Part shown: in pieces, positions 1 to 64,000 of the stretch
How positions within the stretch are numbered: position 1 is the stretch's first letter
Layout: every line of letters starts with the position of its first letter
Assembly (NCBI GenBank): GCA_016180965.1
Contig: JACPAF010000001.1
Location: 109,860 to 173,859 of the forward strand
Direction: 5' to 3'
Length of the DNA stretch: 64,000 nucleotides
Source of the DNA: Candidatus Aenigmatarchaeota archaeon
GTDB lineage: Archaea > Aenigmatarchaeota > Aenigmatarchaeia > JACPZZ01
The notes under the pieces: generated by a model
Databases searched by the model: none
What the model saw: the letters and a program-made list of their open reading frames with translations, nothing else
Told to the model about the DNA's origin: nothing
Position numbers and translations under genes: made by a program

Positions 1-213
1 TTACACTGGATTAAAGAGGGTCTCAGCAAGGTGGGTGCGAACGGTAAGATCGAAGACGATGAACAGCACACAATAATAGCGAAAAAGATCATTGAGCTTG
101 AAAACCGCGTTAACCGCGTTTCCAAGGCTTTAACTGCGGAGATTGTTGATATTAAATCGAAACAAAGCGATTCGGATTTTATCGAGATAAAGGAAGACCA
201 AAAGACCGAATAA
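1..213 (+). CDS. C-terminal fragment of a hypothetical coiled-coil protein (open from the window edge)
   Basis: Frame 1 is open from base 1 (LHWIKEGLSK precedes the GTG at 31). The sequence looks helical and charged. No family recognised. Confidence 0.35.
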   Translation, partial: LHWIKEGLSKVGANGKIEDDEQHTIIAKKIIELENRVNRVSKALTAEIVDIKSKQSDSDFIEIKEDQKTE

Positions 214-298
214 CCTATTTAAACGTAACGGCTCAAATTAGTTTGATAATAATCAAACCCATCAACTGTTTGATTACCGCTTTGGCGGGAGGGTTAAT

Positions 299-943
299 AT
301 GCTTGACAAAAACACGTTATCTGAAGCTTTGAAAAAAGCTAGAGAGTCTGCCAAGGGCAAGAAATTCACCCAGTCGTGGGACCTTTCCATTTCGCTGAAG
401 GAAATGGACATGAAAAAGCCCGAGAGCAGGATATCAGAGGATTTCGTTTTACCTAACGGGCCTGGAAAAAATTTGAAAGTCGCTGTCATATCTGATACAA
501 TAACGTCGAAAGTTACGGGCATCGCGGATTCTGTGATAACCAAGGACCAATTAGCCACGATAGGGCAGAACAAAAAAACATTGAAAGGGCTGGCGGCAAA
601 CACGGATTTTTTCCTGTCTGAAATTTCTCTGATGCCTGTTGTAGGCAAGCAGATGGGTTCGGTGTTGGCTCCGAGAGGAAAGATGCCCAAGCCAATCCCG
701 CCGAACGTGGATGTGAAGACTGTAATAGAACGCACAAAAAAATCTGTGCGCATAAAATTGAAAGATTCTCCCGTCGTTAATGTTATCATAGGAAATGAAA
801 AAATGGATGATGCGAAAGTTATTGAAAACATAGACGCGGTCGTGGAGTTTTTGGAAAGGAAATTGCCCAAGGGGCGCGACAACCTGAAAAACGTCGCGAT
901 AAAACTCACCATGGGCAAACCTGAAAAAATTAAGGTGGTTTAA
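299..943 (+). CDS. rpl1: 50S ribosomal protein uL1
   Basis: 214 aa. Typical archaeal L1 pattern (FTQSWDLSISLK...DFVLPNGPGK...GSVLAPRGKMPKP). The stop overlaps the next start as TAATG. Confidence 0.95.
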   Translation: MLDKNTLSEALKKARESAKGKKFTQSWDLSISLKEMDMKKPESRISEDFVLPNGPGKNLKVAVISDTITSKVTGIADSVITKDQLATIGQNKKTLKGLAANTDFFLSEISLMPVVGKQMGSVLAPRGKMPKPIPPNVDVKTVIERTKKSVRIKLKDSPVVNVIIGNEKMDDAKVIENIDAVVEFLERKLPKGRDNLKNVAIKLTMGKPEKIKVV

Positions 944-1779
944 TGGTCAACCAGCAAAAATCTCAGACTGTGGACGAATTGAAGAGACTTGTTGATTCTT
1001 ACAGTGTTGTCGGTGTGCTAAACATGCACAAGATGCCGTCTAAACAGCTGTTTGACATACGCAACGCATTGCACGGCGAAGCAAAAATAAGAATGGCAAA
1101 ATCTTCCCTGATAAAACGCGCTTTCGAAGCTTCCAATAAAAAAGGATTAAAAGACCTTGAAAAAAACATTACCGGCGAAGTTGCTCTGATATTCACCAAT
1201 TCAAACCCATTCAAATTGTATAATTTTTTGGAAAAAAACAAACAGCCGGCTGCTGCGAAACCGGGCGACATTACGCCTGTTGAGATTGTCATCCCGGCAG
1301 GCCCGACGCAATTCGCCGCAGGCCCGGTGATAAGCGAATTCCAGAAAGCGAAAGTTAAAACGACGGTTGAAAATGGTAAAATTACAGTCAAAGAGGACAC
1401 GGTTGTTGCGAAAGCCGGGACCCAATTGACGAAAGAATTAACGGAATTCATAATGAAATTCGGGATTGAGCCGATGAAGATCGGCTTGGATCTGGTATCG
1501 ATGCTTGACAACGGAACTGTGTTCGGCAAAGATGTCCTTGGAGTCCCGACGGAAGAATATCTGAACAACATGGTAACGAGCTATTACAAGGCTTTGAACC
1601 TTTCAGTCAATGTCGGATACACGAACAAGGATTCGGTAAAGGTTATGATTGCAAACGCTTTCCGCAACGCGAAATACGTGGCAATCGAACACAGCGTCTA
1701 CGAAAAAGAAATAATCGGCAACATAATGGCAAAATACAGGAATGTTGCGGAAAATATGAAACAAAAGTTAAATGTTTAA
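943..1779 (+). CDS. rplP0: Ribosomal stalk protein P0 (uL10), short form ending at an in-frame TAA
   Basis: The N-terminal and spine-helix regions align to archaeal P0 (KIRMAKSSLIKRA, NPFKLYNFLEKNK, GPVISEFQKAKV, MKIGLDL). It ends at 278 aa without the conserved acidic/hydrophobic tail. Confidence 0.9.
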   Translation: MVNQQKSQTVDELKRLVDSYSVVGVLNMHKMPSKQLFDIRNALHGEAKIRMAKSSLIKRAFEASNKKGLKDLEKNITGEVALIFTNSNPFKLYNFLEKNKQPAAAKPGDITPVEIVIPAGPTQFAAGPVISEFQKAKVKTTVENGKITVKEDTVVAKAGTQLTKELTEFIMKFGIEPMKIGLDLVSMLDNGTVFGKDVLGVPTEEYLNNMVTSYYKALNLSVNVGYTNKDSVKVMIANAFRNAKYVAIEHSVYEKEIIGNIMAKYRNVAENMKQKLNV

Positions 1780-1788
1780 CGTGATAAG

Positions 1789-2010
1789 ATGCAGATAAAC
1801 AATTTGCAGCGCATGGTCGAAAGTTTGCAAATAAACGACGCTGAGTCGGCTGCGAAGATAAAAGCGCTGGCAAATGAGATGGGAAAAAACCAGGATGAAA
1901 AAATTATAACGGAACTGGTTGTCATGCTGTTCAGGGTGGCTTCGGCTAACAAAATTGAGCTGGAACCCGCCCTTTACAAAAAAATAGATGAAATTAGAAA
2001 AGGAGTTTGA
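1789..2010 (+). CDS. 73-aa helical ORF in the same frame as P0; possible detached P0 C-terminal portion
   Basis: 1789-943 is divisible by 3. Only TAA plus three codons (CGT GAT AAG) separate it from P0. It sits tightly inside the stalk operon, ending 5 nt before the P1 ATG. Confidence 0.45.
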
Positions 2011-2015
2011 GAAGA

Positions 2016-2321
2016 ATGGAATATATGTACAGTGCTTTACTGCTCCATTCGGCAGGCAAGCAGGTAAATGAAGAGAATTTGAAAAAGGTCGTCGAGGCCG
2101 CTGGTTCCAAGCCCGATGAAGCCAAGATAAAGGCTTTGGTCGCAGCTTTGGAAGGCGTCAACATAGACGAAGAGCTCAAGAAAGCATCGGCTCCGATAGC
2201 TGTAGCAGCAGCTCCTGTCGCGTCTCATAGCGAAGTTAAGAAAGAGGAGAAACCGACAGAAGAAGACACTGCGCAGAAGGCTGCAGAGGCCGCGGCAGGT
2301 TTGTCAGCTCTATTTGGTTAA
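2016..2321 (+). CDS. rpl12: Ribosomal stalk protein P1 (aL12)
   Basis: [16 protein letters not shown]-terminus, Ala/Glu/Lys hinge, and the conserved C-terminal GLSALFG tail. Confidence 0.9.
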
Positions 2322-2325
2322 AAGC

Positions 2326-2341
2326 TTTTGTTTTTTCTTTT
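2326..2341 (+). terminator. Oligo-T tract after the stalk operon (candidate archaeal terminator)
   Basis: TTTTGTTTTTTCTTTT starts 5 nt after the P1 stop. A second T7 run lies at 2355-2361. Confidence 0.4.
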
Positions 2342-2409
2342 AACCAAATCCCGATTTTTTTAGTGGTAGGATTATTTTTATAATTTAGAAAAGTATTTTT
2401 TAATTTTAG

Positions 2410-2823
2410 TTAGCGCTTCATCAAGAAGCCCATCGAAGAGGCTATTTCGCTTACTGCCTCCCTCAACATCTCAGCATAGTCATCTTCTCCGGTTGAATAA
2501 AGATCCGCGGTGTCTAGGCGCGCGCTGCGTGCATTGAAATCGACTTCCAACATAGGTTCGACGCCTTCGTATTTGTCCACGCCGTAGTTTTTGATTGTGA
2601 TTATTACGCCTTTCAACGGAAGCCCGTCCATGGGCTGGATTTTCCTGCCGTCCATCGCGGTGACGCGCACCACACGCGTGCCGTGCAAATCTTCAGTCAG
2701 GTCTACGGCAGCTTCGGAATAGACTGGCACGCCAAAATCCCATATGTTTGCTTCGTAAACTATGCCTTTCGCTTTCATTCCGCGTTCCAAATCGTTGAAA
2801 TACTCCATTGCGCCTTTTTGCAT
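2410..2823 (-). CDS. Hypothetical protein (137 aa)
   Basis: Clean ORF with no competing frame. No motif recognised. Confidence 0.6.
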   Translation of the reverse strand: MQKGAMEYFNDLERGMKAKGIVYEANIWDFGVPVYSEAAVDLTEDLHGTRVVRVTAMDGRKIQPMDGLPLKGVIITIKNYGVDKYEGVEPMLEVDFNARSARLDTADLYSTGEDDYAEMLREAVSEIASSMGFLMKR

Positions 2824-2895
2824 GACGATATTGATAAGAACCAGGAGATTTAAAGTCGAATGGAGTTTAAATTTTCTTCCAACAAATAACTTTGT

Positions 2896-4023
2896 ATGAA
2901 GGCTGCAACTATCGCGAACTGGGAAAGCAAAATTCGCCCTTTCGTGTCGAGGCTGCCTCCGAAAAATGTCATTGCAAGATATTCCGCCGGGCGCTTGGAT
3001 TTTTTGGATAAACTAAAACACGAAGTTCCTTCGGAGAGTTATGCTCCGCCGGAAGGATATTCAAGAGTTTTATGGGGAATCAAATTCCGTTCGCCAATAA
3101 TGAATTCTGCCGGAATGTTCAAAAACGGAGAATGTTACGAGATGGTTGCGGGCCAAGGGGCGGGCGGTTATATAGGCGGAACTGATACAGGAATTCCGAG
3201 ACGCGGAAACGAAAAGGACGGCGTGTATTTGCCGTTTGTTCCATATTCCAGATCCCATTCTGCGTCAAACTGGCTGGGATTGCCAAATGAAGGCGATGAA
3301 GTGAATTCCGAACGGGCACGTGTTTTGCGAAGGGCCGACGGATGCCCGGTCGGCTGGAGCGTTATGGGATCGCCTGATCTTCAGGGGAGAGAAAAATTAC
3401 AGAGACTCGTGAAGAGTATGCGTTCGTACGAAAGCGCGGGCGTTGACTTTCTTGAAATGAATGAGAGCTGTCCAAACACAGAGAACGGAAGACCGCAGGA
3501 CAATGATTTGGCAAACCGCCTGCGTTTTGTAAAAGAAAACTTCCTTGACCATAGAATGAGACGGTTGCCTGTTGTTGTTAAGTTTTCCGTAGACGCCCAG
3601 CCGCAGCAGGTTCCTCCGTTGATGGATTTGCTTTTTGAACTTGGTTTTGACGGTGTGAATTTCGGAAACACTTCCACACAGTACGCGAAAAGGCGGGAAG
3701 CTATACATCCAAGCGAACGCAGACTTTTCGATTTTTACACGGTTGACCAAAGATTCGGCGTCGGAGGCGGCGTGAGCGGGAGACCTCTGAAAGAAGATTC
3801 GCTTGCACTTGCTGGCGCGGCGGTAAAATATCTAAGGGCAGGCGCGCCTCAGCAGGAGTTTCATGTTATCAGGACAGGCGGAATAGAAAGCTTAGGAGAT
3901 ATCGAAGACTCGACGCGGGCCGGTGTTTCTTTAAATCAATGGTACACAGGATATTTTGAGCAATTTGCCCAACACGGACACGATGTTTACGCAGAATTGT
4001 TTGCTGACGCCAAATCAATATGA
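2896..4023 (+). CDS. Dihydroorotate dehydrogenase-like (PyrD family) TIM-barrel flavoenzyme
   Basis: NSAGMFKNGE, NWLGLPNEG, LEMNESCPNT, VVVKFSVD, GVNFGNTS, GGVSGRPL, IRTGGI and NQWYTGYF follow the order of DHODH signature blocks. Confidence 0.7.
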   Translation: MKAATIANWESKIRPFVSRLPPKNVIARYSAGRLDFLDKLKHEVPSESYAPPEGYSRVLWGIKFRSPIMNSAGMFKNGECYEMVAGQGAGGYIGGTDTGIPRRGNEKDGVYLPFVPYSRSHSASNWLGLPNEGDEVNSERARVLRRADGCPVGWSVMGSPDLQGREKLQRLVKSMRSYESAGVDFLEMNESCPNTENGRPQDNDLANRLRFVKENFLDHRMRRLPVVVKFSVDAQPQQVPPLMDLLFELGFDGVNFGNTSTQYAKRREAIHPSERRLFDFYTVDQRFGVGGGVSGRPLKEDSLALAGAAVKYLRAGAPQQEFHVIRTGGIESLGDIEDSTRAGVSLNQWYTGYFEQFAQHGHDVYAELFADAKSI

Positions 4024-4049
4024 TAAACATCAAAGACTAAATTCGTTGT

Positions 4050-4493
4050 ATGAAACGTGTGCGCAAAGTTGCTATCGGGGTCGTTTTCCGCAAATTCCCG
4101 GAAGGAATAAAATTTATTCTGCTTAGGCGCCGCTACGGAAAAAATTGGTGGGAGTTTCCGAAAGGCGGTGTTGAACTGGGAGAGACGGTTAAACAAGCTG
4201 CGATACGCGAGGTCAGCGAGGAAACTGGTTTGAAACGGCTAAAAGTTGTTAAACGGATCAACGGCGCGATCATATATAATTACCCGAAAGAGTATGCTAG
4301 AAAACACGGATATGCAGGCACGGAGCAGAAAGCGTTTTTGATAGAATCCTTAGGCGGCGATGTGCGCTTGGAAACACACTCCTTCAACAAATTCGCCTGG
4401 TTAAGCGGGAAAGATGCGATAAAGAGGCTAAAATGGGACAATCAACGTAACCTGCTTCGACGGATATTAAAAGGTAGGTCCGCGAAAAAATAG
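4050..4493 (+). CDS. NUDIX hydrolase
   Basis: Nudix box GGVELGETVKQAAIREVSEETGL. Confidence 0.85.
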   Translation: MKRVRKVAIGVVFRKFPEGIKFILLRRRYGKNWWEFPKGGVELGETVKQAAIREVSEETGLKRLKVVKRINGAIIYNYPKEYARKHGYAGTEQKAFLIESLGGDVRLETHSFNKFAWLSGKDAIKRLKWDNQRNLLRRILKGRSAKK

Positions 4494-4497
4494 TTTA

Positions 4498-4842
4498 ATG
4501 AAGATACCAAGTTATACGCCTCAGCTGGTTGTCGAAGCCGCTGTTTTGGGAGATTTGAAAGGCACTTCTTACAAACCAAAATATGCCGCTGGCTATCCGC
4601 AGCAAAAATCCAGGCACATTTACACGCCAGAAGGATCGTATTCCACAAGGGGAATTTACAATCTGCTTCGCTCCCTTTACAGGCGCAGCAGGATAGGGCC
4701 CAGAAGAAGAAATAGAAAAGCAAACTGCTTTTATTGCGGAGGCAAGTCTTCGCCCATTCCGATAACTCCCACTGCGCTTAGCAGACTAACCGCTAACCAG
4801 AAACCGCTCACGCCCCACTGCCCGAACTGCGCGGCCGCTTAA
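4498..4842 (+). CDS. Basic zinc-ribbon protein (paralog 1)
   Basis: Arg/Lys-rich, with CFYCGG...ALSRL...HCPNCA (CxxC...CxxC). It resembles the next ORF. Confidence 0.45.
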   Translation: MKIPSYTPQLVVEAAVLGDLKGTSYKPKYAAGYPQQKSRHIYTPEGSYSTRGIYNLLRSLYRRSRIGPRRRNRKANCFYCGGKSSPIPITPTALSRLTANQKPLTPHCPNCAAA

Positions 4843-4873
4843 GGATTTTAGTCTTGTTGATGTATAGGTTGTT

Positions 4874-5221
4874 ATGGGCCTGGCTTATTCTTCGGAAGAA
4901 AAGAAAAACGAAAAAAATTACGTCACGCCCCAGGACAAGGAAAATGTGTTGGTCGGCAGCCTGATGTCCCGCACAAACGGGTATAAAATTGCAATAGGCT
5001 ACAGAAAAGCGAAAACGCGGGCTCCCAGAAAACTCAACGTTTACGGCAAAAAACCAAAGCGCACATTCGTTCCAACACAATGCAAGTTCTGCGGTGCGGA
5101 AGTTTCCTACGGTTCGATATCCAAATCGCGCCTGCGCGCTGCGGGTTCGACGTGGATAGACACGTGTGATTCCTGTGCAGTTACGCCTGATGTGGCGCAG
5201 GAAGTTAAGATTTACGTTTGA
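4874..5221 (+). CDS. Basic zinc-ribbon protein (paralog 2)
   Basis: CKFCGA...KSRL...TCDSCA has the same arrangement as the preceding ORF. Confidence 0.5.
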   Translation: MGLAYSSEEKKNEKNYVTPQDKENVLVGSLMSRTNGYKIAIGYRKAKTRAPRKLNVYGKKPKRTFVPTQCKFCGAEVSYGSISKSRLRAAGSTWIDTCDSCAVTPDVAQEVKIYV

Positions 5222-5243
5222 CAAAAATATCCATGGTGCGACA

Positions 5244-7913
5244 ATGCTAACGAAAGAAAAACTGGTCAAGGAGTTCCAGAAGACGCCTTCTAAGTACTGG
5301 AAAGTTGGCATGTTCGAAGACGAAGGCTTCACTAGGAAACAATGCCCGAAATGCAAGAAGTTTTTCTGGTCGATTTCAAAAACAACGTGCGGCGACACTT
5401 CGTGCGAGGATTACGGATTTATCGCGAATTCTATAACTAAAAAAAGATTCGGTTACATAGAAATGTGGAAGGAATTTGAAAAATTCTTCGGTAAGAACAA
5501 ACACCACTCGATGCCTAGATATCCTGTCGTATCGCGCTGGAGGCCGGATTTATTTTTCACGATAGCCAGCATACAGGACTTCCAGCGTCTTGATGCGAGC
5601 GGATTAACTTTCGAATATCCGTCGGACAAGCTGGTTGTCCCGCAAGTTTGTTTGCGTTTTCCTGATATACCCAACGTTGGAGTTACAGGCAAGCATCACA
5701 CCTCTTTCATAATGGCCGGCCAGCATGCATTTGGTTATCCGAAAACCGGCTACTGGAAAGACCGTTGCATAGAATTAAATTTTGAATTCCTCAATGGGGC
5801 GATGGGAATTAAAAAAGACGAATTAACCTATGTCGAGGATTTGTGGGCTATGCCCGACATGTCCGCGTTCGGGCCGTGCGTCGAAACGTTCTCGCGCGGG
5901 CTCGAGCTGGTCAATTCTGTGTTCATGCAATTCAGCTCTGTGAATGGGAAAAAAATTGAATTGCCCATAAAAGTCGTCGACGTTGGGTGGGGGTTGGAGC
6001 GATTAACGTGGTTCTCGCAGGGTGTGCCAACAAGTTACGATGCGACATTCGGCAAAGTTGCGGACCATTTGAAGAAACTTGTGAATTATGATGAGACACT
6101 ATTTTTTAAATACGCATCTTTCGCTGGCTCGTTGAACATAGACGAGATAAAAGATTTGCGCACTGCACGCGGGCTGATAGCTAAAAAGATAGGCGTCGAT
6201 GAAAAATTGTTGGAGAGGAAGGTCGCGCCTTTGCAGGCAATTTATTCTATCGCAGACCACACGAAAACGCTTCTATATGCGATTTCCGACGGCGGGCTGC
6301 CAAGCAACGTGGGCGGCGGCTACAATTTACGCGTTATCCTTAGACGTGCGTTGAGCTTTATCGACGAAATGGATTTGAATATAAAATTGCCGGAGGTGTG
6401 CGCGATGCACGCGGAATTTTTACAGGCACTGGATCCTAAGCTGACGGAGAATTTAAAAGACGTCGAAAAGATCATAGATTTCGAAACGGACAGGTTCGTG
6501 TCGTCGCGTTCGAAAGCTTCCAAGATCGTTGAGGTCATTGTGGACCAGAAAGTCGATATTGACGAGGACAAAATGGTGAAATTGTACGAGTCGCAGGGCG
6601 TCACGCCGGAGATGATAAAAACGCAGGCCGAACAGCGCGGTGTTGTTATAAAAATACCGGAAAATTTCTACGAGACGCTTTCGAAAAAACATATGGGCCG
6701 CAAAGACGACGAGAAGAAATTCAAATATGACCTGTCAAAATTGAAGCCGACCAAACAATTGTATTACGACGGGATAAAAAATTTCACTGCTAAGATATTG
6801 AAAATATTTGAAGGCAGCCATATTGTGCTTGATAAAACTGGTTTCTATCCCACATCAGGCGGGCAGATACACGATATTGGCAAATTAAATGGTTTCGATG
6901 TTGTGAAGGTTGAAAAATATAACAACGTAATAGTGCACACGGTAAACGGCAAATACCGCGGATCGAAGGCTGTGAAAGGCGAGATAGACTGGGACCGGAG
7001 AGAGCAGTTGATGAAAAACCACACTGCGACACACGTAGTTAATGCGGCCGCGCGCATCGTTTTAGGCAACCACGTAAACCAGGCGGGCGCTGAAAAAACC
7101 GTAGATAAGGCGCGCCTTGATATAACCCATTACAAATCCCTGTCTGACGACGAGATAAATAAAATCGAAGGGGTCGCGAATAAAATTGTTGCTGACAAAG
7201 TGCGCTTAAACAGGATGGTAATGACGCGTACGGAAGCGGAACGCGCTTACGGATCGATGATCTACCAGGGAGGCGCCGTGCCTAGTACGAATATACGCAT
7301 TGTTGAAATACCTGGATATGACGTCGAAGCTTGCGGGGGGACACATTGTGAATCGACTGCCGATGTTAAAGCTATTAAAATTCTCAAAACAGAAAGGATT
7401 CAGGACGGACTGGTTAGATTGGAATTCGCAGCGGGATCAAAGGCTTGGGACGATTTAAAAAAGAAGGAGGAACTGCTGAAAAAATCTGCCGAAGTTTTTA
7501 ATGTGACTGCGGAACAGCTGCCGTCGACCGCACAACGATTTTTCGACGAATGGAAAGACAGGGACAAGGTCATCGAAAAATTAAAATCCGAACTCGCATT
7601 TCTGAAGGCTGAGAATTTACGAGGCAAAATACGTGACAACAAACTTTACCACATACTTCCGTACAATCGCGACCAGCTAGTTGAAGTCGCGGAAGCAATG
7701 GCAACTGAACAGCCTAAATTGCTGGTTGTTCTGGCCGGCGTAAACGGCGAGATTGTGGGCAAGCGCGGCGCACAAAACGATGAAAATGTGGGTGATATCG
7801 TTTCTGAAATATGCAAAAAATGCGGCGGGTCCGGGGGCGGTTCGCTGTCGTTTGCGCAGGGGCGCGGTGAATTGGCAAAGATAAGAAGCGTGTTTGCGGA
7901 GATGGGCTTCTAA
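5244..7913 (+). CDS. alaS: Alanyl-tRNA synthetase (archaeal type)
   Basis: 889 aa from the ATG at 5244. It has the archaeal AlaRS N-terminal Cys-rich segment (CPKCKKFFWS), the editing-domain HxxxH (HTATH) with CGGTH, and a C-terminal DHHA1-like GGSGGG. Confidence 0.95.
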   Translation: MLTKEKLVKEFQKTPSKYWKVGMFEDEGFTRKQCPKCKKFFWSISKTTCGDTSCEDYGFIANSITKKRFGYIEMWKEFEKFFGKNKHHSMPRYPVVSRWRPDLFFTIASIQDFQRLDASGLTFEYPSDKLVVPQVCLRFPDIPNVGVTGKHHTSFIMAGQHAFGYPKTGYWKDRCIELNFEFLNGAMGIKKDELTYVEDLWAMPDMSAFGPCVETFSRGLELVNSVFMQFSSVNGKKIELPIKVVDVGWGLERLTWFSQGVPTSYDATFGKVADHLKKLVNYDETLFFKYASFAGSLNIDEIKDLRTARGLIAKKIGVDEKLLERKVAPLQAIYSIADHTKTLLYAISDGGLPSNVGGGYNLRVILRRALSFIDEMDLNIKLPEVCAMHAEFLQALDPKLTENLKDVEKIIDFETDRFVSSRSKASKIVEVIVDQKVDIDEDKMVKLYESQGVTPEMIKTQAEQRGVVIKIPENFYETLSKKHMGRKDDEKKFKYDLSKLKPTKQLYYDGIKNFTAKILKIFEGSHIVLDKTGFYPTSGGQIHDIGKLNGFDVVKVEKYNNVIVHTVNGKYRGSKAVKGEIDWDRREQLMKNHTATHVVNAAARIVLGNHVNQAGAEKTVDKARLDITHYKSLSDDEINKIEGVANKIVADKVRLNRMVMTRTEAERAYGSMIYQGGAVPSTNIRIVEIPGYDVEACGGTHCESTADVKAIKILKTERIQDGLVRLEFAAGSKAWDDLKKKEELLKKSAEVFNVTAEQLPSTAQRFFDEWKDRDKVIEKLKSELAFLKAENLRGKIRDNKLYHILPYNRDQLVEVAEAMATEQPKLLVVLAGVNGEIVGKRGAQNDENVGDIVSEICKKCGGSGGGSLSFAQGRGELAKIRSVFAEMGF

Positions 7914-7940
7914 ACAACCAATGGCGACCATATTAAAAAA

Positions 7941-8255
7941 TTAAAATTCACTCAATCCTTTTTTGGTTTTATCCAGTACTGTTAATTTTCCTGTTTTGGG
8001 AATCGCCAACTGGAGCGAACCGCGCCATTCCGTGACATAAGCGCCAACGACTTCTATCTCATCGCCTTCCTTCACGGAATCGATCTGCTTTTCCCACAAT
8101 GAAAGTTTTATTGAACCGGTCTTATCTTTAACCATGACATCCGCAACTAAACGACGGCCGAAGCGTGTCTGCACTTCACGCGGCTCGGATTTTTCAGCGA
8201 CTTTTGCGGTCAACGTAACGTCTTTCATTCCCATCGTTAATTCGGATATGTTCAT
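7941..8255 (-). CDS. Single OB-fold nucleic-acid-binding protein (SSB/RPA-like)
   Basis: 104 aa; the pattern VADVMVKDKTGSIKLSLWEKQIDSVKEGDEIEVVGAYVTEWRG is typical of OB folds. Confidence 0.7.
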   Translation of the reverse strand: MNISELTMGMKDVTLTAKVAEKSEPREVQTRFGRRLVADVMVKDKTGSIKLSLWEKQIDSVKEGDEIEVVGAYVTEWRGSLQLAIPKTGKLTVLDKTKKGLSEF

Positions 8256-8288
8256 AACAAAAATTCGCTTGTTAAGGATATAAAACGT

Positions 8289-8780
8289 TTATTTGGTGTT
8301 ATTCGCCGTGTTGTTAACCTGCGGTTTTATGGCGCAGCCCAGCGGCGGGTATAAAACAACAGAACAAAAACCGGCTTCTACATCCTGCTGTTGGATCGAA
8401 CCTTTCCTTGACCAAGATCCTATCTGGCTAGCCATAAACAAACGCGGCAAATCTATGTAATCTGCGCTCGAAACCTTTAGTTCGGACAGGACGATTTGGT
8501 CGTTGAACTGGGTCGCAAGCGATTCCAATGACTGCATCAATTGGCCGCAGTTTGTGCAGTTCTGCGGGTCGTATACAAAATCTATCAAAGTTTTTCCCTG
8601 GTCCACGGCAAGCGTTTGCCTTTGCGCCTGAGTGAGTGCGTAATCTATAATGTTCGTGGTTGGTAATTTTTCTTCACTTGCGGCTGGTGTGCTACTTCCC
8701 TGAAGGAACGCAAACCCCAACACAGAGATAACCATGGTCGCACCCATGAAAATGGCCATGATCAAGTTGCCTTTATTCAT
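8289..8780 (-). CDS. Membrane-anchored thioredoxin-like protein
   Basis: N-terminal TM helix, then a CTNC (CxxC) motif in a context compatible with a thioredoxin fold. Confidence 0.5.
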   Translation of the reverse strand: MNKGNLIMAIFMGATMVISVLGFAFLQGSSTPAASEEKLPTTNIIDYALTQAQRQTLAVDQGKTLIDFVYDPQNCTNCGQLMQSLESLATQFNDQIVLSELKVSSADYIDLPRLFMASQIGSWSRKGSIQQQDVEAGFCSVVLYPPLGCAIKPQVNNTANNTK

Positions 8781-8868
8781 AAAATCTGAAAGTTTGTTCG
8801 GTTTTCAATTATATCAGGGAAACTATTAAACGGATTTAAACTGAATTGGACAAATTAAATCGGATATT

Positions 8869-9030
8869 ATGGCTGAATTTAATTACACCAAAAACTGCCA
8901 GATGTGCAATCTTGTTTTTACCACAGAGTTGATGGATCGCCATTGCTGCGAATATTGCGTAACCATGCTAAAAAGGCTGCGCGATGACGGGCGGTTGTCC
9001 GATCGCTGGCAAGGCTTTTATTTAACCTAA
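8869..9030 (+). CDS. Small zinc-ribbon protein (53 aa, below the ORF-track cutoff)
   Basis: Hand-translated as MAEFNYTKNCQMCNLVFTTELMDRHCCEYCVTMLKRLRDDGRLSDRWQGFYLT, giving CxxC...CxxC. Confidence 0.35.
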   Translation: MAEFNYTKNCQMCNLVFTTELMDRHCCEYCVTMLKRLRDDGRLSDRWQGFYLT

Positions 9031-9047
9031 TATTTTCAAATTAATTC

Positions 9048-9212
9048 ATGACCATTGACGGGACAAACAAACTGCACCTGTTCGTTACAATAATTGCCGG
9101 TTTGTTCGGGCTGTACATGATAATGTTCGGGGACTTCCAGACGCGCGTAACGGGCTTTTTGATATTACTCGCAGACATAATTTTCCTGGGCAAGTTTTAC
9201 GAGAAGTTGTAA
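9048..9212 (+). CDS. Small two-TM membrane protein (54 aa, below the ORF-track cutoff)
   Basis: Hand-translated as MTIDGTNKLHLFVTIIAGLFGLYMIMFGDFQTRVTGFLILLADIIFLGKFYEKL. Confidence 0.35.
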   Translation: MTIDGTNKLHLFVTIIAGLFGLYMIMFGDFQTRVTGFLILLADIIFLGKFYEKL

Positions 9213-9262
9213 ACGATAAAAACAGATGCTTCTTTGTATGCATTTGTTTTAGTTTCTCACTC

Positions 9263-10051
9263 TTAATCTCCCAACACGGCTTTCGCTTCTGCGATTGCTT
9301 TCTGGTAATTTTCGCCGAATATTTTGCTTAATTTCCCGGGGTCTGAATTGACGACGTCTTGGACTGTCAATACTCCGAGGTTAAAAGCCTTTTCCACGGA
9401 ATTCCCGCGCATGCTTTCTATGACTGTAACGGGGTAGAATTTTTTATCTTCGATCATATCGCCGAGCCTGTTGGCCCACCCCATCATAACGAGCTTTTTG
9501 CACTGGCCGTATCTAATCGCATGCTCGGATATTTTGGTGCTGCATACCAGCCACGCTTCCGTGAACCTGTTCTTTTCTTTCGTGTCCTCGAAAGCTGCCC
9601 ACGTCACCATTGCATCGGAAAGGCCGGCAAAAGTGTGCTGGTTCCTGTGGTGTTTGCATTCGATCATTATTTTCGCATTTCCTTTCTCCGCGATCAGGTC
9701 TATTTCATGCCGTGAACAATTTCCGCGCGCGATCTGCGCATGTTTCACATTGTAGCCGTATTCTTCCAGCAACCTTTTCATGTAAACCTCGAAAAAAATC
9801 CCGTCCGGGCTCAATTCCGCCAGCGAGGCGCGCAAATTGAATTTCATGAACGCGGATGTGTCGTGCTTTTTCATTTCCTTCAAAATAATCTTCATCAAAA
9901 CGTTTGTGGGTATTTTATCGTAGGATTTTTGCGTTACGTGTTGCAGCACGGTTTTAGATGATTCCTCACTAAGGCCGGCGCGCCTGCATGTCCGGAGTAT
10001 TTTGCCGCCTTCGAACTTTTCCAGCGAGCCGTCGGCTTTTTTAACCAACAT
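9263..10051 (-). CDS. ATP-cone domain fused to a PD-(D/E)xK (Mrr-like) nuclease domain, with a C-terminal helical DNA-binding tail
   Basis: The N-terminus MLVKKADGSLEKFEGGKILRTCRRAGLS is ATP-cone-like. The EIDLIAEKGNAKIMIECKH D...ExK motif follows. Confidence 0.65.
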   Translation of the reverse strand: MLVKKADGSLEKFEGGKILRTCRRAGLSEESSKTVLQHVTQKSYDKIPTNVLMKIILKEMKKHDTSAFMKFNLRASLAELSPDGIFFEVYMKRLLEEYGYNVKHAQIARGNCSRHEIDLIAEKGNAKIMIECKHHRNQHTFAGLSDAMVTWAAFEDTKEKNRFTEAWLVCSTKISEHAIRYGQCKKLVMMGWANRLGDMIEDKKFYPVTVIESMRGNSVEKAFNLGVLTVQDVVNSDPGKLSKIFGENYQKAIAEAKAVLGD

Positions 10052-10095
10052 AATGTTTATAATATAGGTATCACAGAGTTTTTTAATACAACGGT

Positions 10096-13000
10096 ATGTT
10101 GCCGCGGTTGACTGAATTGAATTACGATAAAATTACAATTGTGTTTGCAACGATTTTGTTAGCTTTATCGTCCTTCTCCACGGGCGTTGGCGCGTTTGGA
10201 ATCAGCTTTACTGGAAACGTAAGCGTGCCATTCAATTCAAACGCAACTGTGATCGGTTCTATTACAAACAGCACACCCGAAAATTTAACCGGCCCCAACT
10301 GGATAATAAACATATCCCTTTCCAACAACAATTTCGCACAAACAACCACATCTTACAATTCCGTCCCAGTCAATGCGACTTTCAACGTAAGCGCCAACAC
10401 CACAGGCATTTGGGGATATAATTCGTTGACATTAACCGCAACGAACGGAACTATGAAAATATCAAGGATTGCGAAATTCAGGGTCACAAACACGTCTTCC
10501 GCGACAATTGAATTTGTCGGCTTGGTTCCGCCGTTTTCGCCTGGCAGCTTCATAACCGCAAAGATAACCGCAAACAACTGGTCTTCCCAACCGCTTCAAA
10601 CTCAGAACATAAGCGGCGCGATATTCGCGTCCGACGGCCCCTCCACGTCGTGGGGTGTTAACACATCGATAACAAACTCCAACGGTGAGACGCTGATGAA
10701 TTTCTCGGTGCCGTCCAATGCAGATGCGATAAACTACATACTTGCGGCCGAGGGAGGGGCGGGATTCATATTTTTCGGCGTCAACAGGTACACACTCTCA
10801 GTTTCTACAAAGGATGGCACGGGTTCCAACAAAAATGCGTTCGCTCCCGGAAGCGCAGTAACGATTGAGTCCAAGTTAGCATACACCAACGGCACACCCG
10901 TATCCGGCTCTGCGACAAAAATAGAATTGACCGATCCCAACGGGCTGACAACAAAGTCTTCGGGCTCTTCGTACGCGGACGGAAGGTTCCAGTACAATTA
11001 TACGGCCAGCGCGTCGGGCAATTATAAAATCAGGGTCACTTCCGGCGGACAAGAAACTTCAGGAAGCTTCGCAACAAGGACGCTGGCTGCGTCAATTGTA
11101 AACAGGGAAACGGCGTCGTTCTTTAGGGAATTCGCCGGGAAGAAACTTTTCCCCCCCGGGCAGAACGTGTCATTGACAATATTGGCGACCAACGTGAGCA
11201 ACGGGGAAATAATGGCAAGCGGCCCGCTGTATAACTGCAACACAACAAGCTTCCACCTGCTGGACGTGTATTTTGCCAACAACCAGACGTCGATAAACTC
11301 CTCGGTAATCGGTAACATATCTTACACGCCCGCGATCCATACCGGAACGCCGGTGTGCGGTATTGAACTTTTGCTTGATTCAGGTAAAGTGGGAACGTTT
11401 GGAATGAAATTAAATGTAACGACTGACGACAACGCACACTCCGTGGCGCAGGGATATTTCCTAATACAAAAAAACGGATTGTCTGTTGAACCATCGTCAG
11501 AATTCGGCGAAGGCGGGTTCCAGGCTTTGTTATTGCCGGGCTCAAACACGACATTCAAATTAACCGCGTTCAACATAACCAGCGGTGAAAACATGAACGG
11601 CGGGAACATCACATATGCATGGGTGAAAAAGATAACGGTGTTGTCCATAACCGGCGGCGGGAGCAATGAGATTTCTGGCCTGGAAACCAATTTCACTTTT
11701 GTAAATTCTTCGCAATCTGATGATGGTACTCCGTACCTGTCCGGCGGGCCTGTGCCAAACATAGCCGGGCCGCAGATGATAACAGTCATGGGCACCGTGG
11801 CTGGTGAAACTAACATAACCTCTGACGCATTCTATCTCGGAAAATACCTTATGGGATTCGGACAACCGTCTGGAACAAGATTCGAAGGCGGTGAAGGCGG
11901 CGGGCACGAAGGCGGACGAGGAGGCGGGATGTCAATCGACTGTTCCGGAACTACAGAATTCAACGTAATGGTTTTCGATGCAAAAACTTTCATGCCCGCG
12001 AGCTCGGTTTCGTTTGTTTCGATATTATCCGCAAAGGATGAACTGTCGGGCTCCGATGTGACTTCATGTTTGACTGTGACAAAAGGTTTGACGGATTCGT
12101 CAGGCCAGGCAAAGATCAACGTGACATTCTCGGGCTCGTGCTCATATTCAGGCTTCCACTTCATGCTGTTCAATGTCTCATTCCAGGATAAAACAGACCA
12201 AATACCATCAGGCTTCAAATGCGAGTCCATGTCGATGACGCCGAACACATACAACAGCTTGGGCCAGCAAAGGTTTTCATTTTCGCCTGTATCAAACATG
12301 ACAGTTCTCGTGCAAAACCCTTCATACACAGCAAACTCTTCCAGGGTTGTTATGGGCGGGAACATGAGCGTCACAGCTCTGATAAACTTCAACCCTTCGA
12401 CCGGCGCGACCGTGTTAACTGCGATAAACCCCATAATCGTTAATATCTCGAATGCGAGCGGGCAAGCGAACGGCACGTTATACCTGCATCCATCATACTT
12501 CATGTCTGCTGGTAAAACGTTAACAAAATGGCCGAACGGGTTCTTTGAATTGCGCGTAAAAGTGTGTGATAATGCGACGACGGCAACGAAAGGTTATTCC
12601 GGTGTGTGCGGGACGTCGTCAGATTCCGGTTTCAAGATCGCACCGTTTGACATGTGGACAGACTGGTGGATGAACCCGAACAACCAAGCGGCTACTTACC
12701 AGCCGGGCGGATGGATAAACGGAACCGGTTTGTTCGCGGACCTGCCTCCGTTGTCATATCCGATAAATATAACGAGAATAATCGTGGAGCTTATGGATTT
12801 TGAAAGCGGTAAAAAATACAATGCCACGAGGATAGAATGGATAAACGGAACGCCTGCTTACAATGTATTGAGTAGCATAGAAAATTTGACTTTCAATTTT
12901 TCAATACCTTCGTCATTAAAATCGGGCGATTACGGAGGTATAATTACTGCGACAAACGGCGGGGGCGCTGATTTTAACGGAACGGAAACGAGCGAGGATT

Positions 13001-14859
13001 TCATTTTCCTTAGCGTAAAAGGGTTAACTGTGGGGATGGCTCCGATAGAGCAATGGTCGTCGCCGTCTGGCCATTGCGCGCCCGCGCTGTTCTACCACCA
13101 GAACTGGCTCACGGGAATGCACGAACAAATGGGAACCACGGATGGATGGTCGCTTAATAACTGGACATTCATCAACAGCACATACCTCGGCATAACAAAC
13201 GCGCAGGCGGGCTTTTCCACACTGGTTTGCACCGGCCCCACGCTTGACACAGTTAACGGTTTCAACCAACCCGCTACCAACTATACCAATTTCAGCGTCA
13301 TGGTTGTAGCTAACAACACAAACTCGTTTGTGTTTTTGGGGAACAGAACCTTGGATCCGCGAGTCAGGAATGTTACGGAAATAACGCGCGTCCTGGCGAC
13401 CAATAAAATCGATTCGCGAGACGGTTTCAAAACATACCTATGGACAATAGACGGCGCGCCGTTCATACGGCTCATTAACGTGACAAGACTGTCGACCAGC
13501 GGTTCCGGCGGGCAGGGAACTGTGAGCACGAACTTCGCATTTGGCGGAAGCCACAGAATACGCGAAATGATATGGCTGCCCATGGTCGCGTTCCGGGGAA
13601 GCGATAGCCAAACCACCACATCCACACGACTAACAAACTTTTGGTTCAACATAACAGAAGTTGCGGAGATGAACACCGAGGGGTTCGGTATAAAATCCAA
13701 ATTGCCGGCGAGCCCGTTCGATTTTGCAATAAACTCGAGCGGAGGCAACTGGACGGATTTCACAGGAAATTTGACAAACTCTGATGGATTGGCATTCATC
13801 CCGCTTAACATAACCAAGAACGGAAGGTTCATGGCTTTCTGGCGCGTAAACTCTACGCCGGTTGAAAAATCCACGTTCAAAAATTCCATAAATCTGAATG
13901 TACGTTCATTCAACACCCAGACAAGCTTCGTCCAATTGCTGCCGAACACCTCCAAAAAGATCGTGTTGAAATCCAATGTTACAACGTTAAATGCAACTGT
14001 CGGCGGAAACGCCACGTCGGGTTTCACGGGCTCATATTCTCCTGTGCTATTCTTCAACGGGTCGTTCACGGAAACTGCGACGGACCAGCTGGTGAGAGAC
14101 GGAGTTTTATCAACTTTCTATTTTGTCGTTACAAACGCAACAACTCACGACCTGACGACTGCGAGCCCGGTCAATTACACGCGCGGCAATTTGACAATAT
14201 TGTATATGGATGACGATAACAAATTTTCGAATAGCGGCGCATGCTCCGCGAGCGCCGGCGCAAGAAGCGGATCGACAGATGAATTATCGTCCGGATGCGG
14301 AACCGGGTCTTCGGGCGTCGCGTTCAATTATCCGACCATGTCCATGGCAGCTTCAGACCCGAACAAGGCGCTAAGTTTCGGTTCCATGGTAACACTTGGC
14401 TTGACGGACTGGTGGATAAACGACACGCATGCCATACTGAATTTCTACGAGTCGTCTCCTTCGATACCGTGGGCCACAGTTTCATCATCAACGGAAAAGC
14501 ACGGCGTAAGGGTGTGTGCGTCGACATTCTCGAACCAGGCGAAGAACTCGACATTCGCTCTGAAGTATAACAACTGGATGCAGGGCAAATTAGCTTCAAC
14601 ACAAACTGCAAACGTGACCGTTTACAACCTTACCCATGAGGGTTCGATAAACCTGCCAACCGAAATGTCCGCATCTATTTACGACGGCTGCCTGCTGGCT
14701 GAAATTTTGCCGCAGAGCGGTTCGTGGTCCGCGGGAAGGAATGAGATTGTCGGCACCGCGACAGAGATAAACAATTCGGGCGCATCAACGGGCGTGCAGG
14801 AAGAAATGTTCGGGGGTCCGATAGAATTCCTGAGCGGCGGAAGCAAAAATTTCGGGTGA
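10096..14859 (+). CDS. Giant secreted surface protein (1587 aa), N-glycosylation-sequon rich
   Basis: N-terminal hydrophobic signal/anchor. I counted at least 14 N-x-S/T sequons in the first ~215 residues. Composition is Thr/Ser/Asn/Gly-rich and beta-rich. There is no C-terminal TM segment. Confidence 0.85.
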   Translation: MLPRLTELNYDKITIVFATILLALSSFSTGVGAFGISFTGNVSVPFNSNATVIGSITNSTPENLTGPNWIINISLSNNNFAQTTTSYNSVPVNATFNVSANTTGIWGYNSLTLTATNGTMKISRIAKFRVTNTSSATIEFVGLVPPFSPGSFITAKITANNWSSQPLQTQNISGAIFASDGPSTSWGVNTSITNSNGETLMNFSVPSNADAINYILAAEGGAGFIFFGVNRYTLSVSTKDGTGSNKNAFAPGSAVTIESKLAYTNGTPVSGSATKIELTDPNGLTTKSSGSSYADGRFQYNYTASASGNYKIRVTSGGQETSGSFATRTLAASIVNRETASFFREFAGKKLFPPGQNVSLTILATNVSNGEIMASGPLYNCNTTSFHLLDVYFANNQTSINSSVIGNISYTPAIHTGTPVCGIELLLDSGKVGTFGMKLNVTTDDNAHSVAQGYFLIQKNGLSVEPSSEFGEGGFQALLLPGSNTTFKLTAFNITSGENMNGGNITYAWVKKITVLSITGGGSNEISGLETNFTFVNSSQSDDGTPYLSGGPVPNIAGPQMITVMGTVAGETNITSDAFYLGKYLMGFGQPSGTRFEGGEGGGHEGGRGGGMSIDCSGTTEFNVMVFDAKTFMPASSVSFVSILSAKDELSGSDVTSCLTVTKGLTDSSGQAKINVTFSGSCSYSGFHFMLFNVSFQDKTDQIPSGFKCESMSMTPNTYNSLGQQRFSFSPVSNMTVLVQNPSYTANSSRVVMGGNMSVTALINFNPSTGATVLTAINPIIVNISNASGQANGTLYLHPSYFMSAGKTLTKWPNGFFELRVKVCDNATTATKGYSGVCGTSSDSGFKIAPFDMWTDWWMNPNNQAATYQPGGWINGTGLFADLPPLSYPINITRIIVELMDFESGKKYNATRIEWINGTPAYNVLSSIENLTFNFSIPSSLKSGDYGGIITATNGGGADFNGTETSEDFIFLSVKGLTVGMAPIEQWSSPSGHCAPALFYHQNWLTGMHEQMGTTDGWSLNNWTFINSTYLGITNAQAGFSTLVCTGPTLDTVNGFNQPATNYTNFSVMVVANNTNSFVFLGNRTLDPRVRNVTEITRVLATNKIDSRDGFKTYLWTIDGAPFIRLINVTRLSTSGSGGQGTVSTNFAFGGSHRIREMIWLPMVAFRGSDSQTTTSTRLTNFWFNITEVAEMNTEGFGIKSKLPASPFDFAINSSGGNWTDFTGNLTNSDGLAFIPLNITKNGRFMAFWRVNSTPVEKSTFKNSINLNVRSFNTQTSFVQLLPNTSKKIVLKSNVTTLNATVGGNATSGFTGSYSPVLFFNGSFTETATDQLVRDGVLSTFYFVVTNATTHDLTTASPVNYTRGNLTILYMDDDNKFSNSGACSASAGARSGSTDELSSGCGTGSSGVAFNYPTMSMAASDPNKALSFGSMVTLGLTDWWINDTHAILNFYESSPSIPWATVSSSTEKHGVRVCASTFSNQAKNSTFALKYNNWMQGKLASTQTANVTVYNLTHEGSINLPTEMSASIYDGCLLAEILPQSGSWSAGRNEIVGTATEINNSGASTGVQEEMFGGPIEFLSGGSKNFG

Positions 14860-14865
14860 TCATGA

Positions 14866-16368
14866 ATGGCCAAGATTTTAAATTTTGCACTTTCGTGGGC
14901 GTTGTCGTTAGCCGTCCTGTCCGCCGGTGCGACGGCTGCCGTAACTGTCAACGACCTGATTTTTGACACAACGACCGCGGACGCCGGAACCACAAGAACT
15001 GTCAGCGTCACCATGTCAACGGATTCCGGATCTGCAACGATAAATTCATTCTCAATAAGTTCGTCGCCTTCCGGGCTCACCGTAAGCAGTGTGGATACCC
15101 CGTTCACTGTAGGCACATCAGGCACAAGCAAAACTTTCACGATCAGTTCGTCCACATCAGAAACTTACACGTTTAGTGTTACTGCAATAGATTCAAACGG
15201 CGCGAGTTCAAGCAGTAATTCTGCCACAGTAGAATATGTCACCCCATCAAGCCTTACGATGGACGTTTTGGAAAATCCTCTCTCAACGGTTTACGAGGGA
15301 AACAACACCGGAATTTCCATAAATGTGATCAACAACCTGGGGTCTTCGCAAACCAGGAATTTAACATTGTATCAAAACCTTTCAAACACTTTTGTTGTAA
15401 ACACGTCGCTGGGAAGCGACCCGGCCACACAAACCCTTTCATTATCATCGGGGCAAACACGCTCGGTCGTGTGGAATATAACCATAGGGTCGTTCACAGG
15501 AACCGGCCACTCCTTGGTCAGGCTTGGCGACACCACAGAAGCGAAAGTTTTCACATTGACAAAAGGAACTACAACCACGGTCTCAACAGCAACAACTACG
15601 ACGGCCGGCGGAGTAGGCGGCAGCGGAGCAACGACTACAACAACGACCACAACTACGACAACAATCTCCGGGCAGCCGGGGCATGAAATACAAAATATCG
15701 TGAGAGAAATTATTCAAAGAAACAACGAAGAAATAAAATCCCTGATTGACAGCAAAGAAGAGCTCCAGACCGGGCTAAGAATCGCATTAGGAAAAGAGCT
15801 GTCAGCAGAAATAAAAGCGGCTGTATCCGCGACCACGGAAAAAATACAGAAAAATGTGGCTTCCAATAGAAGCATAGACATAGATACCGTGAATTCAAGA
15901 TCCAGCGTTTCCCTTAAAATAAAGTACAACGGAACGGAACAGGTGAACAACTTTTTAGTAAAGGATGTTATACCAAAATCGTTTGCTGATTCATCTTCAA
16001 AAATAACTGTAAGCGCGCCAGGCGCCGTTGTAAATGTGACCAAGGCGGATCCCGAATACATATTCACGTATAAAAACATAACTCCCGGTGAAGAGAAGAC
16101 GATAAGCTACAGCGTCAATGAGAGGGCGTTCACGGTCTCAGGCGAATACTCGGCTCCTGTAATACTTGCGGAATCGACGCAGGTTTATGTGCCGCCGACA
16201 ACGCAGACAAACCAAACTACCACAACACTGTCGGCTGCGGAAAAAATTAACCTTACGTTCGTCCTGGCTGTTGTTTTGATACTGGGCGGAATCGTATGGT
16301 ATTATTACCAAAATCATGGGAAGAAACAGCCGTGGCAATCTACGATAAAATCCCCACAGTTAAAGTGA
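14866..16368 (+). CDS. Surface protein with signal peptide, poly-Thr linker and C-terminal membrane anchor
   Basis: Starts 6 nt after the giant ORF. Signal ALSLAVLSAGATAA, 11 consecutive Thr codons, a C-terminal TM segment (LTFVLAVVLILGGIVWYYY) and a basic tail. Confidence 0.85.
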   Translation: MAKILNFALSWALSLAVLSAGATAAVTVNDLIFDTTTADAGTTRTVSVTMSTDSGSATINSFSISSSPSGLTVSSVDTPFTVGTSGTSKTFTISSSTSETYTFSVTAIDSNGASSSSNSATVEYVTPSSLTMDVLENPLSTVYEGNNTGISINVINNLGSSQTRNLTLYQNLSNTFVVNTSLGSDPATQTLSLSSGQTRSVVWNITIGSFTGTGHSLVRLGDTTEAKVFTLTKGTTTTVSTATTTTAGGVGGSGATTTTTTTTTTTISGQPGHEIQNIVREIIQRNNEEIKSLIDSKEELQTGLRIALGKELSAEIKAAVSATTEKIQKNVASNRSIDIDTVNSRSSVSLKIKYNGTEQVNNFLVKDVIPKSFADSSSKITVSAPGAVVNVTKADPEYIFTYKNITPGEEKTISYSVNERAFTVSGEYSAPVILAESTQVYVPPTTQTNQTTTTLSAAEKINLTFVLAVVLILGGIVWYYYQNHGKKQPWQSTIKSPQLK

Positions 16369-16586
16369 TTTCTTCACCGTCTGCTGTTTAAAATGGCTTG
16401 GAAGCAGTGTTCTGGTAACTTTCCAGTTCGATGTGCAATAAGTGTCCGAAACGGCAACGACTTTAAAACCAAAAGTGATGGCTTTCTGGTTTTCAGGAAC
16501 GACGAGCCGCAACTTTAAAATTTTCATGAAAAAAGACTGTATAAAAAGGTTTGCATACGAAATAGGAATGATCCGGTCAGTAATTA

Positions 16587-16607
16587 GACACATACAATGT
16601 ATGTGTC
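16587..16607. repeat. Perfect hairpin GACACATAC-AAT-GTATGTGTC
   Basis: 9-bp arms read directly. Same CATAC/GTATG flavour as the repeat family below. Confidence 0.7.
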
Positions 16608-16618
16608 AGTGAGGATCA

Positions 16619-16650
16619 GAAGCATACCGATAGACCATACGGTATGCTTC
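16619..16650. repeat. Palindromic repeat copy A (GAAGCATACCG-N10-CGGTATGCTTC)
   Basis: Perfect 11-bp arms with a 10-nt spacer (ATAGACCATA). It ends 9 nt upstream of the tRNA. Confidence 0.85.
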
Positions 16651-16659
16651 AGTCGAAAT

Positions 16660-16755
16660 AGCCCCGTAGTGCAGCGGCCAAAGTGATTTTGTAATCACGG
16701 CAAAGCACATCAGGCTCTGGACCTGGGGACGGCGGTTCGAATCCGCCCGGGGCTA
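16660..16755 (+). tRNA. tRNA-Gln: tRNA-Gln (anticodon CUG at 16717-16719) with a ~23-nt insertion/intron in the D-loop
   Basis: Acceptor stem AGCCCCG/CGGGGCU plus discriminator A. D-stem GUGC/GCAC. Anticodon stem UCAGG/CCUGG with loop CUCUGGA. T-arm GGCGG-UUCGAAU-CCGCC. There is an extra 16682-16704 segment containing the hairpin GUGAUU-UUGU-AAUCAC. No CCA is encoded. Confidence 0.85.
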
Positions 16756-16762
16756 TTAAAAA

Positions 16763-16825
16763 CTAGAAACATACCGTATACTGTATCGGTATGTTTCAGT
16801 TTCCTCAATGCTTCTAGCTTTCCGG
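16763..16825. repeat. Palindromic repeat copy B plus conserved 3' flank (63 nt)
   Basis: CTAGAAACATACCG-TATACTGTAT-CGGTATGTTTC-AGTTTCCTCAATGCTTCTAGCTTTCCGG starts 8 nt after the tRNA. More unit copies (GGTATGCTTCGGTTT, CTGTTTCGGTTTCCTC) follow to ~16868. Confidence 0.85.
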
Positions 16826-16867
16826 TATGCTTCGGTTTACTATGCGTCTGTTTCGGTTTCCTCAAAC

Positions 16868-16878
16868 GCTTATTAATT
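16868..16878 (+). promoter_or_regulatory. Candidate TATA/BRE element GCTTATTAATT upstream of pyrH
   Basis: AT-rich 11-mer ending 17 nt before the ATG at 16896. The identical 11-mer recurs at 17601-17611. Confidence 0.4.
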
Positions 16879-16895
16879 CCAAACCACTATAAAAA

Positions 16896-17591
16896 ATGAT
16901 CCTGATGCCCAAGAAGAAAGTTATAATAAAACTGGGCGGTTCTTTTTTGTTTCACAACGGGCCCAACACGAAATATCTGAAGGACATTTCCGATATGGTC
17001 CAAAGGCTTTCTGATAAATATCAATTTACTGTAATTATCGGGGCGGGTGAGACTGCAAAAAATTACATAGAGGCCGCGCGCACGATGGGAGCGAATGAAT
17101 CTTACTTCGATTTAATCGGAATTGACGTGTCGCGATTGAATGCGCGCCTTTTCATAGCCGCTATTGGAGATTTGGCCTACAGGGAACCGTGCAAAAACTT
17201 CGAAGAGATAACCGCGGCCGAAGCGACTGGAAAAGTTGTGGTGGTTGGCGGGCTCGTTCCGGGCCAGTCAACTGACGCCGTTTCAGCAGAGATCGCGGAA
17301 TATCTCGACGTGTCGCGGTTGGTTATAGCGAAGGATGTTGATTTTATTTATTCCGACGATCCGGATAAAAATCCGAACGCTGTGAAATACGAAAAATTGA
17401 GCAAGGACGAGCTTGTCGATATCATATCAAAAACTAAAATGCGGGCGAAACAGTATTCTGTTATAGATCTGGTCGCTTCGATGATAATACACCGCGCACG
17501 CTTTTCCACTGTTATTGTTAACGGCGCTGATGTGAAAAACTTGGAAAAGGCGATTGTCGGCGATTCGTTCAAAGGGACGAGGATAGTATAG
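16896..17591 (+). CDS. pyrH: Uridylate (UMP) kinase, archaeal type
   Basis: Amino-acid-kinase fold motifs KVIIKLGGSFLF, VIIGAGETAKNY, VVVVGGLVPGQSTDAVSA. Confidence 0.85.
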   Translation: MILMPKKKVIIKLGGSFLFHNGPNTKYLKDISDMVQRLSDKYQFTVIIGAGETAKNYIEAARTMGANESYFDLIGIDVSRLNARLFIAAIGDLAYREPCKNFEEITAAEATGKVVVVGGLVPGQSTDAVSAEIAEYLDVSRLVIAKDVDFIYSDDPDKNPNAVKYEKLSKDELVDIISKTKMRAKQYSVIDLVASMIIHRARFSTVIVNGADVKNLEKAIVGDSFKGTRIV

Positions 17592-17600
17592 TGTCGAAAG

Positions 17601-17611
17601 GCTTATTAATT
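17601..17611 (+). promoter_or_regulatory. Candidate TATA/BRE element GCTTATTAATT upstream of the small Cys-Gly peptide ORF
   Basis: Same 11-mer as upstream of pyrH. It ends 28 nt before the ATG at 17640. Confidence 0.35.
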
Positions 17612-17639
17612 GTTCCCTACAACTAAGTTCAGTGATTTT

Positions 17640-17717
17640 ATGGCTGTTAAGAGGAATGTAGCGAAGAAGGTTATGGAAAAGAAGAGCGGCTGCTGCGGAT
17701 GCGGCTGTGGTTGTTGA
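17640..17717 (+). CDS. 25-aa peptide with a Cys-Gly tail (MAVKRNVAKKVMEKKSGCCGCGCGC)
   Basis: Hand-translated. A promoter-like 11-mer lies upstream and a hairpin repeat starts 4 nt after the TGA. No homolog recognised. Confidence 0.3.
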   Translation: MAVKRNVAKKVMEKKSGCCGCGCGC

Positions 17718-17720
17718 TTA

Positions 17721-17793
17721 GAAACATACCGTATATTGTATCGGTATGCTTCGGGTTAACTAGAAACATGTACTATTGGTATGCGCATGTTTC
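17721..17793. repeat. Palindromic repeat copies C1/C2
   Basis: GAAACATACCG-TATATTGTAT-CGGTATGCTTC (17721-17752), then GAAACATG...CATGTTTC (17763-17793). Confidence 0.8.
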
Positions 17794-17883
17794 AGTCTGG
17801 TGCGGGGGTGTAAATGATGATTGACGGTGGGCGCGGCGGTTGCGGTTGTTAAATTTTTAATACAAGCATGACCAAACAATAGT

Positions 17884-18219
17884 ATGAAAAAGTCAAAAAT
17901 TTCAAAAAAGTTTGGCTTGGATGAATTAAAAAAAGCTGCTCCTCTTGGAGCGGCTGTTCTTGTTATTATTGTTTTATTTTTTGCTTACTTTTACGACTTC
18001 AATCCTACGGTTTGCAAGGACAGCGACAGGGGTGCGAATCTATATGCCAAAGGGACGTGCAGGATAAACGGGACTTCTTTCGTTGATAGTTGCTCTGGAA
18101 TAAGTGTTAAAGAATACTCGTGCGGCGCGGACAGCAGCTGCGTTTACTCGGTTTTTTCGTGCGCGCAAGGATCGAGTTGCGTGAACGGGGCATGCGTCGG
18201 TGGGACGGACAAAGCTTAA
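17884..18219 (+). CDS. Small membrane-anchored/secreted Cys-rich protein
   Basis: N-terminal TM segment (AAVLVIIVLFFAYFY), followed by a ~70-aa domain with 10 Cys. Confidence 0.6.
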   Translation: MKKSKISKKFGLDELKKAAPLGAAVLVIIVLFFAYFYDFNPTVCKDSDRGANLYAKGTCRINGTSFVDSCSGISVKEYSCGADSSCVYSVFSCAQGSSCVNGACVGGTDKA

Positions 18220-18251
18220 ATTCTCCTACGGATAATGTTGTTCGTGATTAA

Positions 18252-18725
18252 ATGCCTGTAATTGGTATGCAATTGACTAAGATTGAGGCTTCGCGGAAGT
18301 CGAATCCTACGCCCGGATTTAAGGTAGAATCGATGCCGACCATAGTTTCTGTTGAAGAGAAAGAATTGCCGGCAATAGGCAACGGCGGCAAGGTTCTCGT
18401 GATAAATTTCTTGTTCACTGTGGATTACAGGCCGGATATAGCCAACATTAAAATTTCCGGCGAAATACTTTACTTGGAAGAAGGCGAGCGTGTGGGGGCG
18501 AAAACTTGGGCGAAAAACAAGGCACTGCCACAGAATGTCATGATTGAAGTCTATAACACGATATTCAGGAAGGGGTTGTTAAAGGCCCTTGTGCTGTCGG
18601 ATGATATGCAGCTGCCTCCTCCATTGCAAGTTCCGATCGTGACGCCGAAAAAAACTTCTGAAAAGAGCAAAGACTCAAAGGACGACGAAGAAAGCGTTGA
18701 AGGCCAGAGCAACTATATAGGATAA
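18252..18725 (+). CDS. Hypothetical protein with an acidic/Lys-rich tail
   Basis: Clean 157-aa ORF. No family recognised. Confidence 0.6.
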   Translation: MPVIGMQLTKIEASRKSNPTPGFKVESMPTIVSVEEKELPAIGNGGKVLVINFLFTVDYRPDIANIKISGEILYLEEGERVGAKTWAKNKALPQNVMIEVYNTIFRKGLLKALVLSDDMQLPPPLQVPIVTPKKTSEKSKDSKDDEESVEGQSNYIG

Positions 18726-18811
18726 AATTTTTTTCTTGGTGCAATGAAAAGATACTAATAATTGCCTTCGCGCACAATTATTATAATGAAAATTAAATAA
18801 TTTTTTCTAAA

Positions 18812-19279
18812 CTAAGCCGCCGATAACTCGGCCAGCATTCTCTCAAACAATTCCGGCGTATAATGCTTGACTCTTTTCAAAGTTTCTTTGTCGCTGGATC
18901 CCCTCATCAATAATGACTCTTCGACATAAACACGGCCGTCCGGCAAAATCAATTCGTGCGCAACGGACAAAGGTTCGCTGGGTTTTATTCCGTCCCTTTC
19001 AATCGACATGGAGCTGCCGGACGGGGATGAATCAACGATAATCTGTCTTCCATCGGTGAGGCCATAAAGGCCGAACTTTCTTTGTGCCAGCAACCCGCTG
19101 TTATATCTTATCCGTACTATTTCGTCGCCGATACTCCGCACAGGCCTTTCCGCATTCCGGTTGTTTTCCCCAACATAATGTATTGTGCCGCCAATAAATT
19201 CTACCGCTATTTTACCTTTGACAGGTTTGCCGCCGTTCATGCTAAATTCGACGGCGAACAAATAGGGCTTGTTTTGCAT
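18812..19279 (-). CDS. Hypothetical protein (155 aa)
   Basis: Clean ORF. No family recognised. Confidence 0.6.
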   Translation of the reverse strand: MQNKPYLFAVEFSMNGGKPVKGKIAVEFIGGTIHYVGENNRNAERPVRSIGDEIVRIRYNSGLLAQRKFGLYGLTDGRQIIVDSSPSGSSMSIERDGIKPSEPLSVAHELILPDGRVYVEESLLMRGSSDKETLKRVKHYTPELFERMLAELSAA

Positions 19280-19354
19280 AAAATGTTCTATGCTACCGAA
19301 AGGATTTAAACCGCATTCGGATCAACTCATAAACCCCCGACACGTTTTAATTGT

Positions 19355-19870
19355 ATGATCGCACTTTTTGTAGGGCGTTTTCAACCTTTCCACCTAGGCC
19401 ATTTACACGCTATAAAAAAGATACTGGAAAAATACGATAATATTTTAATCGCAATAGGAAGCGCAAACGCATCACGCCAACGCAGCAACCCGTTTTCTTT
19501 TGATGAACGCAAAAAAATGGCAGAAGTTGTGTTGAAAGAGGAAAATATTTTTGAGGGGTGCAAAATCGTTGGCCTTCCGGATATTCCTGATGACAAAAAG
19601 TGGGCCGAAGAGATTGAAAAATATGATTTTGACGTTGTCGTTACGGGCAATGATTGGACGAAAAAATGTTTGGAAAAGGATTATAAAATCGCTGCGCCGG
19701 ATTTTTTGGAGCCGGAAAAATACAACGCTACACGGATAAGGAATATAATCCGCCTGCGCGGTGAATGGAAACATTTGGTTCCGGAAGAGGTTTATGAGTT
19801 CGTAACGAAGAAATTAAAATCCGGCGAAGTTAAGATTGACGGCGTTGTTGAAAAAACTGCGGACTGGTAA
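19355..19870 (+). CDS. nadM: Nicotinamide-nucleotide adenylyltransferase (archaeal NadM type)
   Basis: GRFQPFHLGHLHAIKKI, IAIGSA, NPFSFDERKKM, ...YNATRIRN...WKHLVP closely parallels the M. jannaschii NMNAT pattern. Confidence 0.9.
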   Translation: MIALFVGRFQPFHLGHLHAIKKILEKYDNILIAIGSANASRQRSNPFSFDERKKMAEVVLKEENIFEGCKIVGLPDIPDDKKWAEEIEKYDFDVVVTGNDWTKKCLEKDYKIAAPDFLEPEKYNATRIRNIIRLRGEWKHLVPEEVYEFVTKKLKSGEVKIDGVVEKTADW

Positions 19871-19873
19871 TTT

Positions 19874-20110
19874 TTATTTCTTCATCATGCCGGTTTGCTT
19901 GGCGTAATACGCTGCGGCTGCTGCCAACAAGATAAAACCCAAAACTAAATGAATTGTGTGCTCCAGACCATAGCCGAAACCGGAACTGATGTGCAGGTCG
20001 TGGGGCGCGAGTGCGTAGAATGCGCCCAGTATAACTAGTATGGCGATGGCGACCATGCCGGACGTGCTTAATTTTTGGTTTTTCACAAAATTATTTGGTT
20101 TTCCGGTCAT
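19874..20110 (-). CDS. Small two-TM membrane protein
   Basis: 78 aa with two hydrophobic helices. Confidence 0.55.
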   Translation of the reverse strand: MTGKPNNFVKNQKLSTSGMVAIAILVILGAFYALAPHDLHISSGFGYGLEHTIHLVLGFILLAAAAAYYAKQTGMMKK

Positions 20111-20173
20111 ATATTAATTTGTTTCCGACCAGAATTATATTTTCTTGTTGTCGAATGCTGTGTCCGTGACAGT

Positions 20174-20680
20174 TCATTGACTGGTTTTTGCGGTGGTAAT
20201 ACTTGTCCGAGAATTTCCGCTCCCGTTGCCCGCGTACAGCTCTGCCCGTTTAAATGTCTCGTCGAAAAGCGCATGGCTTAACGCCTTCAATGCGCCGTCA
20301 TTAAGAACTACCGCAGACCGGCGGTCGCATAAATGGCGAACCAAAGAAACATATCGGGGGTCGTCCGCGAATTCGCTATCTGTGCTCATTTGAACGAAAC
20401 CCGCGTCAAGCTCGTTGTAAATTACTATGTCTACCGGCATGGCTCTTATGTCTCCGCGTGCGGGAAATGTAGCTTTTATTGTTAATTCCCTCTGGCGCCC
20501 TCCAGGACCGTATCTCAGCGCGGACTCGCCTTTAGCGTGTTGCGAACCCAACATTGCGTAGACCCTTTTTACATCAAAAAGCCCCCTGTCGTATTCCACC
20601 CAGACCGCGCCGCGGTCTTTTGCCAATAGTATTGCTTTGTTGCTTCTGTTTCCGTCCAAATAGTTCTTGTCGTAAGTCAT
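20174..20680 (-). CDS. Hypothetical protein (orphan island)
   Basis: 168-aa ORF. No motif recognised. Confidence 0.55.
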   Translation of the reverse strand: MTYDKNYLDGNRSNKAILLAKDRGAVWVEYDRGLFDVKRVYAMLGSQHAKGESALRYGPGGRQRELTIKATFPARGDIRAMPVDIVIYNELDAGFVQMSTDSEFADDPRYVSLVRHLCDRRSAVVLNDGALKALSHALFDETFKRAELYAGNGSGNSRTSITTAKTSQ

Positions 20681-20776
20681 GAAAATACTGTATAGTTGAA
20701 AGATTTAAACGCTTCTGCGCAGGTTCAATTTTTTTGACTGACTGGAATTTAATTGCGTTGCCATAAATTAAGTTAC

Positions 20777-21226
20777 ATGACAAATGTCCGTGAATCTGTA
20801 ACTGAGTATCTGGGCTCCCGTTTAAACGGTTTGCGTTCCGGTGTCGCCTCGCGTTACAGGTTGGGTCCGGAATACCCAAATTTCAACAGATATGCACGCA
20901 CAGATGAGTTTTTGGAACAAGCAGGGGTTGTAGACAGGAGTTATAACTCTTCGCGCAACGGAAGGATAATATCGGTCACAAACCATGTTAAGGCTGATGG
21001 TACGCCTCAGGTCGATTGTGCGTTCGATGATGTTGTCCAAGACGTACTGCGCAAAAGACAGGTCCGTATTAGGGCTGACAGACCGGAGGACAGCTTAATT
21101 CATGATGTACTGGTCGACGCGGGATTGCTTAGAAAAGAGACTGACACCAACAGAAGGAGCGGAAATATCCTCGTCAATGTTTATTCTCTGACTGATCTTG
21201 GGCGTTTGTACGAGACGGCTTCGTAA
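20777..21226 (+). CDS. Hypothetical protein (orphan island)
   Basis: First ATG of the 20753 ORF. No motif recognised. Confidence 0.5.
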   Translation: MTNVRESVTEYLGSRLNGLRSGVASRYRLGPEYPNFNRYARTDEFLEQAGVVDRSYNSSRNGRIISVTNHVKADGTPQVDCAFDDVVQDVLRKRQVRIRADRPEDSLIHDVLVDAGLLRKETDTNRRSGNILVNVYSLTDLGRLYETAS

Positions 21227-21431
21227 AATAGTATATTATATATGATGTCCGAATTCTTCAACGAACTCTAACACACGAAGAACGGGTTTACGACTTAACA
21301 TGTGGTTTTCGCTTGTTTCTATCAACGGTGATTTTCGGGTTGCTGTATGAAAAATTAACACTAAATCGTCCGTATTGTGTCGATCTCTTCCGACAATTGA
21401 CGACGGCTGATGTGAAATAACGAAGTGTCGG

Positions 21432-22091
21432 TCATCTGTCGGCTTGGGTTGGGATATAAGTTGTTTTTTGTCCGCCACTTTCGCATACCACATAAAGGAA
21501 AGAGTTTGATTCCATGAATAGAACCACCTCATCGTCGACAAACCTAACTGGGACCGGGCTTGGAAAAAAGAAGGGCGTGTCGTCCGGTGTTCGGAAGCCT
21601 CTGGAGTTCAATATTGGACCGTGTCTGGTTTCAAGAAATGCTTCTTCCAGAATTTTGCCTTCGTAAAGGCTTGATAACAGACTGGTTATGACAGCTGGAT
21701 CTTCAACCGCTATTTTAGCCTCTTCTACCACATCAGGCGTCAAATATTCGGCTATTGTCGCTTCCTTGCCTTCGGGAAACAGGTTTAGCTGGCCCATCGG
21801 AGCGTCTAATCTGCTTAGCAGAGCTCGGTTGAAAGAGTTGGGTTTGTAAACCAGGTCGATAGAATGGCTGTTTGCCTTAAGGTAGATACCGGTTCCGTCG
21901 TCTCGAACGTAAAATTTCTGAACTGCTGTTCCCCGCAACCCTCTACAAAATTGTGCAAAAGTTGGCGATGCTATGCCATACCTCTCACTTGTGTAAAGCG
22001 GCTTTTCTTCTGACATCTCACTTAGTTGTTTTTCCTTGTATTTATTTGTTACTGGTTGGTGGTTCTTTTTTCTGGAAACTCTAACCCTCAC
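21432..22091 (-). CDS. Hypothetical protein, possibly frameshift-disrupted (continues in ORF 21236-21541)
   Basis: GTG start at 22091, or ATG at 22016. The 3' 110 nt overlap a second open frame on the same strand, and an A6 run lies in the overlap. Confidence 0.5.
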   Translation of the reverse strand: MRVRVSRKKNHQPVTNKYKEKQLSEMSEEKPLYTSERYGIASPTFAQFCRGLRGTAVQKFYVRDDGTGIYLKANSHSIDLVYKPNSFNRALLSRLDAPMGQLNLFPEGKEATIAEYLTPDVVEEAKIAVEDPAVITSLLSSLYEGKILEEAFLETRHGPILNSRGFRTPDDTPFFFPSPVPVRFVDDEVVLFMESNSFLYVVCESGGQKTTYIPTQADR

Positions 22092-22259
22092 TTTGCAAAT
22101 AACATATATTTACTATAAAATATATTTCATTTATTATTCTGTTTGTTATATAGTTTTTTATATTTGTTTTATTACCACTAGTTTTTAACAGCTGTTTTAT
22201 AGAATAGTTATTTATTAAATTTGTTAAGATTGGCGAATTTTCACAGGGGCCGTGAGAGT

Positions 22260-22679
22260 TCATACAAAGGACATCTCTTTATCCAACTGCTCGGCACGCG
22301 ACTGGAGCTTTTCTAACACTTTATCGGTGTCTTTGCGTATATTTTGTATAATGCGGGAGATTTCCCCTTCTGATAAGCTGTACTCGTTTGCTGAAAGCTT
22401 TTTTACGAGCCCGGAGTCAATTAGGCGCCCCATATATTTGTAGCATGTTGACCTTGGGACGCCGATATGGGTCTGTATTTCCTCGATTTTGGCTGTTTTT
22501 GGGCGGTTTTCCGGGCCCTTGGCCTGCATCCTGCCTGCCAAAAACATGAAGATGTCAGTCATTTTATCGCCCTGCTCGTCGCGGTTAATAAGGCCTAACG
22601 AGTTTAATAGCCAGTTGCAAACCAATCGCGCGTCCTTGGTTTTGGGTATTGGTAAATCGGAAATCGTGATTTTTTGCAT
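22260..22679 (-). CDS. Winged-helix transcriptional regulator
   Basis: IEEIQTHIGVPRSTCYKYMGRLIDSGLVKK is an HTH plus wing. The C-terminus is coiled-coil. Confidence 0.65.
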   Translation of the reverse strand: MQKITISDLPIPKTKDARLVCNWLLNSLGLINRDEQGDKMTDIFMFLAGRMQAKGPENRPKTAKIEEIQTHIGVPRSTCYKYMGRLIDSGLVKKLSANEYSLSEGEISRIIQNIRKDTDKVLEKLQSRAEQLDKEMSFV

Positions 22680-22859
22680 ATCTAGAATAGTCTCGGATGA
22701 CTTATATAGGTTGCTGAGTCGTGGTGTGTGAACTTTAGCGATTTTCGCAAATTTAGTGTATATCGAGGAAAAGTCTCAGATGGTATATAAGGATAGGGTT
22801 TTGGCCATTCGTGGCACCCTGATTACATGGCAAAACATGCGAAAATAATGGTGTCACGA

Positions 22860-23174
22860 TTATTGTGGAATTTCCTTGGTTTTGTGGGTTTTTTCAAGGT
22901 TGGTTATCTTCATTACCAGGCCTTCAAGGTAGTTTGCGATCTCTTTGCCGTCGTCTGTTAGCTCGATCATCTTGATTCTACCCGTCTTTTTGAAGGTAAC
23001 AAGGCCCATTTTACGGAATTGCTCCAACAACTTAACTGTATGGGAAAAGGTGCAATTGACTTCTTTCGCCAATTGGGATGCGTATTTGGGCATTTTAGCC
23101 GATATTAGTAATCTGGCTGGCTTTTCGTGCAAAAATAAGCCTTCCAGGATGTTATTTTCCTCAATTTCCGCCAA
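22860..23174 (-). CDS. ArsR/TrmB-like winged-helix regulator
   Basis: ASQLAKEVNCTFSHTVKLLEQFRKMGLVTFKKTGRIKMIELT is a wHTH. Confidence 0.7.
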   Translation of the reverse strand: MAEIEENNILEGLFLHEKPARLLISAKMPKYASQLAKEVNCTFSHTVKLLEQFRKMGLVTFKKTGRIKMIELTDDGKEIANYLEGLVMKITNLEKTHKTKEIPQ

Positions 23175-23308
23175 AGTCTCACTCCAACATGTGACTACAA
23201 TTACTCTGTTTTTCAGAACTTAAATAGTTTTTATTATATATTTTATAATATAATATTCTATACGTATTATTTATTCTATTTATATATAAGTATATTTCTA
23301 AATGCATG

Positions 23309-24340
23309 TTATTTCGTATTACTTTTTGATTCCAACGCAAACGTCGTTACGATCACTAGAAATCCAAGGATGAGTGAGAGCATGAATGTTAACAAACCCT
23401 TGTCCGGGACTATCAAAACTTCCGAAGCGCTGTAAACCAGGAAATTTAGCGCGAACCCTAAAATGATAAGGTTGATGGCTTGTTTGTAATGATCTGGATG
23501 GCTGATTAACCAACCTATAACTGACATGATTTCGGCCAGGAAGTAGATGTACACTGAACTGTAGGCAAACATTCCGAGGGCTTTGTACCAGATTTGGGGA
23601 CCCGCGATCACCGTTGCTTCGTAACCTTTCGATGTCGCTATCAGGCCGATGGCCATGGCCGATACGTAGAGGAAGAATGTTGTTTTTCTCACCTGCAGCG
23701 AGAATTTTAACTCACGCAAGAAACTGCCGACCAACCCCTCGAGCCCAAAGCCTTTGACGAATAAGAAAGTTCCCACAACCCCGAGAATAAACCTCCAAGC
23801 GACCACATCGAATATAGAAAACAATATGAATGCTATTGCCGGCAAACCAAAAACCACACGAGCCAACCGCGGGTTTTCCAGGGAGTGTCTGATGAAATTT
23901 TGGATGGCAAAATAAAAACCTTCATAACGTTCGCTCTGACGTACGATCACGCGACGAACTGATATTATGCCGGCTTTGGAAGACAAAAGCGGTATGATAT
24001 ATTCGTCGCTTGCGCCGTCGCTGACAAACACAATTCCATCAGGCTTAAATTTTTTGGTGATTTCGTCCAACTGCTTTACGATTTCCCTGTCCGCTTTGAG
24101 TCCTTCCTCTTTGTGGCCTGTGATTGTTGCAACTTCAACGTCGGACGCTTGCGCCAATTCGTCGCTGACCTTTACAGCTTCGAATATTGCATTGGTGTCC
24201 GAGTCGCCGGGATCACTCAACCCCATGGCGGTTGCTAAAGAAATGTTTTTTTCCCTTCCCAATACCGGGCCCTTGAAATGGGTTTTGCGCCCAACGTCGT
24301 CGTCGCGATCCGCGCACAATACAAGAATTCTTTTTTTCAT
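23309..24340 (-). CDS. DUF373-like archaeal membrane protein
   Basis: The N-terminal soluble domain ILVLCADRDDDVGRK...IVFVSDGASDE, followed by about 6 TM helices, matches my memory of the DUF373 architecture. Confidence 0.65.
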   Translation of the reverse strand: MKKRILVLCADRDDDVGRKTHFKGPVLGREKNISLATAMGLSDPGDSDTNAIFEAVKVSDELAQASDVEVATITGHKEEGLKADREIVKQLDEITKKFKPDGIVFVSDGASDEYIIPLLSSKAGIISVRRVIVRQSERYEGFYFAIQNFIRHSLENPRLARVVFGLPAIAFILFSIFDVVAWRFILGVVGTFLFVKGFGLEGLVGSFLRELKFSLQVRKTTFFLYVSAMAIGLIATSKGYEATVIAGPQIWYKALGMFAYSSVYIYFLAEIMSVIGWLISHPDHYKQAINLIILGFALNFLVYSASEVLIVPDKGLLTFMLSLILGFLVIVTTFALESKSNTK

Positions 24341-24466
24341 ACAATCCCTTTTTGCAAAAATCTATTCACAATTCATTTTCCAGAAATATAAGCAAAAACG
24401 GATGCGTGCGATTAACGGCTGCAGATGAACGCAAAAGGATAAAAGCAAGGTTATGCAATTTTTGTT

Positions 24467-24676
24467 ATGGTTGAACTTCCTTACGCTGCTTGCGAGCGCG
24501 TTCTAAGAAAAATCGGGGGCGGGCGGGTTGGCAAAGATGCGGTCGATGAGTTTGCGAAAACGCTTGAGGGCGTGGCGATTGAACTGTCCGCGGAAGCTGC
24601 GACGATGGCGCGGCATGCTGGGCGAAAAACTATCATTGACGCTGATATACGGCTAGCGAAGAAGAAGCTGGTTTAA
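24467..24676 (+). CDS. Archaeal histone (HMf family)
   Basis: 69 aa. ELPYAACERVLRK...ARHAGRKTIIDADIRLA parallels HMfB. Confidence 0.9.
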   Translation: MVELPYAACERVLRKIGGGRVGKDAVDEFAKTLEGVAIELSAEAATMARHAGRKTIIDADIRLAKKKLV

Positions 24677-24738
24677 CATCGAGCTATAGGAACTCCATTT
24701 TAGTTCGGATATTAATACGCTTAATTTCAATTCTTAAC

Positions 24739-25737
24739 ATGCTTTCACTTGAGGAGATAGTCAGCAAGATTTCTGAACAGGTCGGATTGGACAATATTTC
24801 CATCCAGCAAAAGATAGAGGATAAAAAGGCGGAATTGTCCGGGTTAATTTCCTCGGAAGGCGCGGCCCATTTGGTTGCGCGTGATTTGAATGTGGACATA
24901 TTAACTCGTGTGACCCACAAGCTGGAGATAAAAAACATTGTTCCCGGAATGCGCAACACCGAAATTACTGCGCGCGTTTTTCGTGTGTTTGCTGCGCGCG
25001 AATTTGAGAGAAACGGCAACAAAGGAAGGGTCTCCAACATCGTTTTATGGGATCCTACAGGCACTATACGCATGTCGTTGTGGAACGACGAGATAAAAAT
25101 TCTGGAAAACCTGAAAGAGGGCGACATAGTAAAAGTAATGGGTTACAGCAAAGAAGACAACCGCGGAGAACCGGAATTACGATTGGGCAACAGAGGCAAA
25201 ATAGAAAAAGTTGATATTGAATTTCCTTCGATAAACAACGCTGTGAGTGAACAAAAAGGCGGCAACCTTGGAGAATTGCGCGAGGGCGTGACAACCAAAA
25301 TACGCGGTGCCATTGTCCAAATGTTTGAATCGGACCCGTTCTATGAAATATGCCCGCAATGCGGCATTCGTGTGCGAGCGAACGACAATAAATTTTTCTG
25401 CGACGAACATCAATATGTGGCGCCGGATTATTCTATGGTTTTATCCTGTGTGATCGATGATGGTACAATGTCCATGAGAGCGGTGTTTTTCCGCGACGTG
25501 GCGCAAAAACTCATTGGAATGGACGTGCAAACCGCGCTTTCCCTTGCGCGAGAGCGCATGAACAGGACAGCACCGATAACTGAAAAGGCGCCGAACCTGC
25601 TAGGGCGGGAAATGCTGTTTTCCGGGCGCGTAAAAAGAAACCAGATGTTCGACAGGCTTGAATTTATCGTTTCAGACATAAACGAAATTAATCCTATAGA
25701 AGAGTCCGATAAGATTTTAGTTGCAATGGGCGGTTAA
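24739..25737 (+). CDS. rpa: Replication protein A (RPA) with OB folds and a zinc finger
   Basis: N-terminal [20 protein letters not shown]-fold blocks, and [20 protein letters not shown]. Confidence 0.8.
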
Positions 25738-25738
25738 T

Positions 25739-26677
25739 ATGAAAAAGATTGAGATTGAAGATTTACCGGGAGTCGGGCCGAAGGTTGCGGAAAAATTACG
25801 CGAAGTTGGGTACAACGATTTGATGACTATTGCGGCCGCCTCTTCTGGAGAATTAGCTGACGTCGCGGGTGTCGGAGAGATAACCGCTGCGAAGATAATT
25901 GAGGCTGCGCGTGATTCGTTGGAAATGGGCTTTGATACCGCTGAAAAGTTAAAGGAGAAAAGAAAAACCGTAGGTTTTATTACGACCGGTTCGAAGGCGC
26001 TGGACGATTTGCTTGGCGGCGGGATAGAGACGCAGTCGATGACCGAGGCTTACGGAGCTTTTGGTTCGGGCAAGAGCCAGCTTGGATTCCAATTATTGAT
26101 TAACGTGCAATTGCCTCTAGAAAAGGGCGGGTTAAATGCGAAGGGAATGATGATAGATTGTGAAAATACTTTCAGGCCCGTGCGCATTGAACAGCTCGCA
26201 AAGGGCGCCGGTTTGGATCCGCAGAAAGCGTTGAAAAATATACTTGTGGCCCGCGCGCATAATTCAGATCATCAAATGTTGCTTGCAGAAAAGGCTGCGG
26301 ATATGATTGAGAAGAATGATATCAAGCTGATTGTTGTTGACGGGTTGATGTCGAATTTCCGAGCGGATTACACTGGACGCGGGACGCTTTCGGAAAGGCA
26401 GCAGAAATTAAACCGCCATTTACACCATTTACTGAGAATGGCTGATACACACAACGTAGCGATTTATGTTACGAACCAGGTTATGGCAAGACCAGACATG
26501 ATGTTCGGCGACCCGACTGCTCCTATAGGCGGGCACATACTAGGACATGCTTCCACTGTGAGATTTTATTTGCGTAAGAGTAAGGAGGACAAGCGTATTG
26601 TGCGCTTGATAGATTCGCCACACCTCCCGGAAGGCGAAGCCGTGTTCAAAGTTACTCCGGACGGTATACGGGATTAG
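25739..26677 (+). CDS. radA: DNA repair and recombination protein RadA
   Basis: HhH N-domain ([17 protein letters not shown]), Walker [10 protein letters not shown], Walker B LIVVDGL, and the tail typical of RadA. Confidence 0.95.
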
Positions 26678-26784
26678 AAATGATTTGTACGTAAGATCCG
26701 ACCTCGTTTGGTTGAATTTTCGGCTTTCCTATACGTATCAAGCCGGGGTTGGCTGTGTTTTTATTAACCAAGACTCACAATTCT

Positions 26785-26829
26785 AATTGTCGGTTAACCG
26801 ACAATTCGTCTTGTCGGTCATAACCGACA
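26785..26829. promoter_or_regulatory. Two TGTCGG palindromes (candidate operators) abutting the start of the wHTH gene
   Basis: Perfect 22-bp palindrome AATTGTCGGTTAACCGACAATT (26785-26806) and TGTCGGT-CATA-ACCGACA (26812-26829). The gene ATG is at 26834. Confidence 0.6.
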
Positions 26830-26833
26830 GTTG

Positions 26834-27472
26834 ATGTATATGGGGTTTGTTGATTCGATAAAAGCGCTTATTTTCGGCAGGAAAGAGCCTGTTAAACAGA
26901 TTTTACAAGAAACAACCCAACAGCCGTTGGAACATGACAAACCTGTCAAAATGACCCCCGAAGAGTTCGAAGAATTCCTGCGAAAAGGCGGTAATATGGA
27001 TTACACAATAAACAGGGTGGAGAACATGGAAAAGCGAATCAAGGCCATTTCGGAACATCCTATCCAGAAGAAGGTCATTGAACACGAAATATTTTCCGGC
27101 ATGCTTGAAACGATGAAAGAGATGAATTCTAAACTGTCTTATTTGCCCGAAGTTAGCGACCGGGTTAATGCGTTACCCACCAAGAACGAGCTTTACGCAT
27201 TGATGGAGAAGATGACCCCCGGAGCGCCGCGCGATGTTAAACGCGATTTGGATAAAATGGCCGGGAAGGTCGAATCGGAATTAGATGAGGCGTATTTGCT
27301 GTTGTTAAAGGGGAAAGGCGAGTTAACGGCAGACGCTGTCTCGCAGGAGTTTAAAATATCACGCAACACCGCATCAGAACGGTTAAACGCACTATGTGAC
27401 CTGGGTAAAATAAAGAAAATACGAAGAAACAGAAAGGTATTTTTCTCACTAACGTCTGATGGCGTTGTCTGA
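26834..27472 (+). CDS. Hypothetical protein with a C-terminal winged-helix domain
   Basis: The C-terminus LTADAVSQEFKISRNTASERLNALCDLGKIKKI is HTH-like. Confidence 0.6.
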   Translation: MYMGFVDSIKALIFGRKEPVKQILQETTQQPLEHDKPVKMTPEEFEEFLRKGGNMDYTINRVENMEKRIKAISEHPIQKKVIEHEIFSGMLETMKEMNSKLSYLPEVSDRVNALPTKNELYALMEKMTPGAPRDVKRDLDKMAGKVESELDEAYLLLLKGKGELTADAVSQEFKISRNTASERLNALCDLGKIKKIRRNRKVFFSLTSDGVV

Positions 27473-27488
27473 AGTCTCACTTTAGTTA

Positions 27489-27755
27489 TTAAGCAACTTC
27501 TTCTTCGCTGATTATGACGAAATCGCCGACGGATTTAACGGACGAGAATGGAATTAAACGCCGACCCTTTTTATCCTCTTGTAAATTCAAACCGTCTGCG
27601 TGTTTTGTCGGGTCGACCATTACCAAATTCATCAATTCGCCGGATTCTGTTATGAAGCTGATATCTCCGACGGTTCCGAATTTGCGTCCGGTCTCCTCAG
27701 AAACTACAATCTTGCCAACAAAATTTCTTGCACGTATTCTCTCTTCGCCTGCCAT
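27489..27755 (-). CDS. PRC-barrel domain protein
   Basis: 88 aa. FVGKIVVSEETGRKFGTVGDISF...IPFSSVKSVGDFVII is the typical archaeal PRC-barrel pattern. Confidence 0.75.
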   Translation of the reverse strand: MAGEERIRARNFVGKIVVSEETGRKFGTVGDISFITESGELMNLVMVDPTKHADGLNLQEDKKGRRLIPFSSVKSVGDFVIISEEEVA

Positions 27756-27813
27756 AATTAATCACCGATAACTGTAATTATAGCTCCAATACTTTAAATA
27801 TTGTTCGCTCCGA

Positions 27814-27911
27814 CTGAAACATACCGTTGAAAACTAAAGCATAGGTTGCTAGAAACATACCGATACAGTATACGGTATGTTTCAGTTTCCTCGATGCTTC
27901 TGGCTTTCCGG
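27814..27911. repeat. Palindromic repeat copy D (outer half-arm plus a 63-nt block nearly identical to copy B)
   Basis: 27849-27911 equals 16763-16825 except for two A/G substitutions and a reverse-complemented 10-nt spacer (ATACAGTATA versus TATACTGTAT). An extra left arm CTGAAACATACCG lies at 27814-27826. Confidence 0.85.
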
Positions 27912-27923
27912 GAGTGTTTCTAG

Positions 27924-28994
27924 TTATGTAGTTGCCAAAAGAGTCCTCACTTTCGGGGACAATTTGTAGACGAATCCCTTGCCGTGTTTCTCTCGCAGAA
28001 GGCAGTCTCCTTCCATTAATCTTCTTAGGATGTTGTTGACGGAGCGCGAGGCGTGGTCTTCGGTTTTGTAGTCTTCCAGCCCCATCTTTTCCGCTATTTC
28101 CGACGGGCTTAGCGGGCCCGAAATCGCGAGCAGCTTCAAAATTTCCTTCTGTTTTTCCGGCAGTGTTTCTATGAAATTGAGATTAACGGGCGCGGTTTCG
28201 GGTGGTTTGGTGCTTTCGGCTGTGGTTTTGTCAATAACCAGCGATTTACCCTTGTTTTCCGAGATCAGATCGTCACACATTTTCAACACGTTTCGCGGGA
28301 ACCCGCCGGTGCGTTCGTAAATCACGTCTATCGCTTCACGTGAAAACGGGCCTGTGCCTGTTCCGCCGGCAAATTCGATTCTTTTACGGATTAATTCCTC
28401 GACCTCTTCACGTGATAATGACGTTAACTCAACGTGAACTGTTACGCGGTTCAATAACGTCTCCAATTTCTGTTCCAGCATCGTTTCCAAACCGGGCAGG
28501 CCCGCCATTATCACGGACAAATTGTTTACCTGATCGGAAATTGTTCTCAACCACTCCAAAACGTCTGTCGGGGCTTCGTGGCATTCGTCGACGAGTATGA
28601 CCATTTTCTTGGTTTTCAATTTCCGATTAACGTAATTCGCCAAATCATAGAGCGTTATCTTATCCATCGACAAGATCCGCTCAAAAAAAGACGGCTTTAA
28701 AACAGACTTGAAAAGAATCACAAAATCTTCCGGCCTCTCCGGCGGTTTTGTAACGTACAAAACCGCGGTTCCGCTGTCCACGGTGTCTATGAGCTTCCTC
28801 AAAAGGGTGGTTTTCCCGGCACCTGTCGGGCCGATTAGCATTACTATCTTTTCGTTGTTCTCCATGGCATTGACCAAACTATTTAGCTCTTCAGAGTAGC
28901 CTACGAACAGCTGGGGCAATATCTTCAAGGAGAAGGGATTTTCCCGCCAGGCCGGTTTTTCAGCATTGTTTATAGCTATCTGGCCGCTTTCCAT
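27924..28994 (-). CDS. AAA+ ATPase (ExeA/AAA_22-like, Orc/Cdc6-related clade) with a C-terminal winged helix
   Basis: Start reassigned to MESGQ (ATG at 28994). Walker A GPTGAGKTT, Walker B VILVDECHE, GGFPRNVLKMCD, and C-terminal ILKLLAISGPLSPSEIAEKMG. The upstream 59 codons of the ORF track translate the repeat array. Confidence 0.8.
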   Translation of the reverse strand: MESGQIAINNAEKPAWRENPFSLKILPQLFVGYSEELNSLVNAMENNEKIVMLIGPTGAGKTTLLRKLIDTVDSGTAVLYVTKPPERPEDFVILFKSVLKPSFFERILSMDKITLYDLANYVNRKLKTKKMVILVDECHEAPTDVLEWLRTISDQVNNLSVIMAGLPGLETMLEQKLETLLNRVTVHVELTSLSREEVEELIRKRIEFAGGTGTGPFSREAIDVIYERTGGFPRNVLKMCDDLISENKGKSLVIDKTTAESTKPPETAPVNLNFIETLPEKQKEILKLLAISGPLSPSEIAEKMGLEDYKTEDHASRSVNNILRRLMEGDCLLREKHGKGFVYKLSPKVRTLLATT

Positions 28995-28997
28995 ATT

Positions 28998-29241
28998 CTT
29001 CACGTTAAGTAATATGACATTCACGTGAATATATAAACATACACGTGAAGTTGCGTGAAGATGCGTTACCTTTATATTTGAGTAACGTGAAGTTAACGTA
29101 TGGTAACGTGAACCAAATTTGAATAATTGGGCGATTCTAATGGCAAATAGGTGTTTTCTAGCGATAGACATAAATGATCACGTGAAGGTTAACGTGAAGG
29201 TAACGCAAGGTCACGTGAAGTATTGTGGAGGTGACGTGAAG
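28998..29241. promoter_or_regulatory. Phased array of CGTGAAG / TTCACGTGAA words (iteron or mini-ORB-like)
   Basis: Exact forward CGTGAAG at 29044, 29054, 29086, 29181, 29193, 29214 and 29235. CGTGAAC at 29107. Degenerate CGCAAGG at 29204. Palindrome ATTCACGTGAAT at 29019-29030. Reverse CTTCACG at 28998-29004. Spacings between neighbouring forward copies, excluding the 29054-29086 and 29107-29181 gaps, are 10, 21, 12, 11, 10 and 21 nt. Confidence 0.8.
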
Positions 29242-29709
29242 CTTGTTGAGCCCGAAAACCTTCATTTCACGGTCAAATTCCTAGGTAACCTGACTAATGA
29301 CCAAGTAAAGAGGGTTATTGACGCGCTAACCATCCTTCTAAAGAGTGAAACGTCTTCGAAAGTGAGTGTTCGCGGGATCGGTTTCTTCGGGCCTTCGAAT
29401 GCACCTAAGGTGATATGGGCAGGCATAGGGGACGGAAAACCCTATCTTGAAGGGCTTTTTGGCAGGATTTCTGGGGTTGTGAAGGGAATTTGCCCGAAAA
29501 ATGACGAGAAAGAGGGTATTCCACACATCACAATTGCACGTGTGAAGTCAATAAGGAATATAAACAAGCTCGAAGAAATAATACTAAAGGAAAGTGAGAC
29601 TTTCTTCGGGGAAACCCTGGTGGACGCGGTAAAACTGAAGGCTAGCGTGCTAACGCCGACTGGTCCAAGGTACTCCGATATTGCGGTTTTCCCTCTCAAG
29701 AAACCGTGA
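29140..29709 (+). CDS. RNA 2',3'-cyclic phosphodiesterase / 2'-5' RNA ligase (LigT/ThpR family)
   Basis: Start at MANRCFLAIDI. Two HxT/S motifs (LHFTVKFLG and PHITIARV). Confidence 0.8.
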   Translation: MANRCFLAIDINDHVKVNVKVTQGHVKYCGGDVKLVEPENLHFTVKFLGNLTNDQVKRVIDALTILLKSETSSKVSVRGIGFFGPSNAPKVIWAGIGDGKPYLEGLFGRISGVVKGICPKNDEKEGIPHITIARVKSIRNINKLEEIILKESETFFGETLVDAVKLKASVLTPTGPRYSDIAVFPLKKP

Positions 29710-29740
29710 TTTGTTCTAAATTTGAGATTTCTAGTCCAAT

Positions 29741-29777
29741 TGTCGATTTGTCGGTTGTTGTCGGATATCTTATGTCG
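29741..29777. promoter_or_regulatory. Four direct TGTCG half-sites in the ligT/dnaG convergent spacer
   Basis: TGTCG at 29741, 29749, 29759 and 29773, within CAATTGTCGATTTGTCGGTTGTTGTCGGATATCTTATGTCGA. It shares the AATTGTCG word with the 26785 palindrome. Confidence 0.45.
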
Positions 29778-29925
29778 ATTCTAAGGTTGTGTGAGGTGCC
29801 CAAATTGGGTAATTTCCGACACTGTGGTATGAAATACTCTACAGATAATAATACCACAGATGGCTTTGTCAAGCTTTTGAGAAGTTTTGGCGTCTCCTAA
29901 GAGATTTAGCGGTCTATAAATAGCT

Positions 29926-31245
29926 TTATTCCGCTTTTTTGCCCTGCAGCGCCCCTTTCGTTATTACGATTACGCTTGTTCTCGGCAATTTATCCCTCTC
30001 CGTACCAACGAGAAACTTTACGCCGTTGGACTCGGCTATTTCGACCAAATCCTTGGTTACGGTACCGTCAAGAACTATGGCGTGTGCATGTATGCCCGAC
30101 AGTGAACCGGCTATATCCTTGGCCGGAACACGGCCCAATAGGTTTAAGCTGTCATCGTAGATGCAAGCGGCTCTGGTACCTACTAATTCGCCCAACGATT
30201 CTTTGAAAATGTCCGCGTACTTCTTGGGTATTTTTATTGTGCGCCTTGGCTCGTCGCTATCGTACCTTTCTGTAGCAACCGGTCTGGGGGTGTATTCCTG
30301 CGGGGTTTCCTCAGTTGGTTGCTCTGTGCCGGCTGATTCTTCCCTTTCGACTACAGTTGGCGCTCTTTCGACATGCTCAACACGAGAACGTCCGTATTTA
30401 CCAAACGTGTCCTTGTTCTCTGATCTTAATTGATCCATGGATATTTTTTCGCGAATGGCCTTGTAGACCTCCTTTTTCGTCAGCTCTTCGACTTCTTTGC
30501 CTTCCGGGGCACGGGCCACATAGTCGACGTCCGTCAACTGTAAAAGCTGGGATAATATCAGATCGCCACCGCGATCCCCGTCCAAAAAGGCCGTAACTTC
30601 CTTCTCACGCACGATGTCGCGTATTTCTGGCGGTATTGATGTTCCGCCAACCGCGACTGCGTTTTTGATTCCGTTTCTTAGCAGGTTCAAAACGTCAGCG
30701 CGACCCTCGACCAAGATTATATCGTCGGCTTTCGCGGCATCCGGACCCGCAGGCAAATTACGGAATGTTGTTATTTCCGCTACGCGTATTTCCTGTTTTA
30801 TCTGTTCTGATAAAACCTCAGATTCCGGCAGAGACTGGTAAACCAATTCGCGTAAAATTTTCTTGGCAGTATCGATAATATATTTTCTTTTCGCTATTCG
30901 AACGTCTTCGACTTTGGTGATATGTATTACTGCATTGCACGGTCCGACACGTTCGATGGTTTCTATCGCCGCTGCGATTAACGCAGTTTCTGATGCGTCC
31001 AATGAAGATGGTATAGTTATTTTTCCGGAACATTTTCCGTGCGCTGCGGTGATGTAAACTTCGATGCGCCCTATCCTGCCGGTGCGCTGCAGCTCGCGCA
31101 GTTCCAGATCTGTTCCTAACAAACCTTCGGTCTGCCCGAAGACGGCGCCTATGATATCCGGTTTTTCAACTATTCCTTCTGCGTCTATTTGCGCCTCGAT
31201 TATGTATTTTGTAGTCGATTGTGGTAATTTTGCCATTTGAGTCAT
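29926..31245 (-). CDS. dnaG: Archaeal DnaG (Toprim) protein
   Basis: TKYIIEAQIDAEGIVEKPDIIGAVFGQTEGLLG, Toprim IILVEGRADVLNLL and FLDGDRGGDLI. Confidence 0.9.
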   Translation of the reverse strand: MTQMAKLPQSTTKYIIEAQIDAEGIVEKPDIIGAVFGQTEGLLGTDLELRELQRTGRIGRIEVYITAAHGKCSGKITIPSSLDASETALIAAAIETIERVGPCNAVIHITKVEDVRIAKRKYIIDTAKKILRELVYQSLPESEVLSEQIKQEIRVAEITTFRNLPAGPDAAKADDIILVEGRADVLNLLRNGIKNAVAVGGTSIPPEIRDIVREKEVTAFLDGDRGGDLILSQLLQLTDVDYVARAPEGKEVEELTKKEVYKAIREKISMDQLRSENKDTFGKYGRSRVEHVERAPTVVEREESAGTEQPTEETPQEYTPRPVATERYDSDEPRRTIKIPKKYADIFKESLGELVGTRAACIYDDSLNLLGRVPAKDIAGSLSGIHAHAIVLDGTVTKDLVEIAESNGVKFLVGTERDKLPRTSVIVITKGALQGKKAE

Positions 31246-31427
31246 TCCTCCATGATTTTTGGACAGATTTTACTGTTCAAAAGATTTACCCAGAAATGTT
31301 CATTGCAGCCTGTCACTAGCCTGGCCGTTCTGTGTTTGTTGTAAACGGCCAAATGATGATTATGAACGTTGTCTGTCTGTGTAAATCTAAGATCTTATGA
31401 TGCACTGGGTTTATAAGGGTTGCGGTG

Positions 31428-32084
31428 TTACGGTTTTTTACTATCTTCCGCCACAAAAGTGTAACTCGTGGGTCCGTCGGTCTGTTTTGTAGAAGATTTG
31501 AACGCATAACCGAGTGTAGACATATCGACCCGTTCGGCCAAAACTTTCGACCACCCTTCCATCTTATCCGACAATTTCGGCAACTCTGTCAACGGAACAA
31601 AGCTCCCTTCCAACCCTTCGTCAATTACTTTAACCTCGGCGTCAATTTCCAATCTGTAAACCACGCCGAAATGAACGCGGTTAACGGGTGTGTCAGAGAG
31701 CGATAAAAAACCGACGACCTGCGAAACCACATTACCGGAAAAATCTGTTTCTTCTTTTAACTCTCTCATCGCGGCATTGGACACGGTGTCCGTGCCTTGG
31801 TCAACAGGGTTAATGTGGCCGCCTATGCCGATCGATAGCATATCCTTTAAACGCAGTTCGCTGGGGTTTTTCCTTTTCACTGCTAGAATTTTGTCATTGT
31901 TGATAACCATACAATACGGAATGATTTGTTTTTTTGTTTCGTCAGTTTCAGCCTCGCTGCGGTTAACGAAATAACTTTTCGTTTCGATCATATCCAAAAT
32001 TTTTTTATCGAATTCTATTAAACCGGTTTTATTTCCGATTGTTGATTTAAGATCTTCCGTGTTAACAACTAAAACCTGTTCCAT
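31428..32084 (-). CDS. NUDIX-domain protein
   Basis: Nudix box GGHINPVD...NAAMRELKEETDF. The start ATG at 32084 shares its A with the upstream TGA (TGATG coupling). Confidence 0.7.
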   Translation of the reverse strand: MEQVLVVNTEDLKSTIGNKTGLIEFDKKILDMIETKSYFVNRSEAETDETKKQIIPYCMVINNDKILAVKRKNPSELRLKDMLSIGIGGHINPVDQGTDTVSNAAMRELKEETDFSGNVVSQVVGFLSLSDTPVNRVHFGVVYRLEIDAEVKVIDEGLEGSFVPLTELPKLSDKMEGWSKVLAERVDMSTLGYAFKSSTKQTDGPTSYTFVAEDSKKP

Positions 32085-32695
32085 CAGCTCATCCTCGACC
32101 AGTCTCTGAACCCGTCCCTTTTTTGGTTTGACGCCTTGTGTTCTTTCAAACAATTTTCGCATAGGAAATCGTTGTGGAATGATGTCAAGTTCATCGAATA
32201 ATTCCCGCAGTCGTCGCATATGCCTGCCATGTCGCCGACGCGTATGCGGGCCTCTCTTCGGGGTATTTCTTCTGCCCCGCTTCGCATTTTCAGGCGCTCC
32301 TCAAGAAGGTGTATCATCGCTGGTGATGCGCGAACTATGTCTGTGTGCGTGATGATGCCGACTATTTTTCCATTTTCCACCACAGGCAGCCGGCGCGTGC
32401 GGTTGGAAATCATTAAACTCGCAGCGTCGGTCACGTTTTGCAAAGGAGATACGAATATTATGGGGGCGCTCATTATTTGGCCAACGGTCATTTTTTCAGG
32501 ATTCTCGCCGAAGCTGACGACTTTTTTGATTATGTCCGACTCTGTCAATATGCCCACTGGTCTGTTAGAAGATGTTACGATCAAGCTGCCGACACGTTCC
32601 GATGTCATCTTCTCCGCAGCTTCGCGGATTGAAACACCGCTTTCTACAGAAACCACGGTTTCCGTCATTATGTCCTTTACCAGTATTTCGTCCAT
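32084..32695 (-). CDS. CBS-pair protein with a C-terminal zinc ribbon (paralog 1)
   Basis: Two CBS motifs (VKDIMT..., VGQIMS...) plus CDDCGNY...CENC. Confidence 0.8.
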   Translation of the reverse strand: MDEILVKDIMTETVVSVESGVSIREAAEKMTSERVGSLIVTSSNRPVGILTESDIIKKVVSFGENPEKMTVGQIMSAPIIFVSPLQNVTDAASLMISNRTRRLPVVENGKIVGIITHTDIVRASPAMIHLLEERLKMRSGAEEIPRREARIRVGDMAGICDDCGNYSMNLTSFHNDFLCENCLKEHKASNQKRDGFRDWSRMS

Positions 32696-32741
32696 AAGAA
32701 TTTTTGTAGAAACAATTTAATAAATTGGTTAATTAAACGGA

Positions 32742-33293
32742 TCATTCTGTTGTTTTTTCCTGGTTGCAATCCTCACACACCCATTCGTCGTCTACGGACG
32801 TTAAGCGCTCCGAGTAATTGTTACAGGACTCGCATAAACCCACACTGTGGCCGATTTCCAACTGAGGCTCGGATTCGCGCATCTTGGCGCGTTCAGATAA
32901 TATATCTATTAACGACGGCGCCACACGCACTATGTCCGTGTGGGTTAAAATCCCAACTATTTCGCCTTTACTGATCACGGGCATGCGTCGAATGCGACTA
33001 GTTATCATCTTTCTGGAAGCGTCATTTAAATTTTCTTCCGGGCTCAAAAATTTCAACGGCGACGCCATTATTTCCTTAACTTCGACATTGGCTGCGGACA
33101 GGTCACGACTAACCACGCCTTTGATGATGTCCGACTCCGTAATTATCCCCACGGGGTTCTTGCCGCGAATTACGATTAAACTACCGACGCGCCATTTCTT
33201 CATCAGTCCCGCGGCGTTTTGCACAGTTGAATTTTCGCCGATGGTTGCAATGCGGCGCGTCATTGCGTCCTTGACACGCATTTGTTCTGTCAT
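32742..33293 (-). CDS. CBS-pair protein with a C-terminal zinc ribbon (paralog 2)
   Basis: Same architecture (CESCNNY...CEDC). Start chosen at MTEQMRVKDAMT. Confidence 0.8.
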   Translation of the reverse strand: MTEQMRVKDAMTRRIATIGENSTVQNAAGLMKKWRVGSLIVIRGKNPVGIITESDIIKGVVSRDLSAANVEVKEIMASPLKFLSPEENLNDASRKMITSRIRRMPVISKGEIVGILTHTDIVRVAPSLIDILSERAKMRESEPQLEIGHSVGLCESCNNYSERLTSVDDEWVCEDCNQEKTTE

Positions 33294-33329
33294 ATTTTTA
33301 TCTGGTACGCACAAATAATAAAGCTGTTT

Positions 33330-33713
33330 ATGTACGCGAAAGGGTCGAATGCGGAAAGAGAATTCGCCGAATTAATGTGGCGCTGGGATTTTGCGGTTGT
33401 GCGCAGCGCCGGCTCTGGCAACCTAACCGCGGGCGCAAGATACTATTCGCCTGACATTATAGCTGCCAAAAAAGGGGCCATATTTGCGTTCGAATGTAAA
33501 TTCCGAAAAAATTATGTCAAATTAAGCGATGAGGATCTGCACGCATTGAAGGAGTGGTGCCGGCGCGCAAATTGCAAAGGATTTTTGGCATGGAAAATAT
33601 CCCGCAGGGGTTGGTGGCTGCTTGATATTGAACAACTAACTGGCGGTTTGAATGAAGAAAAAATGCAACGGGTCGCGTTATCGTTCAACGAATTTTTAAC
33701 TCGCTTTGCGTGA
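33330..33713 (+). CDS. hjc: Holliday junction resolvase Hjc
   Basis: KGSNAEREFAELM...VVRSAGSG...SPDIIAAKKGAIFAFECKF is the canonical Hjc E...PD...ExK arrangement. Confidence 0.85.
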   Translation: MYAKGSNAEREFAELMWRWDFAVVRSAGSGNLTAGARYYSPDIIAAKKGAIFAFECKFRKNYVKLSDEDLHALKEWCRRANCKGFLAWKISRRGWWLLDIEQLTGGLNEEKMQRVALSFNEFLTRFA

Positions 33714-33809
33714 AGCGGTTTATAAAACTACAACTTTCGGATTTTCGCCTGCCGACACCAGTTCAAAGTTATTAATACGGCCGTCGATGTTTTAACAACG
33801 GCGCATTTC

Positions 33810-33821
33810 GTCGATATCGAC
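33810..33821. promoter_or_regulatory. Perfect palindrome GTCGATATCGAC upstream of the XRE-type regulator gene
   Basis: 12-bp palindrome about 40 nt upstream of the ORF start. Related CGTCGAT/CGTCGG words flank it. Confidence 0.4.
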
Positions 33822-33858
33822 TACGTCGGTTTTATATGTTGGGGTTGTGTATTTTTAA

Positions 33859-34587
33859 TTGATTTTTGTGGATGAGTGGCAGCTGGCTAAAGAAAGTTTG
33901 GCGCGCAAGATAGCCGGCGAAATTGTTCTTTCCGAAGACGCTGGAAAAACTATACAAAAATGGAGAAACATTTTTAAGATACCGCAGCGGGTTTTGGCCG
34001 GCCACATAAAAATAACCCCGTCCGTTATCTCGGACTACGAATCCGGGCGAAGAAAATCTCCGGGCATACGCGTTGTAAAAAAGATGGTTGGTGCGATGAT
34101 ACTCATCGACGAGTCGGCCGGCGGGAAAGTGACGAGACAGTTCTCCGAAAACGCCGGGCAACTTCCGATTACGAAAGCTGTCATTGAGCTAAAAGAATTT
34201 GACAAGGGTGTGCGTGTAGACGAATTTTGCGAAGCCATGTCCGCAAGCATAGTTGCGGGCAAGGATTCGCCGCAGCAGGAAGTTTACGGGTATACGGTTA
34301 TCGATTCTTTGCGGGCGATATTAGAATTTTCTTATTCTGACCTTGTAAAGCTGTACGGCATAACTACGAAGCGCGCCCTAATTTTTACGAACACCTCGAC
34401 CGGTCGTTCTCCGATGGTTGCGATTAAAGTAACAAATTTGAGGCCGGCTTTAATCATCCTTCACGGGGCGCGCGAAGTTGATGAAATTGCGAAACGCATA
34501 GCCGACGTTGAGGGTATACCTCTTGCTGTTTCCAAATTAAACAGCGTCGAGGACGTTGTTGCGGCGTTAAAACAAAAATTTGGATGA
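33859..34587 (+). CDS. XRE-family HTH transcriptional regulator with a C-terminal domain
   Basis: IQKWRNIFKIPQRVLAGHIKITPSVISDYESGRRKSP is a Cro/C1-type HTH. Confidence 0.7.
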   Translation: MIFVDEWQLAKESLARKIAGEIVLSEDAGKTIQKWRNIFKIPQRVLAGHIKITPSVISDYESGRRKSPGIRVVKKMVGAMILIDESAGGKVTRQFSENAGQLPITKAVIELKEFDKGVRVDEFCEAMSASIVAGKDSPQQEVYGYTVIDSLRAILEFSYSDLVKLYGITTKRALIFTNTSTGRSPMVAIKVTNLRPALIILHGAREVDEIAKRIADVEGIPLAVSKLNSVEDVVAALKQKFG

Positions 34588-34597
34588 ATTGGTTTTT

Positions 34598-34924
34598 ATG
34601 ACGCACAGGGGTTACACGCTGCTGCGGTACGCCGTTGAGAGTATACCTAAATATTCTGGCCCACTCAAAAACGATTCTGAGGGTAAACATTTTTACAATG
34701 GGCCACATTTTTCTGTTCTAAAAGAGCCTGGTGTGCTGGGCGAACCCAGAGCGGCAAGGAGGAGCGAACTTGGAGATAATCACGGACTGGCGCCCCTCAC
34801 TCGGGTGTGGCCGATCGATTATAAAAAAGGAACCTCGGTTGTCAGAAAACTCAACGAAATACGCTGGAAAACTCCAGACTATGCAATTCAAAGATTGCGC
34901 GTGGATCTAGAAGATTTGAAATAA
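34598..34924 (+). CDS. Hypothetical protein (108 aa), low confidence
   Basis: It is the only long open frame in a 340-bp convergent spacer. The region is relatively GC-rich and contains several hairpins. Confidence 0.35.
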   Translation: MTHRGYTLLRYAVESIPKYSGPLKNDSEGKHFYNGPHFSVLKEPGVLGEPRAARRSELGDNHGLAPLTRVWPIDYKKGTSVVRKLNEIRWKTPDYAIQRLRVDLEDLK

Positions 34925-34927
34925 AAT

Positions 34928-35758
34928 TTAATACGATTCTATCGCCGCGGCGACAAATATCATTAAAATTGCGATTGTGAATAAAATTACTCCATCCTTG
35001 GCAACTTTTCTGAAACGTTCCGAATTTAATTTTTCCTTTTCTATTCCCGTCGATATTATTCCTCCGGCGAGACCGGCCACAAAATAACTCATTATTTCCG
35101 GTATTCCGTGAAGCGCTATGGATCCCGTGGCTGAAAAGAGGCCGAATAAAAAAGCCAGCGGACTGGCTACAACACCGTACCCGGCCAACGGCATTGCGCT
35201 GGCTTTCGCTAATATGCCGGCAAACACGGCGATTACTGACGCGTTCCAAGTAACAATAAACACGGCTGCGGCCCCGAACAACATTGAAACTGCAAAAGAA
35301 ATGAATGCGACGCGCAGGTTGTTGACCAATATAACGTTGAATGTGGAGGCGTCGAACGCGGCGCCGGTTGTCCGGTCACCGATGTGAGAACTCTTGAGCG
35401 CGGAAAGCTGAAAACTGAAAACGTCGTTTGCGTGAGCCTGGTCCATTGAAAAATAGGAGATTGATGTCGACAACAAAACACCCATAAAAAACCCGGAATA
35501 TATTTTAAGCATTTTCCCGTGGCGCTCCAAAAAATGCCCGCCGCCGGAAACGTCTATGGTCTCCTCGGCTTCAAAAATTTTGCTCATCAGCGGGAACGCT
35601 GCCGCGCTTACCAAAAACAACGCCACTAGCCCGGCTGCCGGTTCAAATATTATGCTAGCAACGACCAACGATACGGTGTTCACGAAAAAACCGAACGCGA
35701 ACACGCGACCCCAATGATTTTTTGACGATTCAAAATCCGTCAGGTTTTCCAGAACCAT
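34928..35758 (-). CDS. Polytopic membrane protein (SpoIIM/DUF95-like)
   Basis: About 6 TM helices. The family assignment is from overall pattern only. Confidence 0.55.
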   Translation of the reverse strand: MVLENLTDFESSKNHWGRVFAFGFFVNTVSLVVASIIFEPAAGLVALFLVSAAAFPLMSKIFEAEETIDVSGGGHFLERHGKMLKIYSGFFMGVLLSTSISYFSMDQAHANDVFSFQLSALKSSHIGDRTTGAAFDASTFNVILVNNLRVAFISFAVSMLFGAAAVFIVTWNASVIAVFAGILAKASAMPLAGYGVVASPLAFLFGLFSATGSIALHGIPEIMSYFVAGLAGGIISTGIEKEKLNSERFRKVAKDGVILFTIAILMIFVAAAIESY

Positions 35759-35810
35759 AGAACAAATATCGTTTACCCGGTTTTATTAGCTTGCTACCGG
35801 AAAATGTTTT

Positions 35811-36491
35811 ATGAATATTCTTGTGGTTGCGGATGTGCACGGCGATTTTGAATCTCTTTCCGATGTGTTACAAAAAATAAATTTTGGCGTCGACGTGGTT
35901 GTTTGCCCGGGCGATTTTACGGACATCGGACTGTCGCTGATGGGGTTTTCGCGGGAGGACATGATGCATCTGGTGTTAGACGAGCTTTTGGGACTGAAAA
36001 GGCCGGTTTTGGCTGTGCCCGGCAACCACGACCCCCCAGAGACGCATAAGATACTAAACGATTACGGGGTAAACCTTCATGGAACAGGCAGGATCATCGA
36101 CGGGATCGGTTTTTTTGGTTTTGGTGGCGCGAAAACACCCTTTGCGACCCCGTTTGAACCGAGCGAAGAGGAAACGAACACCGGATTAAAAAAAGGATTC
36201 GACTTGGTTGCGGGCACGAAACATAAAATTATGATTACACACAACCCCGCTAAAAACACAAAGTTGGACCGTGTCAGCACGGGCGCGCATGTGGGCTCTT
36301 CCGCTGTGCGGGATTTTATAATTAAAAACAAACCCGACGCGTCGATAAGCGCGCACATACACGAAGCTGTCGGCGTAGACGAGCTAAACGGGACGAAACT
36401 ACTTTACCCCGGACCGGTTTCTGGCGGTTGGGTTGGTTTGTTGTCGGTAGGCGATAAAACCGATGTTAAAATTCTTAACCTAAAACAGTGA
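35811..36491 (+). CDS. Calcineurin-like metallophosphoesterase
   Basis: VVADVHGD, CPGDFTD, VPGNHD, ITHNP, SAHIHE. Confidence 0.85.
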   Translation: MNILVVADVHGDFESLSDVLQKINFGVDVVVCPGDFTDIGLSLMGFSREDMMHLVLDELLGLKRPVLAVPGNHDPPETHKILNDYGVNLHGTGRIIDGIGFFGFGGAKTPFATPFEPSEEETNTGLKKGFDLVAGTKHKIMITHNPAKNTKLDRVSTGAHVGSSAVRDFIIKNKPDASISAHIHEAVGVDELNGTKLLYPGPVSGGWVGLLSVGDKTDVKILNLKQ

Positions 36492-36544
36492 CCCCATGGG
36501 TTCGTGTGCAACTCTTCTTTTCGTTTTTTTTGTTTTGGTTGTTG

Positions 36545-36597
36545 TTATATTATATAATATAATTATATTAAATATATAATAATATAGATAATATCAT
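36545..36597. promoter_or_regulatory. Extreme AT tract (candidate DNA-unwinding element or strong promoter)
   Basis: 53 nt containing only two G/C, including 42 consecutive A/T. It lies 470 nt upstream of cdc6. Confidence 0.4.
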
Positions 36598-37008
36598 ATG
36601 AAAATTAAACACCGCAACCAAGATTTCATGATAGCTAAAAACCACGTTAGCTTACAGATGTTGTTGCGGGGTTGGATTATACAGGATTTGTTTTTTGAGG
36701 GTGGGCCGGACCTGATAGCGGCAAAAAAACATGATATGATTAGGATCAAGGTTAGATACGCAACCGCGGGCGACGGCGGACATGTGTTTTCCGCGGGCGG
36801 CTTGCAAGAAAAAATTTTTTTTGAGGTGTGTGAGGGGAGCGATTTACTGGTTTTGGTCTGTATGGACGATGATAAAAACGCGTCGGGTTTCTACATTTTT
36901 AACCGAGACGAATCACCGAAAGCAAAAACTTTCCTGCACCCGCCAAAGGGACCGTTTCCTAAGTATAGGGGGTTTTATAACAACTGGAAACCCTTGCAGT
37001 GGAAATGA
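36598..37008 (+). CDS. Hjc-like PD-(D/E)xK-fold protein with a substituted catalytic motif
   Basis: GGPDLIAAKKHDMIRIKVRY parallels Hjc SPDIIAAKKGAIFAFECKF from the same window, but the ExK position reads KVR. Confidence 0.5.
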   Translation: MKIKHRNQDFMIAKNHVSLQMLLRGWIIQDLFFEGGPDLIAAKKHDMIRIKVRYATAGDGGHVFSAGGLQEKIFFEVCEGSDLLVLVCMDDDKNASGFYIFNRDESPKAKTFLHPPKGPFPKYRGFYNNWKPLQWK

Positions 37009-37068
37009 TGGGGTGTGTGTTCGGGGTTAATGTTATATACCAACAATTCAAATGAAATGTTGGTACTC

Positions 37069-38271
37069 ATGTCCCAGTCTTCTTTGCAAAAAATATTTTC
37101 CGGTTACCTTAAAAACGCGAAAATTTTTGTCTCGAAGGAGCCAATGGCGTCATCTTACGACCCGGTAAACATTGCACATCGCGACAAGCAGATGGAAATG
37201 GTCGCTTCTATACTGGCTCCCTGCCTTCGTAATGAGAAACCATCGAATACGTTTGTTTATGGTAAAACGGGAACCGGTAAAACGCTGTGCGTTAAACACG
37301 TTACGGCCGAGTTGGTTAAAACCGCGGAAGAAAACGGAATACAAATGAAGGTCGTTTTTATCAACTGTAAGATGAAGAAGGTTGCGGACACCGAATACCG
37401 TGTGCTTGCCCAACTTTGCAAAGAATTTGGTTACAGTGTGCCCGCGACTGGGTTGCCAACAAACAGACTTTACGAGATATTTTATGAGAGCTTGGATTCT
37501 CAAAAACAAAACGTTTTGTTGGTCCTCGACGAGATTGACGCGTTGGTTTCAAAGGTCGGCGATAATATATTGTATAACTTAACACGGGTTAACCAGGATC
37601 TCGCCAACGCCAAATTAACCCTTATCGGGGTCACGAACGACCTTTCTTTTTCGGAGGCGCTGGATCCCAGGGTCAAGTCTTCTTTGAACGAGGAGGAAAT
37701 TGTTTTCCCGCCTTACAATGCCCTGGAACTGCGCGACATACTCAGCGAACGGGCCAAGCTGGCATTCGTGACGACCGGGTTAAAAGACGGAGTTATACAA
37801 AAATGCGCCGCTCTTGCAGCACAGGAACACGGGGACGCGAGGCGAGCTCTGGATCTTTTGCGGGTGGCCGGCGAAATCGCGGAAAGGAATGGAGACCTGT
37901 CATTGGAAGAGGCGCATGTCGATAGGGCGCAGGAAAAAATAAACGCCGACCGCGTGCTTGAGACTGTGCGCACCCAGCCCAGACAGTCCCAGGCTATACT
38001 GTGGTCCATTGCCAATAACCAGGACCAAAACCTAACTACGGGCGAAACCTATGAAAGGTACAAAGCGGTTTGCAAGAAGCGGGGCTTGGAAATTCTGGGC
38101 CCCCGCCGCGCTTCGGATCTCATATCCGAGCTTGGCATGCTCGGAATTTTGTCTGTCCATACAACATCAAAGGGCCGGCACGGGCGCACCAAGGAAATTA
38201 ATTTGATGTTGTCGAAACATACGCGAGAAAATATAGTTGAAATGCTGAAAAAAGATTTCTATTTCGAGTAG
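37069..38271 (+). CDS. cdc6: Orc1/Cdc6 replication initiator
   Basis: Walker A GKTGTGKT, Walker B LLVLDEIDAL, LIGVTND, GDARRALDLLRVAGEIAE, and a C-terminal winged helix. Confidence 0.95.
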   Translation: MSQSSLQKIFSGYLKNAKIFVSKEPMASSYDPVNIAHRDKQMEMVASILAPCLRNEKPSNTFVYGKTGTGKTLCVKHVTAELVKTAEENGIQMKVVFINCKMKKVADTEYRVLAQLCKEFGYSVPATGLPTNRLYEIFYESLDSQKQNVLLVLDEIDALVSKVGDNILYNLTRVNQDLANAKLTLIGVTNDLSFSEALDPRVKSSLNEEEIVFPPYNALELRDILSERAKLAFVTTGLKDGVIQKCAALAAQEHGDARRALDLLRVAGEIAERNGDLSLEEAHVDRAQEKINADRVLETVRTQPRQSQAILWSIANNQDQNLTTGETYERYKAVCKKRGLEILGPRRASDLISELGMLGILSVHTTSKGRHGRTKEINLMLSKHTRENIVEMLKKDFYFE

Positions 38272-38278
38272 TGTTTTT

Positions 38279-39301
38279 ATGAACAAGTTGCTGTTGGCTA
38301 AATTTTTAGATAAGGGAATAATGGTATCCCCGTCAATCGCCGGCGAGTTAACGGAAGACGACTACGAAAAAACAGTTTCTGGCTCCATACCCGCGCTGTT
38401 GGACGAGACCACACTGCAAAACATACGCGTCAAATCAGACTTAATTGTAATACCATCAAAGATTGTTAAAACGGAAATCGAGGCCAAAGATTTTTTGGAA
38501 TATTATAAAAATAAAATCAGAGTGCTGGGCGAAGTTATAATCCGGGGCTTGGAGGAAAAGCCGGTTTCGATAAATAAAATGCGGCCCGGCCAGCGAAATG
38601 TAACATTGGGCATCGTACGGGAGCCGGGCCAGGATATGTTTTATCTCGAGGATCTGACGGGAAGATGCGAGGTGCGCACCAACTCGCATAATATCAAAGA
38701 AGACGATGTGTTGGCCGTGTCCGGGGTTTTTTCAGGGAAATCCGTGTTAGCGGAGGAAATAATTTATCCCGAGCTTCCGATAAAACGCGACATAACCAGA
38801 ACAACCTCCCAGGCGTCGTTTTATTTCGGGGCGTCTTCGGACGCGCAGAAAGAGGAGATAAACGAAATCGCGAAACGCGGCGATGCGCAAATTTTCCTTT
38901 CGAATAAAGACGATGCGCGAAAAATTACAATCATGATTTTACACGACGGAGCGGCCACATCTCGGGACGTGAGCGGCCCGGCCAAGATATTTTCCTCCAT
39001 ACACGGTGTGAGATTCAAATTGCAATTCCTTCCGGTACAATCGGCAGGCAACATAGAGGAATCTGCCAGGTTTTTTTCGAAGAGGCGTTATGCGGTGTCG
39101 GGCGCGATTTTGCCAGCATTCAGCGAGGATTTAAATTTTATCGACGACGATACGGACTTTGTCTTCTTCGGTGATTCCGGCTCCACACAGTTTACAAATC
39201 ATAAGGGAAGGTCGTTTGTGTCGGTTTCCAGCGGGTTTGTGGAGGCGGACTTGAACACGCGAAATATAAAATCCTGGCATTTAAATCGAGCCGGACGATA
39301 A
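38279..39301 (+). CDS. DP1-like (PolD small subunit / B-subunit family) protein with a shortened, degenerate phosphoesterase domain
   Basis: DP1-type N-terminus (LLLAKFLDKGIMVSPS). OB fold (VTLGIVRE...FYLEDLTGRCEV...DDVLAVSGVF...IIYPELP). The PDE motif positions read FGASSDAQ, ILHDGAA and FFGDSGS instead of DIHVGS, GNHDA and GHVH. It is 340 aa versus the ~600 aa I recall for Pyrococcus DP1. Confidence 0.75.
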   Translation: MNKLLLAKFLDKGIMVSPSIAGELTEDDYEKTVSGSIPALLDETTLQNIRVKSDLIVIPSKIVKTEIEAKDFLEYYKNKIRVLGEVIIRGLEEKPVSINKMRPGQRNVTLGIVREPGQDMFYLEDLTGRCEVRTNSHNIKEDDVLAVSGVFSGKSVLAEEIIYPELPIKRDITRTTSQASFYFGASSDAQKEEINEIAKRGDAQIFLSNKDDARKITIMILHDGAATSRDVSGPAKIFSSIHGVRFKLQFLPVQSAGNIEESARFFSKRRYAVSGAILPAFSEDLNFIDDDTDFVFFGDSGSTQFTNHKGRSFVSVSSGFVEADLNTRNIKSWHLNRAGR

Positions 39302-39315
39302 TACAGTGGTTGCTT

Positions 39316-41988
39316 ATGAAGATGCAAGTCCTAGATGCGGATTATGTCATTATCGAAGACCGTCCAATAGTAAGGATGTTCGGCCGGGACGAAAATAATA
39401 AAACGGCCTGCGGTTTTGTGAAAGGATATTTCCCGTATTTTTATATGCTTGCGCGGGATGGTAAAATACAAGACATGGAAAAGTTTGTTTCTTCCAAACA
39501 GGACGTCATCAAATGCGAGCGTGTAATGAAAAAACTCCCCAGAGGTTTCTCCAAAGATCCGACTGAGATGTTGAAAGTTACCCTAAGAAATCCGCAGAAA
39601 GTTTCCGAGCTGCGAGATTTGATGAAAACACACCCGCAGGTCGAGGAGATTTTTGAAGCCGACATACTTTTCAAATACCGTTTCATGGCCGATTATTCCA
39701 TCAGCGGGATGGGTTGGGTCGACACGGAATGCGCAGACATAAACACCCATACCGTGAAAACCGAACGCACGGTAAATGTAACAAAAATAAAACCAACAGA
39801 CCAACCCGCGAGCGTTCAAACTAAATACATGGCAGTAGATATAGAAACGCTTTCCAAGTCCGGAGGACTTCCAAACCCAAGCGAAGACGACATAATCATA
39901 ATCAGCCTTGCGTTCTATCCTGAACACCGAGGAAATAAATCGATGGTTCTTACAATACGCGGTGCGAACACAGACAGCGTGATTAGGTGCTTGGACGAAA
40001 CAGAAATGCTCACGAAGATGGCCGGCATCATAGACGATTATGACCCGGACGTGATTACGGGATTCAACATAAACAATTTCGACTTGCCTTTCATTTTAAA
40101 ACGCATGGAAATGTTGAAATTGCCGCGTACCATCGGAAGATGCAACGATAAACAGGCGTATACCAAAGAAATTGTGAAAAACCGGGTTCGCGCAAGCGTT
40201 CCGGGCCGCGTGGTCGCGGACAGTTACCAGTTGATAAAAAAGAATTTTCTTTTCAAACGATACGGACTCATGGATGTTTCGAGAATTTTGTTGAATCAGG
40301 AAAAATTAGACGTTGCACACTCGGAGATATCCAAGCTGTGGAATAGCGGGGATAAGGATAAAATATCCAGGCTGATCGATTACGCACGGAAGGACGCAGA
40401 ACTTGCGCTGGATCTAGTCGTTAAAAAACAGCTGCTCGACAAATATATCGAATTATCCAAACTTAGCGGCGTGCTTCTCCAGGACAGTCTTGATGGAGGC
40501 GAGGCCGGGCGCGTCGAAAATCTTCTGTTGCGAGAATTCAACAAGAAAAATTTCGTGGTTCCATGCAGGCCGGAATCTTCTGACATAAGGAAAAAGGAGC
40601 AGGAAAAAGAGGACAACGGGCTGAAGGGCGGGTTTGTGTTAACACCGAAAGTTGGGCTGCATTCTGACGGCTTGATAGTTGTTTTGGATTTCCGCAGCAT
40701 GTACCCGTCCATATTCAGGAGTTACAACATTTGTCCAACCACGATTGTAAAAGGAAACATCGACGGGGTCGAGACAATTAAAACCCCGGAAGGCCACACG
40801 TTCGTTTCCAAGGATGTACAGGAGGGGATAATCCCAAATATACTTGGAAACCTCCTTGAAGAGCGCGCCAAGATAAAAAAATCGATGAGGCAGGAAACGG
40901 ACGAGGAAAAACGCAGGATATTGGACGCCAAACAGCTTGCGACCAAGATTTTGGCAAATTCATTTTACGGTTATACGGGGTACACGAAAGCAAAGTTATA
41001 CATATTGGACATAGCCAACGCAATCACGTCGTGCGGCCGTTATTTGATACAAACCGTGACCAAGACGGTTGAAAGCAAACTCGGATACCAAGCCGTTTAC
41101 GGGGACACGGATTCTATAATGGTAAAAATTCCCGAGACGGATTTAGAGCGCGGGTGGGATAAGGGAACGGAAATAATGAATACGATAAATAGCGAACTTT
41201 CCGGGGCCATGCAGATGGAATTTGAAAAGCTGTTTAAAAGCTTTTTGATACTCACCAAAAAAAGGTACGCGGCCTGGAAGTTTGTAAAAGAAAACGGAAA
41301 ATGGAAGGACAAAATAGAAATGAAGGGCATCGAGACTGTACGAAGAGACTGGTGCGAATTGGTTTCCGACACGATGAATAAGACTATAGACATAATACTG
41401 AAGAAAGGCGACACGAAAGAAGCGCTGTCTTATTTCAACGGTGTCATGAAGGATCTCGCAGAAAACAAAATTCCCATAGAAAAGCTGGTAATAACGAAAA
41501 GCATAACGAAAAGCCCATCGAACTATGCGGGCATGCAGCCTCATATAGAATTGGCAAAAAAAATGGCCAAGAGAAATTCACAAGACGCGCCCGGAGTTGG
41601 AGATAGGATAGGTTATGTCATAACCAAAGGAAACCAACTGCTTTCTAAACGAACCGAGGATCCGGCTTATGTAAAAGAAAAACGGCTCGAAATAGACCAC
41701 GTTTATTATGTGGAAAACCAAATGCTTCCGCCGATCGAGCGTATATTCACGGCGTTGGGATTCAGTAAATCCGAGCTCCTGGGAAAGGGACGACAGTCCT
41801 CGCTAATGGAAATGATGAAATCCAAACAAACAAAAAGCAACGTATTCGAGGGTTTTGTGTGTGCGGGGTGCGGGAACGAATATTCAGCTTCGCCACTAAC
41901 CGGGCTGTGCCAGTGCGGCGGTAAAATACAAATACGAACGCCAACAGGCGCGACGGAAAAAATCACGGTCCAGGCTGGTAACGTATGA
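39316..41988 (+). CDS. polB: Family-B DNA polymerase with a C-terminal Cys4 zinc-ribbon extension
   Basis: Exo I DIETLS, Exo II FNINNFDLPF, Exo III YARKDA, motif A LDFRSMYPSI, motif B KILANSFYGY, motif C VYGDTDS, KKRYA. There is extra C-terminal CAGC-x12-CQC at 41860-41916. Confidence 0.95.
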   Translation: MKMQVLDADYVIIEDRPIVRMFGRDENNKTACGFVKGYFPYFYMLARDGKIQDMEKFVSSKQDVIKCERVMKKLPRGFSKDPTEMLKVTLRNPQKVSELRDLMKTHPQVEEIFEADILFKYRFMADYSISGMGWVDTECADINTHTVKTERTVNVTKIKPTDQPASVQTKYMAVDIETLSKSGGLPNPSEDDIIIISLAFYPEHRGNKSMVLTIRGANTDSVIRCLDETEMLTKMAGIIDDYDPDVITGFNINNFDLPFILKRMEMLKLPRTIGRCNDKQAYTKEIVKNRVRASVPGRVVADSYQLIKKNFLFKRYGLMDVSRILLNQEKLDVAHSEISKLWNSGDKDKISRLIDYARKDAELALDLVVKKQLLDKYIELSKLSGVLLQDSLDGGEAGRVENLLLREFNKKNFVVPCRPESSDIRKKEQEKEDNGLKGGFVLTPKVGLHSDGLIVVLDFRSMYPSIFRSYNICPTTIVKGNIDGVETIKTPEGHTFVSKDVQEGIIPNILGNLLEERAKIKKSMRQETDEEKRRILDAKQLATKILANSFYGYTGYTKAKLYILDIANAITSCGRYLIQTVTKTVESKLGYQAVYGDTDSIMVKIPETDLERGWDKGTEIMNTINSELSGAMQMEFEKLFKSFLILTKKRYAAWKFVKENGKWKDKIEMKGIETVRRDWCELVSDTMNKTIDIILKKGDTKEALSYFNGVMKDLAENKIPIEKLVITKSITKSPSNYAGMQPHIELAKKMAKRNSQDAPGVGDRIGYVITKGNQLLSKRTEDPAYVKEKRLEIDHVYYVENQMLPPIERIFTALGFSKSELLGKGRQSSLMEMMKSKQTKSNVFEGFVCAGCGNEYSASPLTGLCQCGGKIQIRTPTGATEKITVQAGNV

Positions 41989-42452
41989 TATTGGAGTCCA
42001 CGATGATTGACATCATTGGACGCTTTGATGTGTTCAATGCGGCGTTCTTTATGGAATTCATCAGCGCCATAGCATTTCCAGTTTTCACCGTAAGTATAGC
42101 TTTCATGAAAGGGGGGCAGGCAAAAATAGACGCGGCCGCACTCCTGTTGACGACGGTTTCATTTTCTATATTTTTCCAGAATTTTTTCGCCCGGCCCAGA
42201 CCCGCCGGGGCGATTAACCACGCGGAAAGCCCGTATTCTTTTCCGTCGACACACAGCTCTTCTGCTTTCGCTTGGGCCGAGTTTATGGGAATAAAATACG
42301 TCCGATACAAATTGTTGTTTTTTGCGTTTGCGGCGTTAGTTGCTGTTTCCAGGGTTTACATCGGCGTTCATTACCCAGTCGATGTGATAACGGGCGCGAT
42401 TTTGGGGTGGTTTATAGGAAAAATTATTACCAGAGCCGAACGCGAATTTTAA
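41985..42452 (+). CDS. PAP2-family phosphatase (phosphatidic acid / undecaprenyl-PP phosphatase-like)
   Basis: SFPSTHSS and SRVYIGVHYPVDV motifs, multiple TM helices, and an ATGA overlap with the polB stop. Confidence 0.8.
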   Translation: MILESTMIDIIGRFDVFNAAFFMEFISAIAFPVFTVSIAFMKGGQAKIDAAALLLTTVSFSIFFQNFFARPRPAGAINHAESPYSFPSTHSSSAFAWAEFMGIKYVRYKLLFFAFAALVAVSRVYIGVHYPVDVITGAILGWFIGKIITRAEREF

Positions 42453-42463
42453 TGTTTTTAACC

Positions 42464-43081
42464 TTAGTTGACTGATACCACGCCCATGATGATTTTTATT
42501 GATTCTTTTTTGCTTGTGCGTAATTTGATCCGTTCTGCGAACGTTTTGAGCCTCCAATCTCCCCTGATTGTTAAATAACTCAACCCGCCTTTCGTTGTAC
42601 GCAAATTTGATTCTATACCTTCGAGTAGCAGCAGTTTTTTGATTTCGACCAATCCTGCTGTATTGACGGACGTGGCGCGCAAATACCTGTAACCACTGCC
42701 AGAGATTGAAAATTTTTCACGGTTAAAGTATACATACGACGCGGTGTCGAAAAAACCTGCCAATAACCCGGATCGGAATTCCGGATTATCGTAAGATATC
42801 TTAGGCGGTAACCAAGACCTCCGGGTCGGAAAGAATCCGATGTTGTCAAAAATCGAAACGAGTTCTTTGCCGTAGGCATTTACTATAAAATATCTTTTGT
42901 CATCTATAGCTTTCTTCCTTGTTAGTGTTTCGAAGCCCCGTATTGCCCGCAAAGACTCGGCGAAATGTTCGGCTAAAATGCCGTTATTGGTCTGAAGACC
43001 AACACAGTAATTGCGGCCGTGTTTAATGAAGCCGCTCCCGCAAAGCACACCGCACGCATACCCTAAAGTTTCGTGATCCAT
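42464..43081 (-). CDS. Free-standing double-motif LAGLIDADG-fold protein with both catalytic acidic positions substituted
   Basis: Motif 1 is LGYACGVLCGSGF and motif 2 is LLAGFFDTASYV. The overall block order resembles I-DmoI (NYCVGLQ, RYFIVNAYGKEL, YLRATSVN, GLSYLTIRG). Confidence 0.7.
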   Translation of the reverse strand: MDHETLGYACGVLCGSGFIKHGRNYCVGLQTNNGILAEHFAESLRAIRGFETLTRKKAIDDKRYFIVNAYGKELVSIFDNIGFFPTRRSWLPPKISYDNPEFRSGLLAGFFDTASYVYFNREKFSISGSGYRYLRATSVNTAGLVEIKKLLLLEGIESNLRTTKGGLSYLTIRGDWRLKTFAERIKLRTSKKESIKIIMGVVSVN

Positions 43082-43134
43082 GTTGTTGATTGGTTGGGGT
43101 TATATTAATTCACCTTAGATTAACCTCCCTGCTA

Positions 43135-43230
43135 TTTCACGTGGAGTAACACGCGGTAACGCAACTTCACCCTGAGGGTAACATGAAATCACGCGACTAT
43201 TAACGATTTAAGCCAGTTTCGTGAAGTTAA
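43135..43230. promoter_or_regulatory. Second cluster of the CGTGAAG/GTAACG word family
   Basis: TTTCACGTGGAG (43135-43146). GGTAACGCAA (43155-43164) is identical to 29199-29208. CGTGAAGTTAA (43220-43230) is identical to 29086-29096. The cluster lies in the divergent spacer between the LAGLIDADG-like gene and nac. Confidence 0.6.
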
Positions 43231-43234
43231 TTTC

Positions 43235-43546
43235 ATGTTTAACCCGCGTGACCTCGAAAAGATGATGAAAAACATGAAGATGGAGCAAATCGAGGCGGAC
43301 GAGGTTCTGATTAAGGCTGGAAATAACACTATACACATCACTAACCCACAGGTTGTGAAATCGGAGATGATGGGCAAAATCACGTATCAGGTTACCGGGG
43401 ATATAGAAGAGGAAAATGGCGGTTCTGATATAGATATTATAGTTCAGAAGACTGGTGTTTCACGGGAAGATGCATCGAAAGCTTTGGAGGAGACGGGCGA
43501 TATAGTAGCTGCTATAATGAAAATAGAGTCTGACAAAAAACAATAA
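43235..43546 (+). CDS. nac: Nascent polypeptide-associated complex protein (NAC alpha, with UBA domain)
   Basis: MFNPRDLEKMMKNMKM..., a NAC beta-barrel, and a C-terminal UBA-like VSREDASKALEETGDIVAAIM. Confidence 0.9.
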   Translation: MFNPRDLEKMMKNMKMEQIEADEVLIKAGNNTIHITNPQVVKSEMMGKITYQVTGDIEEENGGSDIDIIVQKTGVSREDASKALEETGDIVAAIMKIESDKKQ

Positions 43547-43784
43547 ATTTTTTATTTTTGTTAAGGTTTGTTCTGAAATCAGTTACTACTAGTATATAGT
43601 TAATAATAGAAATGGTTAAATAGTGACTTGCTGCATTAACTGTGGTACCATGTTAAAGGAATTTAGACAATGGTTGTACGAGATTGGGCACGCTTTTGCG
43701 GTTTAGTTGGGCGGTCGTATTCGTGTCCGTAGTAAAAAATGTCAATGACCGGCCGATCGGAAAACAAGTTCTGAAAAATTAGCT

Positions 43785-43834
43785 GGGTGCGCGGCGTTTT
43801 TGGCTGGCTAAGCTAAAAGGAAGCCGCCACACCC
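43785..43834. ncRNA. Imperfect long hairpin inside a ~490-bp ORF-free region (candidate structured RNA; identity unknown)
   Basis: GGGUG-C-GCGGC ... GCCGC-CA-CACCC encloses an inner UUUU..GCU/AGC.AAAA stem. No ORF of 60 aa or more occurs in any frame across 43547-44035. Confidence 0.25.
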
Positions 43835-44038
43835 ATCTCAATTCCTGTTAGGTGGAATACGCAAATATTCTTCAAAGATCGACTCGAGAGGTCTTCATAC
43901 TCCACTTGGGATTAATTAAAATACATGGGTTAAAAGCATAATGCGTTTTTATCTGCGTATTCGCGCATAGATTATAAACATAAATTAAAAAAAATTACTT
44001 TTAAATACGGAACCTGTCAATACATACTGGACGATTTG

Positions 44039-44542
44039 ATGCCAGAGTTGCGCGACAAAGAAAAGCAGGTTCTATTCGAGCTGTTGAAGGACGGGCGGAA
44101 ACCGGACAAACACATAGCCCAACTTTTGAAATTAACACAGCCTACCGTGACGAGAATACGCCAGAGGCTGGAACGGGATAAGGTTATCCGCGGTTACCGG
44201 GCCGTTGTGGATGAGGCGGCAGCCGGCTTTTCGATATCCGTGATTACATTTTTTGACTGGCGCGATTATTCCGATAAAGGGCATGTCGAGGAAGCCTCGA
44301 ATTACATAACAAAAATCCCCGAGGTCGTATACTTTGCACGCGGAGAAGGGCTGCGCGGAAAGACTTACGTGATGGTATCATTCCATAAAACGTTTGCGGA
44401 TTACGAGAGCTTTACAAGAAAACTGCGCGAGCGGTACGGAAAACAAATGGCTTACGTCGAGGAATTTATTTCTTCGATGGACTCGATACATAAAAAAGAT
44501 TCCACGCAGGCGGTCATACAGGCGATGTCTGATGTCAACTAA
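44039..44542 (+). CDS. Lrp/AsnC-family transcriptional regulator
   Basis: The N-terminal HTH (KEKQVLFELLKDGRKPDKHIAQLLKLTQPTVTRIRQRLERDKVIRGY) is followed by a RAM-like domain. Confidence 0.8.
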   Translation: MPELRDKEKQVLFELLKDGRKPDKHIAQLLKLTQPTVTRIRQRLERDKVIRGYRAVVDEAAAGFSISVITFFDWRDYSDKGHVEEASNYITKIPEVVYFARGEGLRGKTYVMVSFHKTFADYESFTRKLRERYGKQMAYVEEFISSMDSIHKKDSTQAVIQAMSDVN

Positions 44543-44724
44543 CCCCGTGAAAGTCGAGGCCGGCGAAATTTTTCGGTTCGCAGGAAATTATACAAAAGAA
44601 GGCTAACGTTTTCAAATTGATATTGGATAACGAGACGACAGGTGAAGTTTTTGTTTCTGAGTTTCCCACCAAACCCATGAAAGAATTAATTTCGATCGAT
44701 AAACTTTTTCATCATAAAAAATAA

Positions 44725-46476
44725 CTACTTTTTGCCAGACAAAACAATTTCAACAATCTGGCTGTAGGCAGGCCGCGTTACTAGCACTCCTATCAGAACT
44801 CCTACGATGCTTGTTATCGCGAAACCTTTTACCAGGCCGACACCTATGAAAAGCAAAGCGAACATCGCGGATATTACGGTTATCGCAGATGCGAACACCA
44901 TTGAAAACGCTTTTTTTATCTTTTCCCACGGCGAGATCGGTATTAAACGGTTCCTGTCAACTTCGTCGGAAATTATTATCATCTGGCTTATTCCCGTTCC
45001 AATGAATGCGATAATGCCAGCGATTACAGCGAGGTCTATGGTCCACGAAAAGAATACAGCCATGAAAGGGACCAATAAAACACCGAACACATCCATGAAA
45101 TCCACATGGTTCTTTTTCTGGTAGGCCAACCCGATTAAAATAATGTTTATCCCTAACGCAACCATCCACGGCAAATCGTTTCCGTGTGCGGACACTCCCA
45201 ATAAGATGATTACTTCGCCCACGCTGGTCAACACCATTGGAAGCGCGATCCTGAAACTTCTATATCTTACTAAAACAACGAGCGTTACAGCAATGATTGC
45301 AAACGCGGCGGATTTTATCGCCGAGTCTATGAAACCGCTGCCCAATTTTGGAGAAACACTTTCTATGTTTACAATTTCAAGGCTGACCGGCAGCGCGCCC
45401 GCTTTCAGTATTGATTGCAATGTCGACCTTTCGGAAACCGCGTCTTTTCGTTCTTGGCGGAAACCTTCAATCGAAATTTCAGTTAACACACGTCCGGCCA
45501 GGTCGGATGCTATGCTTAATTGTGTTACAGGCTTGTTGTCGAGATAAAGAATTATCGGATATTTCAGATAGTTTCCGCTGGCCGGGTCTATGGTCATGCC
45601 GGATGTCACTTTTGCAAACCTTTCCGCGCCATCCCGCGACAATAAAATTGAAAACGCGAACCTGTAACCGGTTCCGGTGTTTTGCAGCACGGATCGGGTG
45701 GAATCTGTGAATACGTTTTCTATATCATTTCCTTTGAGTATTGAGGAGTAAAGAAATACGGAGCTGTCGGTATAATTTACAATTTCCTGATCGATATCAT
45801 CTACGGAAACTATATCTCCTTGTTTGTGCGGTATTGAATCTATTTTTAATTCCGCGCCAGTTTTTTCGATTTCATGTGTCGTCCCGCCCAGCGATAACGA
45901 TCCTTTGCCCGATACAAGTGAGATTTCGTTCGGTATTTTTGCCTCAAAATTGCCGCGCGACGCAAGAAGGCGCTCAATCACATCCTTGCTTTCTCCGGCT
46001 ATCTCGACCACGACAAAACAATTTTCTATGTCACATTCCGAATGCAAAACTATTTCCTGCAATCCGTACGCGTTTATCCTGCTTTGCAAAACCGGTATGA
46101 TGGCTGTGTTTACGGTTTCGGGCGAAACTTTTTCCGCGGGCTTTAACAAGACTCGGGTTCCGCCCTGCAAATCTATGCCGAGATCAAGGTTGTTTCGTTT
46201 CAATTCCTTTACGGTTATGTTTTTCAACAAATCCGAGCTTAATTCGTACGAATTGCCGTTGAATGTTATGAAATGAGAGCCACTTACTTTTATCGAATCG
46301 TACCATGAGTTAACAGATTTGATCGGAAGCCCGTCGACTTCGGTTACTACACCTCCGGTTGTTAGGGTCCCAGCGCCGCTTGAGACTGTGACACCGTTTC
46401 CGAAATTGTATCCTATCGAAACTAATGCAGCTAAAACATAAACCGCCAACACGACGACTTTGTACGCCTTAAGCAT
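44725..46476 (-). CDS. secD: Protein-export membrane protein SecD
   Basis: LDLGIDLQGGTRV motif, a large extracytoplasmic domain, and a C-terminal 6-TM bundle. Confidence 0.85.
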   Translation of the reverse strand: MLKAYKVVVLAVYVLAALVSIGYNFGNGVTVSSGAGTLTTGGVVTEVDGLPIKSVNSWYDSIKVSGSHFITFNGNSYELSSDLLKNITVKELKRNNLDLGIDLQGGTRVLLKPAEKVSPETVNTAIIPVLQSRINAYGLQEIVLHSECDIENCFVVVEIAGESKDVIERLLASRGNFEAKIPNEISLVSGKGSLSLGGTTHEIEKTGAELKIDSIPHKQGDIVSVDDIDQEIVNYTDSSVFLYSSILKGNDIENVFTDSTRSVLQNTGTGYRFAFSILLSRDGAERFAKVTSGMTIDPASGNYLKYPIILYLDNKPVTQLSIASDLAGRVLTEISIEGFRQERKDAVSERSTLQSILKAGALPVSLEIVNIESVSPKLGSGFIDSAIKSAAFAIIAVTLVVLVRYRSFRIALPMVLTSVGEVIILLGVSAHGNDLPWMVALGINIILIGLAYQKKNHVDFMDVFGVLLVPFMAVFFSWTIDLAVIAGIIAFIGTGISQMIIISDEVDRNRLIPISPWEKIKKAFSMVFASAITVISAMFALLFIGVGLVKGFAITSIVGVLIGVLVTRPAYSQIVEIVLSGKK

Positions 46477-47314
46477 GCAGGTGCCACCTCAATATCGCGG
46501 AGTTCTGGAGCCACGTGTTTGGTATGTCGAAAAACAACCCGATGATAAGAACCGTCGCGATTTGCGTCAACACTGACGCGGGAGAGAAAAATATTATTGC
46601 AAGAAGTGCGGCGATGGAAGTTGCGCTCATTGTGAGACCGGTCAGCATGGAACTTTTTACGTTTTTATCAAAATCTTCCATCCCAAATTCTTTTTTCAGC
46701 AGACGAGTTGTAAGTACGACGTTTACGTCGACCGAGTAACCGATCATCATAAGCAGCGCAGCTATGCCTCCTAACGACATTTCGATTCCCAGTATGTTCA
46801 TTACAGCTATCGTTTCGATCATGTTTGATGCTGCACTCAATATTATGGCCATTGACGGCACCAGTGATTTGTATATCATGTAAATGCTGATTCCCATGAA
46901 AATAAAACCGAGGAGTATTGATAATTGCGCCTGCTTCCAGAATGATGAGCCGAGGGCCGGGCCTATAGACTGTACGGAAGGCGAGCCGTCAATAACTATG
47001 CCGTTGTTTTCAAAATAAGACATTATTGCGGTTGCGTTTAATTCCTGATTTCCTGAAATTGATATGTGCCCGCCGTCAGCACTCCGGAAAATCCGCGTGT
47101 TAACTTGGTAATCGGCTGCGATTTTTTCCTCGGCCGCGGCCGTGATATCGCCGGCAAATTTAAATGTTATTTCCGTGCCTCCGCTCAAATCCACGGCTTT
47201 GCCTACCCAGTCGCCGTTTTTGGTCCAGGATTGAGCTACGATTATCAGGGATGCTACGAGCAATATTTGGGTGAATATTAATCCGTATTTATATTTTGTT
47301 TTGTTAACGAACAT
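46469..47314 (-). CDS. secF: Protein-export membrane protein SecF
   Basis: 281 aa. AVDLSGGTEI, a 6-TM SecD/F core (GYSVDVNVV), and an 8-nt overlap with secD. Confidence 0.85.
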   Translation of the reverse strand: MFVNKTKYKYGLIFTQILLVASLIIVAQSWTKNGDWVGKAVDLSGGTEITFKFAGDITAAAEEKIAADYQVNTRIFRSADGGHISISGNQELNATAIMSYFENNGIVIDGSPSVQSIGPALGSSFWKQAQLSILLGFIFMGISIYMIYKSLVPSMAIILSAASNMIETIAVMNILGIEMSLGGIAALLMMIGYSVDVNVVLTTRLLKKEFGMEDFDKNVKSSMLTGLTMSATSIAALLAIIFFSPASVLTQIATVLIIGLFFDIPNTWLQNSAILRWHLHA

Positions 47315-47334
47315 ATTACCAGATTATCAGATGT

Positions 47335-48450
47335 TTGCATAAAGTGATAAATGTGACTGAATACGACTTAGTCGTCATCGGCGCCGGTTCAGCGGGCTTA
47401 AACACTGCGATACAATGCTCCCAATCCGGTTTAAACGTGGCCGTTATAGAAGAGCATAAAAAAATCGGGTTTCCGAGACACTGTTCCGGGCTGTATTCAA
47501 CCAGATTTCTGACTATGATGGACGTGGGCGACAATTTCTATGAACACGAAGTTTCCGGCGCCAAGTTCCATTCACCTTCCGGTAGAACCATAGACCTGAT
47601 GCGCAAAGAGCGTGTCGCCTTTGTTATTAACCGCGAATTATTGGATGCCCATCTGGGAAATGTTGCGAAAGAGAACGGAGTTGAAATATTCCCGGATACG
47701 AAGGTATTGGACTTCACCTCTGACGAAAATTCCGCAAGCGTGGCCACACAAAATAAAATTTTTAACACAAAACTTATCTGCGGCGCGGACGGGTCAAATT
47801 CGTTCGTCGCGAAAAAACTCGGCTTCGCGGCGCCAAAAAAACTTAACGGCATAATGGCCATTACAAACGAACAAGACAATTCTAACTGTGTGGACCTGTT
47901 TTTCGACAACAAGTTATACCCCGGCTTTTTCGCATGGAAGATCCCGCGCGGGAAAACGACTGAATACGGCATAGCGGGCGACATAGGACCGGCAAACGTA
48001 AACAATTTCAACAATTTCCTGTCCAAGTTCGGCGTTGACAAGTACGAGCTGTCCAGCGGCGTGATCCCCTACGGATTCCAGAAAAGCTATTCAAATAGAA
48101 TTTTGCTCGTTGGTGATGCAGCTTCACAGGTTAAACCGCTAACCGGAGGAGGAGTAATATACGGCATGATATGCTCTAGGATCGCGGCGCAAGTTTTCAC
48201 AGGTGCGGTTTCAAAAAATAAATTCGATGAAAAATCTTTGTCATCTTATGAGAAAATGTGGAGGAACGCGATCGGGCGCGGTATAAAGCGCGGATTGGCG
48301 ATACGGAAATTCTATTCGGGCCTTTCCAACAAAAACATAGAGTTGGCCTTCAGACTGTTAAACAATAAAATAACTAAAAATATTTTTGAAAAATACGGGG
48401 ACATGGAATTTTTTTTGGAAAGAAGGCCCCACGATGCTGTGGTAAAATAA
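47335..48450 (+). CDS. Geranylgeranyl reductase family flavoprotein
   Basis: FAD fold YDLVVIGAGSAGLNTA, RHCSG, LVGDAASQVKPLTGGGV. Confidence 0.85.
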   Translation: MHKVINVTEYDLVVIGAGSAGLNTAIQCSQSGLNVAVIEEHKKIGFPRHCSGLYSTRFLTMMDVGDNFYEHEVSGAKFHSPSGRTIDLMRKERVAFVINRELLDAHLGNVAKENGVEIFPDTKVLDFTSDENSASVATQNKIFNTKLICGADGSNSFVAKKLGFAAPKKLNGIMAITNEQDNSNCVDLFFDNKLYPGFFAWKIPRGKTTEYGIAGDIGPANVNNFNNFLSKFGVDKYELSSGVIPYGFQKSYSNRILLVGDAASQVKPLTGGGVIYGMICSRIAAQVFTGAVSKNKFDEKSLSSYEKMWRNAIGRGIKRGLAIRKFYSGLSNKNIELAFRLLNNKITKNIFEKYGDMEFFLERRPHDAVVK

Positions 48451-48452
48451 TT

Positions 48453-50303
48453 TTACTGTCCTATCCTGTATACATTTACTTCGCCCCGCGAGAACGTCGG
48501 TTCCGACCCATAAAATAAAGCATTTTCGATGTTCCTATAATTTGCGACATAGTCCGTGAATTGCTGAGTTTTGGCGAACCCGCCGTAATCGAACATTATG
48601 TAACGTGTTTCGTAATTTATTGATCCGTTTGGATACGTGTGCGTGAACGTTAAATTAAGCGTGTCGTTGTTGACGTTCGGTTTTGTGTAAACACGCGTTT
48701 TTGTCAAAGCTTCCAACAAACCGCGCCTCTCGTCGGCAGCTTGCACGTTTGCGCTGAAGACCAACATTGCGGAATTTTCTTTCGCGTCATTGCGTATTTC
48801 GTTGGACAATGAAAATACATCCGCCGACATACGGTATGGCTGCGAATAAATTGAGTTCGCTGTTGCGATCTTATCGGGCACGTTAACCAACAAGACTAAA
48901 ATCAATATTATATAACCCAGCGAAAACCCTTCGGTGTTGGATAAGAATATTTTATTGTCTTTGGTTGAAATTTTGTACATGCTTACCAAACCCGCGACCA
49001 GAGCGAGTATTATCGTGGATTGGGCCATCCACCTGCCCGCGTAATCGTACAGCACGCCAAAACCTAACGGCCCCCAGAGGATATACGAATGCGTCAGTAT
49101 GTAATCGGCTGCGAACCACGGCACCAATATTTTTTTGCCTTCGAACTTTGTGAAGACCGTGATTAACAAACCTCCCACAAGTGCGATTAACCAAATTGTT
49201 CCCATGGTTGCGTTGGGGTCGAAATACCAACCTGGCAGACCGGGCTGTTTCTCGATCATTTTGAACGGCCAGACCAAATCGGGTATACTTATCGAGTCTG
49301 GCGTGTTCGAAGGTTTGGCTCCGAAAAATGAGAACCACATTACGAATTTCGGAAGGAAGAGCGCCGAGACGGCTAAAACCAAGACCGTTGTCAAGGCGAA
49401 TTCCTTTACGTGGGAAATTTTTTTGGATTTGGAAAATTCGTAAAGTGATATGAATAATGAGGCGATTATGAAATAACCGGCCGCTAGCGGCGACACCAGG
49501 AACGATAAACCACCGACAATACCGGATAATATCATGCTGTGTTTGCGTGAACCGGTTTCTATTATGTAGGTGAATAAAGCGAACAGGGCGAGCATTATTC
49601 CCAACTCATACGCGACCTGGCCGAAATACAGGGAAAAAATGTTTTTGCCCGATATTCCGAATAATGCGCCCGCGACTAGGCCGACGCGCTTGTTTTTCAA
49701 TATTTTGCCGGCAAACATATAGATTATCAGAATCGTGAGCGAGTCGAACAGGGCGGAGAAAATGTGAATTGTGAATGGCCACGACAGATTGAAAACCGAT
49801 TTCATCACAGCCGACATTATTGCGTTGCCCGGGGGATATACCCAAACGCCGTTGACATTGTCCTGCGAGGTCCCGTACCAGTTTAGATATTTCGGGAATT
49901 CTTCAGGTACAGACCCGCGTTCATACGTTTCCATGCCCATCGCGTAATGTTGGATGACATCATAGCTTCCGAACGGCATCGGGTCCGATATTATGGGGGC
50001 TGCCCGTATGAAAAATGAAACCAGAAAAATCAGAATAACCAGCGCATCGTCTTTGTCCATTTCTATCGCGCCAAACGTGAGTTTATACCTATAAAATACG
50101 GCTGCGAACAGCAACAAATTCACAATTGCCAGTTGTATGGGGCCGATTTGTCCAATTAGGCTGAGAATTACTCCGAAAGAAAGAAGAATCACGAATGATA
50201 ATACGACGGAGAAAAACACCCTTTCGTAGTTTGTTTTGTTTCCAACCACGCGCCCGGCCAGGATGAATGCGCTGGCAAGCGAAAACAGGCAGGCTATAAC
50301 CAT
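48453..50303 (-). CDS. Large polytopic membrane protein, probable GT-C-type glycosyltransferase
   Basis: More than 12 predicted TM helices plus a C-terminal soluble domain, within a glycan locus. No WWDYG motif. Confidence 0.5.
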   Translation of the reverse strand: MVIACLFSLASAFILAGRVVGNKTNYERVFFSVVLSFVILLSFGVILSLIGQIGPIQLAIVNLLLFAAVFYRYKLTFGAIEMDKDDALVILIFLVSFFIRAAPIISDPMPFGSYDVIQHYAMGMETYERGSVPEEFPKYLNWYGTSQDNVNGVWVYPPGNAIMSAVMKSVFNLSWPFTIHIFSALFDSLTILIIYMFAGKILKNKRVGLVAGALFGISGKNIFSLYFGQVAYELGIMLALFALFTYIIETGSRKHSMILSGIVGGLSFLVSPLAAGYFIIASLFISLYEFSKSKKISHVKEFALTTVLVLAVSALFLPKFVMWFSFFGAKPSNTPDSISIPDLVWPFKMIEKQPGLPGWYFDPNATMGTIWLIALVGGLLITVFTKFEGKKILVPWFAADYILTHSYILWGPLGFGVLYDYAGRWMAQSTIILALVAGLVSMYKISTKDNKIFLSNTEGFSLGYIILILVLLVNVPDKIATANSIYSQPYRMSADVFSLSNEIRNDAKENSAMLVFSANVQAADERRGLLEALTKTRVYTKPNVNNDTLNLTFTHTYPNGSINYETRYIMFDYGGFAKTQQFTDYVANYRNIENALFYGSEPTFSRGEVNVYRIGQ

Positions 50304-50345
50304 GTTTATTATTCAAAGCTGTGTAACATATAAATTGGTGTAAAT

Positions 50346-51074
50346 TTGATATCAATAATTGTTCCGGCGTACAACGAGGAAAACGGCATACGAAAGACAG
50401 TTGAAAGAGTAAAAAAAGTCAAATTTTTTGAGAAGTCCGAAATAATCGTGGTGGACGACGGGTCCCGGGATAACACACACAAAGAGGCGAAACGTGTACG
50501 CGGCATTAGAATATTGAAACATTCCGTCAACAAAGGAAAGGCGGCTGCACTTGAAACCGGGTTTGCTGCGGCTAAAGGCGATGTGTTAGCCACGATAGAC
50601 GCAGATTGCACATACCCGCCGGAAGCGCTGCCAAAAATGCTTTCGATGGTCAGGCGCGGAAACGCAGACTTGGTCTTGGGTTCCAGGTTTTATAACCGCA
50701 AACGCGGGCTAGGAGTTTTGGCGGGAACAGCCAAAAAAATCCTCGACGCGGCGCTCGGAAGAACCAATGAGGACCACACAAATTTTTACGGCAATGCAAT
50801 ATTTTCGTCATTAATCACGGTACTGACAAACAAACGCATAACAGACGGGTCGACCGGGCTCAGGGTTTTCCGGAAGAAAATACTGGATAAAGTAAAAATA
50901 AAATCGCGCGGCCTAGACTGGGAAGTTGAGATGACTACGCGTGCGGTCCACTGCGGTTTTGGTGTGGTCGAAATACCGATCGATTATTATCCGCGGGTCG
51001 GCAGCACAAAATTAAAAATTTTAAAGGACGGGGTCAGGTTCTTTGTCGGGATTGTGCGAGGGCGTTTTTTCTAG
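50346..51074 (+). CDS. GT2 glycosyltransferase (dolichyl-phosphate sugar synthase-like)
   Basis: IIVPAYNEE, VVDDGSRDNT, TIDADCTYP. Confidence 0.85.
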   Translation: MISIIVPAYNEENGIRKTVERVKKVKFFEKSEIIVVDDGSRDNTHKEAKRVRGIRILKHSVNKGKAAALETGFAAAKGDVLATIDADCTYPPEALPKMLSMVRRGNADLVLGSRFYNRKRGLGVLAGTAKKILDAALGRTNEDHTNFYGNAIFSSLITVLTNKRITDGSTGLRVFRKKILDKVKIKSRGLDWEVEMTTRAVHCGFGVVEIPIDYYPRVGSTKLKILKDGVRFFVGIVRGRFF

Positions 51075-53510
51075 TATTATCGAAGATAAAATCAACACAA
51101 AGCCGATGAAGGTAATCAGAGATGAAATTGTATAATACAGGGGTTTTTCAATTTTTAATTCCAGGTTACCTTCGGATTTGACCAACATGAAGCCAAGGTC
51201 GGTTTCATAAATCTTTAGTTTTTTGTTTCCATTGTACGCAGACCAAAGAGGATAATATGTTTCTTTTATCAAAGTCCATCCTGCCGTGTTGCTTACAATT
51301 ATTTCATTGCCGTTTCTTTGCCATGCCAGGGGCTTGAAATCCGAGGAAGCAATGTCTGCTATGTCGGCTGCGAGCGAATCGTCCCAAATCACATCCTTGT
51401 TTATGATTATCCTATACTCGTTTTGCGGTATGTCCGACAACCGTTTTGTGAAATGAATTTGGTAGCCATTTTCCGTGTCATGCAGGCTTTCCTTGATTTT
51501 TTGCGTGTCATTTAACACACCTACGGGCTCAACAGTTTCCGCGAATGAAGTTTGCGGAACTTCCAATAAAACCAGACACCCCTGGCTGTTTCCGTTTCTC
51601 CACACGAAAAGATAACGTTCGTCCTTCGTAAATGTTGAGTTAACGGCCCGTGCGCCTTCTGGGCTGCATAAATTAACCACGACCCACCTGACCCAGCTTT
51701 GTTTGAATATCGTGTAGACAAATTTGTTTGATATGTTGAAATTGAAGAGGCTCTGCCCGCTGATATCCTCCAATTTACCAGCAACATCTTTATAGTTCGG
51801 GGAACTTTGCGGTTGCCATCCTGATATAACCCCTTTGCCGGTTTGCAGCGGGATCGCGCCCACTATAGCCCCCTGAAAAATTCCGTACGTCATAACGCGC
51901 CCGTCGGGTATTGAGCGTAATGCTGCATACATGTCAGACAGCCCGCTTGTGTTCAATGGCGCGTCTTCTGTGTTCCATTCCGCGGCGCGGAAATTTACCA
52001 GGTCCATGTATTTCCACAGGAAAATCCCGGCCAGAACCAGGATTAAAATTGTACCTCCAACCAGGAAATCTTTTCCCTGCAGGCCGTTGACAAGTTCGAG
52101 GACTGCACCGCAGAGTATTGCGAGCGGAAGTATCAGATAAAATGTAAACCTCTCGGCGCCGAAAGAAGAACCGAACGGCAAATAGTTTGTTATGCCAATG
52201 AACGGCGCCAACGCCAGAACCAGGACACCAAGCAACATAGAAACGGCTATTATGGATCCTGTTCCGATTTTCGGGGAGATTGATATTTTTCCGCGCGACG
52301 CCGCAACCCCGCCCAGCCATATCAAAGCTCCGGCTATTGCCATTACCGTGAATTCCATGCCCATAGATTCGAAGCACCAATAATCGTTGCATGTTTTGTC
52401 GGGGCTAGTTGTCAAGACTAAAAATACGTCCGGATTAAACCCGATTGCGGACTTTTTTGAATATTCGCTGAATCCGATGTTGACGAAAAACGGAATTATC
52501 CAGAATGCGAGAACGAGCGCGGATGTAATTACGACGCGGAATAAATTTTTGAAATCAAACGCCCGTTTTTTGAGGGAGAATATCGAAAATGCAAGCAAGA
52601 ACAGTGTGGTCAGGAAATATCCGGTCAGGTGGTGTATGAGAAAAACCGTGCCAAGCAGCATGCCCGAGAGGACGTGAAGTTTTGTTTTTTTCTCCGAAAG
52701 CGCGCGTATGAATATATACATAGATATGGGGACCAACGAAAATGCCAATATTGTCGGGAATTGCCCGGAAAACATCGTGTTAGTGGCTAGTCGCGGCGAT
52801 GAAATTATTACCAGACCCGCGAGGAAACCGGACAGTTTGTTTAATCCGAGCTCCCTGGACAGGATAAACACGCCCACGGCAAGGAAGATATAAGATAAAA
52901 TCATTACGTAATCAAAAACCGCGTTTAGCGGTGAAGTTGTGAAATAGCTCAGCAATGCGGTGAAGTAGTACGACATGGGCGGATAAAAATCAAATAACGC
53001 GTAGCCGGCGTACCATCCGGAATCCCAGAGAGATATATGACCGGTTGTGTCCAGCCCTTCGCGAATCTGCCATACTTTGTAATAATGCGACGTGCCGTCC
53101 GTGCGAGGCATCAGACCGCTGTGGAGCGGAAGCGTCATAATCGCAGCGGCGAATATCAGAATAAATATGAGTACGGTTTCTGCGTCCAGTTTTGCATCCA
53201 AATTGATTTTTTTGCCGTGTAAAACAAACGCGAACAGAGAGCTGTATGCCAACGAAAGTGCGATCAGGATTGTGCCGTTCACGGGCACTGCAAAAATGTT
53301 TAACACCCAAGCCGGCACCAAAACAAGCAATATGGTGAGAGGCACGGATAACAATAAGCGGACGGTTTTCCTGCATTCCAGCAAAAAGTACGAAAATAGG
53401 AATCCAGGAAGAACGGCAAACACCATGCCTATTGAGTTCACGCCAAAAGACAGGGAGAACGCGAGCAAGGCCGCGGTGTAAATTATTGCAGAATTCACTT
53501 CAATTTTCAT
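51021..53510 (-). CDS. Large polytopic membrane protein (PTPS-related / GT-C-like)
   Basis: Start reassigned to MKIEVNS. Many TM helices. LWDSGWYAGYALFDFYPPMSYY resembles the motif of the membrane '6-pyruvoyl-tetrahydropterin synthase-related' family. There is a large C-terminal soluble domain. Confidence 0.55.
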   Translation of the reverse strand: MKIEVNSAIIYTAALLAFSLSFGVNSIGMVFAVLPGFLFSYFLLECRKTVRLLLSVPLTILLVLVPAWVLNIFAVPVNGTILIALSLAYSSLFAFVLHGKKINLDAKLDAETVLIFILIFAAAIMTLPLHSGLMPRTDGTSHYYKVWQIREGLDTTGHISLWDSGWYAGYALFDFYPPMSYYFTALLSYFTTSPLNAVFDYVMILSYIFLAVGVFILSRELGLNKLSGFLAGLVIISSPRLATNTMFSGQFPTILAFSLVPISMYIFIRALSEKKTKLHVLSGMLLGTVFLIHHLTGYFLTTLFLLAFSIFSLKKRAFDFKNLFRVVITSALVLAFWIIPFFVNIGFSEYSKKSAIGFNPDVFLVLTTSPDKTCNDYWCFESMGMEFTVMAIAGALIWLGGVAASRGKISISPKIGTGSIIAVSMLLGVLVLALAPFIGITNYLPFGSSFGAERFTFYLILPLAILCGAVLELVNGLQGKDFLVGGTILILVLAGIFLWKYMDLVNFRAAEWNTEDAPLNTSGLSDMYAALRSIPDGRVMTYGIFQGAIVGAIPLQTGKGVISGWQPQSSPNYKDVAGKLEDISGQSLFNFNISNKFVYTIFKQSWVRWVVVNLCSPEGARAVNSTFTKDERYLFVWRNGNSQGCLVLLEVPQTSFAETVEPVGVLNDTQKIKESLHDTENGYQIHFTKRLSDIPQNEYRIIINKDVIWDDSLAADIADIASSDFKPLAWQRNGNEIIVSNTAGWTLIKETYYPLWSAYNGNKKLKIYETDLGFMLVKSEGNLELKIEKPLYYTISSLITFIGFVLILSSIILEKTPSHNPDKEPDPVL

Positions 53511-53631
53511 GTTAACACTTAAGACGAATGGGGGTGCGATATTAATAAGACGATGTGGCATCAATTGATTTAAAAGACTTCCATGAATAGGTTTTAATAA
53601 TAAATTTGCAATAGATTTACAGGATGATTTG

Positions 53632-54501
53632 ATGGCCCACGAACTTCTTAGGGAAATATCCAACGAGGGCGAGATGAAAAAAAACCTCTTGCAGGTCGGC
53701 GAGCATCTTTACATAAAGCCAGGACAAGGTCTCAAGATGGAGGATCACAAAGCCGAGGCTAAAAAACTTCCGGTTGTTTTTGCCATGGGCGGGTCGGGCA
53801 GCAGGCTAGTTCACGTTACCAGAGACAGCTTCTCGAAACATATGATACCGATAAACTGGCAGCCGCTGAGCAAATACACTTTCGACCTTTGGAAGGACCT
53901 TGGTTTCAACGAGTTCAGATTTTTGATCGATAACACACACCGCGGGAATTCCATATCGGAATATTACGGCGACGGGTCTGCTTTCGGGACTAAAAATACC
54001 TATTCTGTGGAAACTAAAAAAGTCGGATCCGGAGGCGCAATAAAATTGGCTATTGATAACAATGTAATAGATAAAAATTTTATATGGCACCAGCCGGACG
54101 ATATGATTGTGAGTTATAAAAATTTTCCAGCCGATTTTGCGAATGTTTTCCTTTCGGCAGTGAGCCAGGGATTCAAAATTGTAGTATTGTGCACGCCCGG
54201 AACCCTATACCCCTACGGTGAAGTGACGGACACAAACGGAAAAGTGACGGAGTTCGTGGAAAAACCTTTCATATCGAAAGATTCTAGCGTCGGTATATGG
54301 GGCATGAGCTCTGACGTATTCAAAGAGGTCAAAGGTTTAGAGGGCGATAAAGAAGTGCGCATAGAAAGCACAGTTTTCAAAAAAACGGCCAGGGGGGGCG
54401 GCATGTGCAAGATTCTTATGCCCAATGATTACTGGATACCTGTGAATGACGACCCAAACCTCAAAAAATTCGAGGAAATAGTGAAAGCCCAGAAATTTTA
54501 A
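53632..54501 (+). CDS. Sugar-phosphate nucleotidyltransferase
   Basis: VVFAMGGSGSRL (the GxGxR signature), GSGGAIKLA, and EKP near the C-terminal half. Confidence 0.75.
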   Translation: MAHELLREISNEGEMKKNLLQVGEHLYIKPGQGLKMEDHKAEAKKLPVVFAMGGSGSRLVHVTRDSFSKHMIPINWQPLSKYTFDLWKDLGFNEFRFLIDNTHRGNSISEYYGDGSAFGTKNTYSVETKKVGSGGAIKLAIDNNVIDKNFIWHQPDDMIVSYKNFPADFANVFLSAVSQGFKIVVLCTPGTLYPYGEVTDTNGKVTEFVEKPFISKDSSVGIWGMSSDVFKEVKGLEGDKEVRIESTVFKKTARGGGMCKILMPNDYWIPVNDDPNLKKFEEIVKAQKF

Positions 54502-54524
54502 CGAAGATAAAGAGAGATCTTGGA

Positions 54525-55493
54525 ATGAAAAATCGTTTGGCCGATGCATTATTATTTTTGGTTGCAGCCGGGCTTTTGTCAGCGTTGATTTTACATTCGA
54601 ACCCTGCAGCAATAGCCAAGACACTGTCTAAATCAAACCCGGTTTTTGTGGGCGGCGCCTTGACCATTACGTCAGCCATCATATTGGTAAAAATTATTCG
54701 ATGGAAAATTATTCTGGAATCCATCAAAATAAAACTTTCCGCGGCCCAGGTGGCGGGTCCGTACACGGCTTCGCTTTTTGTCAGCAATATAACCCCCGGA
54801 AGAGTTGGTGAACCCATACGCAGTTATTATTTGAAGAAAAGCCTCGGGCATCCAATAGCTAACACATTGCCGAGCGTGCTGCTGGAGAGGCTTTTGGACA
54901 TTTCAACTTTAATGTTTTTTTATCTATCCGGCCTCGTTTTGCTGTATTCAATTGTTGATAAAATTTTAGCGGCGGCTGCATTGGTAGTCGCCTTTGCCGT
55001 AGGGTCGGTGATTTTTTTTGCAGGCAACAAGAAATTACTGCGAGCCACTTTTGACAAAATTTACAACTTGTTGGAATTCATACCGAAAATCCGCGAATTG
55101 GCGAAACGCGCTGAAAAACTGCCTGAAAAATTTCATGCGGGCTTTGTACTCGCATCCAAAAGCAAGCACGTACCCAAATTGATACTTATTACACTTTTTA
55201 CTTGGGTGATGGAATTTTTTATAGTGAAACTTTCTTTCCTTTCCATAGGAGTCGACATGGGGTTTTTGATCATAGCCTCGGTTTGCAGCATAGCTACTGT
55301 TATCGGACTGTTAACTTTCTTACCCGGCAACATAGGATCGTTTGAAGCAACCGCAGCCCTGCTTTTCACACAAGTTGTTCCGGGCATGGACTTGGCGACA
55401 GCTACTTCTGGAGTCATTATCTATAGGATTTCAAGCCTTTGGTTCGCGCTGCTTCTTTCTTTAAAAAGTTTTATAAAATATCAGTATTCGTAG
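54525..55493 (+). CDS. Flippase-like membrane protein (LPG-synthase TM / UPF0104 family)
   Basis: 8 TM helices. The NITPGRVGEPIRSYYLKK motif is typical of this family. Confidence 0.7.
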   Translation: MKNRLADALLFLVAAGLLSALILHSNPAAIAKTLSKSNPVFVGGALTITSAIILVKIIRWKIILESIKIKLSAAQVAGPYTASLFVSNITPGRVGEPIRSYYLKKSLGHPIANTLPSVLLERLLDISTLMFFYLSGLVLLYSIVDKILAAAALVVAFAVGSVIFFAGNKKLLRATFDKIYNLLEFIPKIRELAKRAEKLPEKFHAGFVLASKSKHVPKLILITLFTWVMEFFIVKLSFLSIGVDMGFLIIASVCSIATVIGLLTFLPGNIGSFEATAALLFTQVVPGMDLATATSGVIIYRISSLWFALLLSLKSFIKYQYS

Positions 55494-56590
55494 ATTTTTA
55501 ATATCCTCTTAGAAATGTTTTTTTCGTCGAATACCTTTTCTGCGCGCTTTCTTGCGCTGGCGCCCATCTTCAACCTTAATTTTTTGTCGTCCATGAGTTT
55601 CATCATTGCGTTTGCGAGAGAAATTTCGTCATTTGGTTTAACCACAATACCCGTCACGCCGTTTTCATTCACAAAAGACACTCCGCTGTTTTTTATTTCC
55701 GTAGATATTACAGGCTTACCAGAAGCCATGGCTTCCAACTGGGCCAAACCAAAAGCCTCGGACCTGTAAAGTGATGGAAGGATAAAAACGTCGCTTTTTC
55801 TGTAAACTGACGGGAGCCAAGAATCGCCTACTTTTCTCATGAATTTTATGCGGTCCTTTACACCCGCGCGTGCGGCGGACAATAATAAATTTTTGTACAA
55901 TTTACCGTCGCCTACCACGTTAACGATAAATCTCTTGCCGCTGCCTTTCAAGATGCCGCAGGCTTTTATCAGGACATCCAGGCCTTTATACGGTATTAAC
56001 CTTCCAACGAAAAGAAATGTGAATACGCGGCCGGTATTTTTTCCGGGTTTGAATTTCTCGATATCCACACCTATCGGTATTATGTGAACTTTTCCCTTCG
56101 ACATGCGCAGGGCCAGGGAGCCGGCCACGTAGTTGGGGCTTGTCGCAATAATCTTGTCACAAAGGAAATTCATGGACGGCAGCAGGTAAAAAAATCTCAG
56201 CGATGATGCTAAATTCATTATGGGGCCGTAAGGCACCACATCGGAATGGTAAGTTGCAATTATCTTCGTTTTTCTGTGGATGATTTTGTATAGGAATACA
56301 TTCAGCTCTGCCCACGGATTTGGAATGTGAAGATGTATTATGTCCGGGCGCAGGCTTTCTAAAAATTTTATCATCGGGTTGGTTATGGGAGCGTTCATTG
56401 CGGTTGCGAGTTCGGGAAGTTCTATTATTTCCATGCCTTGTTCTAAACGCCTGGAATATTTTTTTGTTCCGGATGAACATATTATTGAAACTTTGTGGCC
56501 GGCCCTGATTGCGGCTTTGCACGCAGACCTGGTGTAGGATTCTATGCCTCCGCTGCCGGAAAAATATTTTGTTACATGCACTATTTTCAT
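55481..56590 (-). CDS. GT4 (group 1) glycosyltransferase
   Basis: MKIVHVTKYF...GGIE N-terminus, and a C-terminal EAFGLAQLEAMASGKPVI (E-x7-E region). Confidence 0.85.
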   Translation of the reverse strand: MKIVHVTKYFSGSGGIESYTRSACKAAIRAGHKVSIICSSGTKKYSRRLEQGMEIIELPELATAMNAPITNPMIKFLESLRPDIIHLHIPNPWAELNVFLYKIIHRKTKIIATYHSDVVPYGPIMNLASSLRFFYLLPSMNFLCDKIIATSPNYVAGSLALRMSKGKVHIIPIGVDIEKFKPGKNTGRVFTFLFVGRLIPYKGLDVLIKACGILKGSGKRFIVNVVGDGKLYKNLLLSAARAGVKDRIKFMRKVGDSWLPSVYRKSDVFILPSLYRSEAFGLAQLEAMASGKPVISTEIKNSGVSFVNENGVTGIVVKPNDEISLANAMMKLMDDKKLRLKMGASARKRAEKVFDEKNISKRILKIYEY

Positions 56591-57081
56591 TTGACCGCCA
56601 CGGTTTCGAGGTATTCTGAAATTTTCTTTTCTAGTGTATTACTCTGCGGCACGCCAGAGGAGGCCGCAGCTTTCTTTATAGATGCATCCATGTCATTGAT
56701 GTCACGCACGCAAATCGCCTTGCCGGCATTTTCCATCGCTTCCGCAAGATCCAGCTGGTGGTCGTCCGTGTGTTCGTGAAACTTTTTCAGGCGAGGCACA
56801 ACCACCAAATGTTTATTGTTCTTCAGAGCGTTGATTATGCTGCCCGCGCCGGCGTGGCATATTATTGTGTCCGCGTTTTTGTATAATTCTTCAAATTTAT
56901 CCGCGCCGACGAACCTGTAATATTCGCAGTTTTTAGGTTCGTATGTGGCATTACCTATTTGCATCACCACATTTTCTTTTAGCGACCCGTCCTCTATTAG
57001 TTGGTCCATTTTTTTAATCAGCCTGTCAAAAGGATCTTTGTGCGTGCCCACAGTTACGAAAATCAAAAAACCCCACCCCAA
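56587..57081 (-). CDS. Alg13-like glycosyltransferase C-terminal subunit (GT28-C / PssE-Cps14G type)
   Basis: IFVTVGTHKDPFDRL and ICHAGAGSIINAL. Confidence 0.75.
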   Translation of the reverse strand: MGWGFLIFVTVGTHKDPFDRLIKKMDQLIEDGSLKENVVMQIGNATYEPKNCEYYRFVGADKFEELYKNADTIICHAGAGSIINALKNNKHLVVVPRLKKFHEHTDDHQLDLAEAMENAGKAICVRDINDMDASIKKAAASSGVPQSNTLEKKISEYLETVAVK

Positions 57082-57512
57082 TATTGCGCCTTTTTCCCAT
57101 ATTTTTCAACCATCGATTCCCATTGCACGAGAAAAACGTCCGCGAATGGGTATAAAATCACCCCGGACCAAGACTTGCTCTTGGCGCGGCAATAACTTTC
57201 TATATACACGAGCTTCGCCCCGCGTAATTTCCCTACAATGGACGACGGTATTGCAGCGCCGGCTCCGGTTGTTATTATTACATCAGGCTTTTCTTTCAAC
57301 ATTATTCTAACCGATTGCAGTATGTTTTTTACCAGGGCAACGGGATTTCTTCCTGTGTCGTCGACAAAATATACCTTCTCTTTCGCAGACAGCTCTTCGG
57401 TGTCTTTCCTTTTCACGGTTATAAAAAAAGTTTCATATTTGTCCGTGGCGTTTTTGATCTGCATCAATTCTGTCAGGTGGCCGCCGGCAGAGGAGGGAAG
57501 TGCGATTTTCAT
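57063..57512 (-). CDS. Alg14-like glycosyltransferase subunit (PssD-Cps14F type)
   Basis: SSAGGHLTELMQI, ITTGAGAAIP, LVYIES. ATGA overlap with the upstream gene. Confidence 0.75.
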   Translation of the reverse strand: MKIALPSSAGGHLTELMQIKNATDKYETFFITVKRKDTEELSAKEKVYFVDDTGRNPVALVKNILQSVRIMLKEKPDVIITTGAGAAIPSSIVGKLRGAKLVYIESYCRAKSKSWSGVILYPFADVFLVQWESMVEKYGKKAQYWGGVF

Positions 57513-58885
57513 CTCGTCCCTCGCCCGACTCCCCTGTATATGAAAAGTTTTCTGGCCACGCTGGGATTTATTATGTGGCGCGAATCCACCATACAATTGT
57601 TTTTTAGAAGTTTCTTTATTTTTTCTGGATCAATTTTGTAAAATTCTTTGTGGTCGGTTAGTATTACGCAGCAATCCCTGTTCCCAAGCGCATCTTGCCA
57701 CGTGTCCGCAATCTTCAGGTTTCCGGAATTTTTCACCGATTTAACAAACGGATCGTATGCGCTTAAGGATTTACACTTGCTTTTCAATATTTCCACGACT
57801 TTTAGTGCGGGCGATTCGCGGGTATCATCTGTTTCGCCCTTGAATGCGAGACCCAAAATTCCGATTTCGGCGTTTTTCATTTCGATTTTTTTCTCTTCCA
57901 GCGCGGACTCGACCAGCGATACGACATGCTCAGCCATCACGGGACCGTTGATCACCCGGACCAATTCAACGGATCTTAACGAATTTTTTTCTATTCCGAC
58001 TTTTTTAGCCAGCGCAAACATTGCAGCGACGTCTTTTGGAAAACACGATCCGCCGCTTCCGGGCCCGGCTACCATCATTCTTATCCGATTGTCCATGTTA
58101 GCGGTTGTCCGCACTTCCATGAAATCGACCCCAATCTTTTCGCTTATTTGCGCGATGATCTGCGCATTTGAAATTGCAGCGTCGAGCAGGTAATTCCATA
58201 CAAATTTTGAAAATTCTGACGTTGTCGGATAGGAAACTATCGATACAGGCACGTTCAGTGTGTCGAACACGCCTGCCGTTATCTCTGCGCTTTTTTCGTG
58301 GAATTTGTCGCCACCAACCACGGTCGCTTCTGTGCGCAGTCCTTCCAAAGCTTTGCCTTCCTGCAACCTTTCAGGCGCGTCCGCGAGACCGAAGTCTCCC
58401 AGGCTCATGCCCGACGATTCTTCAAGTATTGGAAGGAGTATATTTTCCGTGGTTCCCGGGTTCACAGTGCTTCGCAAAACAATTAAAGAGCCCTTTTTCA
58501 TTGACGCGCCCACCCTTTTTGCAGCGTCCTTGACCTGTGAATCGTCCAGAAAACCATCCTGCTTGACAGGCGTGCCTACAGTTATGAATATTACGTCGCT
58601 TTTTGCAACTGCACCTTCAACGTCCGTTGTTGCAGTTAAATTTCCTTTCGTTACCGCGTTTTTGACAAGTTCATCGAGCCCAAATTCGTAAATATAAGTT
58701 TTTCCTGCATTCGTGGTATCAACTTTTTTCTGGTCGCGGTTGCAAACAAAAACTTTTGCTCCTAGGTCTGCGTACAAAGCGGCGAATGGCAGACCGACAT
58801 AACCACCGCCCACTACGCACATGGCTATTTTCCCATTTTTTATCAGGGTTGGGACGTCTTTTCTGTCGATAGATAGTATATTCAT
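57509..58885 (-). CDS. UDP-sugar 6-dehydrogenase family (UDP-glucose / UDP-ManNAc dehydrogenase)
   Basis: Rossmann VVGGGYVGLP, catalytic GSGGSCFPKD. Start chosen at MNILS (58885); the ORF track allows 58924. Confidence 0.85.
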   Translation of the reverse strand: MNILSIDRKDVPTLIKNGKIAMCVVGGGYVGLPFAALYADLGAKVFVCNRDQKKVDTTNAGKTYIYEFGLDELVKNAVTKGNLTATTDVEGAVAKSDVIFITVGTPVKQDGFLDDSQVKDAAKRVGASMKKGSLIVLRSTVNPGTTENILLPILEESSGMSLGDFGLADAPERLQEGKALEGLRTEATVVGGDKFHEKSAEITAGVFDTLNVPVSIVSYPTTSEFSKFVWNYLLDAAISNAQIIAQISEKIGVDFMEVRTTANMDNRIRMMVAGPGSGGSCFPKDVAAMFALAKKVGIEKNSLRSVELVRVINGPVMAEHVVSLVESALEEKKIEMKNAEIGILGLAFKGETDDTRESPALKVVEILKSKCKSLSAYDPFVKSVKNSGNLKIADTWQDALGNRDCCVILTDHKEFYKIDPEKIKKLLKNNCMVDSRHIINPSVARKLFIYRGVGRGTR

Positions 58886-58941
58886 AAAACCAACCGGACT
58901 GAAAATATAGTTATAAATTGTCATTTATATATAGGTAAACC

Positions 58942-59976
58942 ATGAGCGCCGTGGAAAAAGATTTCGATAACATAAAAAAGTCTTTGGCCGAATTTGCAGA
59001 TGAAATAAAAGGAAAAAATTTCCTGGTTTCCGGGGGGGCCGGGTTTATCGGAAGCTGGTTCTGCGAGTCGTTAGTTTCCATGGGCGGGCGGGTTACGTGT
59101 GTTGACAATCTTTCATCCGGATCTTTGGAGAATATCAAACACGTCGAGGGGAATAAATTATTCAAATTCGTAAAATCGGACATCGAAAAGTTTGATGCGG
59201 GCGATAAGTTCGATTTCATAGTCCATATGGCCAGCATAGCATCGCCTCCTTTATACCAGAAATTTCCCATACAAACACTGGACTCCGGTGTGGTGGGGAT
59301 AAAAAAAATGCTAGAATTGGCTGTCAAGAACAAAGTCAAAGGCTTTTTGTTCACGAGTACCAGCGAAGTTTACGGCAACCCGCCGGAGGACATGGTGCCG
59401 ACCCCAGAAACCTATTACGGATATGTAAATTCTTACGGCCCGCGTTCGATGTACGATGAAAGCAAGCGCTGCGCCGAGGCCTATTGTTATTCTTACTGGA
59501 AACAGTTTAGCGTCCCGGTTCGTATTGCGAGGATTTTTAACACGTATGGGCCCAAGTTGGACGTAAAAAACCCGACAGGTTATGGAAGAGCCCTGATAAA
59601 ATTTGTCTGTCTAGCGTTGGAAAATAAACCGATAAACATGTACGGAGACGGCAACCAAACAAGAAGTTTTTGTTATATAACGGACCAAGTTATAGGACTA
59701 ATTAAACTTCTCTTAACCAAAGGAATAGACGGCGAGGTTGTGAACATCGGAAGCGAGGAGGAAGTTAGCATCAATAAATTGATAACCAGCGTCATCAAAC
59801 TTGCAAATTCGTCTTCCAAAATAATTGTTTCAGAACCTTCTTACGATATTACCGATGACCCTCGAAGGCGAAAAGCGGATGTTACGAAAGCTAAAAAACT
59901 TTTGGGATGGAGAGCGGAAGTTAAACTGGCCGACGGGCTGAATAAAACCATCGATTGGGCGAAGGAGACTCGTTAA
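58942..59976 (+). CDS. UDP-glucuronate decarboxylase-like SDR (NAD-dependent epimerase/dehydratase)
   Basis: GGAGFIGSW, TSTSEVYG, YDESKR, RIFNTYGP. Confidence 0.85.
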   Translation: MSAVEKDFDNIKKSLAEFADEIKGKNFLVSGGAGFIGSWFCESLVSMGGRVTCVDNLSSGSLENIKHVEGNKLFKFVKSDIEKFDAGDKFDFIVHMASIASPPLYQKFPIQTLDSGVVGIKKMLELAVKNKVKGFLFTSTSEVYGNPPEDMVPTPETYYGYVNSYGPRSMYDESKRCAEAYCYSYWKQFSVPVRIARIFNTYGPKLDVKNPTGYGRALIKFVCLALENKPINMYGDGNQTRSFCYITDQVIGLIKLLLTKGIDGEVVNIGSEEEVSINKLITSVIKLANSSSKIIVSEPSYDITDDPRRRKADVTKAKKLLGWRAEVKLADGLNKTIDWAKETR

Positions 59977-59977
59977 G

Positions 59978-61006
59978 ATGCTATTTGTTGTAACGGGCGG
60001 CGCCGGTTTTGTGGGTTCGAACCTAGCGGAAAGGATTTTATCCGAAGGACATTCTGTGCGCATCATAGACGATTTAAGCAGGCCCGGTGGCAAAGTCATT
60101 GAAAATCTGGATTATCTCAGGAAGAAATTTTCAGCGAAGGTAAAATCCAAAGAATTCGAGTTCGTACAGAAGTCAGTCACAGATTTTGATGCGATGAAAA
60201 AGAACCTGAAGGACGCCGATGTTGTTTATCATTTGGCCGCGCAAACCGCAGTGACGACATCTATAACGAACCCTACGCACGATTTCCAGACAAACGCGGC
60301 AGGGTCGTTCAATGTGCTGGAGGCGGCGAGGCAAGTTGCAGACAATGCAGTGCTTTTTTACACGTCGACTAACAAAGTTTACGGCAATATGCCTGGAATG
60401 AAACTGGATGAAAATAAAACCAGATACGGGTTCGCAGAAAATAAATACAAATCCGGGATTGCGGAAGATTTCCCGCTGGATCCTGAAAGTCCGTACGGCT
60501 GTTCGAAGTATGTTGCGGACAGCTATTTTTTGGATTACCACAGGACATACGGAACCAAGACGATAGTTTTTCGCTGTTCTTGCATGTACGGGGAGATGCA
60601 GAAATCACTCGAGGACCAGGGATGGATAAGCTGGCTTGTCGGCAGAATAATCAGCGGCAAGAAAATAACTATTTACGGCGACGGAAAGCAGGTGCGTGAC
60701 ATATTGCATATCAAGGACGTCGTCGACGCGGTTATGAAAGCGACCGAAAAGATAAACATAACAAAAGGACAGGTTTTCAACATGGGCGGCGGAATAAAAA
60801 ATTCCATATCCCTTTTGGAATTAATGGATTTTGTGCAAAGCGAGACCGGGAAAAAACCGATCTACGAGTTTGCGGATTGGCGTTTGGCGGACCAGAAAAT
60901 TTACATAAGCGACACGTCAAAAGCTAAGAAAGTATTCGGGTGGGAACCAAAGGTCACGAAGGAAGAAGGTATACGAAGACAGATCGCGTGGGAGTCGCGT
61001 GTATGA
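59978..61006 (+). CDS. NAD-dependent sugar epimerase (CDP-paratose 2-epimerase-like SDR)
   Basis: GGAGFVGSN, TSTNKVYG, YGCSKY, FNMGGG. Confidence 0.8.
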   Translation: MLFVVTGGAGFVGSNLAERILSEGHSVRIIDDLSRPGGKVIENLDYLRKKFSAKVKSKEFEFVQKSVTDFDAMKKNLKDADVVYHLAAQTAVTTSITNPTHDFQTNAAGSFNVLEAARQVADNAVLFYTSTNKVYGNMPGMKLDENKTRYGFAENKYKSGIAEDFPLDPESPYGCSKYVADSYFLDYHRTYGTKTIVFRCSCMYGEMQKSLEDQGWISWLVGRIISGKKITIYGDGKQVRDILHIKDVVDAVMKATEKINITKGQVFNMGGGIKNSISLLELMDFVQSETGKKPIYEFADWRLADQKIYISDTSKAKKVFGWEPKVTKEEGIRRQIAWESRV

Positions 61007-61959
61007 TAATAATAATTACGGGCGCGGCGGGCTTGTACGGCGTTCACATGGTTGACGCCCTGGCAAAAATGAAATACGTGGAAAAAATCGTGGGCGTGGA
61101 CGATTTGTCCAGGAATTTCTTTTCCAGCGACCCTTTTATACAGTCCGAAGAAAAAGATAAGAAATTTGAATTAATAAAAATGGATTATGCGGAATTGGAC
61201 AAGAAAAAAATTGATGAAATCGAACCGGATGTAATTGTGCATCTTGCCGCGTCGGTTTCTATACCGGAGTCCATAGACGACCCGTCAAAATATTTTAACA
61301 ACAACGAATTGGGAACTTTTAAACTGACCCAATCCCTTTTAGCGTCGAAGACGCAGCCTTTTCTGATTTACGCCTCGTCCCCGGAAGTTTATGGCAACCC
61401 TAAATATGTTCCGATGGATGAATCGCATCCGTTAAATCCGACGAGTACGTACGCAGTTACAAAATTGGCGTGCGAAAAACATTGCATGTCGCTGTGGGAA
61501 TGGTACAAATACCCAGTCACGTCGATAAGAAATTTTAACACTTACGGCGAGAATCAGAATGTATGGGGATATTCTGCGGTGATACCCGCGTTCATAAAGA
61601 ATGCGCTTGAAAATAAACCGTTGAAAATAGAAGGCGACGGCAGGCAAACACGCGATTTCATGTATGTCGCGGACGCGGTTAACGCGTATAAAATGGTGAT
61701 TGAAAACTCGCGCTCCGCGATAGGCGAAACATTTAATATAGGAACAGGCATCGATACAACGATAAACGACCTAGCGGAGAAAATTATCTCTCTGACCACT
61801 TCCAAATCGAAAACGACGAATACCGAGGGCAGGCCAGGCGATTTGCGCGCGCTGCGGGCTAACATAGAACATATCAGGAGTAACGTTGGGTGGGAACCTA
61901 AAGTAACTATGGAACAAGGTTTGATGCGTACCATAGAATGGTACAGAAAAAACACCTAA
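61003..61959 (+). CDS. NAD-dependent sugar epimerase/dehydratase (third SDR)
   Basis: ITGAAGLYG, SSPEVYG, YAVTKL. ATGA overlap with the preceding gene. Confidence 0.8.
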   Translation: MIIIITGAAGLYGVHMVDALAKMKYVEKIVGVDDLSRNFFSSDPFIQSEEKDKKFELIKMDYAELDKKKIDEIEPDVIVHLAASVSIPESIDDPSKYFNNNELGTFKLTQSLLASKTQPFLIYASSPEVYGNPKYVPMDESHPLNPTSTYAVTKLACEKHCMSLWEWYKYPVTSIRNFNTYGENQNVWGYSAVIPAFIKNALENKPLKIEGDGRQTRDFMYVADAVNAYKMVIENSRSAIGETFNIGTGIDTTINDLAEKIISLTTSKSKTTNTEGRPGDLRALRANIEHIRSNVGWEPKVTMEQGLMRTIEWYRKNT

Positions 61960-62753
61960 ATTTTTTTGTTGTTTTTTAATCTGTGGTAAAGTGATATGTA
62001 CCTGCCCAAAATATCCAATGCCAGCCATCTTATTGAATTTTTTAGGTCTTTGGACTTGATAAAAACTTTGATTGACGGAACTAAAATAAGCGGAGGAATT
62101 ATGCAGGGAATAAAATACCCGATCCCGGCCATGCGGCCCTGCCATTTGCGCTGTCTTGTGAATTCTTCCACACCTTCCGGATCTATATGGTAAACAAACG
62201 CGTTTACAGGGCCGGAATATTTTAATCCCGCTGCGTCGAAACGGTTCCTGAAATCACGCTCTTCGTGGTAAAATATTTTCTCATCAAATTTTAGTTTCAT
62301 GAATACAGAAGTTCGCACTATGTGGACGAATCCCATTGTTTGGTAGGCTTTCCTGTACGCGCTCCACGCCTTTTGTATAAATGTCTCCGGTTTGTAAGAC
62401 AGCACTAGGAAATCTGAGCCGTCGGTATTTGTCTGTTTAAGATGTTTTTCCAGCTTATACACGAAGTTTTTTTCCACTATCTGGTCCGCGTCGATAAATA
62501 CCAAATAGCCCCCCTTTGCATGTTTTGAACCGGCGTTCCTTGCGAACGATGCGGAGTGGCCTTCTTCAAAATTTACGAGCTTCTTGACAATTCCAGATTT
62601 TTCTGCTATTTCTCGTGTTTTGTCCGAGGAACCGTCGTTGACGACTATCACCTCGAAACTGCCGCGGTTGGCGCGAAGCGCGTTTAAGCACAAACCGATA
62701 TGGCGTTCTTCGTTGTGGGCAGGGATTATAACAGACAGGAACGGGCGTTTCAT
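61956..62753 (-). CDS. GT2 glycosyltransferase
   Basis: LSVIIPAHNEE, VVNDGSSDKT, FIDADQ. Confidence 0.8.
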   Translation of the reverse strand: MKRPFLSVIIPAHNEERHIGLCLNALRANRGSFEVIVVNDGSSDKTREIAEKSGIVKKLVNFEEGHSASFARNAGSKHAKGGYLVFIDADQIVEKNFVYKLEKHLKQTNTDGSDFLVLSYKPETFIQKAWSAYRKAYQTMGFVHIVRTSVFMKLKFDEKIFYHEERDFRNRFDAAGLKYSGPVNAFVYHIDPEGVEEFTRQRKWQGRMAGIGYFIPCIIPPLILVPSIKVFIKSKDLKNSIRWLALDILGRYISLYHRLKNNKKI

Positions 62754-62781
62754 AACAATTATCCGCGCGTTTCTGGTTTAA

Positions 62782-63876
62782 TTACTTGTTCAGGACTTCG
62801 TCATACGCTTTTAGTGCTCTCCTAACGCCCGCGGGCCAGTCATACTCTTTTGCGTATTCCTTGGCGTTCTTCGATATTGCGGACAGGTTGGAAGCGAGAA
62901 CTTTGACAATCAGGTCAGCGGTTTTATTTTCGTCAGAAAAGTCGGTTATGTAGCCTGTTTTTCCGTTATCCACGAAGTTTCGGAAGGCTTTTATGTTGTT
63001 AACAACGACAGGACAGCCAGCGGCCATCGACTCCAAGACTGATATACCAAAACCTTCGTATTCGGCCGCAGAAACAAAAATGTTATACGATGCGTAACAT
63101 TTTATCAGATCTTTTCCGTATTTCGGGCCAAGTGAAATTATTTTTTTATCCACACCCAATGATTGCGCGAGCGCAAACAATTCTTTGTCGTCTTGCAGAT
63201 ATCCTCCAACTAAAACGAGCGTAATATCGTCGATGATTTCGGAAACATTTTTCAACACGCGTATCAGCCGATCTATCCGTTTATTTTTTCCCAATCTCCC
63301 GACAAACAACATCGAATTTTCAGTGTATTTTCTGTTTACATCATAGTCTTTTATGTAAAGCGAGTACGGCATAAAATTTATCTTGTTTTCAGGGACGATT
63401 TTTGAAAATAGCTCGTTGTCGTTGACGCTGTGGGCGAACACCTTATCGAAGCTTTTCAGTATTAACTTTTCCCATCCGAAAAAATACGCGTTTTTCACGG
63501 GCATTATTTTTTTGGTGTGGAATATTCCGCCGTGAGTTGATAAGATTAAACGTTTTTTATGCAGCGGTTTTGTTATTGAAAAGAAATCCGAGAAGAAGCT
63601 TACGGCGTGCACGTGTATGATGTCGTAATCTTTGACATATTTCAGTATGTGCGGGGCCAATTTGTAAAATTTTAAATCTATGCATCCTGTGCGCATAACT
63701 TTAATGCCGTCGATTATTTCTTCGCGCGGCAGGTTTTTTCCGTCGTATTTTGTATCCAGGCAAAGAACATCGCTTTGGTGGCCCAGCGCAATAAGGTTTT
63801 TGCTTAATTCGCGCACGTAGGTTTCGATACCGCCTACATTAGGATAAAAATGATTGCAGACGTGGAGGATTTTCAT
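62782..63876 (-). CDS. GT4 (group 1) glycosyltransferase
   Basis: MKILHVCNHFYPNVGGIE and EGFGISVLESMAAGCPVV. The ATG at 63876 is preferred over the GTG at 63885. Confidence 0.85.
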   Translation of the reverse strand: MKILHVCNHFYPNVGGIETYVRELSKNLIALGHQSDVLCLDTKYDGKNLPREEIIDGIKVMRTGCIDLKFYKLAPHILKYVKDYDIIHVHAVSFFSDFFSITKPLHKKRLILSTHGGIFHTKKIMPVKNAYFFGWEKLILKSFDKVFAHSVNDNELFSKIVPENKINFMPYSLYIKDYDVNRKYTENSMLFVGRLGKNKRIDRLIRVLKNVSEIIDDITLVLVGGYLQDDKELFALAQSLGVDKKIISLGPKYGKDLIKCYASYNIFVSAAEYEGFGISVLESMAAGCPVVVNNIKAFRNFVDNGKTGYITDFSDENKTADLIVKVLASNLSAISKNAKEYAKEYDWPAGVRRALKAYDEVLNK

Positions 63877-63877
63877 A

Positions 63878-64000
63878 TTAAACACTCTTTTTCACAACAT
63901 CCGCTATTTTATTCAAATCCTCTTCTGTAACAGAAGGATGTATTGGAAGCGATATGACTTTCTTGCATAACGCTTCCGCGACAGGACATTTTACGTGCGA
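63878..64000 (-). CDS. C-terminal fragment of a DegT/DnrJ/EryC1-type sugar aminotransferase (runs off the window)
   Basis: Hand-translated as ...CPVAEALCKKVISLPIHPSVTEEDLNKIADVVKKSV*, the typical DegT C-terminus. Confidence 0.65.
   Translation of the reverse strand, partial: SHVKCPVAEALCKKVISLPIHPSVTEEDLNKIADVVKKSV

Follow-up and report, generated by a model that had tools for sequence, protein, structure and literature searches.

The element described here is an array of short repeats near 29 kb of the window, which is the whole 64-kb stretch of DNA that was analyzed. It lies between two divergent genes, one encoding an AAA+ ATPase and the other LigT, and extends into both; the first ~100 nt of ligT are overlaid by it. 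The array word is (A/C)ACGTGAAG, with the palindromic form TTCACGTGAA. Every array coordinate of the initial annotation was confirmed on recheck. The features of the locus are as follows.

26831-27472: gene for a TrmB-like winged helix-turn-helix (wHTH) protein
27489-27755, minus strand: gene for a PRC-barrel protein (Pfam PRC), downstream of the ATPase gene and outside the array
27924-28994, minus strand: gene for a 356-aa AAA+ ATPase (AAA_22 / ATPase_2) with a C-terminal winged helix, the candidate array binder
28334-28345: palindromic copy CTTCACGTGAAA inside the ATPase gene, encoding F-S-R-E-A on the minus strand
28406-28416: copy CTTCACGTGAT inside the ATPase gene, encoding S-R-E-E on the minus strand
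28432-28439, plus strand: half-site ACGTGAAC inside the ATPase gene, kept only in part of the clade
28998-29009: imperfect palindrome CTTCACGTTAAG in the predicted 5' leader or start-site region of the ATPase gene, kept in 5/7 loci
28998-29004: reverse copy CTTCACG, part of the imperfect palindrome
29019-29030: perfect palindrome ATTCACGTGAAT, likely the site of nucleation or the main operator, abutting the putative TATA box of the ATPase gene and invariant in 7/7 aligned loci
29030-29037, minus strand: TATA-like box TTTATATA for the ATPase gene, aligned as the invariant block TGAATATA-A
29043-29060, plus strand: forward half-sites ACGTGAAG and GCGTGAAG, 10 nt apart, between both TATA-like boxes
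29070-29079, plus strand: TATA-like box CTTTATATTT for ligT, with CTTTA-AT invariant in the alignment
29085-29113, plus strand: forward half-sites ACGTGAAG (29085), ACGTATGG (29096, degenerate) and ACGTGAAC (29106), downstream of the putative ligT TATA box
29140-29709, plus strand: ligT (2',5' RNA ligase / LigT phosphoesterase family; Pfam LigT_PEase, 62 bits from residue 9)
29180-29241, plus strand: six phased positions within the ligT coding sequence, spaced 10-12 nt, at 29180, 29192, 29203 (degenerate), 29213, 29223 (degenerate) and 29234
29044, 29054, 29086, 29181, 29193, 29214 and 29235, plus strand: the seven exact copies of CGTGAAG
29107, plus strand: variant copy CGTGAAC
29204, plus strand: degenerate copy CGCAAGG

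Further degenerate positions that keep the phase were found at 29063-29070 (GCGTTACC), 29096-29103 (ACGTATGG) and 29223-29230 (TTGTGGAG), the last of which reads A/C/T-GTGAAG in relatives. The AT-rich patches previously noted between the copies are present, but TTTATATTT is the conserved, putative TATA box of ligT rather than a mere patch.

The clustering and the phasing of the array far exceed chance. ACGTGAA occurs 18 times in the 64 kb (both strands), and 14 of these copies fall within 28335-29241. The densest 300 bp holds 10 copies, compared to 2 at most in 100 second-order Markov simulations, and the local enrichment claimed for the word was therefore upheld. The best period for same-strand copies was 10.6 bp (R = 0.91; p = 0.0015 after the period scan), and a best period of 10.5-10.6 bp was obtained for 11/11 arrays examined, independently arranged ones included. 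No second cluster of the word was detected in the 64-kb window or in the 21-kb loci.

The array is kept in eight orthologous Aenigmatarchaeota loci. In the aligned loci, 79% of the word columns were invariant versus 38% of the spacer columns (p = 3e-6), and the half-sites at 29043-29060 are in phase and invariant in 7/7 loci. The sole large indel in the alignment is exactly 21 nt, an insertion in L003 and L004 within 29085-29113 that adds a copy while keeping the phase. Within the ATPase gene, where codons are invariant at only 15% of the invariant residues overall, the copy at 28406-28416 has CACGTGAAG invariant in 7/7 orthologs, even with the replacement of Ser by Ala in L002. The copy at 28334-28345 (TTT TCA CGT GAA GC) is retained in 5/7 orthologs, and a palindrome is found at a similar distance (~640 nt) from the ATPase start codon in L014 and L018. 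Within ligT, the four to five internal copies do encode HVK-VNVK-..-HVK-..-DVK, as had been reported. The codon is invariant at 9/10 invariant residues of this segment versus 15/53 in the rest of ligT (Fisher p = 4e-4), and the LigT of lineages with a noncoding array has an ordinary helix at that segment, with 0-1 words. The proposal that selection acts on the DNA word and not on the LigT peptide was borne out by the frozen codons and by the 0-1 words where the array stays noncoding. Judging from the alignment, the codons within ligT and the ATPase gene are frozen to preserve the word. The locus would then be a natural example of a DNA-binding code that overrides codon choice and amino acid sequence in two overlapping genes.

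Explanations at the RNA or peptide level were rejected, given copies that occur in both orientations, in spacer DNA outside any transcript and within two oppositely oriented genes. Periodicity due to histone positioning was considered but not retained, since what is conserved is an exact word of 8-12 nt and not a rhythm of dinucleotides. Comparison to known RNA families gave only a sub-threshold chance match (STnc490, 25.5 bits versus 56).

It is the ATPase gene, rather than ligT, that the array accompanies: the arrays of clades A and B adjoin this gene wherever ligT is. In the clade at 45-46% ATPase identity (L021, L055), the noncoding DNA that precedes the ATPase gene contains 18-25 copies within 480-555 bp: L055 has ~25 copies in a 555-bp intergenic region and none in ligT, while in L021/L149 ligT is ~1.6 kb away with zero copies, and 18 of the 19 CGTGAA hexamers in 21 kb lie within the 500 bp that precede the ATPase gene. 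The word itself stays the same across 45-100% ATPase identity. When 185,579 GTDB genomes were searched for paired palindromes by DNA pattern only, at least 120 matches were returned; among the 120 listed, one was archaeal, and it adjoins a 45%-identical ATPase homolog. The conservation in the alignment, the arrays in L021 and L055, and the DNA-only search leading back to the gene all support the earlier view of the array as an element under selection at the DNA level and associated with the AAA+ wHTH ATPase. In one array-poor clade (L008, L015, L019, L020), the protein is kept with only 1-3 weak sites, although pentamers at the ATPase promoter were observed 7 times versus 1.7 expected (p = 0.002). 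Since this clade retains the protein, the core function of the ATPase cannot depend on a large array.

The two TATA-like boxes were assigned to divergent core promoters on the basis of archaeal promoter geometry, from which the start sites were likewise predicted. Array copies are found on both sides of these two conserved boxes. The geometry of the sites appears typical of an archaeal operator, with the palindrome between the putative TATA box and start site and with other copies flanking or following the ligT box. The layout of TTCACGTGAAT beside a TATA-like box recurs in L021 and L055 (45-46% protein identity); in both of these loci and in the window clade, an invariant palindrome abuts the putative TATA box of the ATPase gene, as would be looked for in an autoregulatory operator.

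The ATPase was described initially as an Orc-like AAA+ wHTH protein, and this holds for the fold but not for sequence membership of the Orc1/Cdc6 family. The AlphaFold model (pLDDT 85.7) has its best PDB matches in Aeropyrum pernix ORC2, PABY2304 and Sso Cdc6/Orc1, with the top Foldseek matches (1w5t, 1w5s, 2qby, 1fnn) at TM 0.5-0.6 and a domain order that fits initiator-clade AAA+ proteins. Three helices between beta2 and beta3 of the model would be compatible with the initiator-specific insert. By sequence, the protein matched AAA_22 (65 bits) and ATPase_2 (45 bits) in the Pfam search, and residues 280-344 weakly matched the Penicillinase_R wHTH; neither Cdc6_lid nor Cdc6_C was among the matches. 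The best NCBIfam match, an ExeA-like PEP-CTERM ATPase, was below cutoff; apart from the P-loop, searches of PDB sequences with the ATPase or its family profile matched nothing but a MecI/BlaI wHTH, and that weakly; and alignment to the window's own Cdc6 by hhalign gave a probability of 4.7%. The protein is thus predicted to have an Orc1/Cdc6-like fold while standing outside the Orc1/Cdc6 family, with kinship apparent only at the P-loop. Among 40 homologs, Walker A, Walker B, R183 and R234 are invariant, as are A315, R317, N320, N321, R325 and L326 of the predicted recognition helix.

From these data we favor, with modest confidence, the interpretation of the array as a cis element whose helically phased sites, on one face of the DNA, are bound by the adjacent Orc/Cdc6-fold AAA+ wHTH ATPase, with the ATPase gene and ligT autoregulated through it. 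We infer the identity of the binder, its cooperativity and the sign of regulation as follows. A dimer would nucleate on the invariant palindrome TTCACGTGAA abutting the putative TATA box of the ATPase gene, and further protomers would join cooperatively on ACGTGAAG half-sites one or two helical turns apart. Protomer addition would probably be ATP dependent, judging from the invariance of the Walker motifs and of R183 and R234, two candidate catalytic arginines. With half-sites spaced by one or two helical turns, all wHTH contacts would fall on one face of ~250 bp of DNA, and since this stretch holds both predicted core promoters, its occupancy would govern how the ATPase gene and ligT are transcribed, the simplest mode being repression. 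A looping role as auxiliary sites is conceivable for the conserved copies that lie 580-660 bp into the ATPase gene. One of the two readings initially offered, a dense operator array for an unknown regulator, is closer than the other, an origin, though the comparative evidence suggests that the regulator is probably the adjacent ATPase and not an unknown one. A regulatory role would also suit the resemblance of its wHTH to the MecI/BlaI repressors.

A precedent for a promoter-binding protein of this shape is Orc1-2, an AAA+ wHTH regulator of the Orc1/Cdc6 type (PMC6061795), which in Sulfolobus/Saccharolobus acts at promoters via a short hexanucleotide motif and not at the origin (PMC6061795; PMC9738581). 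The proposed role at promoters and the Orc-like shape are shared. Orc1-2 is, however, a true Orc1/Cdc6 member and recognizes single motifs in many damage-response promoters, while the ATPase studied here belongs to another sequence family (AAA_22 / ExeA-like) and would act at one dense phased array at its own gene. The ATPase family has hundreds of homologs, and no published account of its function, or of the word in archaea, was found in the literature. This widespread, unstudied family thereby gains a concrete candidate DNA target for which word, phase and nucleation palindrome are defined. To our knowledge, DPANN archaea combine minimal genomes with almost no experimentally characterized DNA-binding systems.

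The 18-25 copies over 400-550 bp in L021 and L055 are far above what autoregulation would need, which hints at an additional architectural function. It is conceivable, though rather unlikely, that the ATPase and the array form an unrecognized chromosomal nucleoprotein system of DPANN archaea, in which the ATPase would polymerize on the origin-proximal array as a centromere-like or replication/division-coupling complex, perhaps with the PRC-barrel protein, and autoregulation would be a by-product. Were the array more than an operator in this way, it would be the first candidate chromosome-organizing site in the DPANN superphylum. The specific version, a centromere-like or chromosome-organizing site on which the ATPase polymerizes into a large nucleoprotein complex near the origin to mark or position the chromosome, for instance in segregation or in coupling to division via the PRC-barrel protein, with promoter control as by-product, we consider unlikely. 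Its architecture mirrors R1 parC, in which two sets of phased 11-bp direct repeats flank the promoter, serve as both operator and centromere, and are bound cooperatively (PMC2241845). The array likewise has two blocks in which short direct repeats recur at roughly every helical turn (period 10.6 bp), flanking the putative core promoter of the adjacent operon, with copies on both sides of the two TATA-like boxes. It differs from R1 parC in being chromosomal and syntenic across a phylum-level group, in having palindromic as well as direct copies that reach into two coding sequences, and in its proposed binder, a 356-aa AAA+ wHTH ATPase instead of a small ribbon-helix-helix dimer. Its gene neighbors encode the AAA+ wHTH ATPase, the PRC-barrel protein and LigT, with no adjacent actin- or ParA-type motor gene, and no ParA, ParM, SegA-type motor or ParB was found among the annotated open reading frames of the 64-kb window.

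The up to ~25 copies in L055 and the position of the locus 7.5-7.7 kb from cdc6/oriC in 2/3 clades would suit a centromere-like site; against this, L149 has no cdc6 within 10 kb, and the array-poor clade retains the ATPase and PRC-barrel genes without an array. A PRC-barrel homolog is found on the same locus in 13/13 related loci that extend past the ATPase gene (L001 ends too early), immediately downstream of that gene in most of them and with 65-100% identity. Since PRC-barrel proteins function in archaeal division (10.1101/2023.03.28.534520), the protein is a possible functional partner of the ATPase. The link is one of adjacency only, and in the window clade the PRC-barrel gene has its own TATA box and is preceded by a hairpin.

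The palindrome TTCACGTGAA is also identical to the 10-bp core of the 16-bp bacterial parS palindrome TGTTTCACGTGAAACA, the array is origin proximal in two clades, and the paired-palindrome matches listed were mostly from bacterial genomes, consistent with parS clusters. The array copies are, however, mostly half-sites ending in ...GAAG, with G in place of A, in 10.5-bp phase and not isolated 16-bp palindromes; their flanks are CTTCAC as opposed to GTTTCAC in parS; and the expected binder is a wHTH protein and not ParB. The resemblance is probably coincidental. A ParB/parS explanation was rejected: despite the real identity of the core, neither ParB nor ParA is encoded in the window, and the array departs from parS in its flanks and its phased half-sites. 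Bacterial-type parS words were also seen inside an open reading frame in L142.

The array could alternatively be the operator of a different, unlinked regulator, such as a cell-cycle or stress factor, with the ATPase gene and ligT as mere targets. Two putative promoters do lie within the array, the case for the ATPase as binder is one of co-localization, and only a fraction of each genome (8-64 kb of sequence) was inspected. A regulator serving a regulon should, however, have further sites, and no second word cluster was present in the 64-kb window or the 21-kb loci. In addition, the array tracks the ATPase gene through three rearranged contexts with the word unchanged at 45-100% identity, and the predicted recognition helix of the ATPase is invariant alongside it. 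Taken together, these observations make an unlinked regulator improbable. The TrmB-like wHTH protein was rejected as the best candidate binder on two grounds: its promoter carries no copy of the word, and the array-bearing loci L021 and L055 lack the protein.

The reading as a replication origin, which had been put forward in the initial annotation, was not supported. A canonical origin candidate is present at ~36.5-37.0 kb, 7.5 kb from the array, consisting of cdc6, an ORB box and an A/T block. A full ORB match (GTGGAAA[CT]GA / GGAAA[CT]GATGGGG) occurs just once in the 64 kb, at 36999-37017, upstream of cdc6, where the window's lowest GC over 60 nt (0.05) and a 42-nt pure A/T run at 36545 were also found; the A/T block is conserved. 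The minimum GC of the array over 60 nt is 0.30, no exceptional A/T stretch was found in the arrays of the window, L055, L021, L014 and L017, and the array contains no ORB-type repeats, its word being unrelated to ORB. With no ORB, no unwinding-grade A/T stretch, an ATPase outside the Orc1/Cdc6 family and a canonical origin 7.5 kb away, the array is probably not the Orc1/Cdc6-dependent replication origin. The pattern of repeats beside an Orc-like gene is thus insufficient for calling origins, the true one being identifiable 7.5 kb off.

Each Sulfolobus origin has its own adjacent initiator gene, and the array might by analogy be a second origin or origin-like element, fired or regulated by the Orc-fold ATPase as dedicated initiator. 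As in an archaeal oriC, the gene of an AAA+ wHTH protein with this overall fold is accompanied by several dyad-symmetric or half-site boxes, short words are putatively recognized by a winged helix, and the many dyad-symmetric repeats in the long intergenic regions of L021 and L055 are reminiscent of mini-ORB clusters; the neighborhood is also rich in replication genes (RPA, DnaG, Cdc6, PolB). The iterons of plasmid Rep proteins, and the DnaA boxes found at oriC and in the dnaA promoter, are repeated words beside the binder's own gene as well, with cooperative oligomerization and autoregulation. Repeated short words beside the gene of an initiator-type ATPase, here with proposed binding, are common to these systems and the array; however, theirs come with an unwinding element and a link to replication, and neither was found at the array. 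We judge a second origin very unlikely given the canonical origin nearby, the lack of a comparable A/T stretch and of ORB, the absence of Orc1/Cdc6 sequence kinship beyond the P-loop, and the two putative promoters that occupy the array, joined in the window clade by coding sequence. Over the 64 kb, neither GC skew nor AT skew had an inflection at the array (29 kb) or the canonical origin, although skew is uninformative at such a scale. Nor did viral or mobile contigs yield a homolog or matching archaeal array that would hint at a captured replicon. A captured mobile replicon was rejected: a close-relative search of IMG/VR gave no ATPase homolog, and a close homolog was likewise missing from the seven viral contigs that contain paired palindromes. 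Among homologs of the ATPase, a RadA/RPA block is a constant neighbor of the gene.

The window belongs to the chromosome of a DPANN archaeon closely related to Candidatus Aenigmatarchaeota MAGs, and orthologs of its 356-aa AAA+ winged-helix ATPase (27924-28994, minus strand) are 70 to 93% identical. All of the CGTGAA-type words listed in the initial annotation were found at their coordinates in and between the ATPase gene and the divergent ligT gene (29140-29709, plus strand), and three extra degenerate copies were located at 29063, 29096, and 29223. On both strands of the 64 kb, ACGTGAA occurred 18 times, with 14 of these copies within 28335-29241, and the densest 300 bp held 10, compared with no more than 2 in any of 100 second-order Markov simulations. 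With the three degenerate positions included, the array between 29044 and 29235 followed a lattice of 10.6 bp (R = 0.91; p = 0.0015 after a scan of periods from 9 to 12.5), and the 74-nt interval between copies corresponds to seven helical turns. A phase of 10.5 to 10.6 bp was found in 11 of 11 arrays despite their differing layouts. The array is a phased iteron/operator array accompanying an uncharacterised Orc-fold ATPase family widespread in DPANN archaea; in a nonexhaustive literature check, neither this family nor the word in archaea was found described.

The proposal that selection acts on the DNA word rather than on the peptide was borne out by several lines of data. The same array was present in six orthologous loci (L001-L006) and in L017, a related locus (72%), and in its noncoding part 79% of columns were invariant within words versus 38% in spacers (p = 3e-6). 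The sole sizeable indel (L003 and L004) was exactly 21 nt and gained an extra copy, so that the phase was preserved. Invariant codons were found at just 15% of the invariant residues of the ATPase gene, and synonymous sites in these genomes are near saturation. The in-gene CACGTGAAG of the ATPase gene was nevertheless invariant in 7 of 7 loci, even in the one locus where an overlapping Ser was replaced by Ala. In the array segment of ligT, the codon was invariant at 9 of 10 invariant residues versus 15 of 53 in the remaining gene (p = 4e-4). Comparison of LigT proteins among lineages showed that, where the array stops short of the coding sequence, the protein has an ordinary charged first helix with 0 or 1 words; the HVK-VNVK-..-HVK segment is therefore deduced to be lineage specific and imposed by the DNA word. 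The peptide conserved across LigT, [DN][VI]K-[LF]VEPENLH, coincides with the last array copy only.

The ATPase family has hundreds of members in DPANN archaea, each about 350 aa long (41 to 54% identity), and their genes lie in a conserved neighborhood of DnaG ... LigT or an OB-fold gene and, divergently, the ATPase, PRC-barrel, RadA, RPA, and histone genes. With 8 to 64 kb of sequence covered per genome, the sampled proteins formed three clades.

Clade A: the window clade, L014, and L018; 52-100% identical; array flanked by ligT and the ATPase gene
Clade B: L021/L149 and L055; 45-46% identical; far larger arrays, entirely noncoding
Clade C: L008, L015, L019, and L020; ATPase promoter carrying only 1-3 (C/T)TTCAC words

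In L021/L149, from a genome of 29% GC, the 480 bp preceding the ATPase gene carried about 18 CGTGAA hexamers, many of them forming CTTCACGTGAA palindromes; one 500-bp bin there held 18 of the 19 hexamers of 21 kb, and ligT, about 1.6 kb away, had no copies. L055 carried about 25 copies across a 555-bp intergenic region and none in ligT; a G+C-rich wordless spacer of about 90 nt (6900-6990), which could be a small RNA or a site bound by another factor, separates two word clusters of this region. The clade C words were also enriched (7 observed versus 1.7 expected; p = 0.002). In the reverse test, made from DNA alone, 185,579 GTDB genomes were scanned for pairs of TTCACGTGAA palindromes within 30 nt. 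Nearly all of the 120 matches listed were bacterial, consistent with parS clusters, and the lone archaeal match among them was L055, directly adjoining an ATPase homolog. The word was unchanged over 45 to 100% ATPase identity, a constancy matched by the invariant recognition helix of the protein (A315, R317, N320, N321, R325, and L326 in a 40-sequence alignment). These comparisons of sequence indicate that the array goes with the ATPase gene, in line with the link to this neighbor suggested in the initial annotation. The other local DNA-binding candidate, a TrmB-like wHTH protein (26831-27472), was rejected as the best candidate, being missing from clade B loci.

The description of the ATPase as Orc-like held for its shape and failed for family membership. 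The confidently predicted model (pLDDT 85.7) was nearest in fold to archaeal Orc1/Cdc6 (1w5t, 1w5s, 2qby, and 1fnn) and the uncharacterised PABY2304, followed by RuvB, RFC, and STAND NTPases at TM 0.5 to 0.6, while a sequence comparison with the Cdc6 encoded in the window (hhalign probability, 4.7%) found only the P-loop in common. Pfam matches were AAA_22 and ATPase_2, the C terminus weakly matched a BlaI/MecI-type winged helix, and the best NCBIfam match, ExeA-like ATPase, scored far under the cutoff. Walker A, Walker B (DECHE), R183, and R234 were invariant in the same alignment, which would be compatible with an oligomerization-dependent ATPase.

Two conserved TATA-like boxes situated among the array copies suggest where the promoters of the ATPase gene and ligT lie.

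29030-29037, minus strand: TTTATATA, abutting the perfect palindrome ATTCACGTGAAT and facing the ATPase gene
29070-29079: CTTTATATTT, facing ligT

The best-supported reading is that the adjacent ATPase would bind the array cooperatively. Binding would nucleate on the invariant palindrome beside the ATPase gene's own TATA box and extend over half-sites at intervals of one or two turns, which would place every contact on one DNA face. Occupancy would cover both divergent promoters and thus control both genes, and the conserved in-gene copies, 580 to 660 bp away, could be looping sites. Orc1-2 provides a precedent for an Orc1/Cdc6-type protein as a promoter-binding regulator (PMC6061795). In architecture, the array most resembles R1 parC, in which two sets of five 11-bp iterons flank the promoter, combining operator and centromere (PMC2241845).

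The array and ATPase may also have a role beyond transcription, a possibility raised by the very high clade B copy numbers, the position near the origin, and the constant PRC-barrel neighbor; PRC-barrel proteins have a cell division role in archaea (haloarchaea) (10.1101/2023.03.28.534520). The 88-aa PRC-barrel protein (27489-27755) was 94 to 100% identical within the window clade, versus 70 to 93% for the ATPase, and 65 to 68% identical in distant clades, with a homolog at every related locus extending far enough. Between its TATA box and the ATPase stop codon, 27813-27886 contains a perfect 15-nt inverted repeat (ACTGAAACATACCGT / ACGGTATGTTTCAGT) and a third copy, GAAACATACCG. L002 and L003 retained this hairpin, with the compensatory change CATACCG>CATGCCG present in each arm. 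The hairpin had no Rfam match; its candidate roles are terminator, small RNA, or a further palindromic operator.

The initial suggestion that the array itself may be a replication origin or origin-like element was not sustained, as its minimum GC over 60 nt was 0.30 and the ORB and A/T block were instead found at cdc6.

37015-38271: genuine Orc1/Cdc6 gene (Cdc6_lid and Cdc6_C; NF001625 at 494 bits)
36995-37017: CAGTGGAAATGATGGGGTG, the sole ORB match of the window, upstream of cdc6 (TTTCCAGTGGAAACGATGGGGTG in L017)
36545: longest pure A/T run of the window, 42 nt, in the 60 nt of lowest GC (5%) anywhere in the window, upstream of cdc6
about 36490-36515: inverted G-string element on the far side

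The A/T block and ORB were kept in L017, and no exceptional A/T stretches were found in the clade B arrays. The region 36490-37017 is the probable canonical origin. The ATPase/array locus is origin proximal in two clades, with 7.7 kb between cdc6 and the ATPase gene in the complete clade C chromosome CP070662.1; such a position was not detected in L149. Two further very A/T-rich intergenic stretches occurred near the DUF373 gene at 23228 and 22106 (7% and 10% GC over 60 nt), the former with a 30-nt A/T run.

Downstream of cdc6 are a PolD-small-subunit-like ORF and then PolB. This ORF (38279-39301; 340 aa) directly follows cdc6 and had no Pfam match; in NCBIfam, only its residues 53-178 matched, weakly, the small subunit of DNA polymerase II (PolD) (E = 5e-10). 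In L150, a 335-aa ORF takes the equivalent place after cdc6. Both genes belong to a conserved, origin-proximal island of DNA transaction genes (24467-41988) that also encodes histone, RPA, RadA, the ATPase, LigT, DnaG, NUDIX, two CBS proteins, Hjc, an HTH_3 protein, a SpoIIM-like protein, a metallophosphoesterase, and Cdc6, in the same order in L017 and largely so in CP070662.1.

The core of bacterial parS is identical to the array palindrome, a likeness judged coincidental given the phasing of the half-sites, the differing flanks, and the finding of neither ParA nor ParB in the window. Six bacterial-type parS-like palindromes, (T)TTCACGTGAA(A/G), spaced 21, 12, 24, 24, and 21 nt apart, were observed at 7184-7296 of the IMG/VR contig 3300035512_000212, inside a 247-aa ORF. 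This viral or mobile contig had no ATPase homolog, and its palindromes probably mark the centromere of a phage or plasmid, in overlap with a gene.

Elsewhere in the window, a PAP2 phosphatase ORF (41985-42452) separates PolB from a free-standing LAGLIDADG_3 homing-endonuclease-like ORF (42464-43081, minus strand), one gene downstream of PolB. An unusual fusion at 9263-10051 (minus strand) combines an ATP-cone, an Mrr_cat restriction-endonuclease fold, and an AF1548-like C-terminal domain. A 1,587-aa protein (10096-14859) with a marginal filamin-repeat match only is followed by a 500-aa protein (14866-16368) with no Pfam match; both are probably surface or host interaction proteins, which are typical of DPANN genomes.

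Follow-up and report, generated by a model that had tools for sequence, protein, structure and literature searches.

The locus described here very probably encodes the replicative polymerase module of Aenigmarchaeota (DPANN), in which a family-B DNA polymerase (PolB) with a Zn-III-like zinc tail would replace DP2 and a non-catalytic DP1 would serve as B-subunit. The first-pass annotation of the window (the whole stretch of DNA analysed, 64 kb in length) had proposed that a PolB in the DP2 slot docks an inactivated DP1-like partner, and this proposal is supported by the homology of the small subunit to DP1, by the Zn-III tail and by conservation within the lineage, the binding of the two proteins being predicted. 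Physical binding of DP1 to PolB and the lineage-wide absence of DP2 are taken from the literature, and the binding data refer to the lineage, not to the clade of the window, whose PolBs lack an Arg-Arg pair in the docking loop.

The arrangement as such is already known: a description appeared in 2020, and experiments on the interaction of the subunits followed in 2025. A Zn-tailed "B6-aenigma1" PolB and an inactivated DP1 were described for Aenigmarchaeota, DP2 was reported to be absent in "most", not all, sequenced members, a mobile-element origin of the PolB was suggested, and a eukaryote-like complex of PolB and B-subunit was proposed (Kazlauskas et al. 2020, NAR, PMC7544198). According to the later study, Aenigmatarchaeota keep DP1 without DP2, DP1 binds to the CTD-bearing PolB by yeast two-hybrid and AlphaFold3, and the CTD is shorter, "degenerate" and different in predicted structure (Nat Ecol Evol 2025, PMC12680538). 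The placement of PolB in the old dp2 slot (cdc6-DP1L-PolB order), the loss of the Arg-Arg docking loop in the window's clade and the linked intact phosphoesterase gene are absent from the main text of both papers.

The gene cluster and its conservation

The cdc6, DP1-like and PolB genes (Table 1) form a real replication gene cluster of Aenigmarchaeota. The three open reading frames are located as originally annotated, are co-oriented and are separated by gaps of exactly 7 and 14 nt, so that co-transcription with orc1/cdc6 is likely and the three genes probably constitute an operon. The peptide strings quoted in the first-pass annotation (FYLEDLTGRCEV, DDVLAVSGVF, IIYPELP, FGASSDAQ, ILHDGAA, FFGDSGS, GRQSSLMEMM and CAGC-x12-CQC) were all found in the translations. 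The Cdc6 protein contains the AAA+ ATPase, the lid and the C-terminal winged helix of Orc1/Cdc6 proteins, as judged by Pfam (matches to PF13401, PF22703 and PF09079; Cdc6_lid, 4.5e-25; Cdc6_C, 2.3e-23; AAA domains) and NCBIfam (TIGR02928, E = 5.9e-124), and its start methionine is the same in the 400-aa orthologs of loci L001-L004.

Table 1 Features of the cluster and its surroundings, with positions counted from the first nucleotide of the window
Feature	Position	Strand	Evidence
Calcineurin-type metallophosphoesterase, intact, 226 aa, role uncertain	35811..36491	+	PF00149, 5.3e-19
orc1/cdc6 replication initiator, 400 aa	37069..38271	+	Pfam, NCBIfam
Predicted inactivated DP1 / B-subunit-like small polymerase subunit, 340 aa	38279..39301	+	NCBIfam, Foldseek, family profile
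N-terminal helical domain of DP1-like protein, aa 1-52, probably DP1N-like	38279..38434	+	Model, weak profile
OB fold of DP1-like protein, aa ~95-165	38561..38773	+	Model strands, DP1 OB alignment
Shortened phosphoesterase-like domain of DP1-like protein, predicted to be catalytically dead, aa ~178-335	38810..39283	+	Profile alignment to DP1
Family-B DNA polymerase, 890 aa, intact exonuclease and polymerase sites	39316..41988	+	Pfam, motifs
PolB C-terminal extension, aa 839-890	41830..41985	+	Beyond Thermococcales alignments; CxxC-x12-CxC

The DP1-like gene is located near PolB in all 12 Aenigmarchaeota loci examined and directly adjoins it in nine of them; the order is cdc6-DP1L-PolB in six loci and DP1L-PolB in three, and in the other three a cdc6-DP1L pair lies close to PolB. 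No Cys-tailed PolB was seen without a DP1-like neighbour among the 12 loci sampled. In the split clusters (L009, L012 and L013) the DP1-like gene stays beside cdc6 and away from PolB, and a Cdc6-related role of its product is therefore conceivable. The neighbourhood consists of core genes (DnaG, Hjc, SecDF, NAC and AlaRS), is syntenic down to about 45% identity of the DP1-like protein and has no mobile-element context, and no DP2-like open reading frame is present within the 64-kb window. In 11 of the 12 loci, synteny with the module extends to the metallophosphoesterase gene, which in L012 and L013 immediately follows the pair of cdc6 and DP1-like gene; all five motifs of its product are invariant in nine orthologs.

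The DP1-like small subunit

A Pfam search with the 340-aa protein gave zero matches. The NCBIfam DP1 model matches residues 53-178, i.e. the OB region (E = 5e-10), and a wider-family profile of the protein retrieves solved DP1 chains with both domains aligned (E = 4e-38). When the AF2 model (pLDDT 79.5, pTM 0.70) was compared with the PDB by Foldseek, the top 38 matches were all DP1 or B-subunits of the eukaryotic polymerases Pol alpha, delta, epsilon or zeta (9f29_A, 5ihe, 6hmf, 3e0j, 6tny_B, 5vbn_A, 4y97 and similar entries; E from 1.4e-11 to 5e-4), with full-length alignments and TM(query) values of 0.46-0.56 for ranks 1-37. Both Foldseek and the profile show the two-domain core of the superfamily, with the OB fold in front of a phosphoesterase fold of the calcineurin type. 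The protein is a DP1/B-subunit homolog well above chance, as had been claimed at the outset, and it groups with these proteins rather than with unrelated OB proteins. Its family comprises 516 representatives at 50% clustering; one relative is labelled "hypothetical protein" in NCBI.

The N-terminal domain, which is composed of four short helices in the AF2 model, is probably DP1N-like: in profile comparisons it matches DP1N weakly and co-linearly (2kxe_A, E = 0.1; 6knb_A, residues 2-54), and in the ortholog of locus L010 the NCBIfam DP1 model spans residues 1-200 (E = 4.6e-23). The beta strands of the OB fold (residues 106-162 in the model) align with the OB domain of DP1, and the fold contains S97, E124, D125, T127 and P164, which are near-invariant in the family.

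An active PolD DP1 was taken to have five phosphoesterase motifs, seven metal ligands and the proton donor H451; in Pyrococcus abyssi DP1 the ligands are D363, H365, D407, N453, H500, H563 and H565 (PMC4996933). In profile alignments with DP1, the phosphoesterase domain of the 340-aa protein is about 100 canonical residues short, motif III being among the missing parts, and each of the six ligand positions that can be aligned carries another residue (S186/D188/K210/P252/D299/G301 for D363/H365/D407/H500/H563/H565), the position of N453 being deleted. The position of motif II differs between two alignments and no candidate aspartate is conserved in the clade, nor does the C-terminal half contain a histidine that is invariant across the clade. 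Loss of the ligands and deletion of motif III are the same in all 12 loci examined. The protein lacks these features of an active, proofreading DP1 exonuclease, and from the alignments its phosphoesterase domain is predicted to be catalytically dead and devoid of a metal site. The first-pass annotation had described a shortened domain with altered metal-ligand motifs, and a search of the alignment for intact ligands bore this out. Its pairing of FGASSDAQ with motif I and of FFGDSGS with motif V was reproduced; its pairing of ILHDGAA with motif III (GNHDA) is not borne out by the profile alignments, in which motif III falls inside the deletion of about 100 residues and ILHDG lies either ahead of this gap or on the strand of motif II.

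PolB and its zinc tail

The polymerase matches PF00136 (3.4e-115) and PF03104 (4.5e-35), and, as noted before, its motifs are intact throughout, both for the exonuclease (ExoI DIET175, ExoII NINNFD251, ExoIII YARKD356) and for the polymerase (A DFRSMYPS458, B KILANSFYG544, C YGDTDS595); by motif, it is predicted to be fully active and proficient in proofreading. More than 1116 relatives were retrieved, of which every named one belongs to Aenigmarchaeota/Aenigmatarchaeota, and the similarity by phmmer to Thermococcales PolB (1e-121) and to Pol delta (1e-110) is about equal.

Structure alignments with Thermococcales PolBs stop at residues 834-838 of 890, and the extra tail of about 52 residues, estimated earlier at about 50 and carrying CxxC-x12-CxC, is therefore real. 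It contains a single C4 zinc module (Cys849, 852, 865 and 867; nt 41860-41916), preceded by a linker of about 25 residues and followed by about 23; the median length past the last cysteine in PolB tails is about 19 residues, and there is no counterpart of the helical bundle found in the DP2 CTD. The motif CxxC-x(11-13)-Cx(1-2)C is shared by the window PolB and all of its 120 closest relatives. The only significant matches of the tail profile in the PDB are to DP2 Zn-III (6knb_B, residues 1127-1166, 1.2e-9; 6hms_B, residues 1119-1157, 2.9e-8), and the tail can be assigned by its profile to the DP2-derived zinc modules, which is more specific than a generic zinc ribbon. With its one Cys4 motif it is not a CTD of the eukaryotic type; it has the one C-terminal C4 motif closest to DP2 Zn-III that characterizes B6-aenigma1, a likeness based on the tail motif and the Aenigmarchaeota relatives.

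In PolD, Zn-III is the part of DP2 that docks to DP1, in the groove between OB and PDE; the affinity of a 20-aa Zn-III peptide for DP1 is in the nanomolar range, and the module lines the DNA duplex as well (PMC6355029). The loop bearing R1131/R1132 in DP2 reads EYSASPL in the window's PolB clade; both basic residues are absent in 13 of 13 PolBs with at least 73% identity, the Arg-Arg pair being kept in 54 of 121 relatives, while no variation is seen in the four cysteines or in PL-G of the loop. Owing to the loss of the two arginines, canonical electrostatic docking cannot be assumed in this clade.

Proposed model, competing explanations and known systems

In the model favoured here, a proofreading family-B polymerase would have taken the place of DP2, the catalytic subunit of PolD, and would carry at its C-terminus, by retention or by capture, no more of DP2 than the small Zn-III docking module. 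The nuclease of DP1 would be redundant because PolB proofreads for itself, and the old DP1 would survive as a non-catalytic B-subunit composed of N-terminal helices, an OB fold and a trimmed phosphoesterase-like domain. The zinc tail of PolB would insert into the DP1-like protein where the OB and PDE domains of the latter meet, and the docking geometry in the window's clade may resemble that of DP2 Zn-III in PolD and of CysB in Pol alpha and epsilon. The role of the small subunit would be that of an adaptor which, most plausibly, connects the polymerase with GINS/CMG or with further factors of the fork via its own DP1N-like N-terminus; a precedent is the binding of DP1N to Gins51 in Thermococcus (PMC9023282).

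The dN/dS ratio of the DP1-like gene is 0.20-0.21, with about 0.2 in each of three regions and dS near 1, compared with 0.03 for cdc6 and PolB; within one genome pair the DP1-like protein shows 71% identity versus 93-94% for its two neighbours, and its rate of evolution is about six times that of PolB. The values indicate purifying selection, and the gene is therefore no pseudogene. It is thus scarcely credible that it represents a decaying, functionless dp1 relic held only by its operon position, as might be argued from the lack of a Pfam match, the loss of all catalytic residues together with about 100 deleted positions, the fastest divergence of the three genes and the "hypothetical protein" label of a relative: the dN/dS value in every domain is strong counter-evidence, to which the intact reading frame in 12 of 12 loci, the 516 representative clusters, the confident AF2 fold and the invariant non-catalytic residues (S97, E124, D125, R270, D293, N307, K309 and R328) are added. 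Very improbable, too, is a canonical PolD (dp1 and dp2) elsewhere in the genome, with the cluster as an accessory or mobile-element-derived second polymerase and its small subunit as a paralog. The conserved core-gene surroundings, syntenic across genomes, argue against it, as does the lack of a DP2-like open reading frame in the window; the latter spans 64 kb, however, compared with at least 316 kb for the contig, and both the word "most" and the suggested mobile-element origin in PMC7544198 would fit such a second polymerase.

Two further explanations concern the partnership itself. The DP1-like protein may no longer be a partner of PolB in this clade and may work with Orc1/Cdc6 or with fork or origin factors as an OB-fold adaptor for ssDNA or proteins, the zinc tail of PolB being put to another use such as DNA contact. 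The disappearance of the Arg-Arg docking residues throughout the clade, the position beside cdc6 where the cluster splits, and the lining of the DNA duplex by Zn-III in PolD (PMC6355029) are in favour of this explanation, which we nevertheless consider quite unlikely, as all 120 PolBs still have the zinc module, with invariant cysteines (all four) and an invariant PL-G in the loop, the DP1-like gene abuts PolB in nine of 12 loci, and DP1 of Aenigmatarchaeota binds the CTD-bearing PolB in the yeast two-hybrid system (PMC12680538). Unlikely as well, but worth stating, is that the interface between PolB and B-subunit was rebuilt or the partnership re-purposed, that the metallophosphoesterase of about 225 aa acts in trans, and that the cdc6-DP1L-PolB order reflects replacement of dp2 in situ. 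The vanished Arg-Arg loop, the loss of every metal ligand and the roughly sixfold faster evolution of the small subunit can be cited for it, as can the linkage of the intact metallophosphoesterase gene to the cdc6/DP1-like pair throughout the phylum; if it were true, the metallophosphoesterase might provide the nuclease or phosphodiesterase activity missing from the dead DP1, and only the 3'-terminal Zn-III codons of dp2 would have been left behind.

The Pyrococcus operon reportedly has the order cdc6-dp1-dp2, and at this locus the position of dp2 is taken by PolB. PolD (P. abyssi; PDB 6HMS, 6T8H and 8PPT) has the same small-subunit architecture of N-terminal domain, OB fold and PDE, and its catalytic subunit ends in a homologous Zn-III module; in contrast, DP2 is a double-psi beta-barrel enzyme and not a family-B polymerase, its CTD includes a helical bundle that the PolB tail lacks, and PolD has neither the destroyed nuclease site nor the PDE shortened by about 100 residues. 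Eukaryotic Pol alpha, delta, epsilon and zeta (PDB 4Y97, 5VBN, 6TNY and 3E0J) likewise combine a PolB, whose exonuclease performs the proofreading where present, with an inactivated DP1-derived B-subunit, and the fold of the latter matches the 340-aa model (Foldseek E from 1e-10 to 1e-5). However, eukaryotic CTDs contain two metal motifs (CysA and CysB) and a helical bundle, compared with one motif and no bundle here, and eukaryotic B-subunits have kept a full-size PDE fold.

With B6-aenigma1 (PMC7544198, PMC12680538) the locus shares the lineage, a PolB of about 880-900 aa whose one C-terminal C4 motif is closest to DP2 Zn-III, a DP1 homolog without catalytic residues, the reported absence of DP2 and the proposed eukaryote-like complex of PolB and B-subunit. 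It differs in that the window's clade is located at the degenerate end, with a DP1-like protein of only 340 aa that gives no Pfam match, is annotated "hypothetical" and has lost all six ligands that can be aligned, and with a PolB loop lacking both arginines. Baldrarchaeia PolB3-DP2CTD (PMC12680538) likewise joins an archaeal PolB to a CTD derived from DP2, in a lineage that keeps DP1 without DP2 and for which the interaction was demonstrated by yeast two-hybrid analysis, but there the CTD is of full length and eukaryote-like in its predicted structure.

The cdc6, DP1-like and PolB gene cluster

Pyrococcus-type operons have the order cdc6-dp1-dp2, dp1 and dp2 encoding the small and large subunits of PolD. 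In the window, co-oriented genes for Orc1/Cdc6, a DP1-like protein and a family-B DNA polymerase (PolB) are separated by 7 and 14 nt, exactly as described in the first-pass annotation, and every peptide string cited there is present in the translations. PolB thus stands precisely in the place that dp2 takes in the Pyrococcus-type operon, an order which fits an in-situ recombination that kept the 3' codons of Zn-III, the zinc module of DP2. No DP2-like ORF was found among the ORFs within the 64-kb window, and a search for ORB-type repeats around cdc6 gave no convincing ones. The window is archaeal, with genes for AlaRS and DnaG of archaeal type as well as SecD and Hjc, and the named relatives of PolB and of the DP1-like protein were all obtained from MAGs of Candidatus Aenigmarchaeota/Aenigmatarchaeota. 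A conserved ORF of 136 amino acids takes up the interval in which one might look for an origin; genes of 125-144 amino acids are called at the same position in the related loci L002-L004, L007, L008, L010 and L011.

A DP1-like gene was found in all loci of a comparison set of twelve Aenigmarchaeota loci (family HMM, E<=1e-55 in each case), and hhalign and NCBIfam also showed the neighbouring genes to be homologous. The order cdc6, DP1-like gene, PolB is shared by the window, L001-L004 and L007, whereas the DP1-like gene precedes PolB without cdc6 in L008, L010 and L011. In L009, L012 and L013, cdc6 and the DP1-like gene lie on the opposite strand at a distance of 0.3-4 kb from PolB, i.e., the DP1-like gene stays with cdc6 when the cluster is split.

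The module is linked to a gene for a metallophosphoesterase of about 225 amino acids in 11 of the 12 loci, and the five phosphoesterase motifs are invariant in 9 orthologs. In L012 and L013, it immediately follows cdc6 and the DP1-like gene and has the same orientation. An origin of the enzyme as a split-off phosphoesterase (PDE) domain of DP1 was considered and rejected, its best PDB relatives being aq_1956 (2yvt), SbcD and MJ0936 rather than DP1.

Features of the window and metallophosphoesterase orthologs in related loci
Feature	Locus	Coordinates	Strand	Details
ORF, 1587 aa	window	10096-14859	+	weak Filamin/MG2-repeat matches only
ORF, 500 aa	window	14866-16368	+	no family match
tRNA-SeC prediction, 98 nt	window	16659-16756	+	ARAGORN
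Weak tRNA-like fragments	window	16713-16754		Rfam, below gathering threshold
Calcineurin-type metallophosphoesterase, 226 aa	window	35811-36491	+	all five motifs intact
Conserved ORF, 136 aa	window	36598-37008	+	between phosphoesterase gene and cdc6; no Pfam/NCBIfam match
orc1/cdc6	window	37069-38271	+	Cdc6_lid, Cdc6_C, AAA domains; TIGR02928 E=6e-124
DP1-like protein, 340 aa	window	38279-39301	+	ORF; DP1 homology by profile and fold
PolB, 890 aa	window	39316-41988	+	PF00136 E=3e-115; PF03104 E=4.5e-35
PolB Zn loop	window	41860-41916		docking loop EYSASPL
LAGLIDADG_3-domain gene, 205 aa	window	42464-43081	-	free-standing; two genes 3' of PolB
Metallophosphoesterase ortholog	L002	7516-8196		
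Metallophosphoesterase ortholog	L008	2512-3186		
Metallophosphoesterase ortholog	L012	10114-10788	-	
Metallophosphoesterase ortholog	L013	10302-10985	-	

The DP1-like small subunit and its degraded active site

A Pfam search with the 340-aa protein returned no match, and a relative is listed by NCBI as 'hypothetical protein'; the B-subunit thus goes completely unrecognised in standard annotation (Pfam, PGAP). The NCBIfam DP1 model matches residues 53-178 (E=5e-10). A word-indexed search retrieved only 10 clusters, and an exhaustive HMMER scan with a profile of these clusters yielded 516 representatives (272 at E<=1e-10), nearly all of which are 280-400 amino acids long and thus below the length of canonical DP1. 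An AlphaFold2 model based on a 10-sequence alignment was confident (pLDDT 79.5, pTM 0.70), and its best 38 Foldseek matches in the PDB were all PolD DP1 chains (9f29_A at 1.4e-11; 5ihe, 6hmf, 6hms) or eukaryotic B-subunits of Pol delta, epsilon, alpha and zeta (3e0j, 6tny_B, 5vbn_A, 4y97, 6v8p_F), aligned over the full length. A 58-sequence family profile matched DP1 chains at 4e-38 to 3e-33 across the OB and PDE regions and the Pol epsilon B-subunit at 1e-4, whereas the narrow 10-sequence profile gave marginal DP1 matches (E~0.1) against PDB sequences. It is therefore the broader profile together with the fold search that makes the relationship to DP1 and the B-subunits, as proposed in the first-pass annotation, clear.

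In P. abyssi DP1, metal is coordinated by D363, H365, D407, N453, H500, H563 and H565 (PMC4996933). According to profile alignments, the 340-aa protein lacks some 100 residues of a canonical PDE domain, among them the segment of the GNHD motif III, and the alignable ligand positions are occupied by S186, D188, K210, P252, D299 and G301. The pairings of degenerate metal motifs suggested earlier were reproduced for motifs I and V, whereas the assignment of ILHDGAA to motif III was not. Motif II is placed differently by two of the alignments. Even the 10 members of the clade share no conserved candidate Asp or His, and the C-terminal half contains no invariant His. The ligand set is degraded in all twelve loci. 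The gene is nevertheless not decaying and is functional: its dN/dS is 0.20-0.21 overall and 0.13-0.33 across its three regions, compared with 0.033 for cdc6 and 0.033-0.040 for PolB in the same genome pairs. The residues that are near-invariant across the wide family (S97, E124, D125, T127, P164, R270, D293, N307, K309, R328) are all non-catalytic.

Ten distant relatives (P0154, P0184, P0209, P0228, P0236, P0241, P0248, P0263, P0264, P0277) keep all six alignable ligands and are also short (338-398 aa). In several of them, the GNHD of canonical DP1 is changed to GN[A/V/T]D or GNIE, with loss of the proton-donor His. Judged from these motifs, they may bind metal without catalysis.

PolB and its Zn-III-derived tail

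All exonuclease and polymerase motifs of PolB are intact (DIET175, NINNFD251, YARKD356, DFRSMYPS458, KILANSFYG544, YGDTDS595). Alignments with Thermococcales PolB structures stop at residues 834-838 of 890, which identifies the remaining ~52 residues as a genuine extension; it contains Cys849/852/865/867 in the arrangement CAGC-x12-CQC. Both features agree with the first-pass annotation, which had also suggested a survey of the clade for the Cys tail next to a DP1-like gene. In each of the 120 closest PolB relatives (47-93% identity), the last ~75 residues contain a single CxxC-x(11-13)-Cx(1-2)C motif.

A tail profile gave only three significant matches in the PDB, and each of them falls on DP2 Zn-III (T. 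kodakarensis residues 1127-1166, E=1.2e-9; P. abyssi 1119-1157, 2.9e-8). [quoted passage not shown] This role and the homology to Zn-III argue that the tail is a DP1-docking element transplanted onto PolB. Compared with DP2, it represents a minimal version, with a median of 19 residues after the last Cys and without the helical bundle.

Proposed polymerase architecture and published precedents

Kazlauskas et al. (2020, PMC7544198) reported that PolB group B6 in Aenigmarchaeota carries C-terminal Zn motifs, that 'B6-aenigma1' has one motif closest to DP2 zfIII, that DP2 is absent from most Aenigmarchaeota, and that an inactivated group of DP1 exists; the set-up was proposed to reproduce, or to be ancestral to, the eukaryotic PolB plus B-subunit design. 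Binding of DP1 to the CTD-bearing PolB was supported in 2025 by AlphaFold3 and yeast two-hybrid analysis for both Aenigmatarchaeota and Baldrarchaeia, lineages reported to have kept DP1 but not DP2, the aenigmatarchaeotal CTD being termed 'degenerate' and the two-motif 'B6-aenigma2' sequences being reassigned to Baldrarchaeia contamination (PMC12680538). The system is thus already known and experimentally validated in part. The idea that PolB and an inactivated DP1-like partner form an archaeal counterpart of the eukaryotic arrangement is supported here, and this hypothesis, like several of the tests proposed for it, was already in print, as was its bearing on the origin of Pol alpha, delta and epsilon (PMC7544198, PMC12680538). 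The main texts of both papers do not mention the operon context. The window adds a well-assembled case in which degeneration is at the extreme for this family, with PolB in the ancestral dp2 slot beside cdc6; this position, the annotation gap and the variation of the docking residues are useful when proteins are selected for structural or biochemical work.

We consider it likely that the module encodes a two-subunit replicative polymerase. Its genes may be co-transcribed; PolB would provide both synthesis and proofreading, and its tail would dock the non-catalytic DP1-like subunit, presumably in a Zn-III-like geometry. Through its probably DP1N-like N-terminus, this subunit could be the adaptor that connects the polymerase with further components of the fork. 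In eukaryotes, Dpb2-GINS is a precedent for such an adaptor. Another is DP1N-Gins51 of Thermococcus (PMC9023282).

A less probable reading is that the interface between PolB and the small subunit was remodelled, or the partnership re-purposed, in the clade of the window. Of 121 PolB tails, 54 have two basic residues in the loop equivalent to KxRRxP, 30 have one and 37 have none. All 13 PolBs that share 73% identity or more, which comprise this whole clade, lack a basic residue there; judged from sequence, conservation of the canonical docking residues does not extend to the whole phylum. This loss, the roughly sixfold faster evolution of the small subunit relative to PolB and its linkage to cdc6 in split clusters keep the reading alive. 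RR-type loops and ligand retention in the DP1-like partner showed no clear pattern of co-variation among the 12 loci. A two-subunit enzyme held together by the tail is the interpretation we prefer.

Several further observations concern the remainder of the window. The 1587-aa ORF, which is followed by the 500-aa ORF, probably encodes a surface protein. Rfam detected no tRNA at gathering threshold in the whole window, and the tRNA-SeC prediction is probably false or represents a split or intron-containing tRNA. The synteny of the LAGLIDADG_3 gene is kept in L002-L004 and L007, and a LAGLIDADG domain also occurs in the intein of one PolB relative (P0038, 1251 aa); the gene outside PolB could thus derive from a homing endonuclease that was domesticated.
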